Part shown: one piece after another, positions 1 to 64,000 of the stretch
How the letters are laid out: each line of letters begins with the position of its first letter
Position numbering within the stretch: position 1 is the stretch's first letter
Assembly (NCBI GenBank): GCA_963815255.1
Contig: CAWFGH010000009.1
Span: 63,467 to 127,466, forward strand
Length of the DNA stretch: 64,000 bases
Source: an uncultured delta proteobacterium
GTDB lineage: Bacteria; Desulfobacterota; Binatia; Binatales; Binataceae
Reading direction: 5' to 3'
Position numbers and translations under genes: made by a program
The notes under the pieces: model-generated
The model's input: the letters and a program-made list of their open reading frames with translations, nothing else
The model's database searches: none
What the model was told of the DNA's origin: nothing

Positions 1-221
1 CGGCCGCCCTCAAAGTGCTCGACCTGCCGCACAACCAGGTCGCGATGGTGGGTGATTCACTGCACAAGGATTGCGCACCTGCGCGCAAGCTCGGCATGCG
101 CTCGATTTGGCTGCGGGCGCAACACGCGGGAGCGGGCGAGCATCCGCAGGCGCGCGAGGCGGCCGCCGTGGCCGACCATACGATCGATACGCTCGATGAG
201 CTCAAGGGGCTGAAATGGTAA
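1..221 (+). CDS. HAD-superfamily hydrolase, C-terminal fragment; the gene starts upstream of the window
   Basis: The frame is open from the window edge. The C-terminal motif MVGDSLHKD...LGMRSIWL is typical of HAD phosphatases. Confidence 0.45.
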   Translation, partial: AALKVLDLPHNQVAMVGDSLHKDCAPARKLGMRSIWLRAQHAGAGEHPQAREAAAVADHTIDTLDELKGLKW

Positions 222-958
222 CCGGTCTTCCCGGCGCGATTATCGCCGCCGGCCGGGGCGAGCGGCTGCGCGGCGCGGTGAATGATCTGCCTAAGCCGCT
301 GGTCGAGCTCGGTGGCGAGACGATGCTTGTACGGCAGGCGCGAATGTTGCGCCAGGCAGGTGCCGAAACCGTCGTCGCACTGATCAACTCCGAGACCGCC
401 AGCTTTATCGTGGCCCGCGCCGTGCGGATTCCGCCATGGATGAAAGTCCAGGCGCGCGATACTCCAAGTTCGATGGAATCGCTGTTCACGCTGGGCGAGC
501 ATTTGCGCGGCGCTCCGCATTTTCTGCTGGCCACGGTCGACGCGGTGGTCGATGCGGCTGAAATGCGCCGCTTCGCCGGCCGCGCGCTGGAGCTTACCGC
601 CGGCAGCGGCGCGGCGCGCTTCGACGGCGCACTGGCGGTGGTACGATGGCGCGGCGACAAGCGGCCGCTGTTCGCCGAGGTCGCGCCTAACGGCGCGATC
701 GTGGCGCTCGGCGAGCGCGAGAGCGCGATGGTCACGGCCGGTTTCTATTACTTGCCCGCGGCGATTTTCGATTTTGCGCCGCGCGCGCGCGCCGAGCGCC
801 TCGACGCGATGCGCAAGTTGCTCGCGATGGCGGTCGCGAGTGGGATGCGCCTTGCCGCAGTCGAACTGGAGGCAACGATCGACGTCGACGAGTCGGCCGA
901 TCTTGCCGCCGCGCGCGCGATGGTCGCTCGCGGTGAACCCAACGGAAGCGGGGGCTGA
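215..958 (+). CDS. Nucleotidyltransferase (NTP-transferase fold, sugar-phosphate nucleotidyltransferase-like)
   Basis: N-terminal AIIAAGRGERLRG...PKPLVELGG matches the G-x-G-x-R-L nucleotidyltransferase signature. The start overlaps the upstream stop by a few nt. Confidence 0.55.
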   Translation: MVTGLPGAIIAAGRGERLRGAVNDLPKPLVELGGETMLVRQARMLRQAGAETVVALINSETASFIVARAVRIPPWMKVQARDTPSSMESLFTLGEHLRGAPHFLLATVDAVVDAAEMRRFAGRALELTAGSGAARFDGALAVVRWRGDKRPLFAEVAPNGAIVALGERESAMVTAGFYYLPAAIFDFAPRARAERLDAMRKLLAMAVASGMRLAAVELEATIDVDESADLAAARAMVARGEPNGSGG

Positions 959-960
959 AG

Positions 961-1797
961 ATGCGCGCGCTGGGGGTTTATCGCGAGCCCGAGTTCTCGC
1001 CGGGCAAGGTCGACCACGACGCCGCGATTCTCGACGCGGTGCTGGCCGAACTCAAGCGTCATGGCGTTGAGATCTCCGCGATCAGCGCGGCGCGCCTGGT
1101 CGACGATCCGCCGGCGGGCGCCGATCTGGTGCTCGCGATGTGCCAGGGTGAGCGCGCGCTCGGCCGCCTGGTGGCGCTCGAGCAGCAGGGCGCGATCGCG
1201 ATCAACTCGGCGCTCGCTATCCGCAACTGCTATCGCGATCTCCTGTGCGCCGGCCTCGTTCACGCCGGCGTGCCCGTGCCGAGCGGCGCGCTGGTCCGCA
1301 CCGGCTCGCGCCCGCCGGACCTGACGCCGCTCGGCGTGCTGGACCTCGATTCCCCGATGTTCGTCAAGCGCGGCGACTTGCATGCACTTGCGCCCGAGGA
1401 CGTGCAGCGGGTAGAAAACCGTGGCGCACTGCGCTCGGCGCTGGCCGGGATGGCGCAGCGCGGAGTGCCGATCGCCTACGTGCAGCAGGCGGTCGAGGGC
1501 AGGGTGGTAAAGTTTTACGGCGTCAGCGGCGGCGAGTACTTCGCCGCGCTCGACGAAGAAGACGAAAAGGAGACGTCATCCGAGCAAGTGCGGCTCGATT
1601 TGGCCAGGAGCGCCGCGGCTGCCGCCGCCACGCTCGGTCTCGAGACTTGGGGCGGCGACGCGGTGATCGACGGTGATCGCTTTATGATGATCGACTTCAA
1701 CGACTGGCCCAGCTTCAGCCGGGTACGCGAGGCCGCCGCCCGCGCGATTGCTCGGCGCTGCTTGATGCTCGCGCGCCGGCCGCGCCAGGGCTTCTAA
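961..1797 (+). CDS. ATP-grasp-like ligase (pre-ATP-grasp plus ATP-grasp), function unknown
   Basis: 278-aa ORF, tightly spaced after the nucleotidyltransferase. Composition and length are consistent with the RimK/glutathione-synthetase-like fold; this is a weak motif call. Confidence 0.45.
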   Translation: MRALGVYREPEFSPGKVDHDAAILDAVLAELKRHGVEISAISAARLVDDPPAGADLVLAMCQGERALGRLVALEQQGAIAINSALAIRNCYRDLLCAGLVHAGVPVPSGALVRTGSRPPDLTPLGVLDLDSPMFVKRGDLHALAPEDVQRVENRGALRSALAGMAQRGVPIAYVQQAVEGRVVKFYGVSGGEYFAALDEEDEKETSSEQVRLDLARSAAAAAATLGLETWGGDAVIDGDRFMMIDFNDWPSFSRVREAAARAIARRCLMLARRPRQGF

Positions 1798-1867
1798 GCC
1801 ATAATTTGGCGCGAGGACGCAGGCAGGCCGCAGCATGAGCAAACCGCAAACCCCGACGCCGCGAACG

Positions 1868-1990
1868 GCCGGCAGACCGAAAATAGTGGACGGACCGAAA
1901 GTCGTAGAGGGACCGAAGGTCGCAGACGGAACGAAAACCGCCAATGGATCCAGGGCGGTTACTGATTCCAGGACCGTCAACGGTTCCGCG
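1868..1990 (+). repeat. Degenerate 18-bp periodic tandem repeat (ggaccgaaagtcgtagag-like, about 6-7 units)
   Basis: Read directly: gga ccg aaa ata gtg gac / gga ccg aaa gtc gta gag / gga ccg aag gtc gca gac / gga acg aaa acc gcc aat and so on. It lies just upstream of, and overlaps, the 5' end of the aminotransferase ORF. Confidence 0.6.
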
Positions 1991-3374
1991 ACCGCGAAGC
2001 GAAGTACGATCCGCGCGCGGGTCCGGTCTTCAGCCTAAAATAACCACTCCAGTTCCGGGACCAAAATCGCGCGCGCTGTTCGCCGAGGAGCAGAGCCATA
2101 TCGCGCCCGGCCGTCAGCGTATCTCGCTGCTTGCCGGAGTCGCGTTCGATCACGGCGAGGGCGCGACGCTCACCGACGTCGACGGCAACGTGTTCGTCGA
2201 TTTTTTTGCCGGCGTCGCGGTCGCGAGTCTCGGCCACGGCCATCCGGCGCTCGCGCAGGCGCTCGCGCATCAGGCCTCGCGGCTGATCGTCGGCACCTTC
2301 GCCACGCCCGAGCGCGCCGAGGCGTTCAGGATGCTCGCCGAGGCTGCGCCCGCTGGACTCGACCGCGCTCATCTATATAGCGGCGGTGCCGAGGCGGTTG
2401 AGGCGGCGCTCAGGCTCGCGCGCTCGAAAACCAAACGGCACGAGGTGCTGAGCTTCTGGGGCGGCTTCCACGGCAAAACCGGCGGCGTGATCGGACTTAT
2501 CGGCGACGAATCCAAGCAGGGCTACGGCCCGCTGCCCGGCGGCCAGTACGTGGTCCCGTATGCCGACTGCTATCGATGCCCGTTCAAGCTGGAATATCCC
2601 GAGTGCGGGATGTACTGCGTCGACTTCGCGCGTCAGCAACTCAAGCACGGCTCGGCGGGTGCGCTGGCGGCCGTAGTGGTCGAGCCGATGCAGGGGACGG
2701 CGGGTAACGTGATTCCGCCCGACGATTACCTGCCCGCGGTAAAGGAACTCGCGCACGAGCATGGCGCGCTGGTGATCGCGGACGAAATGATCACCGGCTT
2801 CGGGCGCACCGGGCGGATGTGGGGGATCGAGCACAGCCGCGTCGCGCCCGACATCATGACGATCGGCAAGGGGATGGGGTCCGGCTTCCCGGTCGCGGGC
2901 GTACTGCTCAGCGATGAGCTGGGAAAGAGCGAGCCGTTTGGCAAGCCGAGCGCGTCGTCGTCGAGTTACGGCGGCAATCCGCTGGCCGCGGTGGCGGTCG
3001 CCGAGACGCTCCGCGCGATCAAGCGCGAAGGCCTGATCGAAAATTCCGCCGTTGTCGGCGCGTTCATGCTCGAGCGCCTGATGCGGCTCAAAGAGAAATA
3101 CGAATTCATCGGCGATGTGCGCGGCAAGGGCCTGCTGATAGGCCTCGACCTGGTGCGCGATCGCAAAACCAAGGAGATGCTCGGGCGTTCGATAACCGAG
3201 GCCATCTTCAAGGAGGCGCTGAGGCGCGGCCTCCTGGTGATGGGCTATTTTCCGCGCATGCGGATCAATCCGCCGCTGGTCATCACGCGCGAGCAGGCCG
3301 AAGCGGGTATCGAGATTCTCGACGAGGTTTTCGCCCACGTCCGCGACCATCTCGACTGGCGCAACGCTCCGTAG
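1944..3374 (+). CDS. Class III pyridoxal-phosphate aminotransferase (acetylornithine/4-aminobutyrate aminotransferase family)
   Basis: PGPKSRALFAEE N-terminal region, GHGHPA, and DEMITGFGRTGRMWG...IMTIGKGMGSGFPV (PLP-lysine region). The true start is uncertain; a 67-aa repeat-containing ORF at 1835-2038 in another frame overlaps it. Confidence 0.8.
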   Translation: MDPGRLLIPGPSTVPRPRSEVRSARGSGLQPKITTPVPGPKSRALFAEEQSHIAPGRQRISLLAGVAFDHGEGATLTDVDGNVFVDFFAGVAVASLGHGHPALAQALAHQASRLIVGTFATPERAEAFRMLAEAAPAGLDRAHLYSGGAEAVEAALRLARSKTKRHEVLSFWGGFHGKTGGVIGLIGDESKQGYGPLPGGQYVVPYADCYRCPFKLEYPECGMYCVDFARQQLKHGSAGALAAVVVEPMQGTAGNVIPPDDYLPAVKELAHEHGALVIADEMITGFGRTGRMWGIEHSRVAPDIMTIGKGMGSGFPVAGVLLSDELGKSEPFGKPSASSSSYGGNPLAAVAVAETLRAIKREGLIENSAVVGAFMLERLMRLKEKYEFIGDVRGKGLLIGLDLVRDRKTKEMLGRSITEAIFKEALRRGLLVMGYFPRMRINPPLVITREQAEAGIEILDEVFAHVRDHLDWRNAP

Positions 3375-3390
3375 CCGAAAAGAGTGGACG

Positions 3391-3867
3391 ATGGCTGAGG
3401 ATGCGGGAAATCGCGGACTGTTCTGCGACCTGGCGGGGACACTGGTGAAGATGGATGACACCCGCCAGCTTCCGCTGGGCCCCGACGGAAAAATCGTGGT
3501 CGAGCTGCTGCCCGGCGTGGCCGAGAAGCTAAGCCCAATACGCGATCATCTGATCTTCGTCGTCACCAACCAAGCCGGGATCGCGCGCGGGCGGCTTAGC
3601 CTCGCGCAGGTCGAGGCCGCGATTGGCGAGCTCGACCGCCAGCTCGGCGACATCCTGACCGGATGGCAGATCTGTCCGCACGACGACGCCGACCGATGCG
3701 CCTGCCGCAAGCCCAGAGGCGGGATGCTGACCGAGTTGGGCGCCACGTATGGCGTGGACATGGCGAGCTCGACGATGGTTGGCGATCAGGAAATCGACGC
3801 CGCGGCGTCGCGCGCGGCGGGCGTCGGCCACTTCATCTGGGCGCACGATTTCTTCGGCTGGAAATAG
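3391..3867 (+). CDS. HAD-IIIA phosphatase, D,D-heptose-1,7-bisphosphate phosphatase (GmhB)-like
   Basis: LFCDLAGTL (DxDGT-like) and the CPHxxxDxCxCRKP zinc-binding loop characteristic of GmhB / histidinol-phosphatase-type HAD-IIIA enzymes. Confidence 0.7.
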   Translation: MAEDAGNRGLFCDLAGTLVKMDDTRQLPLGPDGKIVVELLPGVAEKLSPIRDHLIFVVTNQAGIARGRLSLAQVEAAIGELDRQLGDILTGWQICPHDDADRCACRKPRGGMLTELGATYGVDMASSTMVGDQEIDAAASRAAGVGHFIWAHDFFGWK

Positions 3868-3999
3868 CCGCTGTAGGCCGTATCGCGCGTCTTTCGAACC
3901 GCCTGTATGTCGCTCGGCAGGCTGAACTTGACCGAGGCGGCGAAAGCCGACAGATTGTTCTGTGCCGGGTGGGGACCGCAACAATTGCCCGATGACTTG

Positions 4000-4332
4000 A
4001 TGAAGCCAACATCTACAGATCGTCGACGCTGGATGAGCAGGATAGCCGGTATCACCGCAGCTATATTGCTTCTGGCGCAGACGGTTGGTGTTGCGCATTT
4101 CCATCCGCTCCCCTCCCAGCAGAAATACGTCACCAATGCCGCCGTCAGCGTTGACGACGGCCTCTGTGCGCTCTGTCTCGTCCGCTTCCATAGCCCGGCC
4201 GCATTGATCGTCGCGCCTCATCCGGCGGCGCCGATCATGGTCGAAGTGACCGCTCTTGGCGCGGCTAGGATGGAGCCGCTTTCTTCGTATCGATCGCATC
4301 GCTTCGGCCGGGCTCCGCCCGCGTCGGTCTGA
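4000..4332 (+). CDS. Hypothetical membrane-anchored protein (single N-terminal TM, GLCALCLV motif); possibly a DUF2946-like partner of the TonB-dependent receptor
   Basis: ORF with a hydrophobic N-terminal segment directly upstream of the TonB-dependent receptor. Not confidently recognised. Confidence 0.3.
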   Translation: MKPTSTDRRRWMSRIAGITAAILLLAQTVGVAHFHPLPSQQKYVTNAAVSVDDGLCALCLVRFHSPAALIVAPHPAAPIMVEVTALGAARMEPLSSYRSHRFGRAPPASV

Positions 4333-4444
4333 ACTCCCCGTTTCTGGCAAAACTCAGTACTCAATTGCGCGCGGCCTCGGTCGCGCGCGGTGCCGCGCGC
4401 GCGAAATCGCGGCGGCGTGATGCTTTGCTCTGGAGGAGTGTGCG

Positions 4445-6841
4445 ATGCGATCTTTACCCCTGCTTGTGCTGGGACTGGCAACCCTGTTGATCCAGATATT
4501 CTTGATATTCGTCTCGTCTGCCGAAGGTTCACAGACGTCTAAGGTGACGCGGCAGACCGTCACTGGAACCGTTACCGACGCACTTGGCAGGCCGCTTGCG
4601 GGCGCCAACGTGGAACTCCAGAACAGCGCCGGCAAGACCGTCGCGAAAGCGAAAAGCGACGCCGAGGGCCGCTTCACTTTTGCCGACGTCGCGCCCGGCG
4701 TCTACGCGGTCGTCGCCAAGAAGGCGACCTTCAAGCCCGCGACCTCGATCGTCAGCGTCGCGGCATCGGGCGCAAAACCCTTGACGCTCGCGCTTCAGTC
4801 GGAAGCCGCGCTTAGCATGGCGGTGGTGGCGCAGCGCCTCAACAAGGCGCGCAACAGTCTGTCGCCGGAGACGGGAGGCAGCGTCTATCGCTTCAGCGAG
4901 CAGGCGATCAAGGACCTGCCTCAGGGCAATAATACTGCGCTGAACGACGTGCTGCTTCAGGCGCCCGGCGTGGTGCAGGATTCATTCGGCCAGCTCCACG
5001 TTCGCGGCGACCATGCCAACCTGCAGTACCGGATAAACGGGGTTCAGTTGCCGGAAGGCATCACCGGCTTCGGCCAGGTGCATCAGTCCGCGCTTTGCGC
5101 AAAGCATAAGCCTGCTGACCGGCGCCCTACCTGCCGAGTTTGGACTACGCACCGCCGGCGTCATCGACATCAAGACCAAGGACGGATTGCTGGAAAACGG
5201 CGGCGATGTCGAGTTCTACGGTGGGCAGCGCTCGACGATACAGCCAAGCTTCGAGTATGGCGGTTCAATCGGCAAGTTCAGCTACTTCGTGACGGGCCAG
5301 TACCTCAGCACCACCCGCGGTGTCGAGCCGCCGACTCCGGGGCCGTCACCGATTCACGACCAGTCTTACCAGGGCCAGGCGTTCGGTTATTTTTCGTATT
5401 TTCTGAGCCCCACCACACGGCTCAGTCTGGTAACGGGTTCGGACGTGAACCATTTCCAGATCGGGGCGAATCCTGGCCAACCTCAAGTCTTTGCGCTATC
5501 GGGCGTTCCGGTCTATCCGTCGGCGGGCATCGATGAAAACCAGTTCGAACAGAACTACTTCGGAGTATTCGCTCTGCAGGGGACTATCGGCTCGAACTTC
5601 GACTATCAGATCGCGCCCGTTCAGCCGCTATTCGACGGTATCGTTCTACCCGGATTTCGACGGCGACCTGATCTATCAATGGCGCCGCTTCCAGGGTGTT
5701 CCGAAGCGATTGGGGAAACGGCATTCAGGCCGATGCGACCTACAGGGCATTCGCATCACATACGTTTCGTCTCGGCGCATTCTTCGATTCCGAGCGCGCG
5801 GAAATCGACAATCACGAGGCGACCTTCCCCATCGTCAATGGCACTCCTTCCAATCTTCCGATTTCGATCGTCGACAACAAGGCGCTCCAGACCTGGATCT
5901 ATAGCGTCTATGCGCAGGACGAATGGAAGCCAGTCGAGAAGCTCACGATCAACTATGGCGTGCGCTTTGACCTGTACGACGGGCTGACGCGGGCGGACCA
6001 GGCGAGTCCGCGGGTGGGTGCGGTGTATAGCCTCTTCAAGGGCACCACGCTCCACGCTGCCTATGCCCGGTATTTCACGCCGCCGCCGACGGAACTCGTT
6101 TCGGTAAGCGACATCGCGAAATTTGCCAACACCACAGGCGCAACACCTAGCATGGGCAATGGCAACCCGACCGTCGAGCGCGATCACTATTTCGATGCCG
6201 GTATAACCCAGCAAGTGATTCCGGGACTCAACTTAGGAATAGATTCGTACTACAAAAAGGCCCGTGACCTGATCGACGAGGGACAGTTCGGCCCCGCCCT
6301 TATCTTTCAAACCTTCAACTACGCGAAAGGCCGCGTCTACGGCGTCGAACAAACGGGCTCGTACACTCACGAAAACCTGTATCTGTACGAGAACTTCGAC
6401 TACAGCGTCGCGCAGGGCACTCAGGTCGAATCCGGGCAATTCAATTTCGCGCCGGACGAACTCGCTTTCATCAAAACTCACTATATCTTCCTGGATCACG
6501 ACCAGACCTTCTCCGCCTCGGCCGGCGCCGTCTACAGATGGCAGGGGTTCACGTTCAGTATCGATGGAATCTACGGGAGTGGGCTCAGAGCCGGCTTCGC
6601 CAACACCGGCAACCTGCCGTACTACATCCAGATCGACGCCGGTATCCGCAAGCGCTTCGTCCTGCCCAATGCTGGCGCGATGGAAGTGCGCGCTGCGGTA
6701 GTCAATCTCAACGATCGTACGTACGAGATTCGTAACGGAACAGGGATCGGCGTCTTCGCACCGCAATTCGGTCCGCGCCGCGCGTTCTACGGCGGAATAA
6801 AGTGGGACCTTCCTTCCTTCAGCCGAACCGCCATACAGTGA
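4445..6841 (+). pseudogene. TonB-dependent outer-membrane receptor (carboxypeptidase-regulatory-like N-domain, plug and beta-barrel) interrupted by three +1 frameshifts
   Basis: The signal peptide, CarbopepD-reg-like domain and plug (RINGVQLPEGITGFGQ) are in frame 2. The continuation ISPRFAQSISLLTGALPAEFGLRTAGVIDIKTKDG is in frame 0 from about 5080. NFDYQIAP shifts to FSRYSTVSFYPDFDGDLIYQ near 5615 and to RVFRSDWGNGIQADATYR near 5683. The C-terminal barrel is intact through 6841, and a good RBS (ggagga) precedes 4445. Confidence 0.7.
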
Positions 6842-6935
6842 AACCGGCGAAAGTTGAAGGAGTGAAAAGTGAAAACGTGAAGAGCCGAAAGACGCCCGCC
6901 GTTCCGGAGCCGAGAATACACGCGAGGATTTAGCA

Positions 6936-7628
6936 ATGCATGAACTGAGCAGTGCTTGGAGTGAGCTGCAATACGGCGGCATGATCATATATCCGCTCTT
7001 GTTGCTCGGAATTATCGCCGTGCTGATCATTCTCGATCGGGCGGTGGCTTACTACCGATCCCTTCGACTGCCGAGTTCGCTGGCCGAGTTGGTCGAGACC
7101 TACGGCTTTGCCTGGGATGAACTGGACCGCCAACTGGCGGCGCTAGCGCCGGTGAATGTCTACCGGCGGTTCTTCGAGGTGATTAGCGATAATCGCAACA
7201 AGCCCGCGTGGTGGGTCGAATCGCGCGCCGGCGACGAAGCGGGCGATATCGAGAAGAGCCTGAGCCGCGGCTTGTGGATACTCGAAACGGTGGTTACCGC
7301 GGCGCCATTGTTGGGCCTGCTCGGAACTATCACCGGCATGATGCAGGCCTTCAAGGTAATCGGTGGGTCGGGACTGGTCGCGCCAACGCAGGTGACTTCG
7401 GGCGTGGCGCAGGCGCTGATATCGACGGCACTGGGCCTTCTGATCGCGCTCTTCGCATTGTTCGGATTCAACTTCTTCGCGCGCACGCAGTCGCAAGCGC
7501 TCGATCACCTGGAACGCCTGGGGTCGCGGCTGATTGACCATATCCGCCTGGACGAGGAAACCGGAGAAAAGGAGGCGATCGCCAGCGTCACCCCGCTCGC
7601 GCCGCGCGAGGGGAGGGTCAAGCGATGA
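6936..7628 (+). CDS. exbB: MotA/TolQ/ExbB proton-channel protein
   Basis: 230 aa with three TM helices and the conserved TolQ/ExbB core (LLGLLGTITGMMQAF...LISTALGLLIA). Placed after the TonB-dependent receptor and before exbD. Confidence 0.85.
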   Translation: MHELSSAWSELQYGGMIIYPLLLLGIIAVLIILDRAVAYYRSLRLPSSLAELVETYGFAWDELDRQLAALAPVNVYRRFFEVISDNRNKPAWWVESRAGDEAGDIEKSLSRGLWILETVVTAAPLLGLLGTITGMMQAFKVIGGSGLVAPTQVTSGVAQALISTALGLLIALFALFGFNFFARTQSQALDHLERLGSRLIDHIRLDEETGEKEAIASVTPLAPREGRVKR

Positions 7629-8026
7629 AGCTGCGCAAGGGACGAGGTTATCGGCGCGGCCGAATCGAGATCATCCCGATGATCGACGTGATGTTCTTCC
7701 TGCTGGTGACGTTCATGCTGGCGTCGCTGTCGATGCAGAGTCTCAACTCGATCACAGTAAATCTTCCGCAGGGCGATGCTCCCAACCTCCAGCACAAGGA
7801 GCCGGTCGCACTGACTATTACCAAGGATAGCAAGATCTTTCTCGACAAGACTCCGACCACGCTACCGACGCTGGCATTTACGCTGAAGAGCATGCTGCAG
7901 GGAGCGGATAAGGGAGTGGTGGTCAACGCGGACGGTGCCGCGCCCGAAGGTATTGTGGTGGAGGCGATGCTCCAGGCGCGCCGGGCAGGGGTGGAGCATT
8001 TTCTGATCGCGGTCAAGCGCGAATGA
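7625..8026 (+). CDS. exbD: ExbD/TolR biopolymer transport protein
   Basis: 133 aa with the N-terminal motif RRGRIEIIPMIDVMFFLLVTFM typical of ExbD/TolR. Its start overlaps the exbB stop by 4 nt. Confidence 0.85.
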   Translation: MKLRKGRGYRRGRIEIIPMIDVMFFLLVTFMLASLSMQSLNSITVNLPQGDAPNLQHKEPVALTITKDSKIFLDKTPTTLPTLAFTLKSMLQGADKGVVVNADGAAPEGIVVEAMLQARRAGVEHFLIAVKRE

Positions 8027-8748
8027 ACGATGCGGTTCAAACAGCTTCGCCATTCCTGGATGAACCCTGGCGGCGGCTGGCCTGGATCGCGCCGCTATCA
8101 ATTGCAATCTGGGCCGGGGTACTGCTTGGCTTCGCGATGGTGCTCAAACAGACGGCGCCGCCGTTGCCGGAACTGAAGCCGATCGAAGCGCGGATCGTCG
8201 AGTTGCCCCCGGCTGCCGGTCTTCAGGGCGGCCCGGCGGCAGTGCCGCATCCGGTCGCGCCGGCGCCACCCAAGCCCAAGCCCCACGTCGAGGTCCGGCG
8301 CAAAGCGCCGGTGCATCCGCACAAGCTGATAATCCCGGAAGCTCCGCCGTCGTTCGCCGGGACGCGAAAAGAAGCACCCGCGGAATCGAGCGCGAGCACC
8401 AAGACCGCGCCGACGGGCGGCGGTGCCGAGAGCAGTGGCGCGCCGGAGGAGAAAGGCGGCGGGTCGGGACTCGGCAGCGACAGCCTTGGCGCGCGGGCGA
8501 TCTATTCACCGGTGCCGAAGATTCCGGACGACTTGCGCGAGGTCGCCTTTGAGGCGGAAGCGGTGGCGCACTTCGAGGTTTCTTACGACGGAAATGTGAA
8601 AGTGACGCTGGCGAAGCCGACCGCGGATCCGCGGCTCAATCAGATTCTGCTGACCACTCTGCAGCAGTGGCGTTTTTTTCCTGCGATGAAGGGTGGAGTG
8701 GCGATCGACTCAGCCTTCGACGTGCGAATCCCTGTAAGCGTTCAATGA
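8023..8748 (+). CDS. tonB: TonB energy-transducer (Pro-rich spacer plus C-terminal TonB domain)
   Basis: N-terminal TM anchor, a Pro-rich segment (PVAPAPPKPKPHVEVRRKAP), and a C-terminal domain (HFEVSYDGNVKVTLAKP...). The start overlaps the exbD stop. Confidence 0.75.
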   Translation: MNDAVQTASPFLDEPWRRLAWIAPLSIAIWAGVLLGFAMVLKQTAPPLPELKPIEARIVELPPAAGLQGGPAAVPHPVAPAPPKPKPHVEVRRKAPVHPHKLIIPEAPPSFAGTRKEAPAESSASTKTAPTGGGAESSGAPEEKGGGSGLGSDSLGARAIYSPVPKIPDDLREVAFEAEAVAHFEVSYDGNVKVTLAKPTADPRLNQILLTTLQQWRFFPAMKGGVAIDSAFDVRIPVSVQ

Positions 8749-8799
8749 GCGGAAGGCCTTCTATTTCAGTGTCTTGATGAAGCTCGCGTATGAAGTACA

Positions 8800-9534
8800 G
8801 TGACCGACCGGATGCAGGTCATGCCGATAGTCCTGGCCTCGGCGACGCTGATCTCGACCGGGCTTGGCGGAATGGCGGCGCTACGGTTTCGCGATCGCCT
8901 TCACCTCCTGCTCGGGTTCAGTGCTGGCGCCGTAATGGCCGTGGCGCTGTTCGACATACTGCCCGAGGTCTTTGCGCTGGAGGGCGGGTCCTCATACATG
9001 CCATTCGCGGCGGCAGGATTCCTGGCCTTCTTCGGGCTGGAGCGCTACACGGCGCTCCATCGCTCTCGTGAACACGTCCACACCGCGACCGCGCACGAGC
9101 AGGAACTTGGCACGCTGTCCGCGGCCGGATTGACCTTTCACAGTTTTCTCGACGGCGTCGCTATCGGAGTGGGCTTTCAAACCAGCGCGAAAATAGGATT
9201 GCTGATCGCTCTGGGAATAATCGCGCACGATCTGAGCGATGGCCTGAACACGGTGACCGTCGTCCTGGCCCATGGCAGTCCGCGCACGCGTGCGATGTCC
9301 TGGCTCGCGGCGGACATGATCGCGCCGGTTCTGGGCGCCGCTACCGCGCTCGTCATAAATCTGGACGGACTCCTGCCGTGGCTGCTCGCTTTTTTCGCCG
9401 GCTCGTTTCTTTACATCGGAGCCTCGGACCTCCTGCCCGAGGCGAGAGAGCACGATTCGCCATGGGTCGGCGTGGCCACAGCCATGGGGATGTCTGCAAT
9501 TTATCTGGCAACCGAAGTGCTCCGAAGATTCTGA
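8800..9534 (+). CDS. ZIP-family divalent metal transporter (ZupT-like)
   Basis: Polytopic membrane protein with the ZIP signature motifs HSFLDGVAIG and IAHDLSDG. Confidence 0.8.
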   Translation: MTDRMQVMPIVLASATLISTGLGGMAALRFRDRLHLLLGFSAGAVMAVALFDILPEVFALEGGSSYMPFAAAGFLAFFGLERYTALHRSREHVHTATAHEQELGTLSAAGLTFHSFLDGVAIGVGFQTSAKIGLLIALGIIAHDLSDGLNTVTVVLAHGSPRTRAMSWLAADMIAPVLGAATALVINLDGLLPWLLAFFAGSFLYIGASDLLPEAREHDSPWVGVATAMGMSAIYLATEVLRRF

Positions 9535-9687
9535 TTTGGTTGTTCGCCGATTTTCGACGCGTGAATTCCGATAGGCGTTCGGATTGGATTCACGGGCTGG
9601 CATTCGTGGCTGCTTTTTGACAGAAATCGGCCTTGAGCACAGCGCTCTATGGCGTCTTTCATCTGATAAACGCAAGGAGATGACAGC

Positions 9688-10545
9688 ATGAAAATCGGAC
9701 TGCTGATGCCGTTTACCGAGGACACCGCCAACCCGGCCGACTTTTGCCGCGCCGCCGAGGCGTTGGGTTTCGAATCGATGTGGGTGCCCGAGCATCCGAT
9801 TTTGCCCGCCAATCCCAAGACGCCGTTCCCGCAGGGCGGGCCAATTCCGCCGGTCTACTCCCACATGGGCGATCAGTTCGTCGCGCTCAGCATGGCCGCC
9901 GCTGCGACCAAAAAACTGAAGCTCGCCACCGGCATCTGCCTGGTGCCCGAGCACAACCCGATGATCCTGGCCAAGCAGATCGGCAGCCTGGACAACTTCT
10001 CGGGCGGCCGCTTCATCTTCGGAATCGGGGCCGGATGGCTGCGCGAGGAAACCGAGCTGCTCGGTGGCGACTTTCCGCATCGCTGGACGCAGACCGCCGA
10101 GTACGTCGCCGCGATGCGCGCGCTGTGGACCAAGGGCGAAGCGTCGTTCGAGGGAAAGTACGTCAAGTTTCCCGCGATCCGATCCTATCCGCGCCCCGCG
10201 CAGCCGGCCGGGCCGCCGGTGTTGCTCGGCAGCCGCGACAAGAACGCGCTCAAACGAGTTGCCAAGTGGGGCGACGGATGGTGTCCGATTCGCATCACCG
10301 TCGAGGAGATGAAACAGGCGACCGCGCAGTTGCGCGAGGAGTGCCACAAGGCCGGCAGCGACTACGCCAGGCTGGACTTGACCGTGATGGGCTCGGTCGG
10401 CGACGAACGCGCCAAGGCCCAGGACGAACTCGGCCGGTACGCGGGGCTCGGCGTCGGCCGGTTCGTGATCGCGCTGGTCGCGGGCGCGCTCGGGCCGGAC
10501 AAATACGCCCCGGAACTCGAGCGGCTCGCCAAGGTATACGTTTGA
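9688..10545 (+). CDS. Luciferase-like monooxygenase family, probable F420-dependent oxidoreductase (TIGR03619-like)
   Basis: N-terminal MKIGLLMP...ALGFESMWVPEHP and overall length match LLM-class F420-dependent reductases. A perfect RBS (aaggagatgacagcATG) precedes the start. Confidence 0.7.
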   Translation: MKIGLLMPFTEDTANPADFCRAAEALGFESMWVPEHPILPANPKTPFPQGGPIPPVYSHMGDQFVALSMAAAATKKLKLATGICLVPEHNPMILAKQIGSLDNFSGGRFIFGIGAGWLREETELLGGDFPHRWTQTAEYVAAMRALWTKGEASFEGKYVKFPAIRSYPRPAQPAGPPVLLGSRDKNALKRVAKWGDGWCPIRITVEEMKQATAQLREECHKAGSDYARLDLTVMGSVGDERAKAQDELGRYAGLGVGRFVIALVAGALGPDKYAPELERLAKVYV

Positions 10546-10600
10546 AGGTCTATATCTGAGTGACAGGGGAGCCAATCAAGAGCAACGCGCTGGCGCCAGG

Positions 10601-11635
10601 ATGATACTGCGCGGCGCGATTTCAGGCTTCGGCGAGGTTGCGGCGCAAGCGCATCTTGCCGGATGGCGTACGCGTCCCGAGGTCAATATCGTCGCGATTC
10701 ACGACCCGGTCTCCGAGCGGCGCCATCATGCGATGCGTCTCATCCCGAACATCCGCGTCTACGACGACCTCGAACTGATGCTCGACGGCGAGCGGCTGGA
10801 CTTCGTCGACGTCGCGAGCCCGCCCGCCTATCACGCGGCGACCGCTCGGATGGCGCTCGCGGCCGGCGCGCACGTGCTGGTCGAGAAGCCGCTATGCCTC
10901 GCGCACGACGAATTCGAATCCCTGCGCGCCGCCGCGTCGAGCCGTAACCGCGTTTTGATGTGCGTGCACAACTGGAAGCACGCCGCCACCTACCGGCTCG
11001 CGCACGACCTCGTCATGGCCGGGCGGCTCGGCGAGATTCGCTACATCGCGCTCGACCGCTTGCGCACGGCGCCGGCCGGCGTCGGCCTCGGCGCGAGCGG
11101 AAGATGGCGGCTGGGCACGGCGAGCGGCGGCGGAATCCTGGTCGATCACGGATGGCATGTGTTCTACCTGATGCGATGGCTGATGGGCGGCCTTGACCCG
11201 GCCGCAATCTCGGCCTTCATGGGCGTCGCTCAAGCGGCGCCGGTCGAGGACGTAGCCGACCTCAGGGTGATTTTTCCCGGCGACAGGATCGCTTCGGCTC
11301 ATCTGAGTTGGCGCTCACCGGTCAGGCGCACGCGCGCGATGCTCTATGGCAGCGAGGCGGCGCTCGAGATCGACGGCGACCGCGTGACGCTGACCGCGCG
11401 GTCCGGAAAGTCGGAAGATGTGTCTCCGACGCCCGAGCCCGACGATTCCTACCACTCAGCCTGGTTCGCCGGGACGGCCGCCGACTTCGAACGTGCGGTC
11501 CATGAGAGCATAGAGGACGGGATCGAGTCGGCATCGGCTACGGAAAACCTTGCGGAGGCGCATGCCGCGCTGGCGCTGACCTTGGGCGCGCAGGAATCGA
11601 GCCGGCAGGGCGGCAGCCAGGTTAAGATCGTGTGA
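10601..11635 (+). CDS. Gfo/Idh/MocA-family NAD(P)-dependent oxidoreductase
   Basis: N-terminal Rossmann region (GAISGFGEVA) and the EKPLCL consensus of Gfo/Idh/MocA enzymes. Confidence 0.7.
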   Translation: MILRGAISGFGEVAAQAHLAGWRTRPEVNIVAIHDPVSERRHHAMRLIPNIRVYDDLELMLDGERLDFVDVASPPAYHAATARMALAAGAHVLVEKPLCLAHDEFESLRAAASSRNRVLMCVHNWKHAATYRLAHDLVMAGRLGEIRYIALDRLRTAPAGVGLGASGRWRLGTASGGGILVDHGWHVFYLMRWLMGGLDPAAISAFMGVAQAAPVEDVADLRVIFPGDRIASAHLSWRSPVRRTRAMLYGSEAALEIDGDRVTLTARSGKSEDVSPTPEPDDSYHSAWFAGTAADFERAVHESIEDGIESASATENLAEAHAALALTLGAQESSRQGGSQVKIV

Positions 11636-11825
11636 ACTGCCTGTTACTTCAGCTCGTCAGCCCCTATTGACTTTAGGCAATCGGCCTATAAAGTGCTCAT
11701 TGACCGGTAGGTTAGCGAGTGCTGGGGGCCATATTTTGAGGCCCGCCGAAGGCTCCTCCGTACGCACGGCTGAGAAGGTCCGGCGCGGGCGATGAGAGAC
11801 AGCCAGGGCGCATCCGCCGGAGTAT
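11636..11825 (+). promoter_or_regulatory. Putative promoter/operator region upstream of the TetR regulator that heads the hopanoid cluster
   Basis: A 190-bp AT-enriched intergenic region. It contains TTGACTttaggcaatcggccTATAAAg, a second TTGACCggtagg element (direct repeat of TTGAC-N2-TAGG), and a GC hairpin ggcccgccgaaggctcc. Confidence 0.35.
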
Positions 11826-12473
11826 ATGGCGTCTGAGTCGCGTTCGAGTTCGCAGGAAAAACCTCAGGATTCGCGGGATGAGATCCTCAAGGCGGGTATC
11901 CGCCTATTCGCCCGCCGTGGCTTTCACGAGACTTCGATGTCCGAGGTGGCGCGCGATGCGAAGGTCAGCAAAGCGCTGATTTTCTGGCATTTCAAGACCA
12001 AAGAGGAACTGTTCCTCGCGGTCCTCAACCGGTTGCTGGAGCCGTATTTTATCGACTTTGCCGAGGAGGTCGGGGCGCTGGACGAACGCGCGCAGTTGCG
12101 CAGGCTGGTGGAGTCCTACCTGCTCTTTGTACGCGACAATGCTCCCTCCGTGCGTTTTTTCCTCGGCCAGCTGCTGCATGGCGAAAAGGTCCCCGACGAG
12201 TTGGCCACGCAGGTGATGAAACTGTACGACGGCTATCGCGCACTCATGATCGATATCGTTCGCCGTGCCCAGGACAAGAATCTTTGCTCGCGCGACATCG
12301 CGCCCGAGGCCGCCGCCGGCTTCATGGTGTCGGCGCTTAACGGTTCGCTTATAGGCTTCCTGTTTGCGGGCGGCACGGCCGACGACTTGGGCGGGGCGGT
12401 CACGATGCTCGAGGAATGGCTGTTCCGCGATTCCGCAAAACGCTCCTCCGAGGGCGGCAAAGCCGTCGCTTAA
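11826..12473 (+). CDS. TetR/AcrR-family transcriptional regulator
   Basis: N-terminal HTH ILKAGIRLFARRGFHETSMSEVARDAKVSKALIFWHFKTKEELF. Confidence 0.85.
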   Translation: MASESRSSSQEKPQDSRDEILKAGIRLFARRGFHETSMSEVARDAKVSKALIFWHFKTKEELFLAVLNRLLEPYFIDFAEEVGALDERAQLRRLVESYLLFVRDNAPSVRFFLGQLLHGEKVPDELATQVMKLYDGYRALMIDIVRRAQDKNLCSRDIAPEAAAGFMVSALNGSLIGFLFAGGTADDLGGAVTMLEEWLFRDSAKRSSEGGKAVA

Positions 12474-12514
12474 CCCCCTGCTTTTCAGGACCACGACTGG
12501 GAGAAACCATCAAA

Positions 12515-13516
12515 ATGCGAGTACCGCTGAAACTGATGCTGGATCTTGGCCGCTACATGCGCCGCAAACGGCGCGCGGGCGAAAAATACTTCCCCCTGGT
12601 GCTGATGCTGGAGCCGCTGCACGCGTGCAACCTTGCCTGTATCGGATGCGGCCGGATCGTGGAATACAAGGACACGATCCGTGATCAGATGCCGCTGGAG
12701 GAGGCGCTCAGCGCGGCCGATGAAGCCGACGCGCCGATCGTCTCAATCTGCGGTGGCGAACCGCTGATGTACAAGCATATCGTGCCGCTCACCAAGGGAC
12801 TGATCGAGCGCCAGCGCCACGTGCAGATCTGCACCAACGCGCTCCTGCTCGAACGGTTCATCCGCCAGGTTGAGCCCAGCCCTTATCTGTGCTTCAACGT
12901 CCATATCGACGGCATGCGCGAGACCCACGACCGCGTGGTCGACCGCGACGGGGTGTTCGACACCTGCGTGCGGATGATCAAGCTGCTCAAGGAGAAGGGC
13001 TATCGCGTGCAGACCAACTCGACCATCTTCCGCGAGACCGGCGCGGAGGAAATCGAGGAACTGGTCAAGATGCTCGGCGCGCTCGGCGTCGACGGGATGC
13101 TGCTCACGCCCGGCTATCACTACCAGGTGCTGACCAACGACGACATCTACCTCAAGCGCGAGGAGATGCCGGCGAAGTTCAAGCGCGTGCGCAAGCTCGC
13201 CGAGGACTACAAGATCATCAATACCCCAATCTATCTCGACTACCTGGTCGGCGAGCGCGACTTGCTGTGCAGCCCGTGGACCACGGTGACGCGCAATCCG
13301 CAGGGATGGAAGGGCCCGTGCTACCTGATCACCAACGGCCATTACAAAACCTTCAGCCAGATGCACGAGGCGACCGATTGGGAATACTACCGCACCAAGC
13401 AGGACATTCGATGCCGTGATTGCAAGCTGCACTCCGGCTTCGAGGGCACCGTGGCACTGCAGTTTGGGGAGAATCTGAAGGATTCGTGGCGGATGGTGCG
13501 CCACTACATGTCCTGA
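12515..13516 (+). CDS. hpnH: Adenosylhopane synthase HpnH (radical SAM)
   Basis: CNLACIGCG radical-SAM cysteine motif with characteristic HpnH N- and C-terminal regions (PLVLMLEPLHACNLAC...; C-terminal CRDCKLHSGFE). A gggag RBS lies upstream of ATG 12515. The ORF-track start at 12416 is an upstream in-frame extension. Confidence 0.9.
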   Translation: MRVPLKLMLDLGRYMRRKRRAGEKYFPLVLMLEPLHACNLACIGCGRIVEYKDTIRDQMPLEEALSAADEADAPIVSICGGEPLMYKHIVPLTKGLIERQRHVQICTNALLLERFIRQVEPSPYLCFNVHIDGMRETHDRVVDRDGVFDTCVRMIKLLKEKGYRVQTNSTIFRETGAEEIEELVKMLGALGVDGMLLTPGYHYQVLTNDDIYLKREEMPAKFKRVRKLAEDYKIINTPIYLDYLVGERDLLCSPWTTVTRNPQGWKGPCYLITNGHYKTFSQMHEATDWEYYRTKQDIRCRDCKLHSGFEGTVALQFGENLKDSWRMVRHYMS

Positions 13517-13613
13517 CCGGGATGCTTCCCGGTGTGGGCGCCCGCGCTTGCCCCGCGTCGTGCGCGCGGACGCTACTCCGCACGGGGCTCTTGGTGGATG
13601 CGACGGCAGCTTG

Positions 13614-14621
13614 ATGGCAGAAGCCAAACGCGATCATCCGCGCGCGCTGAAAGGCGCGGCCGCGGCAGAGATAAATTCGCGAGCCGTGTCGTCCGACGGA
13701 CGCCAGCGCGCGAGCGGCGGCGCGCCGCTGGAAATCGAGCGCTACCTGCGCGAACGCGCGGCGATCGTCGAGCGAGCGCTCGCCGACGCGGTCGTCGAGC
13801 GCGGCGTTCCGGCCGGGCGTCTCTTCGAGGCGATGCGCTACAGCCTGCTCGCGGGCGGTAAGCGGCTGCGTCCGGTGCTCGCGCTGGCCGCGTGCGAAGC
13901 GGTGGGCGGTGGGCTTGAGGCCGCGATGGGATTCGCGTGCGCGATCGAGATGATTCATACCTACTCGCTTATCCACGACGACCTGCCGTGCATGGACGAC
14001 GACGATTTGCGCCGCGGCCGGCCGACCAATCACAAGATTTACGGCGAAGCGATCGCCACGCTGGCCGGCGACGCGCTGCTGACCGACGCGTTCTCGATGC
14101 TCGCCAAATCCGGCGCGGCGTCCGCCGCCGTGCCGCCCGCGGCGCTCCTCGCGACGGTCGTGGAACTGGCGGAGGCGGCGGGCTCGGCCGGGATGGTGGC
14201 GGGGCAGGCGATCGATCTCCTCGGTGAAGGCCGCACGATGACGATCGAGGAGCTGGAATATCTGCATCGCAGAAAAACCGGCGCACTGTTTATCGCCGCG
14301 GTGCGCGGCGGTGCCCGTCTGGGCGGCGCCACCCAGGCGCAACTCGAGGCGCTGGAGGCTTACGCGCGCGCGCTCGGACTCGCCTTCCAGGTGATCGACG
14401 ATATCCTCGACGTCGAGGCCTCGACCGAGCAGATGGGCAAGCGCACGGGCAAGGACGTCGTGCACGGCAAGAACACCTATCCCGGCCTTATCGGGCTGGA
14501 CAAATCGTGGCAGTTGGCGCGGGATCTCGAGCGCCGCGCGCATCACGCGCTCGACGGGTTCGACCATCGCGCCGAACCGTTGAGGGCGCTGGCGAGTTTC
14601 GCCGTGGAGCGCAGACTGTGA
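13614..14621 (+). CDS. Polyprenyl diphosphate synthase (farnesyl/geranylgeranyl diphosphate synthase, IspA-like)
   Basis: First aspartate-rich motif [17 protein letters not shown] and second motif FQVIDDILD; KRLRP substrate-binding region. Confidence 0.85.
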
Positions 14622-15701
14622 AGCCAACCGCGGCTGAAAATTTCTCCGCGGCGGTCGCGCCGGCGCCGAATCATGCGCGCCAGGCGGTGCTGTTCGCGCC
14701 GGGAGATCTGCGCCTTTGCGATTTCACGCCGCCGCGCCCCGGCCCCGGCGAGCTTCTGCTGCGCGTCAAATGCGCGCTCAGTTGCGGCACCGATCTCAAG
14801 ACCTATCGCCGCGGCCATCCGGTGTGGCGTCTGCCCACGCCGTTCGGCCACGAGTTTGCGGGCGTCGTGGCCGAGGTGGGCGAGGGCGTGACCGCGTTCA
14901 AGGTGGGCGACGAGCTGATGGCGGCGCCGACCGCGCCCTGCGGTGCGTGCTTTTATTGCCGGCGCGGACAGGAAAATCTCTGTGCGCAGGCGATGGAAAA
15001 GATGGTGATGGGGGCGTATGCGGATTTTCTGCTGCTGCCGGCTCATGTGGTCGCGCACAACGCCTTTCGCAAGCCCGCCGCGCTGGCTTTCGAAGAGGCC
15101 GCGCTGCTCGAACCGCTTTCCTGCGTCGTCCATGCACAGGAGCTCGCGCGGCCCGAGCCCGCCGAGAGCGTGCTGATAGTCGGCGCAGGCGCCTTTGGCC
15201 TGCTCCACATGCTGGCGCTCCGTGCGGCCGGAGTGCACGAAATCGCGGTCGCCGGTCGCGGCGCGGATCGCCTCGAATGGGCGGGACAGCTCGGCGCCGA
15301 TCGCGTGATCGACATCGCCACGGGCGACCCCGCGGCCGAAGTTGCGCGGCTCAACTGCGGCTTCGGGCCCGACCTGGTGATCGAGTGCACCGGGCAGGTC
15401 GACGGGATGGCGTGACGCGTTCGCGCGTGTGCGGCGCGGCGGCCGGGTGGTGTTCTTCGGCGGATGTCCGGCGGGCACCGCGCTCGAGATCGACACGCGC
15501 CGTATGCACTACGACAATCTCACGTTGATCGCTCCGTTTCATTTTCGTCCGCGCGACGTGCGCCGCGCTTATGAGTTGCTCGCGGATGGCCGCCTCGGCG
15601 CCGGCCGGATCATCAATGCGCATCGCCCGCTCGCGGATATCGCCGAAGTCTTTGAGCTGCTCGAACGTGGCACGGTGTTGAAGTGCGCGGTCATTCCGTG
15701 A
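14618..15701 (+). pseudogene. Zinc-dependent alcohol dehydrogenase (MDR family) with an apparent +1 frameshift near 15405
   Basis: A GTG start overlaps the polyprenyl synthase stop by 4 nt (GTGA). CGTDLKTYRRGHP, GHEFAG and CGACFYCRRGQENLC zinc motifs and GAGAFG are present. The ORF stops at 15415 (..QVDGMA*), and the C-terminal third (WRDAFARVRRGGRVVFFGG...) continues in the +1 frame to 15701. Confidence 0.65.
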
Positions 15702-15788
15702 GCGATGGCCGCGCGAGGTGGGGAGGGTGTTGGGGAGAGTCCGAATCCAGCGCTCCGACCGAATAACCAGCAGGAATCTCGAAATCCT

Positions 15789-17768
15789 ATGAGTGAAGCT
15801 ATCGAAATCGCCAACGGCAGAGCTCTTGATGCGACGTTCGTCACGTCTGTCCCGCACGACGAGTCCGCTGCGAAACTCCACTCCAGCATCGACCGTTCCC
15901 AGCGCGCACTGCTTGCGCTGCAGCATCCGGAAGGCTATTGGCAGGCGGCGCTCGAGGCCAACGCCGAGATGAACGCCGAGTACATCATCTTCAACCGCTT
16001 CATGGGCGTCAGCGATCCCGAGAAGGACGCCAAGCTCAAGCGCCATCTGCTCGACCTGCAGCAGCCCGACGGAAGTTGGAATTTGTTTCCCGGCGGCGAG
16101 GGCGATCTTTCGACCTCGATCGAAGCTTATTTCGCGCTCAAGCTAACGGGGTTCCGCGCCGGCGACGAGCAGATGATGCAGGCGCGCCGATGGATCCTCG
16201 CGCGCGGCGGAATCGCCCGCTCGGGCACGCTCGCGCGCTTTTATCTCGCGGCCATGAACCAGGTGCCGTGGGATTGCACGACCGCTCTGCCGGTGGAATG
16301 GATGCTCACGCCCAGCTGGCTGCCGGTTAACATCTACGAGCTTTCTTCATGGGCGCGCGGCACGTTGGTCCCGCTGATGCTGCTGCGGGCGGGGCGTCCG
16401 ATCGTCGAGATCGATTGGCGCGAGGGCGTGCTCGAGCTTTATATCCAGCCGCCGCATTTCACCAAGTTCGAGCTGCCGCGTCCGCCGCACTGGTGGTCGC
16501 CGCGCAAGTTCTTCAACTTCGCCGACCGGCTTCTGCGTTTATACGACCGCCATCATCTAAAGCGCTTGCGCAGCGACGCCGTGGCCCGCGCCGAGCGCTG
16601 GCTGCTCGACCATCAGGACGCCAACGGATCGTGGGGCGGAATCCAGCCCTGCTATTTGCTCAGCACGATGGCACTCAAAGGGCTCGGCTATCGCAACGAC
16701 CATCCGGTGATCAAAAAGGCGCTCGACGCGACGCACGAGCTCATCTGGGATCAGGGCGACTCGATTCTGTTCCAGCCCTGCGTTTCGCCCAACTGGGATA
16801 CCGCGCTCGCCGCCAAGGCGCTGATCGATTCGGGCCTTCAGGCCGAGCATCCGGCGCTGCGCGACGCCTCGAAGTGGCTAATCGCTCATCAGATTCTCAA
16901 GCCCGGCGACTGGTCGATTAAACGGCCCGACCTGGAACCCGGCGGATGGGCGTTCGAGTTTTTCAACGATTGGTACCCCGACGTCGACGACGCCGCCGTC
17001 ATCCTGATGGTGCTCGCGGATTCCGCCGCCGACGATGCCGCCGCGCGCGATCATGCAATCCGCCGCGGCACCAACTGGGTGATGGGCATGCAATCGAAAG
17101 ACGGCGGCTTCGCCGCTTTCGATGTCGACAACAAGGCGACCTGGTTCAACTACGCGACTTTTGCCGCGGATACCGAGGCGGCTACCGACCCGACTTGCCC
17201 CGACCTGACCGGCCGCGTGCTCGAGATGATGGCGGCGGTCGGCTACCGCGCCGATCATGCGGTCGCGCGCCGCGCGATCGAGTGGCTGAAGCGCGAGCAG
17301 GAGGATGACGGCTCGTGGTGGGGGCGCTGGGGAGTCAACTATATCTACGGCACCAGCGCGGCGCTTTCGGGATTGCGCGCGATCGGCGTCAGCCCGAGCG
17401 AGCCCTGGATTCAGCGCTCGGTCGCCTGGCTCAAGTCGAAGCAGAACGAGGACGGCGGATGGGGCGAGAGCTGTCTCAGCGACAAGGACCCGGCCTGGCG
17501 CGGGCGCGGCACCAGCACGCCGTCGCAAACCGCGTGGGCGATGATCGGATTGCTGGCCGGCGAGGACGGTATCGGTCCGCATCTGATGCGCGGCTTGCAA
17601 TGGCTCCTGGAGCGGCAGCGCGAAACCGGCGACTGGGAGGAGACCGAGTTCACAGGCACCGGCTTCCCGAATCATTTTTATCTGCGCTACTATCTTTATG
17701 CGCACTACTTTCCGCTGATGGCGCTCGGGCGCCTGCGCAAGCGGATGACGGAACTCGCCGCGCACTGA
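15789..17768 (+). CDS. shc: Squalene-hopene cyclase
   Basis: Multiple QW repeats (QxxxGxW), the catalytic DxDD motif (DVDDAAV), and C-terminal GWGE motifs. 660 aa measured from the internal ATG. Confidence 0.92.
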   Translation: MSEAIEIANGRALDATFVTSVPHDESAAKLHSSIDRSQRALLALQHPEGYWQAALEANAEMNAEYIIFNRFMGVSDPEKDAKLKRHLLDLQQPDGSWNLFPGGEGDLSTSIEAYFALKLTGFRAGDEQMMQARRWILARGGIARSGTLARFYLAAMNQVPWDCTTALPVEWMLTPSWLPVNIYELSSWARGTLVPLMLLRAGRPIVEIDWREGVLELYIQPPHFTKFELPRPPHWWSPRKFFNFADRLLRLYDRHHLKRLRSDAVARAERWLLDHQDANGSWGGIQPCYLLSTMALKGLGYRNDHPVIKKALDATHELIWDQGDSILFQPCVSPNWDTALAAKALIDSGLQAEHPALRDASKWLIAHQILKPGDWSIKRPDLEPGGWAFEFFNDWYPDVDDAAVILMVLADSAADDAAARDHAIRRGTNWVMGMQSKDGGFAAFDVDNKATWFNYATFAADTEAATDPTCPDLTGRVLEMMAAVGYRADHAVARRAIEWLKREQEDDGSWWGRWGVNYIYGTSAALSGLRAIGVSPSEPWIQRSVAWLKSKQNEDGGWGESCLSDKDPAWRGRGTSTPSQTAWAMIGLLAGEDGIGPHLMRGLQWLLERQRETGDWEETEFTGTGFPNHFYLRYYLYAHYFPLMALGRLRKRMTELAAH

Positions 17769-17784
17769 AGCTCAAGAGGCAGGC

Positions 17785-18972
17785 GTGAAGTCGATCGCAA
17801 TTCTCGGCTCCACGGGCTCGGTCGGCGTCACCACGCTCGACGTGGTGGATCGCTTTCGCGACCGTTTCCGCGTGGTGGCGATGGCGGCGGGGCGCAATCT
17901 CGATCTCTTTGTCAGCCAAATCGAGCGTCATCGCCCTGAACTGGTCTCGGTCGCCACGGCCGAACTGGCGAGCGAACTCAAGCGCCGGCTGGGCTCGTCG
18001 TGCAAGACCGAAATCAAGACCGAGATTCATCACGGAACCGAGGGCGCGGTCGCCACGGCGACTCATCCGGCGGCCGAGATCGTTGTCTCGGCGCTGGTCG
18101 GTGCGCTCGGACTCGGTCCGACTCTCGCAGCTATCGCGGCCGGCAAGGACATCGCGTTCGCCAACAAGGAAGTGCTGGTGATCGCGGGCGAGATGATGAC
18201 CGCCGCGGTGCGCGAGCGCGGCGTGCGCCTGCTCCCCGTCGACAGCGAGCACAACGCGATTTTCCAGTGCCTGGAGGGGCGCGGCCGCGCCTCGCTCAAG
18301 CGCATCATCCTGACCGCGTCGGGCGGTCCGTTTCTTCGGCTCGCGCCCGATCGTTTCGCGTCGATCACCGTGGCCGAGGCGCTCAACCATCCCACCTGGC
18401 GGATGGGCAACAAGATCACGATCGATTCTGCGACCCTGATGAACAAGGGGCTCGAAGTGATCGAAGCGCACTGGCTGTTCGATCTTCCCGCCGAGCGCAT
18501 CGCGGTCGTCATCCATCCGCAAAGCGTCATCCATTCGATGGTCGAAATGATCGACGGCTCGGTGATCGCCGAGATGGCCGAGCCGGACATGGCGATCCCG
18601 GTCGCCTACGCGCTGGCGTTCCCCGACCGCCTGCCGCTCGACCATCTGAAATCGCTCTCACTGGTCGAGCGCGGCAACCTGACTTTCGAAGAGCCGGATC
18701 CGGCGCGCTTTCCGTGCCTGCGGCTTGCGTACCAGGCGCTCGAAGCTGGCGGCACGATGGCGGCCTGCCTCAACGCCGCCAACGAGGAAATGGTCGCGGC
18801 CTTTTTGGGCGGGCGCGCGCGTTTCGCCGACATCCCGCGCCATATCGAGACCGTGATGACGCGGCACAAGAACTGCTCCGCGCGCACCCTGGAGGATTTG
18901 TACGAAGTCGACGGATGGGCGCGCGCCCAGGCTCAAGAGCTGATCGGACACGCACCTGCCGCGAGTCTCTGA
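17785..18972 (+). CDS. dxr: 1-deoxy-D-xylulose-5-phosphate reductoisomerase
   Basis: ILGSTGSVG NADPH motif, the LVGALGL.PTL...GKDIAFANKE region, and the metal-binding segment around RLLPVDSEHNAIFQCL. GTG start. Confidence 0.9.
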   Translation: MKSIAILGSTGSVGVTTLDVVDRFRDRFRVVAMAAGRNLDLFVSQIERHRPELVSVATAELASELKRRLGSSCKTEIKTEIHHGTEGAVATATHPAAEIVVSALVGALGLGPTLAAIAAGKDIAFANKEVLVIAGEMMTAAVRERGVRLLPVDSEHNAIFQCLEGRGRASLKRIILTASGGPFLRLAPDRFASITVAEALNHPTWRMGNKITIDSATLMNKGLEVIEAHWLFDLPAERIAVVIHPQSVIHSMVEMIDGSVIAEMAEPDMAIPVAYALAFPDRLPLDHLKSLSLVERGNLTFEEPDPARFPCLRLAYQALEAGGTMAACLNAANEEMVAAFLGGRARFADIPRHIETVMTRHKNCSARTLEDLYEVDGWARAQAQELIGHAPAASL

Positions 18973-18973
18973 C

Positions 18974-19906
18974 GTGAAGGCCGAGGGCGCCAACAATCCA
19001 GGTTCCGCGTTAGCGGCGGAGGCGCGCGCCGCTGCCGCGCCGCCGCCGGCCCTTGAGGCCGACGCCGCGGCGCTCGCTCAAGCCTACGAGTACTGCGCGC
19101 GTGTGGCGCGCTCGCACTACGAAAATTTCACCGTCGCGTCGTGGCTGATGCCGCGAGCGATGCGCAAGCACGTGCATGCGATCTACGCTTACGCGCGCAT
19201 GGCCGATGACTTTGCCGACGAGGATCGGGACGCCGGCAAGCTCGACCAATGGGAACGCGAACTCGACCTTGCTTACGCCGGTCGGCCGAGCCATCCGGTA
19301 TTCGTCGCGCTGGCCGACACCGTGCGACGTTTCGATATTCCGCGCGAGCCATTCGCCGACCTGCTGCACGCGTTTCGCTCCGATCTCGACTTTCGCGGCT
19401 TTGAGACGCTCGACGATCTGCTCAACTACTCGCGTTACTCGGCCAACCCCGTCGGCCGCCTCGTGCTCTACCTGTTCGGCTATCGCGACGCCGAGCGCCA
19501 GCGTCTCTCCGACCAGGTGTGCAGCGGACTTCAACTCGCCAATTTCTGGCAGGACGTCGGCGTCGATCTCAAAAAGGAGCGCGTCTATCTGCCGCGTCAG
19601 GATATGGCGCGATTCGGCGTGAGCCTCGAAGACCTGCGCGTGCACAATGCGAACTCGAACTTCGTGGAGCTGATGCGGCACGAGGTCGCCAGCGCGCGCA
19701 AATTATTGATGGCGGGTGCGGCGCTCTCCGCGATCGTCGATAAAAGACTCTCGCGCGACATCATGATATTCGCTGGCGGTGGGTTGGCGATCCTGCGTGC
19801 GATCGAGCGGGCGGATTGTGACGTTTTCCATCGCCGCCCTTCGCTCGGCAAACTGGACTACCTGCGCCTGGGATGGCGGGCGCTGCGGGGGCGGCTTGAA
19901 ACCTGA
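18974..19906 (+). CDS. hpnC: Hydroxysqualene synthase HpnC (squalene/phytoene synthase family)
   Basis: HYENFTVAS motif and the Asp-rich motif YAYARMADDFADE of trans-isoprenyl diphosphate synthases head-to-head. Placed between dxr and hpnD. Confidence 0.85.
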   Translation: MKAEGANNPGSALAAEARAAAAPPPALEADAAALAQAYEYCARVARSHYENFTVASWLMPRAMRKHVHAIYAYARMADDFADEDRDAGKLDQWERELDLAYAGRPSHPVFVALADTVRRFDIPREPFADLLHAFRSDLDFRGFETLDDLLNYSRYSANPVGRLVLYLFGYRDAERQRLSDQVCSGLQLANFWQDVGVDLKKERVYLPRQDMARFGVSLEDLRVHNANSNFVELMRHEVASARKLLMAGAALSAIVDKRLSRDIMIFAGGGLAILRAIERADCDVFHRRPSLGKLDYLRLGWRALRGRLET

Positions 19907-20798
19907 GAGCGTCGCGTTTGCGCCGCTGCCTGAAGCTGATGCGGCGCTGCGAAAAGATTACGCACGGTGCGCGTCGATCACGCGCCGCTCCTCGTCCAAC
20001 TTTTACTACGCCTTCATGCTGCTGCCGGCGGAGCGCCGCCACGCGCTGTACTCGGTCTACGCATTTTGCCGCTTCGTCGACGATATCGCCGATGACGACT
20101 CGGTGGGCAAGCCGGTCGAACTGCTCATCCGCTGGCGCGAGGAACTCGAACGCGTGTTCAACGGCTCGCCGACTCATCCGATCTCCCGCGCGCTCGCCCA
20201 CAACGTGCGCCGCTTCGCGATCCCGCGCCGCTACTTCGAGGAGATAATCGACGGCGTCGAGATGGACCTGGAGCGTACTCGGTACGCGACCTTCGAGGAC
20301 CTTCGCCTGTACTGCTACCGCGTTGCCTCGGCGGTCGGTCTCGTGTGTATCGAAATTTTCGGCTATCGCAATCCGCGCACCCGCCAGTACGCAGAAAGTC
20401 TCGGCATCGCATTCCAGCTCACCAACATCATCCGCGACTTGAGCGAAGACGCCGGCCGCGGCCGTATCTATCTGCCGCTTGAGGATCTCGCGCGCTTCGG
20501 CGTGACCGAGGACGAAATCCTGCGCGGCGCCGACACGCTGGAGCTTCGTCGCCTGCTGGAGTACGAGGTCGAGCGAGCACGTTCGTTTTACGCGCAAGCG
20601 GAGCAGGCGCTTGCGGCCGAGGACCGCGCCGCGATGCTGTGTGCGGAAGCGATGCGCTCCATTTATCACGCGCTGCTCGAGCGTATCGCGAGCAAGGGTT
20701 GCGGCGTCGTCGGCCGGCGCTATCGTATTTCCACCCCGCGCAAGCTCTATCTGGTCGGCCGCACATGGGCCGGCACGCGGCTGCGGGCGAGGAACTAG
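19896..20798 (+). CDS. hpnD: Presqualene diphosphate synthase HpnD (squalene/phytoene synthase family)
   Basis: SNFYYAF and FCRFVDDIADD motifs. A probable TTG start overlaps the hpnC 3' end; the start is uncertain by a few codons. Confidence 0.8.
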   Translation: MKPESVAFAPLPEADAALRKDYARCASITRRSSSNFYYAFMLLPAERRHALYSVYAFCRFVDDIADDDSVGKPVELLIRWREELERVFNGSPTHPISRALAHNVRRFAIPRRYFEEIIDGVEMDLERTRYATFEDLRLYCYRVASAVGLVCIEIFGYRNPRTRQYAESLGIAFQLTNIIRDLSEDAGRGRIYLPLEDLARFGVTEDEILRGADTLELRRLLEYEVERARSFYAQAEQALAAEDRAAMLCAEAMRSIYHALLERIASKGCGVVGRRYRISTPRKLYLVGRTWAGTRLRARN

Positions 20799-20804
20799 CC
20801 CGCG

Positions 20805-22181
20805 ATGCTCGATCAGCGCGACGTCGTCGTGATCGGCGGCGGATTCGCCGGGCTGAGCGCCGCAGTTGCGCTCGCCAACCGCGGCTTTCGCGTCGCGGTG
20901 CTCGAACGCAAACCGGCCCTGGGCGGCCGCGCCTATTCGTTCGCCGACACAGAGACCGGTGACTTCGTCGACAACGGCCAGCACGTGCTGATGGGATGCT
21001 ACGCCGAGACGCTCAAGTTCCTCGATCGTATCGGCGCCAGCGGCCAGTTGGTGTTTCATCCTGATCTCGCAATCGAGATGCTCGAACGCGACGGGCGCGC
21101 CGGCGTGCTCAAGACCGCGCATCTGCCGGGCCCTCTCCACATGACCGCCGCGCTGCTGCGCTACCGGCTGCTAACGCCGCGCGAGCGGCTGAGCGCGATG
21201 ATCGCGGGGCTTCGGATGCTGCGGATGCATCGCCGCGACCGCGCGCGCCTGGGCCGGACGACCGTCAAGACGCTGATGGACGTGCTGGGGCAGGGGGAAA
21301 GGGCGCGGCACTGCTTCTGGTATCCGATTGCGATCGCGACGCTCAACGAGGATCCCGAACTTGCCTCGGCGGCTCTGCTGGCCGAAGTGCTAAAGCGCGC
21401 GTTTTTCTCGCGCCGCTCCGATTCCGCTTTTGTCTACGCCAAGGTCGGGCTAAGCGATCTCTACTGTCCCGGTTCCGTGCGGATGATCGAGGCAAGCGGC
21501 GGCCTGGTCGAGACTCGCGCGGTCGTCGAGGTCCTGGAGTTCGGGGGCGAAGGCAAAATCAAGGGCGTGCGCCTGCGCGACGGACGCCGTTTGCAGGCTG
21601 CGAACTTTATTGCCGCGGTTCCGCCCGCCCAGCTTGTGCGACTTCTGCCAGAAGGGGCGGGCGCAGATCCGTTTTTCGCACACCTGGGCGAGATTACTTC
21701 GTCGCCGATTGTCTGCGTCCATGCCTGGTTCGACCGCGAAATCACCGACGCTCCATTTGTCGGCTTCGTCGGCACGACCACGCAATGGCTATTCAACAAG
21801 CGTCGCATATTTGTCGACAACGGCGAGCGCGCCAACGGCTATTTGAGTTTTGTCATCAGCGGCGCGCGCAAGCTGGTCGACGCCGGCAACGAAGAGTTGC
21901 TCGACCTGGTGACCGGCGATTTGAACACGATGATTCCGGCCTCCCGCGACGCGCGCCTGCTCAAGGCCCTGGTGCTCAAGGAGAAGCAGGCCACCATGGC
22001 GCCGTCGCCCGAGTGCGACCGTTTGCGGCCGACTGTGCCGACGCCGATCGCAAACTTTTTTCTTGCCGGCGACTGGATTCAGACCGGCTTGCCGGCAACG
22101 ATCGAGAGCGCCGTTGCGTCGGGGCATGCCGCCGCCGCCGCTATCGCCGCGCGCGTAGGCGAGTCGGTGCCTCCGGCCTGA
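20805..22181 (+). CDS. hpnE: Hydroxysqualene dehydroxylase HpnE (FAD-dependent amine-oxidase/phytoene-desaturase family)
   Basis: N-terminal VVVIGGGFAGLSAAVALANRGFRVAVLE (GxGxxG FAD fold). Placed after hpnC and hpnD. Confidence 0.85.
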   Translation: MLDQRDVVVIGGGFAGLSAAVALANRGFRVAVLERKPALGGRAYSFADTETGDFVDNGQHVLMGCYAETLKFLDRIGASGQLVFHPDLAIEMLERDGRAGVLKTAHLPGPLHMTAALLRYRLLTPRERLSAMIAGLRMLRMHRRDRARLGRTTVKTLMDVLGQGERARHCFWYPIAIATLNEDPELASAALLAEVLKRAFFSRRSDSAFVYAKVGLSDLYCPGSVRMIEASGGLVETRAVVEVLEFGGEGKIKGVRLRDGRRLQAANFIAAVPPAQLVRLLPEGAGADPFFAHLGEITSSPIVCVHAWFDREITDAPFVGFVGTTTQWLFNKRRIFVDNGERANGYLSFVISGARKLVDAGNEELLDLVTGDLNTMIPASRDARLLKALVLKEKQATMAPSPECDRLRPTVPTPIANFFLAGDWIQTGLPATIESAVASGHAAAAAIAARVGESVPPA

Positions 22182-22187
22182 GCGCGT

Positions 22188-23219
22188 ATGGCTTCGCGAA
22201 TCGCACTGGTTACGGGCGCCAACGGCTTCGTAGGATGCTACGTGGTGCGGGCGTTGCTCGCGCGCGGGACCGCGGTGCGCGCGATGGTACGCAAGGGCGC
22301 CGACTTGCGCGCGCTTGAGGGTTTGTCGTGCGAGTATGCGTGGGGCGACCTGCGCGATGTTGCCGCGGTGGAAGAGGCGACGCGCGGATGCGACGAGGTC
22401 TACCACGTCGCTGCGGATTACCGGCTCTGGGTGCTCGATTCGGCGCCGATGTACGCCTCCAACGTCGAGGGGACTCGCAACGTCCTGGCAGCGGCGCATC
22501 GCGCCAAGGTTCGCCGCGTGGTCCACACCAGCACGGTCGGCGCTATCGGCATCCCGCACGGCGAATCCGGGCGCGAGGACTCGCCGGTTTCGCTCGGCGA
22601 CATGGTGGGACCTTACAAGCGATCGAAATTCCTGGCCGAGCAGGAGGCGCTCAAGGCGGCGCGCGAGGGTGTGCCGGTCGTGATCGTCAATCCGTCCACG
22701 CCCGTCGGCCCCAACGACTACAAGCCGACGCCGACCGGACGCATAATCGTCGATTTCTTGAATCGCCGAATGCCGGCCTTCATGGACACCGGGCTCAATC
22801 TGGTCGACGTCGAAGACGCCGCGGCGGGGCATCTGCTCGCCGCCGAGCGCGGCGTGATCGGCGAGAAATATATTCTGGGCGGCGAAAACCTGTCGCTGGA
22901 AGAAATGCTCGGCCGCCTGGCAAAACTGTCCGGCCTGAGCGCGCCCCGGATTCGCGTTCCGTACGCGGTCGCGTGGACGTTCGCGCTCGGCGCCGAGGCG
23001 GTTGCGCGTACGATCACCCGGCGCGCACCGCGCGCGAGCCTGACCGAGGTTCGGATGGCGCGCAAGCGGATGTTCTTCGATTCCTCCAAAGCGCGCGCGG
23101 CGCTGGGATACGCGCCGCGCCCGATCGATGACGCGCTTGCGCGCGCGATCGAGTTCTTTCATTCAATCGGCGCTGTGCAGAGGGCGCCGCACGGGCGTCA
23201 GTTTCGGCGTCCGGCCTGA
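22188..23219 (+). CDS. hpnA: Hopanoid-associated NAD-dependent sugar epimerase/dehydratase HpnA
   Basis: VTGANGFVG Rossmann motif and the YxxxK element (PYKRSK). Confidence 0.8.
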   Translation: MASRIALVTGANGFVGCYVVRALLARGTAVRAMVRKGADLRALEGLSCEYAWGDLRDVAAVEEATRGCDEVYHVAADYRLWVLDSAPMYASNVEGTRNVLAAAHRAKVRRVVHTSTVGAIGIPHGESGREDSPVSLGDMVGPYKRSKFLAEQEALKAAREGVPVVIVNPSTPVGPNDYKPTPTGRIIVDFLNRRMPAFMDTGLNLVDVEDAAAGHLLAAERGVIGEKYILGGENLSLEEMLGRLAKLSGLSAPRIRVPYAVAWTFALGAEAVARTITRRAPRASLTEVRMARKRMFFDSSKARAALGYAPRPIDDALARAIEFFHSIGAVQRAPHGRQFRRPA

Positions 23220-23238
23220 GGTGGAACCGGGGCCGGCG

Positions 23239-24138
23239 ATGCATCTGCTGTTTTCGACAATCGCTCTGCGGCCGTATGTGTTCGTGTTCCTGGGATTCTA
23301 CCTGGCGATCGCGATCGTCAATTTCGGCTTGCGCACGACGGTTCTGTTCACGGTGCTGACGTACGCGGTGGCATGGGCTTGCGAATGGAGCTCGGTGCGC
23401 AACGGCTTTCCGTTCGGGCTCTATCATTACGTCCAGGCGACGCGCGGCCGCGAAATCTGGGTCGCCGGCGTTCCCTTAATGGACTCGCTCTCGTTCACCT
23501 TTCTTTCCTTTGCGAGCTACACGCTCGCGCTGGCGCTGAGCGCGCCGCTTTACCGGCGCGGGTTTGACCTGCGGACGCTCGACACGTGGGAGCTCAGAAG
23601 CTCGCCGCGAGTCTGGCTGATGGCGGCGCTGTTCATGGTGATGATCGACATGGTGGCCGATCCGCTAAGCGTGCTCGGCGAGCGCTGGTTCCTCGGCAAA
23701 GTTTTCTGGTACGACCCGCCGGGGCCGCATTTCGGCGTACCGATCAGCAACTATCTCGGATGGTATTTCGTCGCGGCGGTAGCCGTGGCGATTTTCCAGT
23801 GGCTCGATCGCCGGCTCAATCGCGGCGGCAGCAAGCCGATGGGCGCAGTGCCGGCGGCGCCGTCGCGCGCGCTTTGGGGACCGGGGTTGTACGCCGGAAT
23901 GGTCGGCTTCGCAATCGTGATGCTGTTTCGTATCGGCGCGCGTGAAATCGGCTGGGCGGGAATTTTTATCTTCCTTCCGCTGCTGGCGTTGGCGCTCCAT
24001 ATCATGACGCGCGCCGAGTGCTGGGGCGACGCTGCCGCCGTCGAGCGCCATCTGGCGGACTTTCCCTTCGAGCAAGCGCTTGCGGTGTGGAGCGCGGCCG
24101 CGCCGCGAACGCTCGTCAAACGGCGCGGCGCCGCGTGA
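23239..24138 (+). CDS. Polytopic membrane protein, carotenoid-biosynthesis-associated (PF04240/DUF422-like) family, common in hopanoid clusters
   Basis: 300-aa protein with about 7 TM helices and the conserved region WFLGKVFWYDPPGPHFGVPISNYLGWYF. Confidence 0.55.
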   Translation: MHLLFSTIALRPYVFVFLGFYLAIAIVNFGLRTTVLFTVLTYAVAWACEWSSVRNGFPFGLYHYVQATRGREIWVAGVPLMDSLSFTFLSFASYTLALALSAPLYRRGFDLRTLDTWELRSSPRVWLMAALFMVMIDMVADPLSVLGERWFLGKVFWYDPPGPHFGVPISNYLGWYFVAAVAVAIFQWLDRRLNRGGSKPMGAVPAAPSRALWGPGLYAGMVGFAIVMLFRIGAREIGWAGIFIFLPLLALALHIMTRAECWGDAAAVERHLADFPFEQALAVWSAAAPRTLVKRRGAA

Positions 24139-24150
24139 CGCCGAGCCTGG

Positions 24151-25042
24151 TCAGGTTTCCGGCCGGCTCAGCGCTTCGAGCGCGGCGGCCAGCGCCGCTG
24201 TCGCGCGATTGAGGCTACGCATCATGCGTGCGAGTCCGACGACCGCCGCGGGATTGCGCAGCACGAAGCTCGCGGCCGCGAGCGGCCGCACCTCGCCGTC
24301 CGGCCCCGCCAGTTCCGCGCCCACGATTTCCTCGTCGACGGTGTCGAGTACCGCGCGCACGCACGCGAAGCGCAGGCCGCATCGATGGGCCTCGGCCGCG
24401 ACGGCGGCGCTTTCCATGTCGACCGCGAGCGCGCCGGTTCTGGTCCGGGCGTCGCGCTTGGCGGCGCCGTCTTTGAGAATCCGCGCCGCGGTCAGGATCG
24501 TTCCGGTTGTGAACGAGAGCCGACGCTGTCTCGAGCGCGGCCTGGAAGCGCGCGAGATCGGCGGGCGGAATCGCGATCGTTCTCCGCGCGGACTCGGCAT
24601 CCTCCCCGTCTAGAATGAGGCGGTCGGCGAGCACCAGGTCGCCGGGTCGCAGCTCTTCGCTGAGCGCTCCCGCGAGGCCGGTTGCAATCACGAGGTCTGT
24701 CGAAAGAGTTGGCGATAAATTTGGCGTGAGATTTGGCGACGGACTTGGCGATAGTTTTGGCGATGCAAACGATCGCATCGCGCGGCGCGCCGTATCGGCG
24801 GCCCGGCGTATTCCCAGCCCGGTTGCGATGCCGACGATTTCCGCGGATCCGAGTCGGCCACGAAAACCTCGCAGCCCGTCGATTCCGAGCGCGGTGCGGC
24901 TCTCAAGGCGGCGCTTGAAAGCGGCGGCCTCCCGCGCGAATGCGTAAAAGATCAGGATCACCGGGGTCTCAGCTTGAGCCGCGCCGCGCTTGCTAGCAAA
25001 ATTGCGCCCGTGGGGGCGCGCGTCAATAGGATTGTGCCACAA
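24151..25042 (-). pseudogene. hpnG: Hopanoid-associated phosphorylase HpnG (PNP/MTAN nucleosidase family) with a frameshift and an in-frame 12-bp x4 repeat insertion
   Basis: The N-terminal part (PVILIFYAFAREAA...VGIATGLG...GDLVLADRLILDG) and the C-terminal part (ALAVDMESAAVAAEAHRCGLRFACVRAVLD) are on the same strand but in different frames, with the change at about 24540-24600. A tandem repeat (a)tttggcg(x4), 24700-24760, encodes SPKLSPSPSPNLTPNLSPTLS. Confidence 0.6.
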
Positions 25043-25074
25043 GCGCGGCGGATTGTGCGCGCGCGACCGGGTCG

Positions 25075-25968
25075 ATGACGGAAGCGAAGTCCGTCATCTT
25101 CACCGCCGACGATTTTGGCGCTTCCGCCGAGGTCAACACCGGTATCCTGCGGGCTTATCGCCAGGGCGTGTTGCGCGGGGCGAGCCTGATGGTCGCGGCG
25201 CCGGCGCGCGACGCGGCGGCTGCGGCGGCACGCGAATGTCCCGACCTCGACGTCGGCCTTCATCTCGTCGTGTGCAAGGGACAAAGCGTGTTGCCGCCCG
25301 CGCGGCTGGGCGGGCTGGTCGACAGCGCCGGCCGCTTCGTCGAAAACCCGGTGAAGGGCGGGATGCGCTATTTTTTCAACCGCCGCCTGCGCAGCAGCAT
25401 CGCGGACGAGTGCCGCGCGCAGATCGAGCTCCACCTCAAACTGGTCGGCTATCTCAACCACATCGACGGCCATTTGAATTTCCATGTGCATCCGGTGATC
25501 AACGACATCCTGCTCGACCTGGCCGCGGAATACCGCGTGCCGTGCATCCGGCTGCCACGCGAGCCGGTGTTTACGACGCTCGCGCTCGCGCGCGACAACG
25601 CACCGCGCAAGTTGGTCGAGGCGGTTATTTTTCACGCGCTCTCCAGGCGGGCGCGGCGAAAGATGACCGAGCGCGGAATCAAATCCACCGACTGGCTCTT
25701 CGGGCTCCATCAGAGCGGCAACCTGAGCGAGCGCTATCTGCTCGACGTTATCGCGCGGCTCCGCCCGGGCCTGACCGAGATTTATAGCCATCCCGCGGCC
25801 GATATCGGTGGCACGCCACCGCCCGCGGCGGCGCAGCGCGAAGTCGAAATCCTGACCAGCCCGCTATTGCCGCTCGCGCTTACTCACGCGGGCGCACGCC
25901 TGACGAATTTCGCCGAACTCGCGCGCGCGCTCGATCAACCCCGAGCCCCTTCAGGCGCGCGGGGATAA
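25075..25968 (+). CDS. hpnK: Hopanoid biosynthesis-associated protein HpnK (YdjC/ChbG-like carbohydrate deacetylase)
   Basis: N-terminal VIFTADDFGASAEVNTGIL, with DGHLNFHVHP and the HP..D motif of the YdjC family. Divergent from hpnG. Confidence 0.75.
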   Translation: MTEAKSVIFTADDFGASAEVNTGILRAYRQGVLRGASLMVAAPARDAAAAAARECPDLDVGLHLVVCKGQSVLPPARLGGLVDSAGRFVENPVKGGMRYFFNRRLRSSIADECRAQIELHLKLVGYLNHIDGHLNFHVHPVINDILLDLAAEYRVPCIRLPREPVFTTLALARDNAPRKLVEAVIFHALSRRARRKMTERGIKSTDWLFGLHQSGNLSERYLLDVIARLRPGLTEIYSHPAADIGGTPPPAAAQREVEILTSPLLPLALTHAGARLTNFAELARALDQPRAPSGARG

Positions 25969-26085
25969 TGATCGTCAATGCGATTGGCCGCTGGCGCGCC
26001 GCACGGTACTCTAACTCGCAACGCCGCGCGGCGCAGAGCCGGGCTCGCCAATTCAAAGCTCAAACGTCAGTAACGCAGGACTGAT

Positions 26086-26133
26086 ATATCCAGGAAGGCT
26101 ATACCCAGGAAGGCTATACCAATGATGGACCAG
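26086..26133 (+). repeat. Tandem direct repeat ccaggaaggctatacc (2 full copies plus 1 partial) spanning the pepN start codon
   Basis: Read directly: tccaggaaggctataccc aggaaggctatacc aATGatggaccaggaaggcg. Confidence 0.6.
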
Positions 26134-28707
26134 GAAGGCGCTCCGCTCGCCGCCGACAAGGCTTCCGAATACAGGCTCCCGTCGAACGTGGTGCCGGAGC
26201 GCTACGAAATTAGCCTCACGCCCGACCTCCGCGCGTTCACGTTCGCCGGCGAGGAGAACGTGACGGTGCGCGTCATCACTGCGACCACCGACGTGGTCCT
26301 CAATGCGCTCGAGCTCGAGATTGACCGGGTCAGCGCCGAGCGCGGCAGCGCCATCATCGCCGGCAAGGCGGCGCTTGAGCCTGCGCACGAGCGCGCGCGC
26401 CTGACGTTCGATCGCGCGTTGGAGCCCGGCGAGTGGACGCTGCGCATCGCCTTTCGCGGCATCCTCAACGACAAGCTGCACGGCTTCTATCGCAGCACCT
26501 ACAAGGACGCGCAGGGCAATATGCATCTGGTCGCCAGCACTCAGTTCGAGGCGACCGACGCGCGCCGCGCGATCCCGTGTTGGGACGAGCCGGCGCTGAA
26601 GGCGAGCTTCAAGGTGCGCCTCGTGATCGACGAAGGCCTGAGCGCGTTTTCCAACGCCGGGGTCGAGAGCGAGCGCAGCCTTGGCGGCGGCAAAAAGGCG
26701 ATCGTCTACAAGGAGACGATCAAGATGTCGACCTACCTGCTCGCCTTTATCGTGGGCGAGTTCGAGGCGACCGAGCCTGTCGACGCCGGGACTCCACTGC
26801 GCATCGCGCACGTGCCGGGCAAGCGCGCGTTGACCGCATGGGCGCGCGAGATCGGCGCGTTCTCGCTCAAGTGGTTCGCCAACTATTACGGGTTGCCCTA
26901 TCCGGGCGACAAGCTCGACCTGATCGCGATTCCCGACTTCGCGTCGGGCGCGATGGAGAACCTGGGCGCGATAACGTTCCGCGAGACCGCTTTGCTGATC
27001 GACGAAAAGAGTGCCTCGCGCGCCGAACTCGAGCGCGTGGCCGACGTCGTTGCGCACGAGAACGCGCACATGTGGTTCGGCGACCTGGTCACGATGAAAT
27101 GGTGGAACGGCATCTGGCTCAACGAGGCGTTCGCCACCTTCATGGAGATGCTCGCCGTCGACGCCTGGAAGCCGAAGTGGAAGCGCTGGGAGAGTTTCTC
27201 GGTCTCGCGCACGGCGGCGATGGCGATCGACGGACTGAGCAGTACGCGGCCGATCGAGTTCACCGTGCTGAGCCCCGAGGACGCGCGCGCGATGTTCGAC
27301 GTGCTGACCTACGAGAAGGGCGCTTCGGTGCTGAGGATGCTCGAGCAGTATCTGGGCGCGGAGCGCTTCCGCACCGGCATCGCGGCCTACCTGCGCAAGC
27401 ATCAGTACGCCAACGCCGAGACCGGCGACCTGTGGGACGCGCTCGAGCAGGCTTCCGACGAGCCGGTGCGCAAGTTGATGGACTCGTGGATTTTCCAACC
27501 CGGCTTTCCGATCGTTGAAGCGGCTCTGGGAGCCGACGGCCGCTCGCTGACGGTGCGCCAGCGGCGCTTTTTTTATCTCGGCGAAAACGCCACCACCGCC
27601 GGGCACGATCAGCTCTGGCAGGTGCCGGTGATGGTGCGGGCGAAGACCGAAAAGGGCGTCACGACCCATCGGTTGCTGCTCGGCGGCCGCGAGGCGACGC
27701 TCGATTTGGGCGCACGCGTGGAATGGGCGCTGCTCAATGAAGGCGGCCACGGGTTTTTCCGCGTGCGCTACGCGGCGGATTTGCTCGCGGCGCTGGGCCG
27801 CAACCTGGGCGAGCTCAAGGCGGTGGAGCGCTACGCGCTGGTGAGCGATTCGTGGGCTGCGACGGTTGCCGGGATGTTGCCGCTTAAGGAATTCCTCGCC
27901 ATGCTGCGCGCGATGCGCGACGAGAGCGACCTCAATGTGTGGCGTGCGATGCTTTCGCCGTTGGCGTATCTGGACATGATCGTCAACGACGCCGAGCGTC
28001 CCATGCTGGCCGCGGCGGTGCGCGACATCGTCAGCGGCGCGGCGGCGCGCCTGGGATGGGACCCGCGTCCAGACGAGGACGAACTGGTGCGCCAGTTGCG
28101 CGGCACGCTGTGGGGCTCGATGGGCACGCTCGGCGACGACGGTGAGGTCCAGCGGCGCGCGGCCGAGCTCTATGCGCGCTACCTCAAGGATCCGTCCTCG
28201 GTGGACCGCGACCTGGTGCCGGCGGTGATCGCAATCCTGGCTTACGCCGGCGATCGCTCGCGCTACGAAGAGTTCAAGCAACACTTTAAGTCGGCGCGAA
28301 CCCCGCAAGAGGAGCAGCGCTATCTGTTTTCGCTTGCCAGCTTCCGCCGTCTCGAGCTTTTGCGCGAGACGATGGAGATGACGCTGAATGGCGAGGTGCG
28401 CACCCAGAACGCGCCCTACCTGATGCATGCGTTGCTGCTCAACACCGTCTGCCGGTACGAGGCGTGGGACTTCGTGAAGAAGCACTGGGAGGAGATGATT
28501 CGCAAGTTTCCCGACGCCGCGCTGCCCCGGATGTGCGAGGCGGTCGTCGGGCTGCTCGAGCGCGAGGCCGAGGTGCACGAGTTTTTCCAGGCTCATCGGG
28601 TAAGGCTCGGCGGCAAGATAATCGACCAGCATCTCGAGCGGCTGCGCGTGGCGGTGGCGTTTCGCAAGCGCGAGGGCGCGAATCTGGCCGCGGCGCTCAA
28701 GGGCTGA
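26122..28707 (+). CDS. pepN: Aminopeptidase N (M1 family zinc metallopeptidase)
   Basis: GAMEN exopeptidase motif and HEnaHmWFG...x18...E zinc-binding motif (VAHENAHMWFGDLVTMKWWNGIWLNEAF). 861 aa. Confidence 0.9.
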   Translation: MMDQEGAPLAADKASEYRLPSNVVPERYEISLTPDLRAFTFAGEENVTVRVITATTDVVLNALELEIDRVSAERGSAIIAGKAALEPAHERARLTFDRALEPGEWTLRIAFRGILNDKLHGFYRSTYKDAQGNMHLVASTQFEATDARRAIPCWDEPALKASFKVRLVIDEGLSAFSNAGVESERSLGGGKKAIVYKETIKMSTYLLAFIVGEFEATEPVDAGTPLRIAHVPGKRALTAWAREIGAFSLKWFANYYGLPYPGDKLDLIAIPDFASGAMENLGAITFRETALLIDEKSASRAELERVADVVAHENAHMWFGDLVTMKWWNGIWLNEAFATFMEMLAVDAWKPKWKRWESFSVSRTAAMAIDGLSSTRPIEFTVLSPEDARAMFDVLTYEKGASVLRMLEQYLGAERFRTGIAAYLRKHQYANAETGDLWDALEQASDEPVRKLMDSWIFQPGFPIVEAALGADGRSLTVRQRRFFYLGENATTAGHDQLWQVPVMVRAKTEKGVTTHRLLLGGREATLDLGARVEWALLNEGGHGFFRVRYAADLLAALGRNLGELKAVERYALVSDSWAATVAGMLPLKEFLAMLRAMRDESDLNVWRAMLSPLAYLDMIVNDAERPMLAAAVRDIVSGAAARLGWDPRPDEDELVRQLRGTLWGSMGTLGDDGEVQRRAAELYARYLKDPSSVDRDLVPAVIAILAYAGDRSRYEEFKQHFKSARTPQEEQRYLFSLASFRRLELLRETMEMTLNGEVRTQNAPYLMHALLLNTVCRYEAWDFVKKHWEEMIRKFPDAALPRMCEAVVGLLEREAEVHEFFQAHRVRLGGKIIDQHLERLRVAVAFRKREGANLAAALKG

Positions 28708-28736
28708 CGGGTGGGGATTTTCGGGGGATTCGCCAA

Positions 28737-29732
28737 ATGTTGAGTCCGCGGGTTGCTCTGGTGATACCCGTTTTCAACGGGGCTTCCACAATACGGCGTG
28801 CGATTGAAAGCGCACTTGTCCAGCGGCCGGCTCCTCCGGAGGTCATCGTGATCGACGACGGCTCCACGGACGAAACCCGGCAGATACTGAATGGGTACGC
28901 CGACAGGATAAAAGTGATTCGGCAAAAGCGCCAAGGTCCATCGGCCGCCCGCAATGCCGGAGCAACCGCGGCCTCGGATGCCGCATACGTGTCGTTTCTT
29001 GATGCCGACGACGCATTGCTGCCGGATATGATCTGCACGATGGTGGGGCGGCTCGAATCAGCCCCGGCGTCGGTACTCGCGTTTTCCGATGTAATACCCG
29101 TGGACGATAAGGGACATGCCTTGGACCTATGCTTCATAGACGATTGGTTTGCGCATGCTCCCTCGCTTCAGGAACTCTTGACAACGTATTGGCCCATTCT
29201 GCCCAGCGCCGCGGTGATGAGGCGTAATGCGTGCCTGAACTGCGGAGGATTTAGTGATAAGTTCACGGCGCCCGGGTTTGAAGACCCATATCTCTGGCTA
29301 CGAATGCGCGAGCAGGGCGAGTTCGAATTCGTGGACGAACCGCTGGCGATTTATCGCACTACACCGGCCCTGGAGCGGATGCTGAAATATGCGGGCGGCT
29401 ACAAAATCTTTATGCAGCTGGTGAAGGAGCACTATGGCGTCTCCGGCGAAGGACTGATCAGGGAGATGTCGGCGAAATTCATGCATGCGTGGAATTTCGA
29501 AGCCGCGAAGGCGCTGCGTCTGGGCAATAAGGAGCGCGCCAGACACGCGTTTAAATGCGCGCTGAAGTACGGGCCTTCCACCTCGCGGGTGCGCTCCACT
29601 TCACGATGGCTGCGTACATTTTTGCCCCTGTCGGCGGCTCGTGCACTGAGCGGAAAATTCCTGCGTCGGACCGAAGTCCAAACTCATTGGAACTATTTCT
29701 TCGTCGAGAGACCGAGCCGAATCGTTTTTTAA
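28737..29732 (+). CDS. Family 2 glycosyltransferase (first gene of a lower-GC island)
   Basis: VALVIPVFNGASTIRRAIESAL...VIVIDDGSTDET...FLDADD (DxD) GT-A signature. GC content falls from here to about 32.3 kb. Confidence 0.7.
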   Translation: MLSPRVALVIPVFNGASTIRRAIESALVQRPAPPEVIVIDDGSTDETRQILNGYADRIKVIRQKRQGPSAARNAGATAASDAAYVSFLDADDALLPDMICTMVGRLESAPASVLAFSDVIPVDDKGHALDLCFIDDWFAHAPSLQELLTTYWPILPSAAVMRRNACLNCGGFSDKFTAPGFEDPYLWLRMREQGEFEFVDEPLAIYRTTPALERMLKYAGGYKIFMQLVKEHYGVSGEGLIREMSAKFMHAWNFEAAKALRLGNKERARHAFKCALKYGPSTSRVRSTSRWLRTFLPLSAARALSGKFLRRTEVQTHWNYFFVERPSRIVF

Positions 29733-29749
29733 ATATAAAGAGAAATCAA

Positions 29750-29944
29750 ATGGCGCGAATTGAATTCAACCTTCAAGTCCGGAATCCGCAAAACGGTATT
29801 GCCGTCAACGAGGCCCGCATCGATCTGACTTTCCCGGACACGGCGGTCGGAGACCTGCAAAGCCTTGAGAGAGCCGTTAAGACTGTTGTCGAAAAAGCTG
29901 TAGAGGCGATTAAGGAGCAACAGTTGCTGACGCTAAAGCGATAG
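29750..29944 (+). CDS. Small hypothetical protein (64 aa) in the low-GC island
   Basis: ATG preceded by aagagaaatcaa. The coding sequence MARIEFNLQVRNPQNGIAVNEARIDLTFPDTAVGDLQSLERAVKTVVEKAVEAIKEQQLLTLKR is AT-richer than the flanks. No recognised family. Confidence 0.35.
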   Translation: MARIEFNLQVRNPQNGIAVNEARIDLTFPDTAVGDLQSLERAVKTVVEKAVEAIKEQQLLTLKR

Positions 29945-29986
29945 CGATCTCGGCGAGCTGTGTTCGAGTTCCTGCCACCTCATTAT

Positions 29987-30388
29987 TCACCGGCATAAGC
30001 GAGCCGCGACCAGCGGATCGAGCGTATATGCCTTGCATGGTAATTCGCGGGGATTGGCGGGATTGTAGAGCGCTGCGGCAATACAATCCACTACATGCCG
30101 GGGTACGACTGACGTGATCATCAGCTCGTCCGCATATCCATCGTGAAACACGGCGACTGGTCTGGCGCTCCGTTCCAGGTACTTTGCATTTGCTGGTTGA
30201 GCAAGCCAGTGGCTCATGGCTTCGGCTATTCTTTGGCCAACCTCGGCATGGCTAAGGTCTGATTCAATTTGCAACGGCCCTAATTGGTCGAATCGTTCTT
30301 CTGGAGTCGCAAAACACGGATCGTGAGTTACTATAACGTGCGCATGATGACCGTGTTGGCTCTTCGTGAATACTATATAGCAGTCCAT
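29987..30388 (-). CDS. Hypothetical protein (133 aa), downstream of and co-directional with the methyltransferase-propeller gene
   Basis: ORF 59 nt downstream of the 30448..32280 gene on the same strand. No recognised motifs. Confidence 0.4.
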   Translation of the reverse strand: MDCYIVFTKSQHGHHAHVIVTHDPCFATPEERFDQLGPLQIESDLSHAEVGQRIAEAMSHWLAQPANAKYLERSARPVAVFHDGYADELMITSVVPRHVVDCIAAALYNPANPRELPCKAYTLDPLVAARLCR

Positions 30389-30447
30389 TCTCTTGATCGC
30401 TTGTTTAGCTGTCGGAGTCTACTAGATCGCCAATTCGGGAGTTGTTT

Positions 30448-32280
30448 TCACAAATAGAGTTCGGACAGGTCAGGCTGATCGTCAATGAACAGCACATGGC
30501 CGGAGCTGCCCATCGTATAGCTGGTCAGTGCGGTTCTCGCTGCCGCGAGAGGTCCGGCAAGGGCTGTGAGGTCTCGATGATTCCAGCCGTCACCTGCCCC
30601 TTGGGCCGGGTCGTACCACAACTCGTGCAAATGATCGCTCGTATCCACTAAGAAGACATGGCCGGAGTTGCCGAGTGTGTAGCTGGTCAATGCGGTCCCG
30701 GCGGCCGGCACAAGCTCAGCGGAACGGGTGAGGTCGTTGTGACTCCAATCCGGACCGTCCGCTGGGTCATGCCGCAGTTCGTGCAAATGATTGCTCGTAT
30801 CCATGAAGAAAACATGACCGGAGCTGCCCAGAGTGTAACTGGTCAATGCGGTCCCGATGGCCGGTAGAAGCCTGGTGGAAGCGGTGAGGTCGTTGTGATT
30901 CCAGTCCGGACGCTTAGCCGGATCGTATCGCAGTTCATGCAAGTGGTTACTCGTATCAATGAAGACGACGTGGCCGGAGCCGGCCAGAGTATAGCTAGTC
31001 AATGCGGTCCCGGCGGCTGGCAGAAGCTTGGTCGAGGCGGTGAGGTCGCTGTGATTCCATCCGGGACCCTTAGCCGGATCGTACCGAAACTCGTGCAGGT
31101 GGTTACTCTCATCCACGAAGAAAACATGACCGGAGCTGCCCAGAGTATATCCGGTCAATGCGGTCCCGGCGGCGGGCGCAATCCCGGTGGAGGCCGTGAG
31201 GTCGTTATGATTCCAGTCCGGACCCTGGGCCGGGTCATACCATAGTTCCTGCAGATGGTTGCTCGCGTCCACGAAGAAGACGTGGCCGGAGCTGCCCAGA
31301 GAGTAGCTGGTCAATGCGGTCCCGGCGGCCGGCGAAAGTCCGGTGGGCGAAGTGAGATCGTTGTGATTCCAGCCGGGACCCTGAGTCGGGTCGTACCACA
31401 GTTCGTGCAGATGGTCGTTCGCGTCCACGAAGAAGACGTGACCGGAGCTGTTGAAAGAGTAGCTGGTCGTTGCGCTGTTAGCTCCCGGCCGCGGAGCCCC
31501 GGTAGCTGCAGTCAGGTCGTTATGGTGCCAAACCCCAGCAGCATCGTGCTCTTGCCTGACAAGCTCAAGAAAGAATGGAACAAAGTGAAACGTACCTCGC
31601 TTGGTCTCCGTGAGCGGCTTGCGAAGCGCACGCATGGTCGGACGTCTTCCTTCAGGCAAGGGCCTCAGGCCATCGCCGCTATGGTGATTTGCGACGGGCG
31701 TATATCCATAATTCAGCTCGGCATACCGGCAGGTGAGATAGACCGCGTCGGCGAAGGTATCGTCGAATACGACTATGCCTCCGGGCTTGAGCAATTGGTG
31801 AACGAGGACCAGGTCGACGAACACGTTGTCAAAAAGATGGCTGCCGTCAATGAAAGCGAAATCGAAATTTCGCTTCTGCCGTATGAGTTCGGACAGGAAG
31901 AGCTCAGAGGCCTCTTCTTTGATCTCGACGAATTCCTCGAGGCCGGCGTCCCTGACATTTCTTCGACCCGCACCGTGGTATTCGATAGATTCATAAGGGT
32001 CGATCACGAGATGCGCCCCGATCCCTGCACCATTTTCGAGGAGGGCTTCGAGGATAAAAAGAGTAGATAGCCCCGACGCCATCCCGATCTCCACCGTGCG
32101 GGTAGCGCCTTCTGAAATGCAGATATCCCTGATAAACGCGCCGCGGTCGGGCGTGACGCCATCGGGGAAAATGGGACGTTGGCTTCCGTCCTCTCCGCTT
32201 ACGACGCCACGGCTATAGAGCTCTTCGATGAATCTTCGGAGAAGGGTGGCTTCCTGCTTCTTCGGTTTTGTGGCCATCAA
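30448..32280 (-). CDS. Fusion protein: N-terminal class I SAM-dependent methyltransferase (Methyltransf_24/O-MTase-like) plus C-terminal seven ~47-aa tandem repeats resembling PLL/tectonin-type beta-propeller lectin blades
   Basis: The N-terminus has EIGMASGLSTLFILEAL...FAFIDGSHLFDNVFVDL...LKPGGIVVFDD. The C-terminus has 7 copies of W-N-H-N-D-L-T-x-S-T-x-x-x-P-A-A-G-T-A-L-T-S-Y-T-L-G-S-S-G-H-V-F-F-V-D-x-S-N-H-L-H-E-L-W-Y-D-P-A-x-G-P-D. Confidence 0.7.
   Translation of the reverse strand: MMATKPKKQEATLLRRFIEELYSRGVVSGEDGSQRPIFPDGVTPDRGAFIRDICISEGATRTVEIGMASGLSTLFILEALLENGAGIGAHLVIDPYESIEYHGAGRRNVRDAGLEEFVEIKEEASELFLSELIRQKRNFDFAFIDGSHLFDNVFVDLVLVHQLLKPGGIVVFDDTFADAVYLTCRYAELNYGYTPVANHHSGDGLRPLPEGRRPTMRALRKPLTETKRGTFHFVPFFLELVRQEHDAAGVWHHNDLTAATGAPRPGANSATTSYSFNSSGHVFFVDANDHLHELWYDPTQGPGWNHNDLTSPTGLSPAAGTALTSYSLGSSGHVFFVDASNHLQELWYDPAQGPDWNHNDLTASTGIAPAAGTALTGYTLGSSGHVFFVDESNHLHEFRYDPAKGPGWNHSDLTASTKLLPAAGTALTSYTLAGSGHVVFIDTSNHLHELRYDPAKRPDWNHNDLTASTRLLPAIGTALTSYTLGSSGHVFFMDTSNHLHELRHDPADGPDWSHNDLTRSAELVPAAGTALTSYTLGNSGHVFLVDTSDHLHELWYDPAQGAGDGWNHRDLTALAGPLAAARTALTSYTMGSSGHVLFIDDQPDLSELYL
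30470..31500 (-). repeat. About 141-bp nucleotide-level tandem repeats (about 7 copies, ~80-85% identical) encoding the propeller blades
   Basis: The recurring plus-strand string cagttcgtgcaaatgatcgctcgtatcca(c/t)gaagaa(g/a)acatggccggagctgcccagagt(a/g)tagctggtcaatgcggtcccggcggccgg repeats every ~141 nt. Confidence 0.7.
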
Positions 32281-32466
32281 GCCTTTTTGCTGATGTCGGT
32301 AACTGCGTGAATACTAGCGGTGGCGGCTACGATGCGCCATAAGCGACCGGCGCGGTCGAGCCATGGGAGCCGCTGAAGCCGTCCTGGTTCACGTCAAGGT
32401 ACCCCTCCGCCTCGTTCGACATCATGCGGACACTGGCCGGTTTGTTTTTGATGCTACGGTACGGCG

Positions 32467-33261
32467 TTACTCGCCTTTGAATTTGGGCGGGCGCTTTTCC
32501 AGAAACGCCGCGATCCCCTCGGAGCCGTCGGCGGTGCGGCCCATGTCGGCGATCCACTCGGTCTCCAGCTCCATCTGATCTTCGAGCGTCCGGGTCGCGC
32601 TCTCGGCAAACAGGCGCTTGACGCCCAAGTAGGCGCGCGTCGGCCCCTGGGCGAAGCCCTTCGCCAGCCCCTCGGCGGTCGCCATCAGCTCAGCGTCAGG
32701 CACCACGCGGGTCACGATTCCCATCTCGTGGGCCTCGCGCGCCGAGAGCACACGGTTGGTGAGCGCCAGGTCCATCGCCCGCCTTAGGCCCACGATGCGC
32801 GGCAGGAAGTAGGTCGAGGATCCATCGGGCGTGAGCCCCGCCCGCGTATACGCCATCGTGAACTTTGCCGACTCCGCCGCTATCACGATATCGCCCGCAC
32901 AGGCGAGACTCATCCCGGCACCGCCGGCCGCGCCTTGAATCGCCATCACCACCGGCGCCTTCATCCGGTTGAAGCGTGAAATCGCCTTGTGCAGAGAAAA
33001 GGTGACCTTCTTGAAGTAGGTGGGCAGCATCTCTTTGGGCTGCGCGGCGAAGCTCTTGAGGTCGCCGCCGGCGCAGAAGAGCTTGCCCGCCGCGTTTATC
33101 AGCACGGCGCGAACGCTGGGGTCTTCCTCGCAGCGCAGCGATACTTCCATCAGGTCGTGCGCGAGTTCGGCGTTGAGCGCGTTGGCGGCTTCGGGCCGGT
33201 TGAGCGTGACGTAGGCGACGTTATTGCGGACGTCGAAGAGCAGCGTCGAATAGTCGGCCAT
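32467..33261 (-). CDS. Enoyl-CoA hydratase/isomerase (crotonase superfamily)
   Basis: VAYVTLNRPEAANAL...LFCAGGDLK...MAIQGAAGGAGMSLACAGDI oxyanion-hole motifs. Start taken at the internal Met (MADYST). Confidence 0.8.
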   Translation of the reverse strand: MADYSTLLFDVRNNVAYVTLNRPEAANALNAELAHDLMEVSLRCEEDPSVRAVLINAAGKLFCAGGDLKSFAAQPKEMLPTYFKKVTFSLHKAISRFNRMKAPVVMAIQGAAGGAGMSLACAGDIVIAAESAKFTMAYTRAGLTPDGSSTYFLPRIVGLRRAMDLALTNRVLSAREAHEMGIVTRVVPDAELMATAEGLAKGFAQGPTRAYLGVKRLFAESATRTLEDQMELETEWIADMGRTADGSEGIAAFLEKRPPKFKGE

Positions 33262-33396
33262 TGGTTTCCTCCGGTTCTCTCGTAGATCTTGCGTCGATCT
33301 CGCGTAAACCTTGCATGAACCTGGCGCAAACTTTGCGCCGATTCTATCCGCAATTAGATCAACCGCGCCGGTTTCGCGCAACCGGCGCGAGCGTCC

Positions 33397-34281
33397 TTAG
33401 AGCGTGCGATACCATCCGGCGATCGCCGCTCCAATCTCGTGCGGCGAATCCTCCTGGACAAAGTGAATACCCTTGACCGTGACCTCGCGCTGGTTGGGCC
33501 AACGGCGGCAAAACTCGCGCGGCGCGCCAATCAGGATCGCGCCCGGCTCGGCGTTGATGAAGAGCTTCGGCACGGGGCTCTGGGATAGCCACGCGGCGTA
33601 TTCGTTGACCAGTGCGACTACGTCGGCCGGCTCGCCGTCGAGCGGAATCTGCCGCGGCCAGGTGAGCATCGGACGGCGCGACTCGCCCGGCGCAAGGAAC
33701 GGGCGGCGATACGTCTCCATCTCGGCATCGGCGAGCTTGCGCATCACGCTCCCGGGCAGGATGCGCTCGACGAAACTGTTGCGCTGCAAAATGAGGTCTT
33801 CGCCGGCTGGCGAGCGCATCGCCTGGAACAGCGGGCGCGCCTGCTCGTTGAACTCGCTCCATTGAAGCGGCCGCACGATCGCTTCCATGTAGGCGATTCC
33901 CTTGACCGCGGCGGAGTTGCGCCGCGCCCAATGAAAACCTAACGCCGATCCCCAATCGTGAACCACCAGCGTCACTTTTTCGCTTGCGAGGCCGAGCGCG
34001 GCGAACCACGCGTCGAGGTAGCTGACATGATCCGCAAGCCGGTACGAACCATCGGGCGCCTTGCCCGAATCGCCCATCCCGACGAGGTCCGGCGCGAGGC
34101 ATCGCGCATTCGGCGCCAGGTGCGGGATGATGTTGCGCCAGAGATAGGACGAGGTCGGATTGCCGTGCAGAAAGACGATGGGGTCGCCCGTGCCGACGTC
34201 GACGTAGGCCATCTCGACGCCGGCGGCATCGAGGTGCTTGCGTGGATTGGAATCGGCGGGCGAGATTGATGCGTCGCTCAT
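33397..34281 (-). CDS. Haloalkane dehalogenase-like alpha/beta hydrolase
   Basis: [15 protein letters not shown] and the nucleophile elbow [10 protein letters not shown], which is the HLD-II signature. Confidence 0.75.
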
Positions 34282-34462
34282 GGTTATTGTTCCTCGGCTT
34301 TAAATTCCGCTGCATCATGTCTTCGAGAGATACGGTGTCTTCGAGAGATACGACCCGGCCGCGCGCCGTGCAAGCCGTGCGTGCGCTGTCGATTCGGTTT
34401 GCCTCCCAAGGGTAGGCGGTTGCACAATTGTTGCCTCACGAGCAGCGGAGGACGATAACGCG

Positions 34463-36079
34463 ATGGCGGAGCAGCGCAAGCGCAAGTTCTGGGGATGGGG
34501 CTACGAGGATCAGCATCCGAATGCGGAGCAGCAAAAGCATATCGGAGAGCGAGTCGCGAAGCGCTTCGGCCTGGGTCCGTTGACGATTACGCCGCCGCCG
34601 CGCGAAGACGAACTCAATCTGCGCGCGCCGAGGGTAAAGCCGCCCGACACGCTCGCCACCATCTTCTCAACCAGCATCTACGACCGCGCGAGCCACAGTT
34701 ATGGGCGCGGCTATCGCGACGTAGTGCGCGCGTTTCGCCGTTACTATCCCAATCCGTTCGACGCAGTCGCCTTTCCTCGCGACGAGGCCGAGCTTACCCG
34801 CGTGCTGGAGTGGTGCGACAAGGAGCGTATCGAGTTGACGCCTTACGGCGGCGGCTCGAGCGTGGTGGGCGGGGTCGAGCCGCCTGCGGAGGGCGATTGG
34901 CGCGGCTCAGTGTCGGTCGATATGACCCGGCTCGACCGCGTGCTCGAGGTCGACCGCGCCTCGCGAGCGGCGCGTATCCAGGGCGGCGTGCTCGGTCCGT
35001 CGCTCGAGGACCAGTTGCGTCCCCACAAGCTCACGCTGCGCCATTTCCCGCAGTCCTTCGAGTTCTCCACGCTCGGCGGATGGATCGCAACGCGCTCGGG
35101 GGGACATTTCGCGACGCTCTACACGCATATCGACGATTTCGTGGAGTCGGTTCGCGTGCTGACGCCGACCGGCGTGGTCGAGTCGCGTCGCCTGCCGGGT
35201 TCGGGCGCCGGGCCGAGCCCCGACCGCATGTTCATCGGCTCGGAAGGCATCCTGGGCATCATCACCGAAGCCTGGATGCGCCTGCAGGACCGGCCGAAGT
35301 TTCGTGCCGGCGCCTCCGTCGCGTTTCCTGATTTTATTGCCGGAGCCAATGCGGTGCGCGCGATCGCGCAGGCCGGGCTCTATCCGGCCAACTGCCGCCT
35401 TCTCGACCCGGGCGAGGCGGCCAACGCCGGCGCCAACCAGGGCGAGGCGGCGGTGCTGGTGCTGGCCTTTGAGTCGGCCGATCACGAGTTGGAGCCGTGG
35501 ATGAAGCGTGCGCTTGAGATCTGCGCCGAGCTGGGCGGAAAGATTCCCGAGGGCGCGGGACGCACCCGCACTGACGCCGCGGCCACGCACGAGGGCGCCG
35601 CCGGTGCGTGGCGCGAAGCGTTCATCAAGGCCCCGTACACGCGCGATGTGTTGATCTCGATGGGAATCGTGAACGACACATTCGAGACCGCGATCACCTG
35701 GGATCGCTTCGCCAACTATCACGCGCAACTGATGGAGACCGGCACCGACGCCATCCGGCGCATCTGCGGCAAGGGCACGATGACCTGCCGGTTCACCCAC
35801 GCCTATCCCGACGGACCCGCGCCGTACTACACGATCCTCGCGCCGGGCAAGCGGGGATCCGAGCTGGAGCAGTGGGACGAAATCAAGCAGGCGGTGTCGG
35901 AAGTGATCGTGAAGCTCGGCGGCACGATCACGCATCATCACGCGGTCGGCCGCGACCATCGCCCATGGTACGACCGTCAGCGGCCCGAGGGTTTCGCGCG
36001 AGCTCTGAAAGCGGCCAAGCGCGCGCTCGACCCACACGCGATATTGAACCCAGGGGTGTTGATAGATCCTGAGCGCTAG
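34463..36079 (+). CDS. FAD-linked oxidase (PCMH-type FAD-binding; alkyl-DHAP synthase / D-lactate dehydrogenase-like)
   Basis: GGGSSVVGG FAD-binding motif, 538 aa, C-terminal HHHAVGRDH. Confidence 0.75.
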   Translation: MAEQRKRKFWGWGYEDQHPNAEQQKHIGERVAKRFGLGPLTITPPPREDELNLRAPRVKPPDTLATIFSTSIYDRASHSYGRGYRDVVRAFRRYYPNPFDAVAFPRDEAELTRVLEWCDKERIELTPYGGGSSVVGGVEPPAEGDWRGSVSVDMTRLDRVLEVDRASRAARIQGGVLGPSLEDQLRPHKLTLRHFPQSFEFSTLGGWIATRSGGHFATLYTHIDDFVESVRVLTPTGVVESRRLPGSGAGPSPDRMFIGSEGILGIITEAWMRLQDRPKFRAGASVAFPDFIAGANAVRAIAQAGLYPANCRLLDPGEAANAGANQGEAAVLVLAFESADHELEPWMKRALEICAELGGKIPEGAGRTRTDAAATHEGAAGAWREAFIKAPYTRDVLISMGIVNDTFETAITWDRFANYHAQLMETGTDAIRRICGKGTMTCRFTHAYPDGPAPYYTILAPGKRGSELEQWDEIKQAVSEVIVKLGGTITHHHAVGRDHRPWYDRQRPEGFARALKAAKRALDPHAILNPGVLIDPER

Positions 36080-36096
36080 ACGTGCAGAAGCCGGGC

Positions 36097-36478
36097 GCTA
36101 GACGCGCGGAAGTGGTGCGCTCAATCGTCGTCGAGGCCGAGCGCCCTGCAACGCCGGGCACAAACAGGCGCTGCGACTCTCTGTCCCTCCCCACACATGG
36201 ATGTCTTGGGGGAGGGTAGGGTGGGGGTCGAGATCTTTTTCACGGAAGCTTGTACATCCACGTCAGCCCACAGGCAAAATCAGTTTGGGCGCCTCTTACG
36301 TGATTAGATCAAGTGAAGATATTCCGAATCGCACGCTCAAAACGACCGCGCTGAATTTGGTCCCTCACCCGCCGTCCGCAACGGCCGGCGGCCTCTCCCA
36401 TCGGGCGAGGCAATTAAGAACGCACTCGTAATGCGCGGACGCTGCGCGCTCAATCGTCGTCGAGGCCGAGCGTCTTGC
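36097..36478 (+). repeat. Pair of ~44-bp imperfect direct repeats flanking a ~300-bp lower-GC insert with a strong GC hairpin; the left copy duplicates the 3' end of the minus-strand gene 36450-36755
   Basis: acgcgcggaagtggtgcgctcaatcgtcgtcgaggccgagcgcc at 36101-36144, versus atgcgcggacgctgcgcgctcaatcgtcgtcgaggccgagcgtc at 36432-36475. The hairpin is ccctcccc(acacatggatgtcttg)ggggaggg at about 36183-36214. Confidence 0.6.
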
Positions 36479-36755
36479 GCGCCGTGGGACTCATCATGTG
36501 CGGCGTCCACGGCGGATCCCACACCATCTCGACGTTGGCCTCTTCGCAGCCTGGGATGCCAAGCAGCTTGTCCTGGATCTCGCTCGCGATCATCGCGCCC
36601 ATCGAGCATCCCGGCGCCGTCAGCGTCATCTCGACCGTGATCACGCCGCCTTTGACGTCAACGTGGTAGACCAGTCCGAGGTCAACGATATTGACCGGCA
36701 TTTCGGGGTCGTAGCACTCGCGCAGCACTTCGTAGACTTCTTCTTCGCTGTACAT
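36450..36755 (-). CDS. DUF59/SufT-family Fe-S cluster assembly protein (MIP18-like)
   Basis: About 100 aa with NIVDLGLVY...TLTAPGCSMG, the conserved Cys of the SufT/PaaD-like family. Confidence 0.7.
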   Translation of the reverse strand: MYSEEEVYEVLRECYDPEMPVNIVDLGLVYHVDVKGGVITVEMTLTAPGCSMGAMIASEIQDKLLGIPGCEEANVEMVWDPPWTPHMMSPTARKTLGLDDD

Positions 36756-36891
36756 CGTTGGCGCCGCGGTTGACGCCCCCTGCGATTGCGCTGTTCCGGC
36801 GGTGAGGGGGCGCTGATATCTGTAGTATATATGAGCGGCGCGGACGGCAGGAATGGCCGTGCGCAAGCGCAATCAAGCATGGAGGTTGAGG
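36756..36891 (+). promoter_or_regulatory. Divergent promoter region with a 9-bp-stem palindrome (gcgccccct...agggggcgc) and an AT-rich -10-like box (tagtatatat)
   Basis: Intergenic region between divergent genes. The palindrome and tatctgtagtatatatgagc were read directly. Confidence 0.3.
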
Positions 36892-37239
36892 ATGCCCGAC
36901 AAGGAGGAGCTTTACGACGAGGCGATCGATCTTTACGCCGACGGTAAGTACGACGAGGCGATCGCGATGTACCAGAGCGCACTCGAGCAGGACCCGCGCT
37001 ACACCGACGCCCTGCACGGGATGGTGATGTGCTACCAGGCCAAGGGCGACCTCGACACCGCGATCGAGCTAACCAAAAAATATATCGCGCAGGAGCCCGA
37101 AGACATCCTCGCGTTCACCAACCTGAGCATGTTCTACCAGAAGAAGGGGATGATAAAGGAAGCCGAGGAGGCGGGCGCCGAAGCGCGGCGCCTGGATTGG
37201 AAGCGCCAGCTCAAGGAAGGCGTGGCCGGGAAGAAGTGA
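36892..37239 (+). CDS. TPR-repeat protein
   Basis: Repeated A-x-x-x-Y-x-x-A-L motifs (EAIDLYADGKYDEAIAMYQSALEQDPRYTDALHGMVMCYQAKGDLDTAIEL). RBS ggaggttgagg. Confidence 0.6.
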   Translation: MPDKEELYDEAIDLYADGKYDEAIAMYQSALEQDPRYTDALHGMVMCYQAKGDLDTAIELTKKYIAQEPEDILAFTNLSMFYQKKGMIKEAEEAGAEARRLDWKRQLKEGVAGKK

Positions 37240-37258
37240 AGGCGAGGCGGAGACGGCG

Positions 37259-38018
37259 ATGAAACTCAAAGACAAGGCGGTGCTGATAACCGGCGCGGGC
37301 TCGGGGCTGGGGCGTGAGATGGCGCTCGTGTTCACGCGCGAGGGCGCAAAAATCGGCGTCAACGATCTGCGGCCCGAGACGGCGCAAAACGTAGTGACCG
37401 AGATTGAACGCGCGGGAGGGCGCGCGGTGCGGCTGGTCGCCGACGTCACGGACAGCGCGGCGGTCAAAAAGATATTCGCCGATTTCGTGGCAGCGTTTGG
37501 CACGATAGACGTCCTGGTCAACAACGCCGGCATCGGACGTGTGCGCCCCGGCAGCGAGGCGACGCCCACCGTCGACAAGACCGACGAGGACTGGCACAAG
37601 ATGATCGCCGACGCATCTCGATGCGACTTTCTACTGCACGCGCGAGGCGCTCAAGGTGATGATCGCGAAACAATCCGGCCGCATTATCAACCTGGGTTCG
37701 ATCGTCGGGCTCACCGGAATCGAGCTGGCGGCCGATTACGGCGCGGCCAAGGGTGGAATAATCTCATTCACCAAGTGCGTGGCGCGCGAGGTCGTCCGCC
37801 ACGGTATCCTGGTCAACTGTATCGCGCCCGGTTTCATCGAAACCCCGATGACCGCGCCGCTCTCGCCCGAGCTGCGCCAGGTAGTGATGGCGAGGACGCC
37901 CGCGGGCCGTTTCGGTGAGCCACGCGACATCGCGGCCGCGGCGCTATACCTTGCCTGCGAGGATTCGTCGTTTATGGTCGGCCAGGTGATCAGCCCCAAC
38001 GGGGGCTACGTGATCTGA
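37259..38018 (+). pseudogene. Short-chain dehydrogenase/reductase, FabG-like 3-oxoacyl-ACP reductase, with an apparent +1 frameshift near 37615
   Basis: The N-terminal TGAGSGLGREMA...NNAGI is in frame 2. The continuation HLDATFYCTREALKVMIAKQSGRIINLGS...YGAAKGG...PGFIETPM is in frame 0. Confidence 0.6.
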
Positions 38019-38037
38019 AAGATCTTTTTCCTGCATC

Positions 38038-39588
38038 ATGAATCCGCGACCCGCAATTGAGCGCCTCGCCGGCGTGATGGTGCCGCTGTTTTCGTTGCGC
38101 ACGCGCAGCGACGCGGGAATCGGCGACATCGCCGCGCTCGACGCCATGACTGGCCTCGTATCGTCGATGGGCGATCGCGCGATCCTGCTCCTGCCAATCG
38201 ACGAAACCTCGCCCGGCGAGGCCAGTCCTTACAGCGCGCTCAGCGTGTTTGCGATCGATCCGATATATATCGGACTCGACGGACTCGCGGGCGTCATTCC
38301 TGGCGACGTGGAGCGGGTGCGCCGCGAACTCGCGCACGTGCCACTCAGCGATCGCTTGACGATCCGCGCCGCGCGGCTCGAATTGCTCGAGGCCGCGTTT
38401 CGCCATTTCACGGCGCGCGGCGACGAGCGCGCGGTTGTCACGGACTTCGCCGCGCGCCATCGCGGATGGCTCGACGATTATGCGCTCTTTCGCGCGCTGA
38501 AGGATCGCTTCGATCTCGCGCCATGGGAGGACTGGCCCGACGAGCTGCGCCGGCGCGAAACCGCTGCGCTCGATCGCGCGAAAGCCGAACTCGCGCCGGC
38601 GATCGACAAGTACATGTATTGGCAATTCCTGGCGCATCGCCAATGGACGGAAGTTCACGCCCACGCGCGTGCGCGCGGCGTGATGCTCGGCGGTGACCTG
38701 GCGTTTTCGCCGGCGCACGACAGCGCCGAAGTATGGGCCAACCAGGAATTGTTCGATTTCAATCGCACTGTGGGTGCGCCGCCCGACGCCTTCAATCCGG
38801 AGGGGCAGAAATGGGGTCTGCCCTCGCCGCGATGGGATCGGATTCGCGCGGACGGATTCGCGTTGCTGAGAAAACGGATCCGTCACGCACGCGAGCTTTA
38901 CGATTTCATCCGGATCGATCATGTGGTCGGGCTCTACCGGACCTTTTCATTCGGCCTGGTGCCCGGGGCCAAAGGCGGGTTCTCGCCGGCGGCGGAGCCT
39001 GAGCAGCGCGCGCTGGGCGAAGCGGTGCTCGGCGCGATACTCGAGGAGGCGGGCACGACGATCGTGGTTGCCGAGGACCTTGGCGTGATACCGCCCTTCG
39101 TCCGGGCCTCGCTGAGCGCGCTCGGCGTGCCGGGTTACAAAGTGATGCGCTGGGAGAAAATCAACGACGGCACACCTGCCGAGGCGTTCGTCTCGCCTGC
39201 GGATTATCCCGAAATCTCGCTCGCCACGACCAGCACCCATGACACCGATACGCTGGCCGAATGGTGGGACACCGCGCCGGCGGACGAACGCGCGCGCATG
39301 CTCGCGCTGCTGATGCCTGCACCGCGGCGACACGCAATGCGCGCATCAGGTTTCGAGCAGATGCGCGACGCGATGCTGGCGGCGCTGTATGCGTCGCCGT
39401 CGCGGATGGTGATCATCCCGATGCAGGATCTTTTTGGATGGCGCGAGCGGATAAACCTCCCCGGCACCGTCGGACCCGCGAACTGGTCGTGGCGGTTGCC
39501 GCATGCGATCGAAGACATCGGCCACGACCCCGCGTCGTCGGCGCGGGTCGCCCAATTGCGTGCGATGGCCATCCAGGCCGGCAGATAA
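38038..39588 (+). CDS. malQ: 4-alpha-glucanotransferase (amylomaltase, GH77)
   Basis: VMVPLFSLRTRSDAGIGD N-terminus, with IDHVVGLYR, GAPPDAFNPEGQKWGLP and ATTSTHDTDTL catalytic-region motifs. Confidence 0.88.
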   Translation: MNPRPAIERLAGVMVPLFSLRTRSDAGIGDIAALDAMTGLVSSMGDRAILLLPIDETSPGEASPYSALSVFAIDPIYIGLDGLAGVIPGDVERVRRELAHVPLSDRLTIRAARLELLEAAFRHFTARGDERAVVTDFAARHRGWLDDYALFRALKDRFDLAPWEDWPDELRRRETAALDRAKAELAPAIDKYMYWQFLAHRQWTEVHAHARARGVMLGGDLAFSPAHDSAEVWANQELFDFNRTVGAPPDAFNPEGQKWGLPSPRWDRIRADGFALLRKRIRHARELYDFIRIDHVVGLYRTFSFGLVPGAKGGFSPAAEPEQRALGEAVLGAILEEAGTTIVVAEDLGVIPPFVRASLSALGVPGYKVMRWEKINDGTPAEAFVSPADYPEISLATTSTHDTDTLAEWWDTAPADERARMLALLMPAPRRHAMRASGFEQMRDAMLAALYASPSRMVIIPMQDLFGWRERINLPGTVGPANWSWRLPHAIEDIGHDPASSARVAQLRAMAIQAGR

Positions 39589-39719
39589 GCCGCTCCAAAC
39601 CATCTTACGTCGTGCCGCAGCGCCTGATTGCGTCTCTTGCCCGTGTAACGTAATGATCTTCCGGACTGGCCGCTCAAGGCCGACCTGGGTCTGCGTGGCC
39701 CGGGCGAATCGGCAAACGC

Positions 39720-41105
39720 GTGGAATCGCGAAGGGGGAATCGAGCCGTCGTATCGACTGATCACAGGATCTCCACACCCGTGACATCCGAGCGCAGCCTG
39801 CTGCTTCGCGCGGCGATGCTGGTACCGTTGTGGACGGCGGTTGTAATCGGCCTGGTGGTACTGATCGCCGCGCTGCCCAGCCGCGCCCGAAAATGGGACT
39901 ACAGCATCTATTACAGTTCGGCGCTGGCGATGCGTCAGGGGATGAATCCCTACACCACTGACCTGACGCCGCTTGCGCGCTCGCTCGGGTTCGAGCTGGA
40001 CAAGATCAATCACGCGACCGATCCGCCGACCTTCGTGATGTGCTTCGTGCCGGTGACGCTGCTGGCGCCGCGGCCCGGATTTTATGTCTGGACCGCGCTC
40101 AACGGGTTCTCGTTTTTGCTCGCGTTATTTCTGCTTTTTTGCTGGACTCCGGGTCTCGATCGCGATGTCGCCCTGGCGATCGCCGCTCTGACGATCCTTT
40201 TTCCGCCGGTGATCGATCACCTGGTCTGGGGCCAGAACAAAATGCTGGTCCTTCTGATGTTCGTGCTGATGCTGCGATGGATGGAGCGCGGAAAGGACGC
40301 ATCGGCCGGACTGATCCTGGCCTTCGCAAGCCTGCTACGCGTTTTTCCGCTGCTGATGGTTGGCTATCTGATCCTGATGAAGCGATGGCGCGTTCTTGCG
40401 TACACGATGGTCGGGCTGATCGCCGGAGGGCTGGTGACCGTTGCGCTGGTGGGAGTAGGCCACTCCATCAGCTTTCTCCTTGCTTCCGGCTATCTGACCC
40501 AGCAATGGGCGCAGGCGTTGCCGGGCAATATAGCAATCCCAACGACGGTGTCGCGGATGTTCTGGTATTTCTTCGGCGTTCATCTCGGAGTGACGCTCGA
40601 TTGGGCGAGAAGAGCCGCCTCGTGGGCGGCCGAACTGGCGCTCCTTGGCTTGACCGTCAAAGCTACAGTCGCGAGACCTTCGCGTGACGATCCTGACGGC
40701 CGCTTGTTCAGCCTGTGGATCATGACCGCTATCCTCGTCTCGCCGACTTCATGGTTTTACTACCTGGTACTCCTCACGATTCCGATGGTGAAGCTGAGCG
40801 CGGCCGCGGCCAACAACCGGACCAGCGCGCGCGCGCTGTGGGCCGGAGTCGCGTGCTACACCCTCGCATGGCTCTATTTCACCCTGGTCGACATGCATTC
40901 GCCCGAACTCGCGTTGCATCCGGACGCCCTGGTGTGGCGGGTCGGCGCTTCGCCGGTGGGGCTGCTCGCCTATCTCTCGCTCTATTGGTTCGCTGTCGAT
41001 CCCGCTGCGGTTCAGCAGCTGTCGCAGTCGACGGCCTCGCAAGCGGCGGATTCAGGTTCGGCGGATTCGATCGACGAGGTACAACCGGCTCGCACTGCGG
41101 TCTGA
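39720..41105 (+). CDS. Polytopic membrane glycosyltransferase, GT87/DUF2029 family (polyprenyl-phospho-sugar dependent)
   Basis: About 12 TM helices with a conserved N-terminal loop (YYSSALAMRQGMNPY). It is a paralogue of the 44056-45417 product. The start may be the internal Met at 39816. Confidence 0.6.
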   Translation: MESRRGNRAVVSTDHRISTPVTSERSLLLRAAMLVPLWTAVVIGLVVLIAALPSRARKWDYSIYYSSALAMRQGMNPYTTDLTPLARSLGFELDKINHATDPPTFVMCFVPVTLLAPRPGFYVWTALNGFSFLLALFLLFCWTPGLDRDVALAIAALTILFPPVIDHLVWGQNKMLVLLMFVLMLRWMERGKDASAGLILAFASLLRVFPLLMVGYLILMKRWRVLAYTMVGLIAGGLVTVALVGVGHSISFLLASGYLTQQWAQALPGNIAIPTTVSRMFWYFFGVHLGVTLDWARRAASWAAELALLGLTVKATVARPSRDDPDGRLFSLWIMTAILVSPTSWFYYLVLLTIPMVKLSAAAANNRTSARALWAGVACYTLAWLYFTLVDMHSPELALHPDALVWRVGASPVGLLAYLSLYWFAVDPAAVQQLSQSTASQAADSGSADSIDEVQPARTAV

Positions 41106-41307
41106 CGATCGTCCGATCGTAAACGGACTCGACCGCCCGCTGCTGGATCGCATTGCGAGCCAGTTGATGGCATGTTAACCGGAATCGTTTGCAACTAAAT
41201 CAAGGCTGGACGGACAGCCGGAACTTTCGACCGGCGTCGGCATAGCAAGACTAAGCCGCCGCGCGAGGGCGCGGCGGCCGGAGGCGAGCGGAACACGCAC
41301 AGGTAAT

Positions 41308-42801
41308 ATGGAGGCGCTACAGCAGAATTCAGTGGTTGAGACCGATGGTGCGGCGCCGCGCGCGACCAACGGGGAAGCATTGGCGGCCGCGCGTTATCGC
41401 GCGGAGCGCATCAGGTTCTGGAACGGTTACGTCCGCAAACCGGCCAGTGCCGCCTACTATCGGCGGCTTGCGGAGGTTTACCGTTACCTCGTGCCGGCGG
41501 GGAGCCGGGTACTGGAACTCGGCTGTGGCACCGGTGATCTGCTCGCGGCGCTCGAGCCCTCGATGGGCGTCGGCGTCGATTTTGCGCCGGAGATGCTCAA
41601 GCGGGCCGCGCGAAACCATCCGCAACTCCGCTTCGTGCAGGGCGACATCGATCAGCTCAGCCTGAATACCAGGTTTGACTACATCATCCTTTCTGACCTG
41701 ATTAACGATCTTTGGGATGTGCAAACGACGATCGAGCGGGTCGCGTCGGTATGCACGCCGGCGACTCGCGTGATCATCAACACTTACAGCCGGATGTGGG
41801 AGCTGCCGCTCAGGATGGCCGGGCGTATGAACCTGGCCAATTCGGCCTTGAACCAGAACTGGCTGACGCTGGCGGATCTCGACAACATGCTGGCGCTTGG
41901 CGGCTTCGAGGTCGTTCGCCAGTGGCAGGAGGTGCTCCTGCCGCTCGCGCTGCCGCTGCTTGCGCCGCTTTTCAATCGCTACGTGGTGAAACTCTGGCCC
42001 TTTCGGCATCTGGCGCTCACCAATTTCATCGTCGCCCGCCTCGCACCGGAAGCCGCGACCGAGGCGCGCGGCCCCGAGCCCGAGCCGGTGGTAAGCGTGA
42101 TCGTCCCGGCCCGCAATGAGGCCGGCAATATCGAGAACGTGGTGCAGCGCGTGCCCGAGATGGGCGCCGGCACCGAGATCGTTTTTGTCGAAGGCCATTC
42201 GCGCGACGACACTTACGCAGCGATCGAAGCGGCAATCGCGCGCCATCCGGAGCGCCGCATGCAACTGTTGCGGCAAAGCGGCGCGGGCAAGGGCGACGCG
42301 GTACGCCTGGGTTTTGCAGAGGCCAGGGGCGGGGTGCTGATGATCCTCGACGCGGACCTGACGGTTGCGCCCGAGGATTTGCCGCGCTTTTATCGCGCCC
42401 TGCGTTCGGGCCGCGGCGAATTCATCAACGGCGTCCGCTTCGTCTACCCGATGGAGAAGCAGGCGATGCGCTTTCTGAATTTCCTCGGGAACAAGTTTTT
42501 CAGCCTCGGCTTCTCCTGGCTGCTCGGCCAGAACGTCAAGGACACACTATGCGGGACCAAGGTGCTGAGCCGGGCCGACTACGATACGATCGCCGCCAAT
42601 CGCGCCTACTTCGGCGACTTCGATCCGTTCGGCGACTTCGACCTCATCTTCGGCGCGGCCAAGCTTGACCTCAAGATCGTCGATATGCCGGTGCGCTATC
42701 ATGATCGAACTTACGGCCAGACCAATATCCAGCGCTGGCGGCATGGGCTTTTGCTGCTGCGGATGTTCGGTTTCGCGCTGAGGCGGTTGAAATTCGTATG
42801 A
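41308..42801 (+). CDS. Bifunctional class I SAM methyltransferase / GT2 polyprenyl-phosphate glycosyltransferase (DPM1-like)
   Basis: The N-terminus has VLELGCGTGDLL (SAM motif I). The C-terminus has VSVIVPARNEAGNI...ILDADLT (DxD) and is DPM/GtrB-like. Confidence 0.75.
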   Translation: MEALQQNSVVETDGAAPRATNGEALAAARYRAERIRFWNGYVRKPASAAYYRRLAEVYRYLVPAGSRVLELGCGTGDLLAALEPSMGVGVDFAPEMLKRAARNHPQLRFVQGDIDQLSLNTRFDYIILSDLINDLWDVQTTIERVASVCTPATRVIINTYSRMWELPLRMAGRMNLANSALNQNWLTLADLDNMLALGGFEVVRQWQEVLLPLALPLLAPLFNRYVVKLWPFRHLALTNFIVARLAPEAATEARGPEPEPVVSVIVPARNEAGNIENVVQRVPEMGAGTEIVFVEGHSRDDTYAAIEAAIARHPERRMQLLRQSGAGKGDAVRLGFAEARGGVLMILDADLTVAPEDLPRFYRALRSGRGEFINGVRFVYPMEKQAMRFLNFLGNKFFSLGFSWLLGQNVKDTLCGTKVLSRADYDTIAANRAYFGDFDPFGDFDLIFGAAKLDLKIVDMPVRYHDRTYGQTNIQRWRHGLLLLRMFGFALRRLKFV

Positions 42802-42946
42802 GAATTTATGCGTGGCCGGACCCTTCAGGCCCGGGCCGCATTCCTATAAAAGATTTATATCGGCTAGCGAATTTACCGGGCGCCTGACCTTGACCGGCGG
42901 GCGTCGAAGCCGGTTCGGAGTTGGCGACAATGCGGGAGGGCGGTAA

Positions 42947-43939
<993 letters not shown>

Positions 43940-44055
43940 GGGTTCCATCGGGGTGGCCCCGTCCGGGAGGACGCGCGGCGCTTGATCGATCGCTCGAGAT
44001 TGACTGATCGCTCGGCCTGAGTGCGTGGCGGCGGTGTGTCCACGCGAGGTGGGGA

Positions 44056-45417
44056 ATGGGGGGAGAGTCGATGAGCGTCGCAGAGCCACACGCGGAGCCC
44101 GCGAAGGACTACCCGCGTGCAGACTACCCGCGTCCTATAACGCCTAAGGCCAGTGCCGCGCATCGGCCGCCTCTCTCCATCGATGGAATCCTCGCGATCC
44201 TGCGCCATCCCCTGATGGTGGTATTTCTCTCTCTGGCCGCGCTGATCCAGGTCTACAGAGTGTATTCGGCACTACCCGGTCGAATTCACGAGGAAGACTT
44301 CGCCGACTACTACGCCGCCGCAACGATCATGCGGCAGGGGCAGAATCCTTATCACACCTCTCTGGTACCGGTCGGCGCACAGCTTGGATTACATACCAAA
44401 ACCTTCAAGCACGATGAGATCATACCGGAGACGCCCGCCTTTTTACTCTGTCTGAAAACGCTGGGAGCGTTGCCGCTTACCCGCGCTTACTGGACCTGGA
44501 TCGCGATTAATTTTGCGGCGCTGCTAGCGTCCTTCTACCTGTTGTTGGGCCCTGGAACTGGCATCCGGCCAGTGGATGCCTGCGTGATGATCGCTCTGGC
44601 CCTGATCTATCCACCGCTCATCGATCTCTTCCTGACCGCGCAGAGCCAGGTGCTCGTGATACTGGGGCTGGCGTTGAGTGTCCGATGGCTTGCGAGAGGA
44701 CGCGACGGACTCGCCGGCCTGATGCTGGCGGCGTTGACCCTTCTGCGCGGCTATCCGGCTCTGATGGGTCTTTACCTGTTGCTCACGCGCAGGTGGCGCG
44801 CGCTCGCTTTCGTGGCCATGGGTGGTGCGATTGGACTTGTAGTGTGTGCGGCCCTGATGGGATGGCACGCTCTTATCGATTTTCCGCTGGGTCTTGCGGC
44901 GGCCGGCGGAGATCGCGAACTGTACAAATTGGGCTGGAACACCGCGCCCGCATCGCTTCTTTGGCGCCTGTGCCTATATCTCAACGGATGGCATCTCGGA
45001 CCCGCCGGCGATCGCTTCGGCCGCGCTTTGGGCTACGGCGCTTCCCTGGCTTTTATGGCGTTCACCTTGAAGGCCACGCTCAAGCGCGGCGCTGGTCCCG
45101 ATCGCGATTGGCGCCTGTTCGCTCTATGGGTAGTTACGTCGATCGAGGTTCTGCCCGTCTCATGGTTGAACTACAATACTCTGTTGTTCGTTCCGTTCGC
45201 TTTGATCGCTTCGGCGGGGGCGCGCAACCGGGTCAGTGAGCGCGCGATATGGGCTGCGATGCTGAGCTACTTTCTGAGCGTGTTTGCATTCGGCGGCTTG
45301 CTCTTACTCGATCCGCGGCTTCCGATCGTGTTCGTGGTATTGGTGGGAGAGAGCAAGACAGTTGCGGTGATGACGGGTTACCTGTCAGCGTACTGGTTCG
45401 CCGTCGACGAGACTTGA
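44056..45417 (+). CDS. Polytopic membrane glycosyltransferase, GT87/DUF2029 family (paralogue of 39720-41105)
   Basis: Same architecture and conserved loop (YYAAATIMRQGQNPY) as the upstream paralogue. Confidence 0.6.
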   Translation: MGGESMSVAEPHAEPAKDYPRADYPRPITPKASAAHRPPLSIDGILAILRHPLMVVFLSLAALIQVYRVYSALPGRIHEEDFADYYAAATIMRQGQNPYHTSLVPVGAQLGLHTKTFKHDEIIPETPAFLLCLKTLGALPLTRAYWTWIAINFAALLASFYLLLGPGTGIRPVDACVMIALALIYPPLIDLFLTAQSQVLVILGLALSVRWLARGRDGLAGLMLAALTLLRGYPALMGLYLLLTRRWRALAFVAMGGAIGLVVCAALMGWHALIDFPLGLAAAGGDRELYKLGWNTAPASLLWRLCLYLNGWHLGPAGDRFGRALGYGASLAFMAFTLKATLKRGAGPDRDWRLFALWVVTSIEVLPVSWLNYNTLLFVPFALIASAGARNRVSERAIWAAMLSYFLSVFAFGGLLLLDPRLPIVFVVLVGESKTVAVMTGYLSAYWFAVDET

Positions 45418-45456
45418 ATCATTAGTCATTACACGAACACCGCTGGTACATCCCTT

Positions 45457-46530
45457 GTGGCCGCGGGCGCGCTGGTCTTCTGGGCATTCATCACGCTCGG
45501 CACCTCTGGCTGCGGCGCGGCGCCGCCGCAGGCCGCGATGAATCAGTTTGGCAACCGGGTCGAGGCCGGCCGCGCCACCACCACGCCCGCCTTTGCCCAT
45601 CCCTCGTCCATTCGCGGAGGCATCCACGCTCCATACGCGATCGCGGCCGGCGCCGGCGGTGTCTGGTTCACCGAGTACAGCGCTCCGATGCTGGGGTTGA
45701 TGGAGCTCAGCGGCACGTTCAAGCAAGTGGAACTGGACCAGGACGGCTTTCCTGAGCGTCTGACTATCGCGCGCGACGGTGCAGTGTGGTTCACCGATCC
45801 CCAGGGCGGCCGTATCGGACGCATCTTTCCCGACAACAGCAAGGCGGACTACTACTTCGTGCCGACGCCCAGGAGCGGGCCCGCCGGTATCGCGGCCGCT
45901 CGCGACGGCTCCATCTGGTTCACCGAGCACGCCGCCGACCAGATCGCGATCTTCGTTCCGCCCGGGGCCGACCGTTCCTCTCCCGGGAATCACGGCTTCA
46001 TGGAGTTTCCGCTGCCGCTGGGCGGTGGGCCGGCAGGGATCGTCGCCGCCGCCGACGGCAGCCTGTGGTTCGCCGAAAACTCAGGCAATCGGATCGGCCG
46101 AATCACACTGGCGCAAAACGCCGACCAGCCCGTGATAACCGAATACACGCTGCCGGTCCCGCATAGCCATCCCAACGGCGTCGCGGTGGGCGGCGACGGC
46201 GATGTCTATTTCACCGAGCTCGCGGCCAGCCGGATCGGCAGGATCACGCCGCAGGGGCAAATGTCCGAGTTGGTGTTGCCGGTCAATGGCCCCGCGCTCG
46301 ACATCGTCGCCGGCGGCGAGGGAACTATCTGGATCACCGTGCCCAAGTCGCATGCGATCTGCCGTCTTCGTCCCGGCGCTCCGATAACCGCCTTCTTTCT
46401 GCCCGAAACCGCCATCCCCGCTTTCATCACCAGCGGCGCCGACGGCAATCTCTACTTCACCGAGCCCACGGGAAAGATCGCGCGCTTCACGCCGGTCGGC
46501 GTGATGACCGAGGTCGAGCTGGCCGACTAG
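45457..46530 (+). CDS. Secreted/lipoprotein beta-propeller protein of the Vgb (virginiamycin B lyase)-like family
   Basis: Signal peptide ending LGTSGC; repeated blades containing G-x-(V/I)WFTE (VWFTEY, VWFTDP, IWFTEH, LWFAEN, VYFTEL, LYFTEP). Confidence 0.55.
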   Translation: MAAGALVFWAFITLGTSGCGAAPPQAAMNQFGNRVEAGRATTTPAFAHPSSIRGGIHAPYAIAAGAGGVWFTEYSAPMLGLMELSGTFKQVELDQDGFPERLTIARDGAVWFTDPQGGRIGRIFPDNSKADYYFVPTPRSGPAGIAAARDGSIWFTEHAADQIAIFVPPGADRSSPGNHGFMEFPLPLGGGPAGIVAAADGSLWFAENSGNRIGRITLAQNADQPVITEYTLPVPHSHPNGVAVGGDGDVYFTELAASRIGRITPQGQMSELVLPVNGPALDIVAGGEGTIWITVPKSHAICRLRPGAPITAFFLPETAIPAFITSGADGNLYFTEPTGKIARFTPVGVMTEVELAD

Positions 46531-46679
46531 AAGCTATTCCCGCGGGCTGCTGGAGGCCCGAAACCATCCTGAGGCCATCGCTCTGGCACTTCACCGCGCG
46601 GCGCGCGGGACTGTTCCGACAACGAAGATTTGCGCTATAAGCGGATTCAGTTTTCTGAAAATAAAATCGAGGCATAGCG

Positions 46680-47579
46680 ATGGGCAAGCTCGACGGTAAA
46701 GTTGCAGCCGTAACCGGCGGTGGACGCGGAATCGGCCGCGGGGTGGCGCGGACGCTGGCCGCTCAGGGCGCGGCCGTGGTCGTAAACGATCTCGGCGTGA
46801 GCCTCGCGGGACAGAAGGAAACCGTCTCGCCGGCCGACGACGTGGTCAAGGAGATCGTGGCGGCGGGCGGCCGGGCGGTTTCCAATCACATGGATATCGC
46901 GACCGTGGCGGGCGGCGAAGGGCTGGTCAACCAGGCGATCAAGGAGTTCGGCCAGCTCGACATCCTGGTCAACGTCGCAGGCATCCTGCGCGACCGGATG
47001 ATCTTCAACATGAGCGAGCAGGAGTGGGACGACGTCATCCGCGTTCATCTCAAGGGCCACTATTGCACGATTCGCCCGGCGAGCGCCCATATGCGCGAGC
47101 GCAAGAGCGGCCGCATCATCAACTTTTCGTCGAACTCCGCACTCGGCAGCCCGGGCCAGCCCAACTACGCCGCGGCCAAGGCCGGAATCCTGGGACTCAC
47201 CTATAGCTGCGCGGCCTCGCTGCAGAAGTACGGCATTACCGTCAACGCGATCATGCCCGGCGCGGCGACCCGGATGACGGACTCGATTCCGGCGGGCCGG
47301 ATGCCCGGGGTCAGCGGTCTCGCGGTGAGCGAGAGCGCCGAGGGTACGCCGCGCGATCCAGCCAACGTCGCGCCGATAATCGTCTATCTCGCCAGCGACC
47401 AGGCGGCCGACGTGACGGGGCAGTGCTTCGGCGCGTCGGGCTACCGGATCACGCGCTACACGCACATGAAGATGGACCGCGCGATCTTCAGCGTCGGCCC
47501 TTGGGACATCGACAAGCTGTTCGAGGTTTTCAAGTCGACCCTCGGACAAGGCCTCGAAGCGGTGAACATGTTCGCCTGA
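46680..47579 (+). CDS. Short-chain dehydrogenase/reductase family oxidoreductase
   Basis: TGGGRGIGRG motif, NVAG, and catalytic YxxxK (YAAAKAG). Confidence 0.8.
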   Translation: MGKLDGKVAAVTGGGRGIGRGVARTLAAQGAAVVVNDLGVSLAGQKETVSPADDVVKEIVAAGGRAVSNHMDIATVAGGEGLVNQAIKEFGQLDILVNVAGILRDRMIFNMSEQEWDDVIRVHLKGHYCTIRPASAHMRERKSGRIINFSSNSALGSPGQPNYAAAKAGILGLTYSCAASLQKYGITVNAIMPGAATRMTDSIPAGRMPGVSGLAVSESAEGTPRDPANVAPIIVYLASDQAADVTGQCFGASGYRITRYTHMKMDRAIFSVGPWDIDKLFEVFKSTLGQGLEAVNMFA

Positions 47580-47678
47580 CGGCGAAGCGGCGCGTTTCGG
47601 GTGCGAGACAGCCGTAAGGTCTACATCGCTCGCGCGTCGCCGCCGTGTCAGTCTGGTCTGTGCTAGTCTCGGCCCGGT

Positions 47679-48566
47679 ATGCCGCCGCGGCCGCAATTCC
47701 TGGTCGGCACCGCCTCGTGGACCGATCCGACGCTGGTTAAGTCGGACGTCTTCTATCCGCGCGCACTCAAGACCGCCGAGGATCGTCTGCGCTTTTACGC
47801 CGAGCAATTCAACACGGTTGAGGTTGACGCCACCTATTACGCGCTGGTTTCCGAACGCAACGCCGAGCTATGGGCCGAACGCACGCCGCCCGGCTTCGTT
47901 TTCAACATCAAAGCTTTCGCGATGCTGACCCAGCATCCGGTCGACGCGACCCGGCTGCCGGCCGCGGTGAAGACGATGCTGCCGGTCGATCAGCGCGCGG
48001 CGGCGCGCCTGCGTCATCCGCCGCGCGAGGTGTTGGAGATGGCGTTCGGGATGTTCTGGAGCGCGCTTGAGCCGCTCCGCGCTGCCGGCAAGCTCGGCCA
48101 TCTGCTTTTTCAGTTTCCGCCGTACTTCACCGCGCGCCCCTCCAACCTCGACTATATCGCCGAGCTGAAGCAGCGGATGCCGGGTGCGGCGATCGCGATC
48201 GAGTTTCGCCACAATAGCTGGCTGTTGGGCGCGCAGCGGGCCGAGACGATGCGCTTTCTTGAACGCCACGGACTTACCTTCGTCTCGATCGACACGCCGC
48301 CCGCAACCGTCGAGTCGGTATTCGCGGTCACCGGTTCCGAGGCCTACGTGCGCTTCCATGGCCGCGGCCGCGAGAACTGGTACAAGCGCGATGGCGGCGC
48401 CGCCGAACGTTTCAAGTATCTCTATGCGGAAGCCGAACTGGCACCGTGGGCCGAGCGGTTGAAGTCGCTTACCGGGGTGCGCCGCGCGAGCGTCATCTTC
48501 AATAACTGCTATAGCAATTTCGGCGTGATGAACGCCGCCACGATGGCGCAGATGCTCAAACACTGA
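47679..48566 (+). CDS. DUF72 (YecE-like) family protein
   Basis: FLVGTASWTD...FYP...LRFYAEQFNTVEVDATYY is the conserved DUF72 N-terminus. Confidence 0.7.
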   Translation: MPPRPQFLVGTASWTDPTLVKSDVFYPRALKTAEDRLRFYAEQFNTVEVDATYYALVSERNAELWAERTPPGFVFNIKAFAMLTQHPVDATRLPAAVKTMLPVDQRAAARLRHPPREVLEMAFGMFWSALEPLRAAGKLGHLLFQFPPYFTARPSNLDYIAELKQRMPGAAIAIEFRHNSWLLGAQRAETMRFLERHGLTFVSIDTPPATVESVFAVTGSEAYVRFHGRGRENWYKRDGGAAERFKYLYAEAELAPWAERLKSLTGVRRASVIFNNCYSNFGVMNAATMAQMLKH

Positions 48567-48626
48567 TCGCGCCCGCGCAGGACCGCGGGACAAATTCGAC
48601 GGGACAAACAAACGGGACAATCAAAA

Positions 48627-49325
48627 ATGAAGGCCACGCTCTACCAGTTCGCAACCAGCCCGTTCTGCTCCAAGGTGCGCAAGATTCTCGACTACAAGGG
48701 CCTCGACTACCAGGTCGTCGAGGTCGACTACGTCGAGCGCAAGGAATTGATCGCGGCCTCGGGCCAGATCATGGTCCCGGCACTGAGGCTCGAGCAGGTC
48801 CAGAGCGAGGGCGACGGCGAGAGTAACGAGACAGTCGTCGACTCCGACCGTATCGCGATGCGACTGGAGGAGCTGTGTCCCGAGCCGACGATTCTGCCTG
48901 CGCGGAGCCGCGGCCTGCACCTCGCGCTCACGCGGCATATCGACAGCCAGGTCGAGGAGGCGCTGTTTTTTGCCGCGCTGCCCGACGAAGAGAAATACTT
49001 CGCGCGCCAGGGCGCCGACCGCCTCGCGATGTTTCGCTTCATTCGCGACCGCAAGTACGGCGCGGGATTCTGCGATCGGATGGAGCGCGAGCACGAAGCC
49101 AACATGGTCCGCGTGCGCGAGGTGCTGGAGCCGTTCGAGATGGCGCTCGAGCACGGCGCGTTTTTGCTCGGTGGTCCCGGGCTGGCCGACTTCGCGTTGT
49201 ATGGGCAGTTACATTTCCTCGCGCTGACGGGCGTGCTCAAAATTCCGCACGAGCTGCCGCGACTGCGTGAGTTCTATGGCCGCGTCGATCGCATCACGGC
49301 GTCACTGGAGGATGCAGGGACTTAG
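48627..49325 (+). CDS. Glutathione S-transferase-like protein (thioredoxin-fold N-domain)
   Basis: MKATLYQFATSPFCSKVRKILDYKGLDYQVVEVD is a GST/Grx2-like N-terminal domain. Confidence 0.6.
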   Translation: MKATLYQFATSPFCSKVRKILDYKGLDYQVVEVDYVERKELIAASGQIMVPALRLEQVQSEGDGESNETVVDSDRIAMRLEELCPEPTILPARSRGLHLALTRHIDSQVEEALFFAALPDEEKYFARQGADRLAMFRFIRDRKYGAGFCDRMEREHEANMVRVREVLEPFEMALEHGAFLLGGPGLADFALYGQLHFLALTGVLKIPHELPRLREFYGRVDRITASLEDAGT

Positions 49326-49765
49326 GCGATTTCGATCACGGCCGCGTGCAGAAAACGGCTGAACAGCGCGCCGGTGGAGTCCAGCGCAACGTCATAGAGC
49401 GACGGCCCGCGGTTCGGCACGAACATCTGATGGCCTTCGTCGGCCAGCGCGTAGAGCACGCATAGTCCAAAGGCGAGGTAGGGGCGCGCGCGCATCGGCC
49501 CGCTCACCAGCAACCAGAACAGGATCGCGTAGTTGGTGAAGTGCGCCGCCTTGCGCACGAAGGCGTGGCAGAGCGCGATCGTCGCCGCCGACGCTCCCGG
49601 CATCAGGAAGCGCAGCATCGGGTCGATGAATTTCGAAGTGTTTTCAGCCGAGAAATATGAAGTCGAAAAGCTGAAGATAACGATCGCCCACACCAGCACG
49701 GGCATCCATTTGCTCAATGATCGTTCAGTCGATTCACGCGAGTTTACCGCGACCGCGTCGCTCAT
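49322..49765 (-). CDS. VanZ-family membrane protein
   Basis: About 147 aa with 4 TM helices and a conserved C-terminal ALADEGHQMFVPNRGPSLYDVALDSTGA. Confidence 0.6.
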   Translation of the reverse strand: MSDAVAVNSRESTERSLSKWMPVLVWAIVIFSFSTSYFSAENTSKFIDPMLRFLMPGASAATIALCHAFVRKAAHFTNYAILFWLLVSGPMRARPYLAFGLCVLYALADEGHQMFVPNRGPSLYDVALDSTGALFSRFLHAAVIEIA

Positions 49766-49906
49766 GCCTGGGTTCCTGTCATGATTTGATTCATCCGATC
49801 GCGCACTGTTTCGTTGCACCAGCACTCAAGGTTAGCATGGGGCTAAGGACGGTCAAACTGAAAGGTCCGTAGAGGATGGTCACGATTCAACCGAAGGAAT
49901 GAATTT

Positions 49907-51424
49907 ATGAGCAAGATTTGGACTATCGCGGAAACGCATCCGGTTCCCCCCTGCACGATCGTGATCTTTGGCGCCTCGGGCGATCTGGCGGCGCGCAAGC
50001 TCTTGCCCGCGCTCTACAACCTCGAGCATTGCGGCCAGCAAGCGACACCGCCCAAGAGCGCAATCCTGGGCTTCGCGCGCCGCGAGATGTCAGTCGAGGC
50101 ATTTCGCACCAAGGTGCGCGAGGCGGCCGAGCGCTACTCGCGGCTGAAGATCGATGAGGAATCCTGGCGCCGCTTCGCGCAGAACCTCGACTATCTCTCA
50201 GGGTTGGATCGCCCCGATGGCTTCGCGCGGCTCAAGAGCCGCCTGGAGGAAATCGAAAAGGCGCACGGCCTGCCGCCCAACCGCATCTACTACCTTTCCG
50301 TGCCGCCCGAGGCGATTATCGAGACGGTTGAGAAGCTCCACGCCGCTGGACTGATCGCGCCGCCCGATGCCCCGAATTTCACCCGTGTCGTAGTCGAGAA
50401 GCCGATCGGCCACGACCTGCACAGCGCGCTGCACATCATCAGCGAGATGAGCAAGTATTTCGACGAGAGCCAGATCTTCCGCATCGACCACTATCTCGGG
50501 AAGGAGACGGTGCAGAACCTGATGGTGCTGCGGTTTGCCAACAGCATCTTCGAGGACTTCTGGAACAACCGCCGCGTCGATCACGTGCAGATAACCGTCG
50601 CCGAGGAGGAAGGCGTGGGCACGCGCGCGATGTACTACGACGGCGCCGGCGCGCTGCGCGACATGGTGCAGAACCACATGCTGCAAGTGCTCTCGCTGAC
50701 CGGGATGGAGCCGCCGGTGTCGCTCGCCGCCGACGCGGTGCGCGACGCCAAGGTCAACGTGATCCGCTCGCTGCGGCCGATCGAGCCCGGCGACGTGCGC
50801 AAGCTCGTGGTGCGCGGCCAGTACACCGCGGGCGAGCTCGACGGCAAGCGCGTCCCCGGCTATCTTCAGGAGGAGGGCATCCGCGAGACCTCGCGCACCG
50901 AGACTTTCGTCGCGCTAAAGGCGATGGTCGACAACTGGCGATGGGCGGGCGTGCCGTTCTACCTGCGCACGGGCAAGCGTCTGCCGCGGCGCGCGAGCGC
51001 CATTTTCGTGCAGTTCAAGCGAGTCCCCGAGATTCTGTTCAACCGCCACGTCTCTTTGCCGCCCGACGTGCTTACGATCCGCATCCAGCCCGACGAGGGC
51101 TTCTCGCTCGAGGTGCTGGCGAAGCGGCCCGGCCTGGACCTTTCGATTCAACCGGTGCGGATGGATCTCCATTATGCGGCGGAGTTTGGTGGCGCCTCGC
51201 CCGACGCCTATGAGCGGCTGCTGCTCGACGTGATGGCGGGCGACCATACCCTGTTCCTCGACTCGAGTTTCGTCCAGCGCTCGTGGGAATTCGTGCAGGT
51301 GATTCTCGATCAGTGGCAGAGGAACTCAGGGATTCCGATGGAGCCCTACGCTGCTGGATCCTGGGGACCCAAAGCGGCCGAGGATCTGATTCGCGCCGAC
51401 GGCCGCGAGTGGTTTGAACCGTAG
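49907..51424 (+). CDS. zwf: Glucose-6-phosphate 1-dehydrogenase
   Basis: IFGASGDLAARKLLPALYNL NADP-binding N-terminus and the RIDHYLGKE active-site motif. Confidence 0.92.
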   Translation: MSKIWTIAETHPVPPCTIVIFGASGDLAARKLLPALYNLEHCGQQATPPKSAILGFARREMSVEAFRTKVREAAERYSRLKIDEESWRRFAQNLDYLSGLDRPDGFARLKSRLEEIEKAHGLPPNRIYYLSVPPEAIIETVEKLHAAGLIAPPDAPNFTRVVVEKPIGHDLHSALHIISEMSKYFDESQIFRIDHYLGKETVQNLMVLRFANSIFEDFWNNRRVDHVQITVAEEEGVGTRAMYYDGAGALRDMVQNHMLQVLSLTGMEPPVSLAADAVRDAKVNVIRSLRPIEPGDVRKLVVRGQYTAGELDGKRVPGYLQEEGIRETSRTETFVALKAMVDNWRWAGVPFYLRTGKRLPRRASAIFVQFKRVPEILFNRHVSLPPDVLTIRIQPDEGFSLEVLAKRPGLDLSIQPVRMDLHYAAEFGGASPDAYERLLLDVMAGDHTLFLDSSFVQRSWEFVQVILDQWQRNSGIPMEPYAAGSWGPKAAEDLIRADGREWFEP

Positions 51425-51660
51425 GCAACGAGACTATGATTGTGCAGGATTGTCGGTCGAGCTGATTCGCCGCAGTCCTCAAATTCTCTTTAGTTCCATG
51501 GAGTTAGCAGACGTACGAGATTGGCGTAGCCGGTTTTTGGATAGCACTGTGCTGAGCGCAGCGCGAGCTACAAGCGCTTATCCACAGACCGTCGACAGGG
51601 TTATCAACAGATAGAAACCGGCCTGTGGAGAGCGTCTAAAATGTGTGCCGAGCGCCCTTT

Positions 51661-51858
51661 CTAGGCGTGCCGATGCATCAGTGGGCACTGGCCGCCGTGG
51701 CTGCCGCCTTTACAACACGATTGCGATGGGCAGCACGCTTGCTTGCTCTGGCAGCAGGCCGGCGGATCGAGGTTGCGGCTGGCCAATACATAGCCGCCTG
51801 TGCCCAGAACGCCAATCAACATCATCGCGGCGAATGCCTTAAGCGATATCCGTTTCAT
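51661..51858 (-). CDS. Small secreted Cys-rich peptide (65-aa precursor: signal peptide plus CC-x5-CC-x4-CC, His-rich tail)
   Basis: Strong RBS (aagggagcgggcATG). The sequence is MKRISLKAFAAMMLIGVLGTGGYVLA | SRNLDPPACCQSKQACCPSQSCCKGGSHGGQCPLMHRHA. It sits in a ~600-bp lower-GC intergenic region. Confidence 0.4.
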   Translation of the reverse strand: MKRISLKAFAAMMLIGVLGTGGYVLASRNLDPPACCQSKQACCPSQSCCKGGSHGGQCPLMHRHA

Positions 51859-52116
51859 TGCCCGCTCCCTTCGAGATGCCCGAGTCTCGCTTTCGTGTTA
51901 GCGGCATTATAGGCATCGTGCGGCGCTTACGGCAAAGCCGCCGCCATCCGCGCAAATTCCGCTCGGGTGGCGCAAAAGGCAGAGGGTGCGCTAGCCTAGA
52001 TTGGAGAACGAATGAGTTGTGCGCGCACTGTGTTTGGATAGCGCGGTTTGTATAACGCGGCCGTTTTGCGAGCGGCGCGCTCCGATGCGCAGCGCGATTC
52101 AGCAAGGAGATTCACG

Positions 52117-53355
52117 ATGGCCAAATCAGAGAACGTTTATATCCTCGGTGGCGCGCAGAGCGACTTCGCCCGCAACTGGAACAAGGAGGGCAAGCATTTT
52201 TCCGCAGTGATGCGCGAGACGGTTAACGCCGGGATGCAACAAGCGCGAATCGAGCCGCGCGAAATCCAGACCGCGCACGTCGGCAACTTTGCCGCCGAAC
52301 TCTACGGCAAGCAGGGCCAGCTCAACGCCTTCTTTCTCGAGGTCGACCCGCATTTCTTCGGTATCCCGACTTCGCGTCATGAGGCCGCCTGCGCCTCTGG
52401 TTCGATCGCCATCCTCGCCGCCTCGGCCGATATCGAAGCCGGCCGTTACGACCTCGCCGCCGTGGTCGGCCTGGAGCAGATGAAGACCGTCGATTCCGCG
52501 ACCGGCGGCGATTTCCTCGGCACCGCGGGATGGTACGAGCGCGAGTGCAAGGGAGTTCCTTATCCCTTCCCGGCGCTGTTTGGGCGCCTGGGCGACGAAT
52601 ACGACAGGCGCTACGGGCTCAAGGACGAATATTTGGCTCGCATCTCGTCGATCAATTTCTCCAACGCCCGGCGCAACCCGCTCGCGCAGACGCGCGGCTG
52701 GCCGCAGGCCGAAAGCGACCCGCAGCAGGCGAAAAAGTTCGACCAGCCAATCGCGGGCCGCATCAAGGTGCGCGATTGCTCGCAGGTGACCGACGGCACG
52801 GCGGTGGTGTTCCTGGCCTCGGAGAAATTCGCCGCTGACTACGCGAAGCGGCGCAACCTGAAACTGGATGACCTTCCGCGCATCCTCGGCTGGGGCCATC
52901 ACACTGCGCCGATCGAATTCGACAAGAAGATTGCCGAAAGCCGCGAGGACACCTACGTGCTCCCGCATACGCGCGAGGCGATTCTCGACGCGTTTCGCCG
53001 TGCCGGCCTCTCAGGCGTCACGCAGGTTTCTGGCATCGAGACCCACGATTGCTTCACAACCTCCGAGTACATGGCGATCGACCACTTCGGCATCACCAAG
53101 CCGGGCGAGTCGTGGAAGGCGATTGAGGAAGGCGCGATCGAGATGGGCGGCAAGATACCGATGAATCCCAGCGGAGGGCTTATCGGCGTCGGACATCCCG
53201 TCGGCGGCACCGGCGTGCGCCAGATGCTCGATTGCTATCGCCAGGTGACCGGAACCGCGGGTGATTACCAGGTCGAGGGCGCCGAGCGCTTTGCGATGCT
53301 CAATATCGGCGGCAGCGGCACGACCAGTTGCGCTTTCGTAGTGGGCAAGCATTAG
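52117..53355 (+). CDS. Thiolase-family protein (SCP-x/lipid-transfer-type thiolase)
   Basis: aaggag RBS. N-terminal VYILGGAQSDFARN and active-site Cys region (SRHEAACASGS); C-terminal GGLIGVGHPVGGTGVR. Confidence 0.8.
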   Translation: MAKSENVYILGGAQSDFARNWNKEGKHFSAVMRETVNAGMQQARIEPREIQTAHVGNFAAELYGKQGQLNAFFLEVDPHFFGIPTSRHEAACASGSIAILAASADIEAGRYDLAAVVGLEQMKTVDSATGGDFLGTAGWYERECKGVPYPFPALFGRLGDEYDRRYGLKDEYLARISSINFSNARRNPLAQTRGWPQAESDPQQAKKFDQPIAGRIKVRDCSQVTDGTAVVFLASEKFAADYAKRRNLKLDDLPRILGWGHHTAPIEFDKKIAESREDTYVLPHTREAILDAFRRAGLSGVTQVSGIETHDCFTTSEYMAIDHFGITKPGESWKAIEEGAIEMGGKIPMNPSGGLIGVGHPVGGTGVRQMLDCYRQVTGTAGDYQVEGAERFAMLNIGGSGTTSCAFVVGKH

Positions 53356-53378
53356 GAGCGCGCGCACGGTGGATTGAA

Positions 53379-54992
53379 ATGGCGGATTCCTTGCCGAGCT
53401 TTTCGCTCATCGATCAGCATCGCCGGGCGCACTCATTTCCCGGCGAGCGGCCCGCGCTGCTGTGCTTCGTCAAGGAGGATTGCCCGACCTGCGACATGAC
53501 GATGCCGCTGATCGAAGCGGTGTCGCAGGCGTTGCGCGATGAAATCGATGTAGTCGTGATGGGCCAAGACGCGGCGGGCAACGCGCTCCTCATCGAGCGG
53601 CACAATCTTACCGCGCCGATGCTCGACGATTCGGATCTGAAAATCTCTTACGCCTACAACGTCGAGATCGTTCCGACGATCGTTCTCGCCGACGCCCGCG
53701 GCGCTGAGTTGCGCCGTTTCGAGGGCTTCGACAAGTCCGACTGGCAAAGCGTGCTTTCCCAGGCGGCGCATCTGGCTGGCGGACCTCAACCGCAAATCGA
53801 CCCGCACATCGATTGGACCGCTTACCCGAAATCGCGTCCCGGATGCGGCTCGAAGTCGGTCGAGCCGGGCGTGGCCGAGCGGCTCGCCGCCGAGGCGTCC
53901 GGCTCGCGCCTGCGCGCCCGTCAGATCGAGCTTGGCGCCGACGAGGACCCGTTCGAATTCATGTTCGAGCGCGGACTGACCGACGGTCTGCCGGTGGTTC
54001 CGCCTACGCCCGAGCGCGTGATGCGAATGCTCGCCGGAACGCGGCGCGATCCGCAGGAAGTGATAGCGAGCGTGCCGCCGAATCTCGCGCCGCTCACGAT
54101 CGAGAAGGTCGCCGCCAACGCCGTGATGGCGGGATGCAGGCCAGAGTACTTGCCGGTGGTGCTCGCGGTGCTCGAAGCGGTCTGTACGGACGAGTTCAAT
54201 ATCCACGGCGTGATGGCGACGACGGCTGGCGCGACGCCGACGATCGTGGTCAACGGTCCAATCCGTCATCGGCTCGCGATGAACATGAAAGTCGGCGCGC
54301 TGGGTTCCGGGAATCGCGCCAACGCGACTATCGGGCGCGCGGTCAAGCTCGCACTACGCAACGTCGGCGGTGCGCGGCCGGGCGAGATCGAACGCACCGC
54401 GCTCGGCGGCCCGGGCAAATACACCGCCTGCTATCCCGAATGGGAGGAGCGGAGCCCGTGGGAGCCTCTGCACGTCGAGCGCGGCTTTCGCCGCGAGGAC
54501 AGCGTGGTGACGGTCTTCGCCCTGGAACCGGGGCCGCGCCTGATCGTCGACCAGCTCTCGCGCACCGCTCATGCGCTAGCAGGCAGCCTCGGAATGGCGC
54601 TCGAGAGCTGCTGGCATCCCAAGCTGCACGGCTACGGCGAAGTCCTGCTCGTCATCTCGCCCGAGCATGCCGATACGATCAAGCGCGACGGCTGGAGCAA
54701 GGCGCAGGTGCGCAATCGAATCCAGGAGGCGAGCGCGCGGCCGATTCGCGAATTGTTGCCCGACGCCAACGCCGGCGAGGGAATGGCGCTTAAGCAGTTC
54801 GGCCTGGCCAACCCTTCCGCGGACCAGCTCGAGCAGCGCATCCCCAAGTTCCGCAAGCCCGAGAATATCAATATCATCGTGGCCGGCGGTGAGGCCGGCA
54901 AGTTTTCGAGCGCGTTTGGCGGATGGTTCAGCGGGCCGATGGGCTCGATAAGCGTGAGCCGTAAGATCGAGGAGGTGCCAAGATCCGAATGA
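53379..54992 (+). CDS. Hypothetical protein with N-terminal thioredoxin-fold CxxC (CPTC) domain and a large uncharacterised C-terminal domain
   Basis: LLCFVKEDCPTCDMTMPLIEAV...VEIVPTIVL matches a TlpA/thioredoxin-like fold. Its stop overlaps the downstream selenoprotein start (ATGA). Confidence 0.55.
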   Translation: MADSLPSFSLIDQHRRAHSFPGERPALLCFVKEDCPTCDMTMPLIEAVSQALRDEIDVVVMGQDAAGNALLIERHNLTAPMLDDSDLKISYAYNVEIVPTIVLADARGAELRRFEGFDKSDWQSVLSQAAHLAGGPQPQIDPHIDWTAYPKSRPGCGSKSVEPGVAERLAAEASGSRLRARQIELGADEDPFEFMFERGLTDGLPVVPPTPERVMRMLAGTRRDPQEVIASVPPNLAPLTIEKVAANAVMAGCRPEYLPVVLAVLEAVCTDEFNIHGVMATTAGATPTIVVNGPIRHRLAMNMKVGALGSGNRANATIGRAVKLALRNVGGARPGEIERTALGGPGKYTACYPEWEERSPWEPLHVERGFRREDSVVTVFALEPGPRLIVDQLSRTAHALAGSLGMALESCWHPKLHGYGEVLLVISPEHADTIKRDGWSKAQVRNRIQEASARPIRELLPDANAGEGMALKQFGLANPSADQLEQRIPKFRKPENINIIVAGGEAGKFSSAFGGWFSGPMGSISVSRKIEEVPRSE

Positions 54993-55516
54993 CCCAAGCG
55001 ACCAAAATTGTCGACCCGACCGACGAGCGCGTGCCGCTCAGCCGCACCCTCGCGTCGCGCCCGCAACATCTAAGCGGCGTGGTGGCGCTGCTCGACATCG
55101 TCAAGCCACGTGGCGACATCCTGCTCGACCGAATCGAGCAGCGGCTCGCTGAGCGCGTGCCCGGCCTTGCGCTCAAGCGGTACCGCAAACCAACGTTCGC
55201 CAAGCCGGCGCCTGATGACTTGCGGCGCAGGATCGCCGCGGAGAGCGACTTCGTTATCGAAGCGCTCGCCGATTGAGGGTCGTGTACAACGTGCAGTGTG
55301 CACGACTCAGTATGGTTTGAAGTGAACGGCAAGCCCTCGGTGGTGGTGGCGTCCTCGACGTTCGTCGATGCGGCTGAGGCGCAGGCGCGCGCGCTCGGAT
55401 TGCCCGACGTGCGCCGCATCTTCGTTCCGCATCCGATCCAGGACGCGACCGACGACGAGATGCGCGCGAAGGCCGATGCGATCGTCGAGCGTCTGATCGA
55501 GGCGCTGACCAGCTAG
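54989..55516 (+). CDS. UGSC-family selenoprotein candidate; the in-frame TGA at 55274-55276 is read as selenocysteine (motif D-U-G-S-C)
   Basis: Two same-frame ORFs (54989-55276 and 55298-55516) are separated only by the TGA. Read-through gives ...FVIEALAD-U-GSCTTCSVHDSVWFEVNGKP.... A hairpin follows 3 nt after the TGA. Confidence 0.55.
55279..55306 (+). promoter_or_regulatory. SECIS-like stem-loop immediately 3' of the in-frame UGA
   Basis: GUCGUGUAC AACGUGCAGU GUGCACGAC: a 9-bp stem (including one G-U pair) with a 10-nt apical loop. Confidence 0.45.
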
Positions 55517-55574
55517 CGCGCCAGAGACGGGCGGGTCGTGGCGCGGCGGTTGCGCGCCGAGGCTCGCGCATTTA

Positions 55575-56753
55575 GTGAACCCGACGATGGCGACGAGGAA
55601 GCCGCAGCTATTCGACACCGCCGATCCTGATTCGATGCTGCCGCCGGCGCTGGAGGCAGAGTGGTCGCGCGAGGGCGCGCCGCTCCCGCCCCTGCCGAAT
55701 CTGCGTCCGCTGCCTTCGCCGAAGCCACATCGCATCATCGTCAAGACGGTCAACTGGCTCGGCGACCTGGTGATGAGCGGGCCCGCGCTGCATGCGATCC
55801 ACGACACGTTCCCCGGCGCGCATCTGGCGGTGCTGGTGCGCCACGAGTTGGCAAGTTTTTTCGACGGCGCGATGTGGGTGAACGAGGTGATTCCCTACCG
55901 GCTGCGCGGCGGCCTTCTCGGCCTGCGCGACCAGCTTTCGATCGTCAAACGGATTCGCGCGGGCCACTTCGATCTCGCGGTGATTTTTCCCAACAGCTTC
56001 CAGTCGGCGATGTGGATGCTGCTGGCCGGGGTGCAGCGGCGCGCCGGTTACGACGCCGACCGCCGCGGTTTCATGCTGTCGCACAAGGCCGTGCCGCGCG
56101 CCGACGTCGAAAGCGCCCACCAGGTGTATCACTGGCTGACGATGGTTGCCGAAACGGTCGGCGCCAGGGGAGCCGCCGAGGCCTATCACCTCGACGTGAA
56201 CGTGCAGAGCCGCGACAAGATGCGCGCATGGCTCGTCAACCGCCGCGCGCGGCCCGAGCGGCCGTTGATCGCGCTCGCACCGGTCGCGGCTTACGGGCCG
56301 GCGAAGGAATGGCCGGTTGAGCGCTATGCGGCGCTCGCCGACCTCCTGGCCGAGCGCCACGGCGCGGAGTGCGTGCTGGTGGGCGGAATCGATGATCGTC
56401 CGCAGTGCGAGCAGATCGCCGCGCAATGCAAAAGCGGCGCGCTCATCGCGGCCGCCGAGACCACGGTGGGCGAACTGATCGCGCTGCTCTCGCTATGCCA
56501 CGGCTTTGCCGGCAACGACTCGGGCTGCATGCATCTGGCGGGCGCGCTTGGAGTGCCGACCGTGGCGGTCTTCGGCTCGACCAATCCGATGCGCACGGGC
56601 CCGCTGGGCCCGCATTCCACGGTCATCTACCGCGGCCTGGAATGCAGCCCTTGCCTGGCGCGGACCTGCCGCTTCGGACACTACAACTGCCTGCGCGATA
56701 TCGCGGCCGAAGAGGTCGCGGGCGCCCTGGAAGCGTACGGAATTTTCGCCTGA
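55575..56753 (+). CDS. waaF: ADP-heptose:LPS heptosyltransferase II (GT9)
   Basis: HRIIVKTVNWLGDLVMSGPALHAI, with the C-terminal GNDSGCMHLAGALGVPTVAVFGSTNP motif of GT9 heptosyltransferases. Confidence 0.75.
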   Translation: MNPTMATRKPQLFDTADPDSMLPPALEAEWSREGAPLPPLPNLRPLPSPKPHRIIVKTVNWLGDLVMSGPALHAIHDTFPGAHLAVLVRHELASFFDGAMWVNEVIPYRLRGGLLGLRDQLSIVKRIRAGHFDLAVIFPNSFQSAMWMLLAGVQRRAGYDADRRGFMLSHKAVPRADVESAHQVYHWLTMVAETVGARGAAEAYHLDVNVQSRDKMRAWLVNRRARPERPLIALAPVAAYGPAKEWPVERYAALADLLAERHGAECVLVGGIDDRPQCEQIAAQCKSGALIAAAETTVGELIALLSLCHGFAGNDSGCMHLAGALGVPTVAVFGSTNPMRTGPLGPHSTVIYRGLECSPCLARTCRFGHYNCLRDIAAEEVAGALEAYGIFA

Positions 56754-56872
56754 TTGCTTCATCCGCCTCTCAAAGCCGGCCGCTGGGGCGAAACGAGCGT
56801 TGCGGTGAAAAACCCGCTACGCTTCTTATCGCCCGCTCACGCATGGTCGGTACGGGCGGCGATGGAGCCGAT

Positions 56873-57901
56873 ATGAAACTCAATGAACTCGCATCCCGGC
56901 TGGGTTTGAAGCTGCACGGCAGCGGCGAGATCGAGATCGTCTCGCCGGCGCCGCTGGAAGCCGCCGCGCCAGGGACGATCATTTTCGTCGCCGCGCAAAA
57001 GTACGTCGAAGCGCTGCGCAACACCACCGCCGCCTGCGCTATCGTGCCCGCGGAGTTCGCCGGCGACGCGCCCTGCGCGGTGCTGATAAGCGACAATCCT
57101 TATTCCGATTTCGCGCGCGTGCTGGAGATTTTTTTTCCGCCATACCGGCCAGCGGCGGGAATCGATCCGACCGCGCGTATCGCGCCCGGCGCGAAGCTGG
57201 GCGAGGGCGCCTCGGTCGGCGCTTACTGCGTGATTGGCGCGGACGTGACGATCGGCCGCGGCGCGGTGCTCCATCCCCACGTCACGATCTATCCCGGCGT
57301 GCGCGCGGGCGAAGGCCTGGTCTGTCATAGCGGCGTCTCGATTCGTGAGAACGTGACGATCGGCGACCGCGTGACGATTCTCAACGGCGCGGTGATCGGC
57401 GCCGAGGGCTTCGGCTTCGTCGAGCATGCGGGCACGCTGGTCAGGATTCCGCAGGTCGGCTCGGTCGCGATCGAAGACGAAGTGGAAATCGGCGCGATGG
57501 CCACGATCGACCGCGCCACGATGGGCGCGACGGTGATCCGGCGCGGCGCCAAGCTCGATAACCACGTGCACATTGGCCACAACTGCGAGGTCGGCGAATA
57601 CTCGCGCTTCTCGGCGCAGGTCGGCCTCTCGGGCTCGGTCAAGGTGGGACGCTGGTGTCAGTTCGGAGGACAGGTGGGAGTGGCCGATCATGCGCAAATC
57701 GGCGACCGCGTGCGCGTCGTCGCGCAGTCGGGAATCCCGCACGATCTTGCCGACGATGCGACGGTTGGCGGTACGCCGGCGGTCGACGTGCGTATCTGGC
57801 GGCGGATGGCTGCGATCGTGCCGCGGCTGCCGGCGGCGATGCGCCGCCTGCGCGCGATCGAGGAGCATTTGGGACTGCGCGCCGCGGGAGAGCGGCGATG
57901 A
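56873..57901 (+). CDS. lpxD: UDP-3-O-(3-hydroxyacyl)glucosamine N-acyltransferase
   Basis: MKLNELASRLG N-terminus and left-handed beta-helix hexapeptide repeats. The gene is conserved in LPS biosynthesis. Confidence 0.85.
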   Translation: MKLNELASRLGLKLHGSGEIEIVSPAPLEAAAPGTIIFVAAQKYVEALRNTTAACAIVPAEFAGDAPCAVLISDNPYSDFARVLEIFFPPYRPAAGIDPTARIAPGAKLGEGASVGAYCVIGADVTIGRGAVLHPHVTIYPGVRAGEGLVCHSGVSIRENVTIGDRVTILNGAVIGAEGFGFVEHAGTLVRIPQVGSVAIEDEVEIGAMATIDRATMGATVIRRGAKLDNHVHIGHNCEVGEYSRFSAQVGLSGSVKVGRWCQFGGQVGVADHAQIGDRVRVVAQSGIPHDLADDATVGGTPAVDVRIWRRMAAIVPRLPAAMRRLRAIEEHLGLRAAGERR

Positions 57902-57979
57902 TCGGTGAACAGAAGCGGATTCGAGACTAATAGTTGCGCCGGGCGAAAACGCGTTGCTCGGCGAAGAGGGGGAGACACG

Positions 57980-58306
57980 ATGAAACAGCGGAACTGCAAG
58001 CGCAATGACGGCAAGAGTGGCAAGAACAATTGCAAGAACAATTGGATGTCGGTAGCGATCGCGGGAGCCGCGATGCTGGCGGCGACGGTGTGCGGCGGCT
58101 GTCTGTACACAATAGTTCCAGCGATGGCTGGCCCGAGCACCACCTATCCGCAGGCCGCCAATAGCCAGCCGGCGGCTCAGCCGTCGCCGGCGTCGCAGTC
58201 ATCGCAATCATCAAACGACCAGACCAATCAGAGCAATCAGAACAAGCAGCAAACCGGCATGCCGCCCAACGGCGCCCAGCCCCAGGGCCAGGGCGGAACT
58301 CTATAG
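57980..58306 (+). CDS. Small putative lipoprotein with a Q/N/S-rich tail (paralogue A)
   Basis: RBS gggggagacacgATG. Signal peptide ...AAMLAATVCGGCLYTIVPAMAG; low-complexity C-terminus. Confidence 0.4.
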   Translation: MKQRNCKRNDGKSGKNNCKNNWMSVAIAGAAMLAATVCGGCLYTIVPAMAGPSTTYPQAANSQPAAQPSPASQSSQSSNDQTNQSNQNKQQTGMPPNGAQPQGQGGTL

Positions 58307-58347
58307 CGGATGCGGCCGCCGACACGGCGGAGCGGAGTGGGGATGGT

Positions 58348-58572
58348 GTGCGGATGAAGCGTAGAGATCGCTCGAGCGGAGATCATTCGAGACTGACCGT
58401 AGTGGTGGCGGCCCTGGCGCTGTTCGCGATAAGCGCGGGATGCAGCGGCTGTCTATGGCTTGCGATCCCGAGCCTCGCCTACGAGGGCTACAAGTACAAG
58501 TCAGGCGGCCAGAACGGCAACGCGAAGCCGCATCAAAGCTCGCAGCCGACGGCCAACGACGACGTCGAATAG
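58348..58572 (+). CDS. Small putative lipoprotein (paralogue B) sharing the C[GS]GCL[YW]..IP motif
   Basis: Signal peptide ALALFAISAGCSGCLWLAIPSLAYEG with lipobox-like SAGC. Confidence 0.4.
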   Translation: MRMKRRDRSSGDHSRLTVVVAALALFAISAGCSGCLWLAIPSLAYEGYKYKSGGQNGNAKPHQSSQPTANDDVE

Positions 58573-58584
58573 GGACGCGCGGCG

Positions 58585-59172
58585 TCAGTTGCAGGCGCAG
58601 ACGTTGCACTGGGTTTGCCCGGTGAGCGACGGCGAGTTTAACAGCGCTGCGGCCGGTGACCTGGACGCTCCAATGCCGGGCGGCAGCCCCGTACTCGAAG
58701 ATGTGCCCGACGTTGTGCTGGACGATCCGGTAGGGCCGGAATTGGCGTTCTGAAGCCCGGGAGATTGTCCGGGCGGGATGAACGGTGACTGCGGCGCGCT
58801 TGTTATGTAGCTGAAACAGGCGCCGGAAGCGGCCGAGCGTGCCGCGCTATAACTGGACGCGGTCACCGTGCCCGACCATTGCGTGCCCGAAGTGGTGGTG
58901 AAGCAACTGCAGTTGAAGAGCCGCGGGCCCGGAGTCGGTAGTGCGGTTGGAATCGGTGCGGGGGTGAGCAACGGCGTCGCGACGACGCCGGGTACGCTGG
59001 TCAGTTGCGATGGCGCGCCGGGCAAGATCGGTACCGAAGGCTGTGTCAGCGGCGGCGGGGCGGGCGGTGGCACGGGCACCTGCGCGCGGGCCATGCTGGC
59101 GATCGCGGCGAGCCCGAGCATCATCGCGATCGCGAAGCGCGCGCCTCGTATCGGTGTCGACAAAATTCTCAT
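58585..59172 (-). CDS. Secreted Pro-rich hypothetical protein with a C-terminal Cys cluster (..CNVCACN)
   Basis: Signal peptide MRILSTPIRGARFAIAMMLGLAAIASMARAQ, then a PPPAPPP-rich region. Confidence 0.4.
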   Translation of the reverse strand: MRILSTPIRGARFAIAMMLGLAAIASMARAQVPVPPPAPPPLTQPSVPILPGAPSQLTSVPGVVATPLLTPAPIPTALPTPGPRLFNCSCFTTTSGTQWSGTVTASSYSAARSAASGACFSYITSAPQSPFIPPGQSPGLQNANSGPTGSSSTTSGTSSSTGLPPGIGASRSPAAALLNSPSLTGQTQCNVCACN

Positions 59173-59364
59173 CGCGAAAACATTCTCATCCGATGAGCCG
59201 CTATGATCCGGAAGCCGGACGTGCGTTGCAAGCGCGGCGCGTTTGGGCAAAAGTGCCCTGTACGTTTCTTCGCTCGATGCACCTGATTTACGAAACGCAC
59301 CAACCCGCGGTTTCGTCTTTGTGTGAAGTCTTTCAGGCTTAGTCTAAGGAGGTCCCGGACCCAA

Positions 59365-61287
59365 ATGCTGCGCAAGATTTTTGCCATGCTCGTGATCCTG
59401 ATGCTGCCCATGTTGGCGGGCGAAGCACCTGCTCTGCTCGCGCAGACGGCGCCGATGCCGCCGGCCGCTCCGCCTCCGCCCTCCTCGGGCCTGGCGGTCG
59501 GCGTTCCCAAGCTGCCGCCCATCGCCACCCCGCGCAACCAACAAGTCATCCCGGTGCCGGCGGCCCCCCCGCCCGATCTCAATACGCCCTCCAGTCAGAC
59601 CGCGCCCTTTGAGCACGGCGCCTCAGTGCTGTCGCTGCCCGGAACTTTCGCTACCCAGGTGTCGCCGACCGAGCGGGTGCCGCCGGAGAGCATCATCAGC
59701 CAGTCCTACCTGGGCTCGCGCGACGATACAGTACGCGGTCTCTCGCTCAAGCAGGCGGTATACATCGGGCTTTCGAACAATCCCAACGTGAAAGTCGCCG
59801 AACTCGATCCGCTGGCCAGCGAAGAGGCGGTAAAGGTCGCCAACGCCACGTTCGATCCTGCGCTGACCGCCGAGGGCGACATCATGAAGAGCGTGGTGCC
59901 CGTTACCTCGCCATTCCAGGTCGCCGGCAGCCGCGCGTTCACCAACAAGCTCTATGATTGGGACTTCGGACTTAACAAAGTCTCCGCGCTGACCAACGGC
60001 ACGTTCGGTATCACCTTCGACAACGAACGAGCATTTTCCAATTCGACTTTCGCTGCGATCAACCCGTCATACACCCCGCAGCTTGCACTCTCGATCTCTC
60101 AACCGCTGCTGCGCAACTTCGGCTGGAACTTCGCCACCCTCAACGTGCGGATTGCTGAGTCCTCGCAGAAGGAGTCGCAGTGGAACATGGAGCAGACCAT
60201 CGAGGACTTCGTGCTGCGGATCGGCACCGATTACTGGAACGTGGTGCAGGCCGAAGAGAATCTGCAGGTGGCCGAGTATGCGCTCCGCCTGAACAGCGAC
60301 CTGGTGCGCCAGAACCGAATCTCGTTGCAGGTCGGGACCCTTGCTCCGATCGATCTGCAGGAGGCGCAATCGGCCGAAGCCACCTCCGCGGCCAATGTCT
60401 ACACCGCCCAGGCGACGCAGCGGGCCGCGCGCGCGGCCCTGCGGCAGGACGTGATGATGAATCCGTCGTCGACCTTTGTGCCGCAGGAGATCGAGCCCAC
60501 CGACAAGCCCAATCCGGCGCGCGAGACGAACCCCAACGAGGAAGTTGCGCTGGAGACCGCGATCCAGTTTCGGCCTTCGCTGGAGGCGATGCGCGAGGGG
60601 ATCCGCGGCGCGCTGATGCAGGTGAAGTTCTCTGAGAATCAGACCCTGCCGCAGCTCAATCTGGGTGCGCAGTTTGGGCTCACCTCGACCGCTGGGACAA
60701 CGCCTTGCATCCGCAACATCGCCAGTATCCTCAGCGGTAACTGCGCGGCAGTGCCGCGGGTGCCCGGATCCGGCACCAAGCTGCAGTTCGGCGGAGTCTA
60801 TGGTGACGCGCTCAACCGTCTGTTCGGCACCAGCTTCTACAATTACGCCGCGGTGCTGAACTTCGAATATCCGATCGACAACGCGGCCGCGCGCTCGGTG
60901 CTCGCGCAGACTCGCGTACAGTACGAGTCGCTCCGGATGCAGTACCGGGCGTCGATATCAACCGCGGTGGTGGCGGTGCAGACCGCGCTTGCCAACCTGG
61001 AGGCCGATCAGAAACGTGTGCAGGCGACCCGCGAGGCGACCTACTATGCCGCGCAATCGCTGCACGACGAGGAGATCCGCTTCAAGGTCGGGATGGCGAC
61101 CACGCACGACCTGCTGCAGTTCCAGGAGCAGTTGATCTCGGCGCAGGGCAACCAGGTGCAGGCCGAGGTCGACCTCGAGGACGCCCGGCTTTCGCTCGAG
61201 CATGAGCAGGGCACGCTGCTGCGCGGCTTCCAAATCAACTTCGAGCTCCAGGATCCGCATCGTTCGCCCTGGTACTCGAAGTTCTGA
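59365..61287 (+). CDS. TolC-family outer-membrane efflux protein
   Basis: Signal peptide and two-repeat TolC/OMF architecture; about 640 aa. Confidence 0.75.
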   Translation: MLRKIFAMLVILMLPMLAGEAPALLAQTAPMPPAAPPPPSSGLAVGVPKLPPIATPRNQQVIPVPAAPPPDLNTPSSQTAPFEHGASVLSLPGTFATQVSPTERVPPESIISQSYLGSRDDTVRGLSLKQAVYIGLSNNPNVKVAELDPLASEEAVKVANATFDPALTAEGDIMKSVVPVTSPFQVAGSRAFTNKLYDWDFGLNKVSALTNGTFGITFDNERAFSNSTFAAINPSYTPQLALSISQPLLRNFGWNFATLNVRIAESSQKESQWNMEQTIEDFVLRIGTDYWNVVQAEENLQVAEYALRLNSDLVRQNRISLQVGTLAPIDLQEAQSAEATSAANVYTAQATQRAARAALRQDVMMNPSSTFVPQEIEPTDKPNPARETNPNEEVALETAIQFRPSLEAMREGIRGALMQVKFSENQTLPQLNLGAQFGLTSTAGTTPCIRNIASILSGNCAAVPRVPGSGTKLQFGGVYGDALNRLFGTSFYNYAAVLNFEYPIDNAAARSVLAQTRVQYESLRMQYRASISTAVVAVQTALANLEADQKRVQATREATYYAAQSLHDEEIRFKVGMATTHDLLQFQEQLISAQGNQVQAEVDLEDARLSLEHEQGTLLRGFQINFELQDPHRSPWYSKF

Positions 61288-61320
61288 CGCCGACTAGGAG
61301 ACCCGAGAAGGAGACCGACG

Positions 61321-61719
61321 ATGGAAAAGAAGTTTATCAATCCCGACACGATTCATACGCCGCGCGGCTACACTCATGTCGTCGCGCTGCAGGGCGGCCG
61401 GATGCTTTTCGTTTCGGGCCAGGTGGCGATCGACAAGGACGGCCAGATCGTGGGCAAGGGTGATCTGAAGGTGCAGGCGCACAAGGCGGCCGAGAACCTG
61501 GTCGCGGCGCTCAAGGGCGCCGGCGCCTCGCTCGCCGACGTGATCAAGATGAACACCTACGTCGTCAACTACAAGCAGGACGACTACCGCGCGATTAACG
61601 ACATGCGCCGCGAATTCTTTCCCAAAGAGAATCCACCCGCGTCGACGCTCATCGGCGTGGCAGCGCTGGCGGTCGACGGTCTGCTCATCGAGATCGAGGC
61701 CGTCGCCGCATTGCCCTAG
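61321..61719 (+). CDS. ridA: RidA/YjgF-family reactive-intermediate deaminase
   Basis: 132 aa with a YjgF-family pattern (VVALQGGRMLFVSGQV...VIKMNTYV...PASTLIGVAALAVDGLLIEIEAVA). Confidence 0.85.
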   Translation: MEKKFINPDTIHTPRGYTHVVALQGGRMLFVSGQVAIDKDGQIVGKGDLKVQAHKAAENLVAALKGAGASLADVIKMNTYVVNYKQDDYRAINDMRREFFPKENPPASTLIGVAALAVDGLLIEIEAVAALP

Positions 61720-61768
61720 CCGAGATCGCGCTTTTCGGTAATCGGCCCCGCAGCTGCGGCGGCGCGCG

Positions 61769-63211
61769 TCAGTCGGCGGCGCTCGCGGCGCCCGCTGCGG
61801 GCGCGAGCAGCCGCTGCGCGTACGGCATGATGGTCGCGAAAAGATCGACCCGCGAATCGAGCGTCTTGCCGAGTCCGCTCAGCAGGCCCATCACGCGCGT
61901 CACCAGCAGCACGTCGGCTGGAACTTCGACGATCGGATTGACCCTGAGCGCGCGCGGCAGCTCTTCGGAAAATTCCTCGATCAATTGCTTGTCGGCGTAG
62001 GCGCGGCCGCGTCGAATCGTATTGCCCAGGAGCAGGTTGGCGAGCGTTATCAGGGTCTCGGGCGAACCGTCGCGAGTGCGAAAGCCGAGTTGCTCGAACG
62101 CGGCCGCGATACCCGCGTTATCCACGGTCAGGATTGAAAACGTCAGGCGCACGATGCCGTCGCGAAAGCGCGGCGGAAAATCTTTGGCCAGGCCGAAGTC
62201 GAGCAGCACCAGGCGCGGCCCCGGCTGTACCATCACGTTGCCCGGATGCGGGTCGGCATGAAAAAAGCCGTCGCGCAGCACCTGCTCGCAGAACACCTCC
62301 ATCAGCTTCTGCGCCACCGCCTGCTTGTCGATCCCGGCCCGCTCCAGCGCCGCGACGTCGGTTATCTTGATCCCCTCGATCAGTTCCATCACGAGCACGC
62401 GGCGCGTGCTGAATTCGCGATATACGCGCGGCACCACGACGTCGGCGCGCGCGGCGAGGTTGCGCGCGATGGTTTCGCAGTTGTCGGCTTCGTGCTCGAA
62501 ATCGAGCTCCATCGGGATGTATTTGAACGCCTCGCGCATCAGGACGCGGAAGTCGAAGTCGTGTTCGAACCACGCTAGCACGCGCAGAATGACGGCGAGA
62601 TTGCGGAGATCGGCGCGCACGATGCCCTCGATGCCCGGATACTGGACCTTCACGGCGCATCGGCGGCCGTCGTGCAGCCGCGCGGCGTGAACCTGCGCGA
62701 GCGAGGCCGAGGCGAGCGGCTGCGGATCGAACTCGGCGAAGACGTCGTCGAGCGGGCGGCCGAGTTCGTGCTCGACCCGCTCGCGAATCGCCGCGAATGG
62801 ACGCGGCGGCACATGGTCGTGCAAGCCGGAGAGTGTGTTGACCCAGGCGTCGGGCAGCACGTCGGCGCGCGTGGCGATGAACTGGCAGGCCTTGATGAGC
62901 ATCCCCTGCAGCCGTACCGCAGAGCGATAGAGCGCGCGCGCCGCGCGACCGTCCTGGCGCCGATAGCGTTCCTCTTTTCGCGCGTCGCCGACGATCCGCG
63001 ACCATAGTTGGATCGATTTGTAGCCGGCATAGATATTTGCCGCGACCCAGGCGACGCTGACAAAGCGCCAGGCGCGCACCAGCCGGCCCGGCTCGGGCTC
63101 AGGTGCGCGCACGAGCCGCTCAGCATCGGATTTTGGTGTAGGTATTCGCACTTCGTCGGCGTAAACTGGTCGATTCTCGCGGCAACTTCCGGATGGCCGA
63201 TTGCTCCACAC
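61769..63211 (-). CDS. ubiB: ABC1/UbiB-family atypical protein kinase
   Basis: Motifs ASLAQVHAA...AVKVQYPGI, DFxxE and HADPHPGN. The start may be an internal codon; the N-terminal extent is uncertain. Confidence 0.75.
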   Translation of the reverse strand: MWSNRPSGSCRENRPVYADEVRIPTPKSDAERLVRAPEPEPGRLVRAWRFVSVAWVAANIYAGYKSIQLWSRIVGDARKEERYRRQDGRAARALYRSAVRLQGMLIKACQFIATRADVLPDAWVNTLSGLHDHVPPRPFAAIRERVEHELGRPLDDVFAEFDPQPLASASLAQVHAARLHDGRRCAVKVQYPGIEGIVRADLRNLAVILRVLAWFEHDFDFRVLMREAFKYIPMELDFEHEADNCETIARNLAARADVVVPRVYREFSTRRVLVMELIEGIKITDVAALERAGIDKQAVAQKLMEVFCEQVLRDGFFHADPHPGNVMVQPGPRLVLLDFGLAKDFPPRFRDGIVRLTFSILTVDNAGIAAAFEQLGFRTRDGSPETLITLANLLLGNTIRRGRAYADKQLIEEFSEELPRALRVNPIVEVPADVLLVTRVMGLLSGLGKTLDSRVDLFATIMPYAQRLLAPAAGAASAAD

Positions 63212-63237
63212 GGGGGAGCCCTTCGAGAGTCTAAAGT

Positions 63238-64000
63238 ATGTCAGTCGGGCAGCGAAATGCCGAGGACGCGCCGGTGGCCGCCGTTAGCCAAAGCGGCAGA
63301 AACGGCGCGGCGCTACGCGAGATCACGCGGCGCTACTACGCGATGTGGTGGGGGTACGCGTTCGCCGGCGGCTTTCTATACGGTGTCTATCCGTTGTTTC
63401 TGCGTTCGCGCGGCCTCGACCAGTTCGAAATCAACAGTGTGCTGGCGTGCTACTTCGTGGTGATGTTCCTGACTGACGTGCCGACCGGCGCATTCGCCGA
63501 CGCGATGGGCCGCCGGCGCTCGTTCGTCCTGGGCTGCGCGACGCGAGCCGCCGCCTTCACGGTCTATTTCTTCGCGCATCATTTCCTGGTTTTCGTGATC
63601 GCCGAGTCTATCGACGGGATTGGCACGACGTTGTGCAACGGTGCGATCGACGCGTGGGGCGTCGATGCGCTGGACGCGGCCGGCTTTCATGGGATTAAGG
63701 ACCGGCTCTTCTCGCGCATTTCGCAACTGACCAACTTCGGCTTCATGGGCGCCGCGATAATCGGCGCCTACGTTGCCGACTTCAACATCGCGCTCCCGTG
63801 GATGCTGGGTGCTGCCGGCTTTGCGATGGCCGGCATGGCCGCGATCTACCTGATGCGCGAGGATCATCGCGAGCAAGCGTATCGCGCGGGCGCGCCGCGA
63901 ATCAGGCTCGAGGGCTTGTACGCGCAGGTGGCGGCGCGCGTCATGACCGGTCTGCGGCAGGGCTTCCACAGCCGCACGGTGCTGATGCTCAGCAGCGCGA
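63238..64000 (+). CDS. MFS-family transporter, N-terminal part (continues beyond the window)
   Basis: The frame is open from ATG 63238 to the window end. Multiple TM segments and the MFS motif DAMGRRR (GRR.. after TM2) are present. This ORF is absent from the supplied track because it lacks a stop. Confidence 0.55.
   Translation, partial: MSVGQRNAEDAPVAAVSQSGRNGAALREITRRYYAMWWGYAFAGGFLYGVYPLFLRSRGLDQFEINSVLACYFVVMFLTDVPTGAFADAMGRRRSFVLGCATRAAAFTVYFFAHHFLVFVIAESIDGIGTTLCNGAIDAWGVDALDAAGFHGIKDRLFSRISQLTNFGFMGAAIIGAYVADFNIALPWMLGAAGFAMAGMAAIYLMREDHREQAYRAGAPRIRLEGLYAQVAARVMTGLRQGFHSRTVLMLSSA

Follow-up and report, generated by a model that had tools for sequence, protein, structure and literature searches.

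What would an O-methyltransferase do with a lectin-like β-propeller attached to its C-terminus? The question is raised by a gene in a 64,000-nt stretch of DNA (hereafter the window) and bears on a wider problem: O-methylated glycans are widespread in bacteria, yet the way in which methyltransferases locate polymers and work along them is poorly understood. If the propeller does bind the glycan that the enzyme modifies, a methyltransferase with a multivalent lectin module would be a compact system in which to study how such an enzyme is tethered to its substrate or reads its product. The host is an uncultured soil bacterium of the Binataceae, and since the family is uncultured, any function assigned to one of its proteins would add to a poorly known phylum.

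The fusion gene and its methyltransferase domain

The fusion gene lies at 30448..32277 on the reverse strand and encodes a product of 609 aa, as read from the list of open reading frames, the translation and Pfam matches to Methyltransf_24 and Fungal_lectin. An earlier note on this DNA had placed the gene at 30448-32280, where the ORF list also has it, on the reverse strand. In that frame a TTG directly precedes an ATG, and for this reason the start is likely 32277; the 609 aa are counted from the ATG. Residues 1 to about 240-250 (31528..32277, reverse strand) form a domain with a class I Rossmann fold of the family-3/Methyltransf_24 type, and residues 250-609 (30451..31530, reverse strand) form a seven-bladed β-propeller. 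The DNA encoding the propeller is itself repetitive, with a tandem array core at 30605..31468 on the same strand (Tandem Repeats Finder: period 156 nt, 5.5 copies, 80% matches, no indels). A hydropathy scan of the protein found no signal peptide or transmembrane segment and no N-terminal hydrophobic stretch, the top 19-residue value (1.64) falling in the Rossmann core. Because such segments are missing and SAM is required, the fusion protein is probably cytoplasmic. Promoter and terminator scans gave nothing informative.

The earlier note had read the N-terminal part as a class I SAM-methyltransferase of the Methyltransf_24/O-MTase type, and this assignment held up. In a Pfam search, Methyltransf_24 (PF13578) matched residues 62-174 over its full profile (positions 1-105 of 105) at E 2e-23 and 83.5 bits (cut-off 26.3), and Methyltransf_3 (PF01596) matched more weakly (E 1e-9, 38.3 bits, cut-off 22). 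The domain has the Rossmann-like fold, the glycine-rich SAM motif and the acidic residue ending strand 2 that mark class I enzymes. Its key residues are the SAM motif E63-x-G65, D93, a putative metal triad (D144/D172/D173) and H147, with both the SAM motif and the triad intact. Among proteins of solved structure, those closest in sequence are catechol, CCoA and norbelladine O-methyltransferases, and the family-3 cation-dependent O-methyltransferases (COMT, CCoAOMT, SafC-like; PF01596) are its closest solved sequence relatives (E 2e-18, family profile), with SAM motif and acidic metal ligands in alignment. D144 and D172 align with two metal-binding Asp residues of the family-3 enzymes. In contrast to those enzymes, the third ligand is an Asp (D173) and not Asn, H147 stands in place of the catalytic Lys, and there are extra N- and C-terminal elements in addition to the 360-aa propeller. 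The domain is a class I O-methyltransferase, probably a metal-dependent one. MeT1, the 1-O-methyltransferase of the mycobacterial 3-O-methylmannose polysaccharide, has no binding domain, unlike the fusion protein, and was not among the best 60 of 72 sequence-profile matches; its substrate specificity cannot be transferred to the fusion protein.

Where the fusion protein has its propeller, non-fused homologues of the methyltransferase carry a short TPR-like C-terminal tail (Pfam PF07719; TPR matches at profile positions 253-295). TPR motifs usually serve protein-protein contacts. The genes neighboring these homologues are mostly housekeeping genes, except at two loci (L001 and L003), where homologues of the family-2 glycosyltransferase (GT2) discussed below, 40-45% identical, lie directly downstream. 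Two sets of candidates were rejected: P0222, considered as a second, divergent fusion, is a tandem double methyltransferase, and P0087-P0089, considered as close MTase-only orthologues, are frameshifted full-length fusions in error-prone assemblies.

The fusion itself is rare. At 50% identity its members fall into a single cluster among 1.84 billion representatives; orthologues are 64-98% identical, and the cluster members all come from Binataceae-type metagenomes. The earlier note did not know the architecture as a described family, in agreement with what we found: the cluster is unnamed, and literature searches returned no description of a methyltransferase-lectin fusion. It is a new architecture assembled from known parts.

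Fold, family and pockets of the propeller

The propeller repeats start at residues 250, 303, 355, 407, 459, 511 and 565. The earlier count of seven was correct, but the repeats are neither ~47 aa long nor near-identical as had been described; they measure 52-54 aa each, with pairwise identities of 61-81%. A high-confidence structure model predicts a closed seven-bladed propeller, in which an N-terminal strand (251-254) completes the last blade, so the propeller foreseen for the C-terminal part was borne out. Among known structures, the model comes closest to two seven-bladed bacterial lectins, BP39L and PLL; the modeled propeller superposes on the BP39L fold and also has the seven blades of PLL/PHL.

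Sequence comparison leads to a different family. Fungal_lectin (PF07938) matched the fusion protein at 55.1 bits (cut-off 25.3), and a propeller family profile searched against PDB sequences recovered AAL, SapL1, AFL and AOL at E 1e-11 to 2e-7, with AAL at 1e-11 and no PLL-family match at E<=1. The family profile was required for this, as a direct phmmer search of the propeller against PDB sequences gave chance matches only. No tectonin family was found in Pfam at E<=0.1 or among the top structural matches. Two NCBIfam models matched below their cut-offs: beta_propeller_lectin (E 4e-14, 52.4 bits, cut-off 200) and NF052349, the BP39L family (E 1e-12, 47.7 bits, equivalog cut-off 400). Identity to BP39L/CV39L (PropLec7C) and PLL/PHL (PropLec7A) is 13-19%, and 14-17% in structural alignments to PLL; these are stand-alone proteins implicated in host interaction, whereas the propeller here is part of an enzyme fusion. 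The earlier description of the propeller as PLL/tectonin-type is thus retained for PLL-like fold and blade number and abandoned for sequence membership: the PLL/BP39L likeness is, in the model, one of fold and number of blades, and the propeller sequence belongs to the AAL "Fungal_lectin" family and not to PLL or tectonin. The Streptomyces lectin SL2-1 belongs to an unrelated lectin group.

With the AAL family (AAL, AFL/FleA, AOL, RSL, BambL; PF07938) the propeller shares detectable sequence homology, blades of ~50 aa with the pattern x-V-Y/F...E-x-W/Y...G-W, conserved Glu and aromatic pocket residues, and pockets expected between adjacent blades. It differs in that the AAL family is six-bladed, while the fusion protein has seven repeats and seven modeled blades, joined to an enzyme and predicted to be cytoplasmic. 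The pocket differs as well. The AAL-type fucose site consists of Arg, Glu/Gln and Trp/Tyr (PMC3858362). All four AAL blades that were aligned show the same correspondence: the His of the family takes the place of the fucose-binding Arg, Glu matches Glu, and the aromatic residues match Trp/Tyr. Each of the seven blades of the fusion protein has the His, the Glu and the WNH tryptophan, exemplified by His280, Glu292 and Trp303, with the His standing each time at the position of the AAL Arg; in three blades an Arg occupies the family Trp position. Because Arg is replaced by His in every blade, fucose binding is not to be assumed.

The propeller family is found elsewhere fused to GH25, amidase_3 and PASTA (cell-wall/glycan) domains and to peptidases, a pattern that fits a portable binding module. 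The bacterial AAL/BP39L branch comprises thousands of proteins, often joined to cell-wall enzymes, and the His-Glu-aromatic pocket conserved among them suggests specificity for a sugar other than fucose. We know of no recorded ligand for any member of the bacterial His-containing seven-blade subfamily, and the fusion protein could offer a functional handle on this very large branch of propeller lectins.

The low-GC island and its genes

The fusion gene is one of four genes (GT2, p59, p133 and the fusion) in a low-GC, low-GC3 compositional island at 28737..32280. GC in 1-kb steps is 0.55-0.58 at 29-32 kb and 0.63-0.69 in the flanks, and the segment 29001-32000 has the largest tetranucleotide distance within the window (z = 4.5), in line with the low-GC segment that the earlier note had described. 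GC3 of the four genes is 0.52-0.70, compared with 0.80-0.88 for flanking genes. The GT2 gene reported beside the fusion gene was likewise recovered (28740..29732, forward strand; Pfam Glycos_transf_2, E 2e-31); it is convergent with the fusion gene and matched no NCBIfam equivalog at its cut-off. The small ORF p59 (29750..29944, forward strand; 64 aa) is conserved beside the fusion gene, with 76-85% identity by tblastn in loci L011-L015 and L017, and had no Pfam, NCBIfam, PADLOC or PHROGs match. The ORF p133 (29987..30388, reverse strand; 133 aa) shares the strand of the fusion gene and lies 57 nt downstream of it. Its family has 21 clusters, 54-98% identical, one of them named Candidatus Binataceae, and by this distribution it belongs to a narrow, Binataceae-restricted family. 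p133 adjoins the fusion gene in L011-L017; in L019 it is duplicated, near transposase genes and without the fusion gene.

In relatives whose flanking genes are 87-94% identical, the fusion gene and the two small ORFs are found at the same locus with equally low GC. Because the locus is shared with related genomes, the island was not recently acquired by this one. The GT2 gene is absent from L011, L012, L015 and L017 and present in four independent JGI contigs sharing the gene order of the window; on this comparison it is an addition specific to this lineage, and the sole such gene of the island. Of the horizontal acquisition proposed earlier, then, a compositional island with GC3 distinct from its flanks remains, a recent arrival does not, and only GT2 is lineage-specific. 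A connection with the neighboring hopanoid cluster was considered and set aside: the module occurs in other genomic contexts, and GT2 matches neither HpnB nor HpnI. The window also contains a GT87/MTase-GT2 cluster at 38-45 kb.

Proposed glycan methylation and its alternatives

The best-supported mechanism, to which we give about an even chance of being right, is propeller-tethered glycan methylation in the cytoplasm, with a propeller that presumably binds sugar and a substrate that is presumably a sugar. The usual short TPR-like tail would have been swapped for a seven-bladed lectin-type propeller on a cytoplasmic O-methyltransferase dependent on a divalent metal and SAM. Between its blades the propeller would offer as many as seven near-equivalent pockets, each with one His, one Glu and two aromatics at the positions of the AAL-family sugar site, and would bind a repetitive glycan multivalently. 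That glycan could be a polysaccharide, or else a lipid-linked or glycolipid intermediate that has not yet left the cytoplasmic side. Attachment of this kind would keep the catalytic domain on the polymer, where it would methylate sugar hydroxyls positioned via the metal at D144/D172/D173, and at loci with a neighboring GT2 gene the GT2 enzyme would synthesize or lengthen that glycan. Glycan-binding modules that guide catalysis are known from the ricin-type lectin domain of polypeptide GalNAc-transferases, the O-antigen chain terminator WbdD and the carbohydrate-binding domain of Wzt. What these share with the fusion protein is the concept of a module that places an enzyme on a polymer or reads a terminal modification; folds and chemistry differ, and we claim no homology.

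A glycan substrate is favored because the propeller is homologous in sequence to lectins and keeps the pocket His/Glu/Trp in 7/7 blades, and because GT2 genes are neighbors both of the fusion gene in the window and, at L001 and L003, of non-fused homologues. It is weakened by the change from Arg to His, which loses a key AAL fucose contact, by the Arg in place of Trp in three blades, by the lack of a GT2 neighbor at most fusion-bearing loci, by the housekeeping surroundings of most non-fused homologues, and by the resemblance of the replaced tail to TPR, a protein-contact motif. The propeller could alternatively be a non-carbohydrate adaptor for protein contact, oligomerization or a small molecule, with a catechol-like compound, a lipid head group or a protein as substrate instead of a glycan, a reading that we consider possible though doubtful. 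The TPR-like hairpin of the non-fused homologues, the catechol, CCoA and norbelladine O-methyltransferases as closest structured relatives, and the missing AAL Arg are all consistent with it, and such pockets can take non-sugar ligands, for example a Met side chain, according to work on PLL3 (PMC6943638). However, the homology of the propeller to lectin families is one of sequence, beyond fold similarity; the pocket Glu and aromatic residues are kept in every blade; the family is typically joined to cell-wall glycan enzymes; and GT2 genes are adjacent in three lineages.

The gene might also travel on a small mobile island and serve to alter a surface glycan, for instance in evasion of phage or lectin-bearing predators; its role would then be strain-level glycan diversification and not core metabolism. 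We regard this as unlikely. At six loci with the fusion (L011-L015 and L017) the module is low in GC (0.56-0.59, flanks 0.62-0.66) and GC3. Its genomic contexts number at least three (one shared by the window, L011 and L015, one in L013 and one in L014), and it encodes proteins 69-75% identical where flanking genes are 87-94% identical. The small ORFs are arranged differently from locus to locus, in both order and orientation, one lineage gained the GT2 gene, and in L019, where the p59/p133 module has a GC of 0.594 and its flanks 0.56-0.57, the copies adjoin rve transposase genes. Yet the window locus has no integrase, transposase, tRNA or flanking repeat, PADLOC and PHROGs searches of the island genes for defense and phage functions gave no matches, and inheritance of the site among related genomes is stable; a search for inverted or direct repeats found none that would account for the inversion of the p59/p133 segment or for the island borders. 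Such cargo would moreover be compatible with glycan methylation, not exclusive of it. Far less probable still is an assembly artefact or decaying pseudogene in the repeat region, with the fusion not a real functional protein. Blade numbers of 7, 6 and 3 among metagenomic orthologues could suggest this, as could several 'MTase-only' close homologues that are frameshifted copies, but those copies come with fragmented neighboring genes in the same assemblies, and the 609-618-aa frame is intact in ENA, JGI, NCBI and Logan assemblies independently. The residues of the catalytic site and of the pockets are conserved, and the model closes as a complete seven-bladed ring.

Within propeller-tethered glycan methylation, an improbable but more specific version, suggested by analogy, is a reader-writer enzyme, whose propeller would recognize O-methylated or deoxy sugars and dock on the enzyme's own products. 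The enzyme would then advance along the polymer, and a cytoplasmic polysaccharide would be methylated processively or by templating. To our knowledge, this product-docking logic, that of the GalNAc-transferase lectin domain, has not been described for any methyltransferase. PLL2 and PHL, structural relatives of the propeller, recognize O-methylated or deoxy sugar units.

The fusion protein and its putative sugar-binding sites

The minus-strand ORF at 30448-32280 is present in the ORF list, and since a TTG directly precedes an ATG at its 5′ end, the start is likely at 32277, giving a product of 609 aa. As the earlier note had proposed, a methyltransferase N-terminus is joined to seven C-terminal repeats: residues 62-174 match Methyltransf_24 (Pfam, E 2e-23, with a weaker match to Methyltransf_3), and the repeats start at residues 250, 303, 355, 407, 459, 511, and 565. 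The repeats are 52-54 aa long, rather than the ~47 aa first estimated, and share 61-81% pairwise identity; at the DNA level they show up in Tandem Repeats Finder as an indel-free array at 30605-31468, with a period of 156 nt and 80% matches. The C-terminal part also matches Fungal_lectin (PF07938) at 55 bits, against a curated cut-off of 25.3.

Residues 1-250, modelled separately with 70 homologues, gave a mean pLDDT of 93.8, and the structures nearest to this model are metal-dependent O-methyltransferases. E63, G65, S71, L73, D93, D144, H147, D172, and D173 are invariant across the 70 homologues. In the HMMER alignment, D144 corresponds to the first metal-binding Asp (FIDAD) of the SafC-like enzyme 5lhm, and D172/D173 to its D-N pair. 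Taking the catalytic Lys and metal ligands of family-3 O-methyltransferases to lie where established knowledge places them, H147 occupies the position of the catalytic Lys in CCoAOMT-type enzymes. Given the invariant key residues and the metal-site alignment, the enzyme looks active.

AlphaFold2 modelling of the full-length protein (pLDDT >90 over residues 250-609) bears out the predicted seven-bladed propeller, with four strands per blade and the last blade completed by the domain's N-terminal strand (251-254), the usual form of ring closure in propellers. The best 36 PDB matches in Foldseek are all lectins, headed by the seven-bladed Photorhabdus lectins PLL2, PLL5, PHL, and PLL (E about 1e-15, target TM 0.77) and followed by BP39L/CV39L and the six-bladed AAL, AFL, AOL, and RSL. 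A profile built from 29 stand-alone homologues of the propeller matches AAL (E 1e-11), SapL1, AFL/FleA, and AOL, while no PLL-family protein was matched at E<=1. NCBIfam matches to beta_propeller_lectin (E 4e-14, 52 bits) and to the BP39L-family model (E 1e-12, 48 bits) fall far under the respective cut-offs of 200 and 400, and a Pfam search of the fusion protein gave no match to a tectonin model. The suggested likeness to PLL/tectonin lectins thus holds for the PLL-type fold, but neither for PLL at the profile level nor for tectonin.

AAL-family lectins bind fucose O3-O5 through Arg and Glu/Gln, and a Trp/Tyr stacks against the sugar (PMC3858362). The correspondence is consistent over all four AAL blades in the alignment: the AAL Arg aligns to the family His (Q-H-V-x-Y; G-H-V-F-F in the window protein), the AAL Glu to the Glu of H-E-L-W, and the AAL Tyr/Trp to the aromatic after this Glu and the G-W tryptophan. 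All seven blades of the window protein have this His, this Glu, and the Trp of W-N-H. Two residues beyond the Glu lies Trp in blades 1, 2, and 6, Tyr in blade 7, and Arg in blades 3-5, in place of the Trp found in the family and the orthologues (E-L-W to E-L-R). By these alignments the putative pocket is kept but its chemistry is changed, so fucose binding is not to be assumed.

Relatives of the fusion and evolution of the blades

In a word-indexed search covering 5.8 billion clusters, the fusion turned up in just about nine (P0001-P0009, 64-98% identical), none functionally named beyond "predicted O-methyltransferase YrrM." When 1.84 billion representatives at 50% identity were searched exhaustively with HMMER, 4,936 relatives of one or other domain were returned, among which a single representative, P0002, carries both. 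The architecture is thus rare, and its lack of a name accords with the first impression that it is not a described family. A candidate second fusion (P0222, 621 aa, from a metagenome) was rejected; it carries the same methyltransferase domain duplicated in tandem in one polypeptide. Likewise, P0087-P0089, apparently close "MTase-only" orthologues, proved to be full-length fusions with frameshifts, from assemblies in which neighboring genes are fragmented too. Frameshift-broken fusion genes in contigs L013 and L014 (both 10001-11880) give rise to such spurious "methyltransferase-only" database proteins.

The propeller family is very large. Its stand-alone form (about 360 aa) occurs mainly in Actinobacteria, and it also serves as a terminal module on proteins that carry peptidase A4, astacin, GH25 lysozyme, amidase_3, patatin, or PASTA domains; its closest relative is the C-terminus of a 1108-aa multidomain protein (48% identity). 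The methyltransferase also has non-fused homologues of 310-340 aa, about 50% identical, in Binataceae and "delta-proteobacterial" MAGs. Their C-termini form a TPR-like hairpin (Pfam PF07719; TPR matches at profile positions 253-295), so in the fusion the propeller has taken the place of a TPR-like tail. In two loci, the next gene downstream of the non-fused homologue is a large ORF (726-797 aa) without a Pfam match (L002, 11816-14209; L005, 11054-13234).

Within one protein, interior blades 2-6 reach similarities of up to 0.77-0.91, above the 0.60-0.73 between interior blades of the window protein and same-position orthologue blades, while blades 1 and 7 retain positional orthology. This sequence pattern indicates concerted evolution through recombination inside the repeat array. 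The window protein has seven blades (30448-31530), P0002, P0006, and P0007 have six, and P0009 has three. Repeat collapse in short-read assembly is a possible source of these shorter variants, since the MAG contig of P0006 and a contig bearing a 7-blade copy share an identical p133.

A low-GC island that is probably old

Four genes lie between those for an M1 aminopeptidase (26122-28707) and an enoyl-CoA hydratase (32467-33381): a GT2 glycosyltransferase gene (28740-29732, plus strand), the small ORFs p59 (29750-29944, plus) and p133 (29987-30388, minus), and the fusion. GC3 is 0.52-0.70 in these genes vs 0.80-0.875 in flanking genes, and nowhere else in the 64 kb does tetranucleotide composition deviate as much as at 29001-32000 (z = 4.5), confirming the low-GC segment seen earlier. 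The fusion, p59, and p133 share their site and flanking genes in the Candidatus Binataceae MAG GCA_035533175.1 (L016) and in metagenome contigs L011, L012, L015, and L017, where module GC is 0.56-0.59 vs 0.63-0.66. Identity to the window proteins is 87-94% for the flanks, 69% for the fusion, and 74-75% for p133, and L013 and L014 hold the module in two further contexts. Taken together, the module resembles in its behavior an old island of Binataceae that differs in composition and moves on occasion. Of the horizontal acquisition proposed earlier, the compositional island stands; a recent import into this genome does not, given the same site and similarly low GC in relatives.

Two features set the window apart from its syntenic relatives: an inverted p59/p133 segment and an added GT2 gene. 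Assembly error was rejected because four independent JGI contigs repeat this arrangement, and an artefact or pseudogene is an unlikely explanation of the fusion. In L001 and L003 the gene for the non-fused methyltransferase homologue is immediately followed by one for a GT2 homologue (40-45% identical), which lends some independent support to a methyltransferase-glycosyltransferase partnership; other non-fused homologues have housekeeping-gene surroundings. p59 and p133 always occur together, in four orders or orientations among the window (29750-30388), L011 (11912-12578), L013 (12106-12901), L014 (12042-12718), and L019 (8001-9679), and are merged into a single ORF in L013 and L019. L019 carries duplicated copies without the fusion, adjoining rve transposase genes. 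No inverted repeats were found flanking the pair, which could be a mobile unit of two genes in its own right.

Proposed function and genomic surroundings

No signal peptide or membrane segment was found in the fusion protein, and together with the SAM requirement this suggests that it should work inside the cytoplasm or on the membrane's inner face. The best-supported reading, to which we give roughly an even chance, is a sugar O-methyltransferase that a multivalent lectin-type propeller would hold on a repetitive glycan. It draws on the homology of the propeller to lectins in sequence and fold, the pocket residues kept in every blade, the presence of the same module on cell-wall enzymes, the adjoining GT2 in three lineages, and the resemblance of the catalytic fold to MeT1. 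The catalytic domain's sequence affinity, in turn, is to catechol/CCoA O-methyltransferases, and the AAL Arg is lost; both favor the main rival, a non-sugar adaptor in the role of the TPR tail with a catechol-like small molecule or a protein as substrate, which we consider distinctly less probable. Island-borne variation of surface glycans is compatible with the tethered sugar methyltransferase. PLL-family lectins bind O-methylated sugars (PMC5584973, PMC6943638), and by analogy the propeller might recognize sugars that the enzyme itself has methylated, leading to processive methylation. The fusion is a new domain architecture made from known parts and limited to one uncultured lineage. With a function that we infer, it offers a way into the mechanisms of glycan methylation and into a large, uncharacterised family of lectin-like propellers.

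A second group of glycan genes at 38038-45417, in normal-GC DNA 6-13 kb from the island and conserved in L011, encodes a GH77 4-alpha-glucanotransferase, two GT87 membrane glycosyltransferases, an NAD-dependent sugar epimerase, and a methyltransferase-GT2 fusion protein (41308-42801); the glycan substrate of the methyltransferase-propeller enzyme could originate from this group. Just upstream of the island lies a hopanoid biosynthesis cluster (15705-25968) with squalene-hopene cyclase (15705-17768), Dxr, HpnC, HpnD, HpnE, HpnA, and HpnK (25075-25968), all above NCBIfam cut-offs, and a Caroten_synth-family membrane protein (23128-24138). Another lower-GC stretch (4445-6841, GC 0.57-0.58) holds a TonB-dependent receptor that appears to be divided over two ORFs, one for the N-terminal part with CarboxypepD_reg (4445-5536) and one for the beta-barrel (5696-6841), followed by an ExbB-like gene (6936-7628). 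AT skew of about -0.27 at 23001-24000 and 40001-41000 coincides with predicted membrane proteins (Caroten_synth family, GT87) and is probably a codon-composition effect.

Follow-up and report, generated by a model that had tools for sequence, protein, structure and literature searches.

A putative envelope glycosylation island in Candidatus Binataceae built around a widespread methyltransferase-glycosyltransferase fusion

We analyzed a five-gene island at positions 39720-46530 of a 64-kb stretch of DNA (hereafter the window, meaning the whole stretch) from a soil bacterium belonging to Candidatus Binataceae. Overall, we favor the interpretation that the island serves envelope glycosylation in the manner of a three-component extracytoplasmic system, using a donor that is most likely supplied by an Fcl-like enzyme and may be methylated. 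We are fairly confident that a lipid-phosphate sugar synthase feeds GT-C enzymes here. That the donor is a 6-deoxyhexose or fucose is proposed with slightly more doubt than confidence, and methylation of the donor itself is a more tentative suggestion still.

Gene content and setting of the island

All five genes lie on the + strand, in the order GT87-A, methyltransferase-GT2 fusion, Fcl-like gene, GT87-B and Vgb-like propeller gene; the gene set that a sequence-only reading had described at this site proved to be real, with the coordinates it had given. GT87-A (39720-41105) and its accessory paralogue GT87-B (44056-45417) encode predicted PimE-like GT-C membrane glycosyltransferases, scoring 86.5 and 65.8 bits against PF09594, for which the Pfam gathering threshold is 25 bits. 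Gene calls in other assemblies point to later starts, by about 20 codons for GT87-A and about 5 codons for GT87-B. The fusion gene (41308-42801) comprises an N-terminal class I SAM-methyltransferase domain (residues ~1-245, 41308-42042) and a C-terminal GT2 domain of the DPM1/GtrB/ArnC type (residues ~255-497, 42070-42801), the latter assigned by profile and fold; Methyltransf_31 matched residues 65-185 and Glycos_transf_2 residues 263-392. The Fcl-like gene (42950-43939) encodes an extended SDR whose PDB sequence matches and catalytic residues indicate an NDP-4-keto-6-deoxyhexose 3,5-epimerase/4-reductase.

The island is flanked on the left by a gene for a MalQ-like GH77 4-alpha-glucanotransferase (38038-39588, + strand; PF02446, 413 bits). 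The right end is formed by the gene for a beta-propeller of the Vgb_lyase family (45457-46530; PF24684, 219 bits), which scored far below the cut-offs of the NCBIfam streptogramin lyase equivalogs. Its N-terminus carries a hydrophobic segment ending in Cys, and the protein is probably a lipoprotein or secreted. From 36 to 50 kb, GT87-A and GT87-B were the only ORFs with at least three hydrophobic segments, and no flippase gene of the GtrA, SMR or MATE type was found in the island.

The fusion protein and the GT87 paralogues

The GT2 half of the fusion was matched to the same three enzymes by profile and by predicted fold, in agreement with its earlier description as a DPM1-like GT2 fused to a SAM methyltransferase. 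In profile searches, the Dol-P-Man synthase of P. furiosus (5mlz, 1.2e-17) was followed by ArnC and GtrB, and the best Foldseek matches were ArnC (9asc, 4.7e-13, 240 columns, rmsd 3.5), DPMS and GtrB. The DXD motif (D348-A-D350) was invariant. The best NCBIfam matches, AglJ and Dol-P-hexose transferase, both fell under their cut-offs (97 against 325 bits for the AglJ equivalog). Together, sequence and model predict a polyprenyl-phosphate glycosyltransferase of the DPM1/ArnC/GtrB type. The C-terminal transmembrane helices of GtrB, ArnC and P. furiosus DPMS are absent from this half, as neither a hydropathy scan nor the AF2 model contained any transmembrane helix; the model instead places amphipathic helices (389-406 and 478-493) after the catalytic core. 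Eukaryotic DPM1 has the same arrangement, without C-terminal transmembrane helices.

In the methyltransferase half, matches to Methyltransf_31, _25, _23 and _11 spanned residues 52-204, and the SAM motif ELGCGTGD was invariant in 60 homologues, as were many residues beyond it. A hydrophobic loop occupies residues 209-227. Because the predicted fold resembled only generic class I methyltransferases, the substrate cannot be read from homology.

GT87-A and GT87-B share 36% identity over 424 residues (E = 4e-71) and, judged by sequence, are true paralogues. To our knowledge, all characterized GT87 enzymes use polyprenyl-phosphate mannose, and this is the donor of Rv2181. It is also the donor of PimE, in which the catalytic Asp D58 lies at the tip of JM1 and is hydrogen-bonded to Tyr Y62 four residues on, and in which K195, W319 and H322, together with Q163, bind phosphate, although an H322A mutant keeps partial activity (PMC12041525). 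The AF2 model of GT87-A (pLDDT 88.7) had PimE as its best match (9dm5, E 1.3e-6, TM-scores 0.60/0.70), ahead of other GT-C enzymes, and the GT87 family profile detected PimE at 4.7e-7; identity to PimE is just 21%. Across 34-38 homologues, including both paralogues, D60 and Y65 of GT87-A were invariant and Y64 nearly so. D60 and Y64 are the equivalents of PimE D58 and Y62, a match made on the place of the motif since residue 91 is where the HMM alignment to PimE begins, and GT87-B carries the same invariant Asp/Tyr motif (EDFADYY). In the alignment of GT87-A to 9dm5, Q172 corresponds to Q163, R207 conservatively to K195 and W345 to W319; both paralogues keep the Asp/Tyr and appear to keep the Gln, Lys-to-Arg and Trp positions, whereas H322 is replaced by Tyr. 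The PimE-like fold of GT87-A and the catalytic Asp/Tyr of both paralogues thus support the earlier proposal that the GT87 proteins are polyprenyl-phosphate-sugar glycosyltransferases, as predicted from sequence and model.

Conservation and gene neighborhoods

The trio of GT87, fusion and fcl-like gene was retained in L005, L092/L093 and L094, with fusion proteins 88% and 81% identical in Binataceae relatives and 64% identical in a more distant lineage. GT87-B was present in L005 and missing from L092/L093, where the gene order was otherwise the same. In Binatia this trio, with GT87-A as its GT87 member, is the conserved core, and GT87-B is an accessory copy outside it; the expected co-conservation in relatives held for the trio and not for the second paralogue. 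GH77 is the conserved left flank: it immediately precedes GT87 in the window and in five related Binatia loci (L005, L087, L089, L090 and L092). The Vgb-like gene is directly downstream of the module, as had been noted, and does not belong to it: it keeps its position in L089 and L092 although the island content there differs, and is part of the conserved right flank. At the same chromosomal site, related Binatia carry a GtrB-type GT2 and a methyltransferase as individual genes, together with GT87 and further large membrane proteins, an arrangement which supports the view that the two halves of the fusion serve a single pathway.

More widely, the fusion was found in at least 593 species genomes from many phyla, at about 60% identity. 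Our literature search returned no study of this fusion and no biochemical data on any member of the family. Among 69 loci spread over many phyla, 51 encoded a large polytopic membrane protein within two genes of the fusion gene; such proteins made up 31.6% of the genes at up to two positions away, compared with 7.9% at five or more positions (Fisher p = 2.7e-13). Among 79 of these neighboring large membrane proteins, 30 matched PMT_2 and 10 matched PMT. Of the 34 loci with a small downstream gene, 27 had a standalone methyltransferase after the fusion gene. About 20 of 80 loci, belonging to several independent lineages, had gmd/fcl-family genes within 10 kb. The fusion is thus significantly linked to GT-C-type proteins, a second methyltransferase and gmd/fcl-family genes. 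Small membrane ORFs, the candidates for flippases, were rare near the fusion gene across the 80 loci.

This recurrence bears on whether the island genes share a pathway at all. The island sits within an unrelated housekeeping block (GH77, SDR, DUF72, GST and G6PD) whose order is conserved in Binatia, and consensus scans gave no operon-level support, with promoter-like and terminator-like sites at chance frequency; both observations would suit genes that are neighbors through inherited order alone. However, GT2, methyltransferase and GT-C genes, often with an fcl-family gene, recur in many phyla with differing gene orders and GT-C families, and the GT2 and methyltransferase are joined in one protein. 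We therefore regard mere inherited order as extremely improbable.

The same neighborhoods argue against a chain-terminating role for the fusion. Glycan-capping methyltransferase-glycosyltransferase fusions have precedent in WsaE and WbdD, the latter mentioned in PMC11127046. By analogy, the fusion could be a cytoplasmic chain modifier or terminator that adds a sugar to a growing Und-PP-linked polysaccharide and a methyl cap before ABC export, leaving the GT87 proteins to an unrelated step. Anaerolineales and L094 do have ABC-2/ABC transporter genes close to the fusion gene, but no ABC transporter (ABC-2/Wzt) or other polysaccharide-assembly gene was found beside the module in the window. Moreover, over about 240 aligned positions, reaching beyond the catalytic core, the GT2 half specifically fits polyprenyl-phosphate glycosyltransferases and not GT2s that extend chains. 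GT-C enzymes, whose donors are lipid-phosphate sugars, are enriched among the neighbors. This role appears very improbable.

The Fcl-like protein and the nature of the sugar

The 18 best PDB sequence matches of the Fcl-like protein were all named GDP-L-fucose synthase or synthetase (8du0, 1.5e-66; E. coli 1bws, 2.5e-58). Its residues T115, C117, Y144, K148 and H187 align with S107, C109, Y136, K140 and H179 of 1bws, so that the Ser/Thr, Cys, Tyr, Lys and His of the E. coli Gmd/Fcl (WcaG) GDP-L-fucose pathway are kept; we take Ser107, Tyr136 and Lys140 to be the catalytic triad of the E. coli enzyme and Cys109 and His179 its epimerization pair. The earlier assignment to fcl is upheld by these five catalytic residues; yet the protein missed the cut-off of the NCBIfam Fcl equivalog NF047922 (287.6 against 500 bits), a model on which the canonical Fcl proteins encoded beside the fusion gene in L084 and L008 scored 509 and 472 bits. 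Unlike the E. coli enzyme, it appears from its sequence to belong to a clade that is divergent within the GDP-L-fucose synthase family. Orthologues near the fusion gene in Anaerolineales were 60-64% identical, and an orthologue in L006 was 75% identical; the cross-phylum identity of 60-64% is unusually high, like that of the fusion protein. The SDR adjoining the fcl-like gene in Anaerolineales does not have the catalytic Glu that characterizes 4,6-dehydratases. No gmd was found in the whole 64-kb window by phmmer and tblastn with two canonical Gmd queries, which bears out its reported absence and contrasts with the E. coli pathway.

These results can be set against a classical polyprenyl-phosphate mannose system, in which the GT2 half would make the donor from GDP-mannose, like DPM1 and Ppm1, and the GT87 proteins would be mannosyltransferases like PimE and Rv2181. 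The methyltransferase would then act on mannose or the finished glycan, and the fcl-like gene would serve some other glycan or a distinct fucosylation step in the cytoplasm. Such a system would account for a Dol-P-Man synthase heading the sequence matches of the GT2 half, for the mannosyltransferase PimE being the closest structure to GT87-A, for the absence of gmd from the window and for the roughly three quarters of fusion loci (~60 of 80) without fcl or gmd within 10 kb. We nevertheless consider it unlikely, since gmd/fcl-family genes are strongly enriched beside the fusion in several independent lineages, with a canonical gmd-fcl pair directly abutting it in L084 and L008, and since identity across phyla is as unusually high in the fcl-like clade as in the fusion protein. 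In addition, extended SDRs were the sole recurrent sugar-nucleotide function among 134 soluble neighbors, and GDP-mannose synthesis genes did not recur among the fusion neighbors. The canonical gmd-fcl pairs, extra methyltransferases and GT-C proteins beside the fusion in other phyla lend support to the fucose and methylation ideas of the sequence-only reading.

Proposed pathway and relation to known systems

Under the interpretation that we favor, the GT2 half would transfer a sugar from a nucleotide sugar to polyprenyl phosphate at the cytoplasmic face of the membrane. The Fcl-like enzyme most likely provides the GDP-6-deoxy-L-hexose donor, probably GDP-L-fucose, from a 4-keto intermediate that would be made by a Gmd encoded elsewhere in the genome; a search of the literature turned up no description of lipid-phosphate fucose as a donor. 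Also weighing against this interpretation are the absence of a flippase gene from the island and of gmd from the window, the sub-threshold Fcl score, the many fusion loci without fcl or gmd nearby, the mannose donors of the characterized GT87 enzymes, the generic methyltransferase fold and the Glu missing from the Anaerolineales SDR. The fused SAM-methyltransferase would most likely O-methylate the sugar, probably once it is lipid-linked. The lipid-linked sugar would cross the membrane via a flippase encoded outside the island, and the two PimE-like GT87 enzymes would transfer it to one or two envelope acceptors. We infer the lipid acceptor, sugar identity, methylation target and final acceptor of this scheme; the domain identities, predicted folds, conserved catalytic residues and gene linkage are observed.

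Several characterized systems share parts of this scheme. In mycobacteria, Ppm1 and PimE/Rv2181, which act in PIM, LM and LAM mannosylation, pair a DPM1-like synthase with GT87 enzymes as in the island. However, the host here is a member of Binatia and not an actinobacterium, an fcl-like gene lies inside the module, and the synthase is fused to a methyltransferase, whereas that of Ppm1 is fused to an Lnt-like domain. The pathway of ArnC, the undecaprenyl-phosphate L-Ara4FN synthase, and ArnT, the lipid A transferase, likewise combines a sugar-nucleotide-modifying enzyme, a lipid-phosphate sugar synthase (ArnC, the top Foldseek match of the GT2 half) and a GT-C enzyme. ArnC differs in having two C-terminal transmembrane helices and in using a UDP-sugar, and the window contains no other Arn pathway genes. 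In Haloferax, AglJ, the best, though far sub-threshold, NCBIfam match of the GT2 half, is a Dol-P hexose transferase, and AglP is a methyltransferase acting on the dolichol-linked glycan. These are two separate proteins of an archaeal N-glycosylation pathway with the AglB oligosaccharyltransferase, in which the sugar is methylated while lipid-linked.

The three-component systems, namely GtrA/GtrB/GtrC of Shigella and Salmonella and the pentofuranose systems (Kelly et al. 2024, PMC11127046), have in common with the island a GT2 synthase and an extracytoplasmic GT-C enzyme. In contrast to them, the island has no flippase gene, its synthase has no transmembrane helices and carries a fused SAM-methyltransferase, its GT-C enzymes belong to GT87, and its donor is probably a GDP-derived 6-deoxyhexose instead of UDP-Glc, UDP-Gal or a PRPP-derived pentose. 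We read the island as a probable variant of these three-component systems that lacks a flippase gene, with a methylated, lipid-linked 6-deoxyhexose as its putative donor. Systems of this kind are already known, and the central fused enzyme of the island, on which we found no published study, is very widespread.

Gene content and predicted enzymes of the island

Five ORFs in the same orientation occupy positions 39720-46530 of the window (+ strand), and their Pfam assignments reproduced the gene layout that the sequence-only reading had described as a glycosylation module. GT87-A (39720-41105; PF09594, 86.5 bits) is followed by a fusion gene (41308-42801) encoding a class I SAM-methyltransferase (residues 52-204) and a GT2 domain (residues 263-392), an fcl-like extended SDR (42950-43939; Epimerase, 189 bits; GDP_Man_Dehyd, 104 bits), GT87-B (44056-45417; PF09594, 65.8 bits), and a Vgb_lyase-family propeller gene (45457-46530). 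Because all five co-oriented ORFs received Pfam assignments, and GT87-A and GT87-B share 36% identity across 424 residues, the observation of two GT87/DUF2029 paralogues on either side of the fusion was confirmed. The nearest genome locus and the names under which identical proteins are deposited assign the window to Candidatus Binataceae. In promoter and terminator scans, sites were no more common than expected by chance, and the window contained no Rfam or tRNA matches.

Searching the PDB with the GT87-A sequence yielded no match; PimE, the mycobacterial GT87 mannosyltransferase, was reached only through a family profile and the predicted fold. The profile (34 sequences) reached M. abscessus PimE (9dm5) at 4.7e-7, and the AlphaFold2 model of GT87-A (pLDDT 88.7) was closest to PimE (TM 0.60/0.70), followed by PIG-M, ArnT, ALG3, and ALG6, all of which are GT-C enzymes, in agreement with the claim that GT87 proteins are membrane glycosyltransferases. 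In PimE, the catalytic base D58 is held by Y62, and Q163, K195, W319, and H322 surround the phosphate (PMC12041525). In our GT87 alignments (34 and 38 sequences), D60 and Y65 were invariant, and Y64, Q172, and W345 were nearly invariant. PimE K195 corresponds to R207 in GT87-A, which was invariant in the larger alignment (38 sequences) and nearly invariant in the smaller one (34 sequences), and the position of H322 is occupied by Tyr. A lone distant GT87 homologue in the comparison locus L085 (8001-10481; 39% identical to GT87-A) adjoins a polyprenyl synthase gene and genes for F420 biosynthesis, and its surroundings contain no fusion gene. In L087, the gene 3' of a tandem GT87 pair was tested as a candidate fusion gene and proved not to be one.

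A 14-homologue profile of the fusion's GT2 half matched the P. furiosus dolichyl-phosphate mannose synthase best (5mlz, 1.2e-17), followed by ArnC and GtrB. When the AlphaFold2 model of the fusion (pLDDT 81.9, pTM 0.82) was compared with the PDB, its C-terminal half matched ArnC (4.7e-13, 240 columns, rmsd 3.5), dolichyl-phosphate mannose synthase, and GtrB, and its N-terminal half matched only generic class I methyltransferases. The profile and the predicted fold thus bear out the proposed DPM1-like GT2 fused to a methyltransferase. Across 60 homologues, the DXD motif (D348-A-D350) and the SAM motif were invariant or nearly so. Among NCBIfam models, AglJ and Dol-P-hexose transferase scored best, both far below their cut-offs. 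No transmembrane helix was found in the fusion protein; two amphipathic helices lie beyond the catalytic core, the methyltransferase half contains a hydrophobic loop, and we read the protein, as modelled, as a putative peripheral, DPM1-like enzyme. An unlikely alternative is a cytoplasmic capping enzyme resembling WsaE or WbdD, against which the ArnC and GtrB matches count.

A possible fucose link and the variable island in Binatia

The assignment of the SDR as a GDP-fucose synthase held in part. All 18 of its best PDB sequence matches carry the name GDP-L-fucose synthase or synthetase, and S107, C109, Y136, K140, and H179 of the E. coli enzyme (1bws) align with T115, C117, Y144, K148, and H187. 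However, the protein scored 288 bits against a cut-off of 500 for the NCBIfam Fcl equivalog, and it was therefore placed in a divergent clade. As previously claimed, no gmd was found within the window. The only other extended SDR there (22188-23219) sits inside a hopanoid/squalene cluster (15705-24138, +) with genes for squalene-hopene cyclase, Dxr, two SQS_PSY proteins (HpnC/HpnD-like), an amine oxidase (HpnE-like), an HpnA-like SDR, and Caroten_synth.

In other genomes, about 20 of 80 fusion loci had gmd/fcl-family genes in the retrieved flanks of 10 kb. The fusion gene of a Solibacteraceae locus (L084) is directly followed by canonical gmd (525 bits, cut-off 415) and canonical fcl (509 bits, cut-off 500), and in L008 a canonical gmd/fcl pair (584 and 472 bits, respectively) immediately precedes the fusion gene. 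The divergent fcl-like clade is present instead in Binataceae, L006, and 13 Anaerolineales loci, with 60-88% identity to the window protein. A less likely alternative is a classical mannose system, with an unrelated role for the fcl-like gene; the matches to dolichyl-phosphate mannose synthase and PimE speak for it, and the adjacency of gmd and fcl to the fusion speaks against it.

Anaerolineales loci (e.g., L043, 5100-9850, - strand) have a conserved divergent block upstream of the fusion gene, comprising a MarR/HTH_24 regulator, a GalE-like SDR, the fcl-like gene, and an ABC-2 permease with an ABC ATPase. The SDR adjoining the fcl-like gene was rejected as a 4,6-dehydratase, as the catalytic Glu is missing (STYSNYG), and it scored only about 90-114 bits against the GalE and RmlB models. 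In the window, a gene at 30448-32280 (- strand), at a distance of about 8 kb from the module with the fcl-like gene, encodes a 610-residue protein without a signal peptide, with an N-terminal O-methyltransferase (Methyltransf_24, Methyltransf_3) and a C-terminal half of six repeats matching the propeller of the fungal fucose-specific lectin (PF07938, E 1e-14). This protein may be relevant to any methyl-fucose chemistry of the organism. A separate GT2 gene (28464-29732, +; Glycos_transf_2, 109 bits) is located between a peptidase M1 gene and this methyltransferase-lectin gene.

Within Binatia, the island has conserved flanks, with GH77 on the left and Vgb-like, SDR, DUF72, GST, VanZ, and G6PD genes on the right. 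Between them, the window and L005 (fusion 88% identical) carry GT87-A, fusion, fcl-like, and GT87-B genes, L092 and L093 (fusion 81% identical) carry the first three without GT87-B, and in L094 (fusion 64% identical) GT87, fusion, and fcl-like genes are again present. The core therefore consists of GT87-A, the fusion, and the fcl-like gene. Co-conservation in relatives applies to this core but not to GT87-B, which is accessory, and the Vgb-like gene, although directly downstream as described, is part of the flank. With these adjustments, the overall interpretation offered by the sequence-only reading is supported.

L089 carries a GT87 gene (64% identical to GT87-A), a 629-residue protein, a standalone methyltransferase, and a GtrB-type GT2 with GT2_TM_C, and L090 and L091 contain other mixtures of GT87, DUF6311, PMT_2, methyltransferases, and GtrB-type GT2. 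Because sister genomes carry separate GT2 and methyltransferase genes, the fusion is read as two steps of one pathway. These alternative cassettes, at the same site or in GT87 neighbourhoods elsewhere (L089 10433-13944, L090 10529-19407, L091 805-13868), include 629-803-residue proteins without a Pfam match. The GH77/Vgb-flanked site behaves as a variable glycosylation island. A further, unlikely alternative is that the island genes are adjacent merely through inherited gene order; the conserved flanks speak for it, and the recurrence of the gene combination in other phyla speaks against it.

An SDR gene upstream of GH77 (37259-38018, +) is split by an extra A at 37611 relative to L001 (8349-9795), an ENA assembly roughly 98% identical to the window, and GT87-A is frameshifted in L001 and intact in the window. 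Each difference is probably an indel error of assembly or a pseudogene at strain level.

The fusion family across phyla

A protein search with the fusion returned at least 8000 matches, and the best 120 of these all contained both domains at 61% identity or higher. Scanning one genome per species identified at least 593 fusion loci, those listed being from Anaerolineales, Acidobacteriota, Syntrophales and other Desulfobacterota, Planctomycetota, Gemmatimonadales, and Binatia. Chloroflexota are among the hosts of the family, and its cultured carriers include Levilinea saccharolytica (KIBI-1), Anaerolinea thermophila, Acidobacteriaceae KBS 83, and Desulfatirhabdium butyrativorans.

Searching 80 fusion loci with the window GT87s (BLASTP and phmmer) detected GT87 in Binataceae only, and neighbours were therefore surveyed by hydropathy and Pfam. 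In the best 80 of the at least 593 loci, greedy gene calling placed the fusion gene in 69, and 51 of these had a polytopic membrane protein (at least 6 hydrophobic segments and at least 380 residues) within two genes. Such proteins accounted for 79 of 250 genes within two positions of the fusion, compared to 26 of 331 at five or more positions (Fisher p = 2.7e-13). Pfam assigned 30 of the 79 to PMT_2 and 10 to PMT, and about 18 contained TPR repeats (TMTC-like architecture). Among the 134 other soluble neighbours, extended SDR was the sole recurrent sugar-nucleotide function. A standalone class I methyltransferase lies directly 3' of the fusion gene on the same strand in 27 loci from other phyla (among L007-L080; e.g., L071 11396-12043 and L025 11403-12170), suggesting a second methylation step without an adjacent counterpart in the window. 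As candidate close kin of the fused domain, these methyltransferases were rejected, since they showed only generic class I similarity (best E 1e-8).

Proposed pathway and its implications

The known systems closest to the island include three-component glycosylation systems (PMC11127046), mycobacterial Ppm1 with PimE, and ArnC with ArnT. In contrast to all of these, the synthase here is fused to a methyltransferase and lacks transmembrane helices, the module carries no flippase gene, and GT87 is found beyond the actinobacteria and in linkage with gmd/fcl genes. Literature searches on the fusion, on a lipid-phosphate fucose donor, and on GT87/DUF2029 outside actinobacteria found nothing relevant, and no description of a polyprenyl-phosphate O-methyl-fucose or methylated 6-deoxyhexose donor class was found.

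At the cytoplasmic membrane face, the fusion would charge polyprenyl phosphate with a sugar, the donor probably being GDP-6-deoxy-L-hexose, the predicted product of the fcl-like enzyme, and the fused methyltransferase probably methylates the sugar derived from it. A flippase would then export the lipid-linked sugar (no GtrA-like ORF is present in the island), and the GT87 enzymes would pass it to envelope acceptors. In this scheme, the analysis establishes which domains are present, their predicted folds, the catalytic residues, and the gene linkage; the lipid substrate, the sugar, the methylation target, and the acceptor are inferred. Extending this to the whole family, we tentatively suggest, as a possibility we hold with low confidence, that the fusion represents a large, uncharacterised, unusually conserved family making polyprenyl-phosphate O-methyl-fucose or another methylated 6-deoxyhexose, which diverse GT-C enzymes use on envelope glycans or proteins. 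The GT-C partners would be GT87 in the window and PMT_2 or TMTC-like proteins with TPR domains elsewhere. Because the family has cultured carriers, this idea is directly testable.

Extracytoplasmic glycosylation from lipid-phosphate sugars affects antigenicity, antibiotic resistance, and envelope integrity, and the donors known to date comprise Glc, Gal, GlcNAc, Man, Ara4N, GalA, and pentofuranoses. Should the suggestion hold, a methylated 6-deoxyhexose would join them, through a fusion with about 60% identity across phyla and a consistent position beside GT-C enzymes. It would also provide a function for thousands of genes labelled merely "SAM-dependent methyltransferase" or "glycosyltransferase", in a family found in abundant, little-studied soil and sediment lineages.

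Follow-up and report, generated by a model that had tools for sequence, protein, structure and literature searches.

A UGSC-family selenoprotein and its thioredoxin-fused partner as a probable two-gene reductase module beside a thiolase gene in Binataceae

Across many bacterial phyla, the gene of a UGSC-family selenoprotein and that of a partner protein carrying an uncharacterised C-terminal domain (hereafter the C-domain) make up a conserved unit of two genes. The pair described here belongs to a window of 64,000 nucleotides of Binataceae DNA (the whole stretch that was analysed), in which positions 52117-55516 hold three co-directional ORFs encoding an SCP2-type thiolase, a 537-aa protein and the selenoprotein (Table 1). 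With a probability that we put at roughly 55%, the selenoprotein and the 537-aa partner constitute a translationally coupled module acting as a thioredoxin-driven reductase, to which the thiolase is merely a syntenic neighbour. For biochemistry, the starting point is a UGSC protein nearly always accompanied by one specific partner, which in many cases carries a fused thioredoxin domain and whose main domain represents a very large family that neither Pfam nor NCBIfam includes and for which the PDB searches found no relative.

Table 1. Features of the three-gene stretch, in coordinates of the 64-kb window
Feature	Position	Strand	Description or basis
SCP2-type thiolase gene	52117-53355	+	412 aa; PRK06289, Thiolase_C_1, Thiolase_N
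UGSC partner gene	53379-54992	+	537 aa; thioredoxin-fold domain, linker, uncharacterised domain of ~345 aa
TlpA/ResA-like thioredoxin-fold domain of partner	53379-53774	+	~aa 1-132; Foldseek
C-terminal domain of partner	53946-54989	+	~aa 190-537; invariant and near-invariant columns
UGSC-family selenoprotein gene	54989-55516	+	175 codons; PF24696, NF041046
In-frame TGA, putative selenocysteine codon 96	55274-55276	+	TGA conserved at the aligned position
SECIS-like hairpin directly 3' of the UGA	55277-55308	+	Folding and alignment

The ORF coordinates bear out the tight packing of three co-directional genes that had been described in a sequence-only reading of this DNA. The thiolase gene ends close to the next start, as claimed, but the gap is of 23 nt and not of 24; it contains GGAG and GGTGGA Shine-Dalgarno-like motifs ahead of the ATG at 53379. 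The 4-nt overlap of the second and third genes had been read correctly, with the TGA stop of the partner and the ATG start of the UGSC gene sharing ATGA (54989-54992). A terminator scan found no terminator-like site between the three genes, Rfam and tRNA scans of the whole window were empty, and no selA or selB homologue was found within its 64 kb.

The UGSC family was reportedly catalogued in 2007-2008 by Zhang and Gladyshev. The product of the third gene matches PF24696 (UGSC) with 166.6 bits (cut-off 25) over profile positions 2-171 of 172, as well as NF041046 with 162.3 bits (cut-off 125), and nothing sets this full-length, high-scoring protein with its Sec in U-G-S-C apart from the rest of the family. 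Its motif reads U96-G-S-C99-T-T-C102-x-x-H-D, the TGA being found in the context ALAD-U-GSCTTC. Related loci display TGA (76), TGC (1) or TAG (1) at the aligned position, and protein conservation extends on either side of the codon; on these comparative grounds the TGA is taken to be a genuine Sec codon. The core stem of the SECIS-like hairpin pairs 55288-55295 with 55299-55306 and presents an apical G-U-G loop (55296-55298) 20-22 nt past the UGA, with a minimum free energy of -25.4 kcal/mol (z = -2.6). Across 34 distinct sequences, 86.8% of cells in the core stem are paired, G23 and U24 of the loop are invariant, and three pairs are changed on both sides, a modest covariation signal given that the stretch codes for protein. 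The hairpin was also flagged as a stem-loop by the terminator scan. In public gene calls, the selenoprotein gene is mostly split into two ORFs, and UGSC selenoproteins were still listed as uncharacterised by a 2026 review (PMC13188914). The 2008 GOS paper (PMC2398784) already notes a fusion of UGSC to a conserved domain named 'Unknown_1'; no description of a near-obligate operon partner of UGSC, or of its frequent thioredoxin fusion, was found in the searchable literature.

The N-terminal CPTC thioredoxin-like domain that had been recognised by eye in the middle protein was recovered by structural comparison. Its redox motif C35-P-T-C38 (53481-53492) is followed by a helix at 36-51, and in an AF2 model of the 537-aa partner (pLDDT 92.4) the first 132 residues superpose (TM ~0.8) on thioredoxin-fold oxidoreductases carrying a CxxC motif, the Foldseek PDB matches being ResA, DsbE and TlpA-like proteins (E 1.5e-9, TM(target) 0.79-0.85). 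The C-x-T-C motif is kept in 74 of the 83 orthologous ORFs. Classical TlpA, ResA and DsbE proteins are exported or membrane-anchored and function in cytochrome maturation. The partner differs from them in several respects: neither the window protein nor its orthologues showed an N-terminal hydrophobic segment or signal peptide, scores remain below the Pfam cut-offs for Redoxin (26.2 against 26.6 bits), AhpC-TSA (25.2 against 26) and Thioredoxin_2 (24.6 against 27) and reach 25 bits against a cut-off of 170 for NCBIfam ResA, and the domain accounts for no more than a quarter of the protein, the larger domain being unrelated. In this lineage it is a cytoplasmic thioredoxin-fold domain. The partner has more than 8000 homologues, annotated as 'TlpA family protein disulfide reductase', 'peroxiredoxin' or 'hypothetical'; the first two names cover only that quarter of the protein, and this annotation needs correcting. 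An assignment of the partner to the peroxiredoxins (AhpC/TSA) was rejected on its sub-cut-off score, its thioredoxin-type C-P-T-C and the absence of a peroxidatic-Cys context.

The remainder of the partner, described from the sequence as a large region with no placeable motif, kept this status under HMM searches and structure prediction, and resolved to no known family. Residues ~140-537 have no Pfam match even at E<=10, no NCBIfam match and no PDB sequence match, and nothing was found for the C-domain in these three databases with the single sequence, a 46-member profile or per-member scans. In the fold search with the whole-partner model, the thioredoxin domain accounts for all 50 matches listed. 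A model of a natural UGSC-C-domain fusion had no Foldseek PDB match at E<=0.001; weaker flavodoxin-like matches (E>=1e-3), to lumazine synthase, PurE, RpiB and PTS IIB, probably stem from the UGSC part of the model. The C-domain family comprises 5,491 clusters at 50% identity (E<=1e-3), and some proteins carry two tandem C-domains within ~710 aa. Conserved motifs include DGLPVVPPT (202), MAGC (C253), RANATIGRA (313), KYTAC (C351), PEH (428) and AGGEAGK (502), with C253 and C351 as two near-invariant cysteines among some 20 invariant polar, Gly and Pro positions. Since the domain is without structural or sequence relative, it is from these conserved residues alone that a catalytic role is proposed.

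The association of the C-domain with UGSC was found in 76 of 80 C-domain-anchored genome loci, spanning Binatia, Dehalococcoidia, Pseudomonadales, Vicinamibacteria, Acidimicrobiia, Myxococcota, Alpha- and Betaproteobacteria, where the UGSC gene lies directly downstream on the same strand; in the other four, no UGSC was detected within 10 kb, HMM search included. An all-versus-all comparison of neighbours identified only two conserved families, present in 83 and 79 of 83 loci, the next best reaching 14. When loci were anchored on UGSC instead, pairing with a C-domain gene was observed in all nine informative Cys-type loci and in both of the two Sec-type look-ups. A metagenome scan with the UGSC alignment caught 12 distant loci, all of Cys/Gly type because back-translation of the peptide pattern had rendered the Sec column as Cys or Gly. 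Stand-alone partners devoid of the thioredoxin domain likewise pair with UGSC, and the two proteins also occur as a single polypeptide, in the order UGSC-C-domain (P0226, P0246, P0313 and P0322; the AF2 model of P0246 has a pLDDT of 90.2 and a pTM of 0.88) or the reverse (P0276). The two proteins, joined elsewhere in either order, very probably form a complex, and the suggestion that the middle and selenoprotein genes belong to one functional unit gains support from these fusions and from both sets of anchored loci.

The same reading had included the thiolase, proposing a redox-linked lipid or CoA-thioester module. A functional operon of this kind, in which the CoA-thioester chemistry of the thiolase would be coupled to two thiol/selenol redox proteins, may be suggested by the common strand, the short gap and the absence of a terminator-like site, as well as by a direct thiolase-pair adjacency retained in Binataceae orthologues of 78-99% identity. 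Acyl-CoA genes are also met elsewhere: ACAD and ECH genes immediately precede the pair in a Chloroflexi lineage, CoA-transferase III is encoded near the pair in 14 of 83 loci, and in one locus (L085) a CoA_transf_3 gene overlaps it. The phylogenetic distribution nevertheless largely refutes this proposal, which we regard as very improbable. A thiolase of the window type occurs within the 10-kb flanks of just three of 80 loci, from Binatia and one Anaerolineaceae, and on the strand opposite to the pair in the latter. At 70% identity, four genes (PhzF, a small ORF, AhpC-TSA and Kelch) already separate the thiolase from the pair, and its recurrent companion is a 3-hydroxyacyl-CoA dehydrogenase (L090, L091 and L001), the two representing an ordinary beta-oxidation pair. 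No decayed copy of this dehydrogenase gene was found in the gap of 690 bp that precedes the window thiolase. Acyl-CoA Pfam families were not enriched near the pair: they account for 24 of the 284 genes immediately beside it and for 9 of the 150 distal genes of the same loci (Fisher p=0.45). The thiolase itself is full-length for NCBIfam PRK06289 ('acetyl-CoA acetyltransferase'; 616.4 bits, cut-off 375) and carries the motifs ACASG (from residue 91), which contains the nucleophilic Cys, HDCF (310) and GHP (359). This ordinary SCP2-type member is unusual only in its position beside a selenoprotein pair. It is an ordinary beta-oxidation gene and a lineage-specific syntenic neighbour in Binataceae, outside the conserved module: of the neighbourhood read from this single stretch, the pair is conserved and the thiolase adjacency is confined to Binataceae.

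For the two-gene module, we propose that the UGSC/partner complex would operate as a thioredoxin-driven reductase, with electrons passing from the CxTC of the partner to the U-x-x-C-x-x-C of the selenoprotein and on to the two conserved cysteines of the C-domain, where the substrate site may be located. The Sec-x-x-Cys-x-x-Cys centre of UGSC would supply both nucleophile and reductant, ending the cycle as a selenenylsulfide to be re-reduced by the fused thioredoxin domain or, in proteins lacking this fusion, by free thioredoxin and thioredoxin reductase. A thioredoxin-reductase-like Pyr_redox_2 gene adjoins paralogous UGSC/C-domain pairs in two loci (L105 and L106), and some stand-alone pairs are clustered with TRAP or ABC transporters, IclR or GntR regulators, and CoA ligases or transferases. 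These catabolic contexts are anecdotal and varied. Together with a GrdB-like motif spacing, the adjoining Pyr_redox_2 gene and the transporter and regulator clusters are suggestive of such a mechanism.

The working logic would resemble that of selenoprotein B of the glycine and proline reductases. GrdB has the spacing U-x-x-C-x-x-C, and thioredoxin reduces GrdA (PMC13188914); the window protein has U96-x-x-C99-x-x-C102, and a thioredoxin domain is fused to its partner. The likeness is one of logic only: in both cases a small alpha/beta domain would bear the Sec-x-x-Cys(-x-x-Cys) centre, the catalytic partner would be a separate protein, and thioredoxin would donate the electrons (PMC13188914). 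Neither the window UGSC nor any of 11 homologues matched PF07355 (GrdB/PrdB) at E<=10, and membership of UGSC in that family was rejected for want of detectable sequence similarity. The pair further differs from GrdB/PrdB systems by the absence of GrdA, GrdC, GrdE and PrdA genes in its vicinity, by a partner domain unrelated to any Pfam family, and by hosts that are mainly aerobes and not Stickland fermenters. More tentatively, and with less probability than the module itself, UGSC and its partner may represent an unrecognised thioredoxin-dependent selenoenzyme, widespread among aerobic soil, freshwater and marine bacteria, that reductively cleaves or reduces a small metabolite. If so, it would offer a catalytic subunit fold with no solved relative and a functional analogue of Stickland reductases outside anaerobic fermenters.

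Most selenoproteins of this kind are classed as redox proteins in reviews (PMC2398784, PMC13188914), which counts in favour of a role in antioxidant defence or repair, for instance as a reductase of peroxides, sulfoxides or protein disulfides. UGSC would then provide a peroxidatic or resolving selenol recycled by the thioredoxin domain, and the C-domain would be mainly a scaffold or docking subunit. A thioredoxin fold with C-x-T-C next to a Sec-x-x-Cys centre is indeed typical of thiol oxidoreductases, the hosts of the pair are mostly aerobic heterotrophs, AhpC-TSA-like genes lie directly upstream in three loci (L001-L003), and neighbour analysis of the thioredoxin-fused subfamily found no conserved third gene indicating a pathway. 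We nonetheless judge this explanation unlikely: a domain of 345 aa with about 20 invariant positions and two conserved cysteines exceeds the needs of a scaffold, a CxxC motif stands in place of the peroxiredoxin active-site pattern with AhpC-TSA below its cut-off, and the transporter and regulator clusters around some stand-alone pairs look catabolic.

The CxxCxxC spacing is also a classic pattern of cluster and metal ligands. The U-x-x-C-x-x-C motif and the partner cysteines might thus bind a metal, an Fe-S cluster or selenium/sulfur species, with a role in trafficking, sensing or detoxification, as could be suggested by a weak Pfam match to a NifU-like domain fused to the C-terminal portion of UGSC in L085, and by the position of selA-selB, which immediately precede the pair in several lineages of Pseudomonadales. 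Such a function appears doubtful, and more so than a repair role, since sel genes are commonly found beside the main selenoprotein gene of a genome and are uninformative on function. The fused thioredoxin domain is better suited to thiol/selenol turnover than to static metal binding, and the third Cys of the motif is missing in two of the 12 Cys-type UGSC homologues.

The three co-directional genes of the sequence-only reading were borne out by the ORFs listed in the table below, and its labels (a thiolase, a thioredoxin-like CPTC protein and a UGSC selenoprotein) were backed by family scans. The G+C content of the window is 57-68%, and Candidatus Binataceae MAGs supply its nearest public homologues. 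A 23-nt gap with Shine-Dalgarno-like motifs separates the thiolase gene from the middle gene, hereafter the partner, whose stop overlaps the UGSC start in a shared ATGA. Pfam matches in the first ca. 120 residues of the partner (Redoxin, AhpC-TSA and Thioredoxin_2) were all sub-threshold at 24-26 bits. Searches of the C-terminal part, where the earlier reading could place no motif, gave no Pfam match at E<=10, no NCBIfam match and no PDB sequence match for residues ca. 140-537. Upstream, zwf and the thiolase gene are separated by 690 bp, in which lies a 65-aa ORF (51661-51858, minus strand) whose product starts with a hydrophobic segment, ends in a Cys-rich tail (PPACCQSKQACCPSQSCCKGGSHGGQCPLMHRHA) and could be a small exported metal-binding peptide. 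The orthologous Binataceae contigs L088 and L089 both have a gene of 65 aa called at the matching position (4326-4523, minus strand).

Features of the thiolase, partner and UGSC genes (window positions)
Feature	Coordinates	Strand	Basis
Thiolase-like gene, 412 aa	52117-53355	+	NCBIfam PRK06289 616 bits; Thiolase_N and Thiolase_C_1
Partner gene, 537 aa	53379-54992	+	ORF; sub-threshold Trx-fold matches in first ca. 120 residues only
UGSC gene, 175 codons	54989-55516	+	PF24696 166.6 bits; NF041046 162 bits
In-frame TGA	55274-55276	+	Context ALAD-U-GSCTTC

UGSC entered the catalogues of selenoprotein families in 2007-2008, Hyphomonas neptunium being named as a host (PMC1976440, PMC2398784), and is still functionally uncharacterised according to a 2026 review (PMC13188914). 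Pfam and NCBIfam models now exist for it, and the window carries an unexceptional example of a widespread module. What is added here is a nearly obligate partner, whose annotation is confined to its small thioredoxin-fold (Trx) domain and whose main domain has no sequence-family or PDB match. A long-standing uncharacterised selenoprotein gains a definite, testable partner and a candidate route of electron entry.

The family of this main domain (C-domain, residues ca. 190-537) comprises 5,491 clusters at 50% identity (E<=1e-3), mostly stand-alone proteins of ca. 350 aa, with some UGSC fusions and some tandem duplicates of ca. 710 aa (P0133, P0150, P0151, P0165, P0204, P0244), the recurrence of which suggests that the C-domain works as a dimer. 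A C-domain profile scan of one genome per GTDB species yielded 80 loci spanning Binatia, Dehalococcoidia, Pseudomonadales, Vicinamibacteria, Acidimicrobiia, Myxococcota, Alpha- and Betaproteobacteria, and others. A same-strand UGSC gene lies directly downstream in 76 of these, usually within tens of nucleotides. At the other four (L008, L023, L024, L068), tblastn and HMM searches found no UGSC within 10 kb, and three of these C-domain genes carry the Trx domain. When the ORFs within 7 kb were compared all against all, no family but the partner (83/83 loci) and UGSC (79/83) proved conserved; the third-ranked, a family III CoA-transferase, occurred in 14/83. Distant Cys-type UGSC (31-37% identity) had the C-domain directly downstream or fused in all nine informative contigs, and in two look-ups anchored on Sec-type UGSC fragments the UGSC gene began within a partner gene, the product of which has 507 or 527 aa. 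Stand-alone partners devoid of a Trx domain are likewise paired with UGSC. Natural fusions occur in the order UGSC/C-domain (P0226 and P0246, as well as P0313 and P0322, which begin after the Sec codon) and in the reverse order (P0276, ending at the Sec codon). They are probably what was described in 2008 as a "UGSC/Unknown_1" fusion (PMC2398784). The pairing is conserved across phyla, and the partner is a nearly obligate companion of UGSC. At L104 (4362-6914), UGSC precedes a 637-aa protein of two tandem C-domains, after which come ABC transporter and DAO/Fer2_4 oxidoreductase genes.

In an alignment of the UGSC genes adjoining 78 related partner genes, the Sec position is occupied by TGA in 76, by TGC (Cys) in a Lysobacter MAG (L050, ca. 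1885-2319) and by TAG in a Blastococcus MAG (L041 1365-1382, GCC GAT TAG GGC), perhaps through an error or in a pseudogene. Because TGA is so consistently kept and the protein is conserved on both flanks, the alignment supports the window gene as a real selenoprotein gene. Two homologues, P0390 and P0396, have Gly at this position (ALADGGSC). Directly 3' of the UGA, the window sequence folds into a hairpin (MFE -25.4 kcal/mol, z = -2.6), the core stem of which (nt 15-22 with 26-33, from the U of UGA) is paired in 86.8% of cells across 34 distinct sequences, with apical-loop G23 and U24 invariant. Three stem pairs show changes on both sides, e.g., G-C to A-U via synonymous Ser and His codons, a covariation that lends only modest support since the stem sits in coding sequence; the geometry fits a bacterial SECIS. 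A generic terminator scan called this hairpin "terminator-like" (55277-55308, inside the UGSC coding sequence), a false positive worth heeding in automatic annotation of such regions. No selA, selB or tRNA-Sec was found in the 64-kb window. In several Pseudomonadales lineages the orthologous pair lies directly downstream of selA-selB, with the one-strand order selA-selB-partner-UGSC in L109-L114 (275-3845) and L021 (1470-4750); in these genomes the Sec machinery may chiefly serve UGSC.

The thiolase had been proposed to form one redox-linked lipid or CoA-thioester operon with the pair, a coupling that is not supported. Besides Binatia loci, only one locus had a window-type thiolase within 10 kb, an Anaerolineaceae locus where it lies on the opposite strand. 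Binataceae at 78-90% identity retain the order zwf-(3HCDH)-thiolase-partner-UGSC, and at 70% four genes (PhzF, a small ORF, AhpC-TSA and a Kelch propeller) intervene between thiolase and partner. The 3-hydroxyacyl-CoA dehydrogenase gene, where present in Binataceae, directly precedes the thiolase, as in the standard beta-oxidation pair. Binatus orthologues (70% identity) have genes for a small AhpC-TSA protein and two Kelch beta-propeller proteins flanking the pair (L001 6348-7976 and 10154-11830; L002 1-1710 and 3853-5508), and the window lacks all three. Since acyl-CoA genes adjoin the pair in other lineages, such as a Chloroflexi one with ACAD and ECH upstream, enrichment was tested with CoA_transf_3, Acyl-CoA_dh, MaoC, Thiolase and adh_short domains. 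None was found between near genes (two upstream and two downstream per locus; 24/284) and distal genes of the same loci (>3 positions away; 9/150; Fisher p = 0.45), and pair-bearing genomes are simply rich in acyl-CoA genes generally. The thiolase is a lineage-specific neighbour that may be co-transcribed with the pair. In a Chloroflexi lineage (L115/L116/L119, 1-859), the second gene upstream of the pair encodes a fusion of an acyl-CoA dehydrogenase with DUF3179, itself counted among selenoprotein families in reviews.

Structure prediction gave a confident AF2 model of the partner (pLDDT 92.4, pTM 0.75; linker ca. 133-190 of lower confidence). Its N-terminal domain matches thioredoxin folds of the ResA, DsbE and TlpA type in structure (Foldseek E 1.5e-9, TM ca. 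0.8), with C35-P-T-C38 at the start of helix 36-51. C-x-T-C occurs in 74/83 orthologous partner ORFs, and the domain is predicted to be cytoplasmic because none of the 83 has an N-terminal hydrophobic segment. The Dehalococcoidia UBA2979 orthologue (L012 9683-9718) reads C-P-T-T, the second Cys being replaced by Thr (ACA), a monothiol variant of the fused domain. The model of P0246, a Cys-type fusion (pLDDT 90.2, pTM 0.88), suggests that UGSC packs in a defined manner against the C-domain. Foldseek found no PDB match for it at E<=0.001; the top matches, flavodoxin-like proteins (E>=1e-3, ca. 160 columns), presumably align to the UGSC part, and the C-domain part matched nothing in PDB.

About 20 C-domain positions are invariant, including D202, G203, L204 and P205 of DGLPxxPPT, A251 and G252 of MAGC, N315 and G319 of RANATIGRA, P428 and H430 of PEH, and also G293, P294, N328, G330, E354, W361 and G503; C253, C351, K347, R313, R320, H365 and E367 are nearly so. 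UGSC has invariant D95, G97, C99, D106, H148 and P149 and the motif U96-x-x-C99-x-x-C102-x-x-H-D. Together with C35/C38, the module has seven candidate redox residues on three domains.

As the simplest reading, we infer that the pair is a thiol/selenol relay. Reducing equivalents would enter at the C-x-T-C domain or, where the Trx fusion is missing, through free thioredoxin and thioredoxin reductase, and would then reduce a selenenylsulfide at the UGSC centre; the selenol would act on a substrate bound by the C-domain, with C253 and C351 as possible further relay or catalytic residues. Such a relay is believed to operate in the selenoprotein B systems of glycine and proline reductase. GrdB likewise carries a U-x-x-C-x-x-C motif, and the reductant is thioredoxin (PMC13188914). 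Hosts of the UGSC pair are mostly aerobes. Membership of UGSC in the GrdB/PrdB family was rejected, as it has no PF07355 similarity. That the pair serves as a general antioxidant or repair reductase is unlikely, and a role in metal, Fe-S or selenium handling, to which a weak NifU fusion in L085 and the sel genes adjoining the pair in some lineages would point, is less probable still.

The relay fits the transporter and regulator clusters at L085, L104 and L107 and the thioredoxin-reductase-like (Pyr_redox_2) gene of deltaproteobacterial loci L105/L106 (605-6044). The latter also contain two to three UGSC, two C-domain genes, one of them fused to UGSC, a DUF6282 gene and TRAP transporter genes, with a MaoC hydratase gene and two for acyl-CoA ligases coming after them; this is a paralogous expansion of the module within an apparently catabolic cluster. 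At L085 (5853-8931), a stand-alone C-domain gene shares its start with an overlapping CoA_transf_3 gene, and UGSC has its post-Sec part joined to a NifU-like domain (weak Pfam match); DctP, IclR, MaoC and AMP-binding genes come next.

Follow-up and report, generated by a model that had tools for sequence, protein, structure and literature searches.

Glycine and D-proline reductases use couples of selenocysteine (Sec, U) and cysteine, with the motifs CxxU in GrdA and UxxC(xxC) in GrdB/PrdB, and are recycled by thioredoxin. In the minimal selenocysteine insertion element (SECIS) of fdhF, an apex closed by GCA/UGC with GU contacts lies approximately 11 nt after the UGA. Methanogenesis marker protein 7/McrC (PDB 8s7v, chains H and I) is also listed among the closest known systems. 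The UGSC family, with members such as ABI76733.1 of Hyphomonas neptunium, has been on record since about 2007. Its function is given as 'unknown' in PMC1976440 and PMC13188914, a Trx fold was suggested for it in PMC2398784, and the same paper contains a one-line remark on a 'UGSC/Unknown_1' fusion. The constraints described for bacterial SECIS elements are a loop of 3-9 nt, an N1-G-U-N-N2 apex and a UGA-to-loop distance of 16-37 nt, together with a consensus G within the first two loop positions (PMC13188914).

In the 64-kb stretch of DNA analysed here (the window), the forward-strand frame starting from ATG 54989 halted at TGA 55274-55276 and was then open to TAG 55514-55516, according to the ORF translation. 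The sequence-only reading had described two same-frame ORFs (54989-55276 and 55298-55516) parted by this TGA and had placed the joined product in the UGSC family, and both points were confirmed. The coding sequence of 54989-55516 comprises 175 codons including Sec96, and its read-through translation is ...EALAD-U-GSCTTCSVHD.... When this product was scored with U replaced by C, it reached 162.3 bits with the curated NCBIfam model NF041046 "UGSC family (seleno)protein" (cut-off 125; profile positions 4-147 of 147) and 166.6 bits with Pfam PF24696 (cut-off 25; positions 2-171 of 172), and both alignments ran across the UGA. No Pfam match other than UGSC was found for the selenoprotein. Purifying selection was strong and in frame on both sides of the UGA, with dN/dS values of 0.12-0.27 on the 3' side. 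The full-length model match above threshold, the U-G-S-C motif, the Sec/Cys pair in the same column and the similar size (approximately 175 aa) are all shared with the described family, from which no essential difference was seen; the gene is a typical, ordinary member of an already catalogued family. We consider it highly probable that 54989-55516 is one UGSC-family selenoprotein gene in which UGA is recoded as selenocysteine.

The codon at 55274-55276 (forward strand), which would encode the U of U-G-S-C-T-T-C, was TGA in all 80 related loci. This set covered Binatia, Chloroflexota, Gamma- and Alphaproteobacteria, Acidobacteriota and Myxococcota (six or more phyla), although its members are the closest relatives by tblastn rank and therefore not independent samples. 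Cys-containing homologues with CGSC at the aligned position had also been anticipated, and eight Cys-form proteins indeed carried ALAD-C-GSC there (P0003, P0025, P0026, P0030, P0031, P0034, P0038 and P0084). Both observations supported the earlier proposal that this TGA is read as Sec.

None of selA, selB, selD and tRNA-Sec was found in the 64-kb window; ARAGORN detected no tRNA, and neither sel genes nor a second selenoprotein turned up when some 50 ORFs of the window were compared with NCBIfam and Pfam. It is therefore from the conservation of the locus that we infer Sec decoding in the source organism; a literature search for Binatia and selenocysteine returned nothing relevant. Among the related loci, tRNA-Sec together with selA, selB and selD was located directly upstream of the operon formed by UGSC and its partner gene in L068, L070, L071 and L075, and selA adjoined the operon in L013 and L079. 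These calls were made with ARAGORN and Rfam RF01852 for tRNA-Sec and with TIGR00474, TIGR00475 and TIGR00476 for selA, selB and selD, all above cut-off. The operon and the complete set of these four genes constitute a single island in some Alphaproteobacteria and Acidobacteriota, suggesting that this one system may be the main reason why the whole ability to decode Sec is retained and perhaps passed on.

Two other readings of the TGA were considered. As a true stop, it would leave a 95-aa protein followed by a separate 72-aa protein starting from GTG 55298, or the locus would be a pseudogene of a Cys-form gene. Gene callers do split the locus, most of the database matches being fragments of approximately 100 aa that end in ...EALAD, and the lack of Sec machinery in the window also agrees with this reading. 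We regard it as very improbable, because a TGA kept in 80 of 80 loci across phyla is unlike a sporadic nonsense mutation, in-frame purifying selection is strong on both of its sides, the HMMs require both halves, the Cys forms are single contiguous proteins, GTG 55298 is a conserved Val codon within the putative SECIS, and the sel genes and tRNA-Sec adjoin the operon in several genomes. The inspection of homologues for termination at this position, a check suggested by the sequence-only reading, found no genuine termination. Decoding of the TGA as Trp or Gly, by an alternative genetic code or near-cognate suppression, is still harder to believe. Database entries P0002, P0001 and P0007 do have W or G at the Sec position, probably because the gene callers used genetic code 4 or 25. 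Against such decoding, TGA is the commonest ordinary stop codon elsewhere in the window, terminating 31 of 52 high-GC3 ORFs including the full-length, HMM-verified shc, dxr, hpnE, hpnA, pepN and waaF; moreover, homologues have the redox Cys of a CxxC at the aligned position, and a conserved dedicated hairpin follows the codon. Recoding to Sec remained the preferred reading. The other same-frame ORF pairs joined by TGA in the window (15381/15702, 20799/22182, 47667/48567 and 59287/61288) were merely neighbouring genes.

The hairpin that we assign as the probable SECIS, on the basis of its conservation, is a 6-bp stem-loop at 55290-55304 of the forward strand, composed of CGUGCA (55290-55295), the loop GUG (55296-55298) and UGCACG (55299-55304). 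It starts 13 nt 3' of the UGA, has the general form CGUGCA-GUN-UGCAYG, and is contained in the conserved motif ACRUGCAGUNUGCAYGA (55289-55305). This core hairpin was the RNAalifold consensus and was paired in 100% of 81 sequences. Its sole varying pair was GC in 48, GU in 31 and AU in 2 of them, the two AU cases being two compensatory changes; as most of the pairs are invariant, structural covariation rests on this one pair. The synonymous sites of codons +5 to +8 were frozen (ACG in 79/81, UGC in 81/81 and AGU in 81/81) and those of codons +1 to +4 were freely variable, a pattern that could in principle reflect constraint at the sequence level instead of the structural level. The hairpin motif was found at +13 in all the Sec-form loci and was missing from the Cys-form loci, and the motif TGAGGNNNNTGYACNACRTGCAGTNTGCAYGA occurred once in the window, where the expected number of matches was 0.

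When compared with the bacterial SECIS consensus, the core hairpin had a 6-bp stem, an A-GUG-U apex and a UGA-to-loop distance of 19 nt, all in agreement with it. The folding energy was -7.4 kcal/mol for the core alone, borderline at the consensus limit of -7.5 kcal/mol, and -19.2 kcal/mol with flanks; the local fold around the UGA was not exceptional by itself (z = -1.65, 71 nt). The position directly 3' of the UGA inside the coding sequence is common to this element, the bSECISearch consensus and E. coli fdhF, and the bSECISearch consensus further shares the 6-bp upper stem and the small apical loop with G-U; the GU-bearing apex closed by GCA/UGC is a feature of fdhF as well. The UGSC element differs from this model in that the bulged U was not seen and in its unusual invariance, 17 nt being fixed across phyla. 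Scanning of the window with Rfam at gathering thresholds gave no hits, and the SECIS element had no matching family. A lower stem formed by alignment columns 18-24 with 45-51 was paired in 73%, mainly in gammaproteobacterial sequences, and was not adopted in the element.

An adjacent SECIS-like hairpin had been proposed from the sequence alone, and the 9-bp stem in question was indeed present: its arms are GUCGUGUAC (55279-55287) and GUGCACGAC (55298-55306), one of the pairs is G.U, and the loop measures 10 nt. The conserved SECIS was a different structure, namely the 6-bp hairpin, and the 9-bp stem at 55279-55306 of the forward strand is an alternative, lineage-specific pairing on the same 3' arm. 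The accompanying statement that its spacing and shape are typical of bacterial SECIS elements did not hold, as three of the four bSECIS criteria were missed: the loop is 10 nt against 3-9 nt, its first two positions contain no G, and the spacing is 11 nt against 16-37 nt. The longer stem could still be the functional SECIS in the source organism, with the shorter hairpin as a mere substructure. It is indeed the more stable local fold in the window (-13.0 against -7.4 kcal/mol, with an MFE of -19.2 kcal/mol when extended), and, apart from one A.C mismatch, it can largely be formed in sequences of the Binatia type (Val-GUG). We judge this improbable in view of these departures from the bSECIS constraints and of the alignment of 81 sequences, in which three of the nine pairs were mostly broken (pairs 15-42, 18-39 and 23-34 were formed in 38%, 16% and 56%), conservation measures did not exceed those of shuffles, and the codons of the 5' arm varied freely at synonymous sites without compensation. 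The 9-bp stem exists because of the palindrome GUGCAC combined with UGY-ACN codons, and it may compete with the core hairpin in the window sequence.

The gene upstream of UGSC, referred to here as the partner, occupies 53379-54992 of the forward strand and encodes 537 aa from ATG 53379, with an alternative TTG start at 53328. Its product consists of an N-terminal thioredoxin-like (TlpA/ResA-like) domain (53379-53783), with CPTC at 53481-53492 (Cys35 and Cys38), and a C-terminal orphan domain of approximately 340 aa (53940-54971) containing the motifs GLTDGLPVVPPT, NAVMAGC253RPEY and GNRANATIGRA as well as C351. More than 7,900 close homologues have 529-540 aa. The N-terminal region scored just under the Pfam thresholds for Redoxin (26.3 against 26.6) and AhpC-TSA (25.2 against 26.0), and a profile search of PDB retrieved 2l5o at E = 3e-8 along with ResA structures. 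A predicted Trx fold with the CxxC motif (CPTC) and the ResA/Trx-like profile matches suggest a resemblance of this domain to the TlpA/ResA oxidoreductases; the latter are extracytoplasmic, single-domain proteins, whereas the partner domain has neither signal nor anchor and is fused to the orphan domain. The CxxC motif was kept in 64-66 of 70 partners, and the Cys of AGCRPEY in the orphan domain was invariant. The orphan domain had no match in Pfam even at E<=10, none in NCBIfam, and no relative in PDB with a 43-sequence profile. It was nevertheless represented by 5,489 cluster representatives (50% identity) at E<=1e-3, many of which were stand-alone proteins of approximately 350 aa. In the AF2 model of the partner, pLDDT was approximately 90 over residues 10-130 and below 50 for the orphan domain, and the catalytic role of the latter is therefore a guess. 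Databases name the whole partner 'TlpA family / redoxin', which fits only a quarter of the protein.

The UGSC start codon (ATG 54989) overlaps the stop codon of the partner (TGA 54990-54992) as ATGA. A Shine-Dalgarno-like GAGGAGG is located at 54969-54975 of the forward strand, within the last codons of the partner (..IEEV..) and 13 nt 5' of the UGSC ATG, and the ATCGAGGAGG tail preceded the UGSC start in most of the related loci. The overlap had been taken as a sign of translational coupling with the upstream CxxC gene, which was supported by 31 of 72 loci, where start and stop overlapped or lay <=4 nt apart. The partner was directly upstream of UGSC in 70 of 80 loci; the Cys-form loci had it next to UGSC too, with an identity of 36-40%. 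Stand-alone genes for the orphan domain also had UGSC genes after them. Fusions of the partner and UGSC were detected in both orders (P0345, P0302 and P0336), consistent with the 'UGSC/Unknown_1' fusion of PMC2398784, and apart from that remark the literature search found no description of the partner linkage. Recurrent neighbours were genes for thiolase, acyl-CoA dehydrogenase, family III CoA-transferase, SDR, and TRAP or MFS transporters, which hints that an organic acid or acyl-CoA is processed reductively or in a thiol-dependent manner.

These results led us to propose tentatively, at slightly less than even chance, that UGSC and the orphan domain of approximately 340 aa together make up, as its two subunits, a widespread selenoenzyme or a counterpart that depends on Cys. 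UGSC might instead work alone as a general thiol/selenol oxidoreductase with an antioxidant role comparable to that of Trx or Grx, in which case the adjacency of the partner would be mechanistically meaningless. The nine Chloroflexota loci with UGSC and no adjacent partner fit this explanation, as does the grouping of UGSC with redox selenoproteins in PMC2398784. It is unlikely, as the pair is retained in several phyla and by Sec-form and Cys-form loci alike, stop/start overlaps are frequent, and the Rosetta-stone fusions occur in both orders.

In the explanation that we favour for the locus, recoding would follow the standard bacterial route: SelB.GTP.Sec-tRNA(Sec) would bind the SECIS hairpin just 3' of the UGA in the mRNA and deliver Sec with the UGA in the A site, and UGSC would be co-translated with the partner via the ATGA overlap. 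The UGSC product is predicted to adopt a flavodoxin-like fold of five beta/alpha units, not a thioredoxin-like one, in a model of a 55%-identical Cys homologue built from an alignment of 12 sequences. The beta-alpha-beta-alpha-beta-beta-alpha arrangement carrying CxxC, which characterises the Trx fold, was not observed, and a profile search of PDB with UGSC returned nothing meaningful. In this model, strand 3 ends at Sec96 and helix 3 has Cys99 in its first turn, a geometry that may correspond to a redox-active UxxC couple cycling between selenol/thiol and selenenylsulfide. UGSC would then serve as the dedicated selenol/thiol redox subunit of the orphan domain, the orphan domain as the substrate-handling component, and the cytoplasmic Trx-like CPTC domain might recycle the selenenylsulfide of UGSC. 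We infer the direction of electron flow and its partners, as well as the substrate, and the neighbouring genes give a hint of organic-acid or acyl-CoA metabolism.

This arrangement resembles glycine/D-proline reductase by analogy, as in both a small or dedicated selenoprotein with a U/C couple (UxxCxxC in UGSC) would act together with a partner specific for the substrate and a reductant of the thioredoxin type. UGSC had no sequence relationship with GrdA/GrdB, matching neither Pfam GRDB nor GrdA; its fold had no such match among solved structures, and its hosts are for the most part lineages of soil and sea with an aerobic or facultative way of life. Kinship with GrdB/PrdB via UxxCxxC was accordingly rejected, as neither sequence nor fold supported it.

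For annotation, 54989-55276 and 55298-55516 should be joined into a single selenoprotein CDS in which codon 96 is Sec. In metagenomes, genes of the UGSC family are mostly called in a form cut off at ...EALAD, and the partner is mislabelled as plain 'TlpA/redoxin'; the 17-nt SECIS signature can be used for finding and correctly calling UGSC genes. The most useful lead to function is the near-obligate partner with its large orphan domain, backed by the Rosetta-stone fusions, and the islands of sel genes, tRNA-Sec, partner and UGSC provide a further handle. The UGSC family is abundant in the GOS metagenomes and is among the most abundant environmental selenoprotein families.

The ATG at 54989, which overlaps the stop codon of the upstream gene (ATGA, 54989-54992; hereafter the partner gene, 53379-54992, 537 aa), opened a reading frame that ran to an in-frame TGA at 55274-55276, the end of the first ORF, and stayed open beyond it to a TAG at 55514-55516. 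The sequence-only reading had described two same-frame ORFs split only by this TGA, with the start codon lying on the upstream stop, and both were confirmed in coordinates and sequence. Reading through the TGA gave a product of 175 residues (...FVIEALAD-U-GSCTTCSVHDSVWFEVNGK...). Scored with C in place of U, this product matched two curated models: the NCBIfam equivalog NF041046, "UGSC family (seleno)protein", at 162.3 bits (cut-off 125) over positions 4-147 of a 147-position profile, and Pfam PF24696, "UGSC", at 166.6 bits over positions 2-171 of 172. Both alignments spanned the UGA without a break, in agreement with the proposed family assignment. By identity, this is very probably a selenoprotein gene, and it is a typical family member; the selenoprotein finding itself was already known. 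The UGSC-containing protein has been listed since 2007 as a selenoprotein of unknown function (PMC1976440), ranked with the most abundant families of the GOS data (255 Sec forms against 21 Cys forms; PMC2398784), and features in recent reviews (PMC9312934, PMC13188914).

Searching 5.8 billion proteins brought up 239 relatives, the majority of which were fragments of ~96-103 aa ending exactly in ...EALAD; these are gene calls cut at the TGA. Among the full-length relatives, the anticipated Cys forms with C-G-S-C at the aligned position were indeed found, eight in number (P0003, P0025, P0026, P0030, P0031, P0034, P0038 and P0084), and a second group carried W or G at that position, which would fit genes called with genetic code 4 or 25. 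When one genome per GTDB species was scanned, >600 encoding stretches emerged. The best 80 of these, close relatives ranked by similarity, spanned Candidatus Binatia (nearest, at 77% identity), Chloroflexota (Dehalococcoidia, Tepidiformaceae), Gamma- and Alphaproteobacteria, Acidobacteriota and Myxococcota, and all 80 had TGA at the Sec codon. Reassignment of TGA in the genome of the window was rejected, as TGA terminates 31 of the 52 high-GC3 ORFs in the window, some of them with HMM matches reaching the gene ends. In pairwise comparisons of the window with 13 relatives, dN/dS was 0.09-0.42 before the UGA (60 codons) and 0.12-0.27 after it (70 codons); the latter range indicated that the downstream part is translated in the UGSC frame.

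The SECIS region was then analyzed codon by codon in 81 sequences. Synonymous sites varied freely at codons +1 to +4 after the UGA (four codons for Gly, six for Ser, TGT 42 and TGC 39 for Cys, four for Thr), whereas codons +5 to +8 were frozen as Thr ACG (79/81), Cys TGC (81/81), Ser AGT (81/81) and Val GTG (42/42); the 80 loci are close relatives, and the freely varying adjacent codons of the same sequences served as an internal control. The RNAalifold consensus was a 6-bp core hairpin, CGUGCA-GUN-UGCAYG, in which 55290-55295 pair with 55299-55304 around the loop 55296-55298. It was paired in all 81 sequences. Its sole variable pair was GC in 48, GU in 31 and AU in two (L010 and L070), both AU cases being double, compensatory changes. 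The hairpin agreed with the published bacterial SECIS consensus (PMC13188914; apex A-GUG-U, 6 bp, 19 nt), its stability alone being borderline (-7.4 kcal/mol). A single copy of the 17-nt motif ACRUGCAGUNUGCAYGA, at +13, was seen in every Sec-form locus, L086 among them, which was reached independently via the partner protein. None of the three distinct Cys-form genes examined had the motif, and it is single in the window, where 0 matches are expected by chance.

The sequence-only reading had assigned the SECIS to a longer stem, GUCGUGUAC (55279-55287) with GUGCACGAC (55298-55306). This 9-bp stem with a 10-nt loop is indeed present and, within the window, more stable than the core hairpin (-13.0 vs -7.4 kcal/mol). 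Across relatives it was 78% paired overall, with three of the nine pairs mostly broken (38%, 16% and 56% paired). The local fold by itself was unremarkable (z = -1.65 vs shuffles), no measure of the long stem exceeded the shuffles, and its 10-nt loop beginning AA and 11-nt spacing did not fit the consensus of PMC13188914. The broken pairs and this misfit spoke against the long stem as the conserved SECIS. The long stem arises because GUGCAC is palindromic and one half of this palindrome is resembled by the Cys-Thr codons (UGY-ACN), and it may form as a competing or lineage-specific extension. The earlier interpretation was essentially right overall, but wrong in the SECIS geometry.

In the 64-kb window, neither an HMM survey of ~50 ORFs nor tblastn detected selA, selB or selD, no tRNA was present, and no Rfam family reached its gathering score. 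Among the related loci, ARAGORN and Rfam RF01852 located tRNA-Sec directly upstream of the partner-UGSC operon in L068 and L070 (Alphaproteobacteria; spans 1-6520 and 790-6520), L071 (Phenylobacterium; 819-6520) and L075 (Ca. Sulfopaludibacter, Acidobacteriota; 589-6520), and the flanking ORFs were selA, selB and selD, all above curated cut-offs. The order in L075 was selA 589-2277, selB 2028-4145, tRNA-Sec 4190-4283, partner 4324-5937 and UGSC 6001-6516. The operon was also adjoined by selA in L013 (9330-10646) and L079 (557-1885). This physical linkage of decoding genes gives strong circumstantial support to Sec decoding in the UGSC family, and the compact "selenium island" prompts the question whether those genomes have UGSC as their main or sole selenoprotein. 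In L031, ARAGORN placed a "tRNA-Val (aac)" of 97 nt downstream of UGSC (4297-4393); Rfam gave no tRNA there at gathering score, and the call is probably a false positive.

The N-terminal part of the partner is a thioredoxin-like domain with CPTC (pLDDT ~90), which scored just under threshold for Pfam Redoxin and AhpC-TSA and matched ResA-like structures in PDB. Public annotation names the whole protein "TlpA family/redoxin" after this small domain. The orphan C-terminal domain (~340 aa, 53940-54971) had no match in Pfam (even at E<=10), NCBIfam or PDB sequences with a 43-member profile. It is a large "dark" domain family, with 5,489 matches at E<=1e-3 among 1.84 billion representatives, many of them stand-alone proteins (~350 aa) and some tandem duplications (~710-740 aa). 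The conserved partner cysteines were C35 and C38 (CPTC), C156 (PGCGS), C253 (AGCRPEY) and C351.

In 70 of the best 80 loci of >600, UGSC was immediately preceded by the partner; the partner was absent next to UGSC in nine Chloroflexota loci, and one further locus was too short to judge. Cys-form UGSC genes also followed a partner (36-40% identity), the two likewise overlapping by 4 nt, and UGSC also came next after stand-alone orphan-domain genes. In L086, the source-record gene call already ran across the in-frame TGA, giving a product of 174 residues. The partner stop and UGSC start overlapped by 4 nt in 17/72 loci and lay at <=4 nt in 31/72, and the Shine-Dalgarno sequence is formed by the partner's own ..IEE.. 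codons (ATCGAGGAGG). Rosetta-stone fusions occurred in both orders, UGSC then orphan domain in P0345 (561 aa) and P0302 (556 aa), and the reverse in P0336 (619 aa), cut at the UGA and ending ...ALAD. They agree with the mention of a "UGSC/Unknown_1" fusion in PMC2398784. The long low-complexity Ala/Ser linkers of P0336 look eukaryotic (algal?).

In the proposed mechanism, Sec96 would be inserted by SelB and the SECIS, a well-supported step. UGSC would then serve the orphan-domain protein as its dedicated selenol/thiol redox subunit, and the U96-C99 selenenylsulfide would be recycled by the Trx-like domain fused within the partner. We regard such a redox relay as somewhat likely. The neighborhood beyond the pair was variable, with recurring families: acyl-CoA dehydrogenase (23 loci), SDR (13), family III CoA-transferase (13), MFS transporter (11) and RraA-like (8). 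Cys forms had TRAP or ABC transporters and enoyl-CoA hydratase/MaoC as neighbors. A thiolase-family gene (PRK06289-type, 616 bits) adjoins the pair in the window (52048-53355) and in other Binatia (L008, L012, L015), and another lies next to the stand-alone orphan-domain/UGSC pair of L086 (6092-7306) with a DUF35/OB_ChsH2_C gene. The recurring thiolase hints at acyl-CoA chemistry, and a substrate in organic-acid or acyl-CoA metabolism is weakly hinted at. Upstream of the pair in a Chloroflexi locus (L011:1-2646), one stop-to-stop ORF comprised a DUF3179 segment, itself a listed selenoprotein family, followed by acyl-CoA dehydrogenase; this could be another TGA-interrupted gene or two genes sharing a frame.

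The invariant SECIS signature, the near-obligate orphan-domain partner with its fusions, the predicted flavodoxin-like UGSC fold and the islands of sel genes, tRNA-Sec, partner and UGSC may go beyond published descriptions, and they make the locus more valuable as a lead.

Elsewhere in the window, DUF72 and GST/glutaredoxin-like genes share one frame at 47667-49325, split by TGA 48564-48566. HMM coverage, complete for DUF72 and from residue 24 for GST, pointed to two adjacent genes and not to a selenoprotein. On the minus strand, a 610-aa ORF (30448-32280) consists in its C-terminal two-thirds of about eight tandem repeats of ~45 aa each (..GSSGHVFFVD.SNHLHELWYDPAQGP.WNHNDLTA.TG..PAAGTALTSY..), and it may be horizontally acquired, since, in contrast to the surrounding DNA, its stretch lacks any high-GC3 ORF. 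A seemingly complete cluster for hopanoid biosynthesis occupies 12341-25968, with hpnH, farnesyl-diphosphate synthase, squalene-hopene cyclase, dxr, hpnC, hpnD, hpnE, hpnA, a carotenoid-synthesis-like membrane protein and hpnK.
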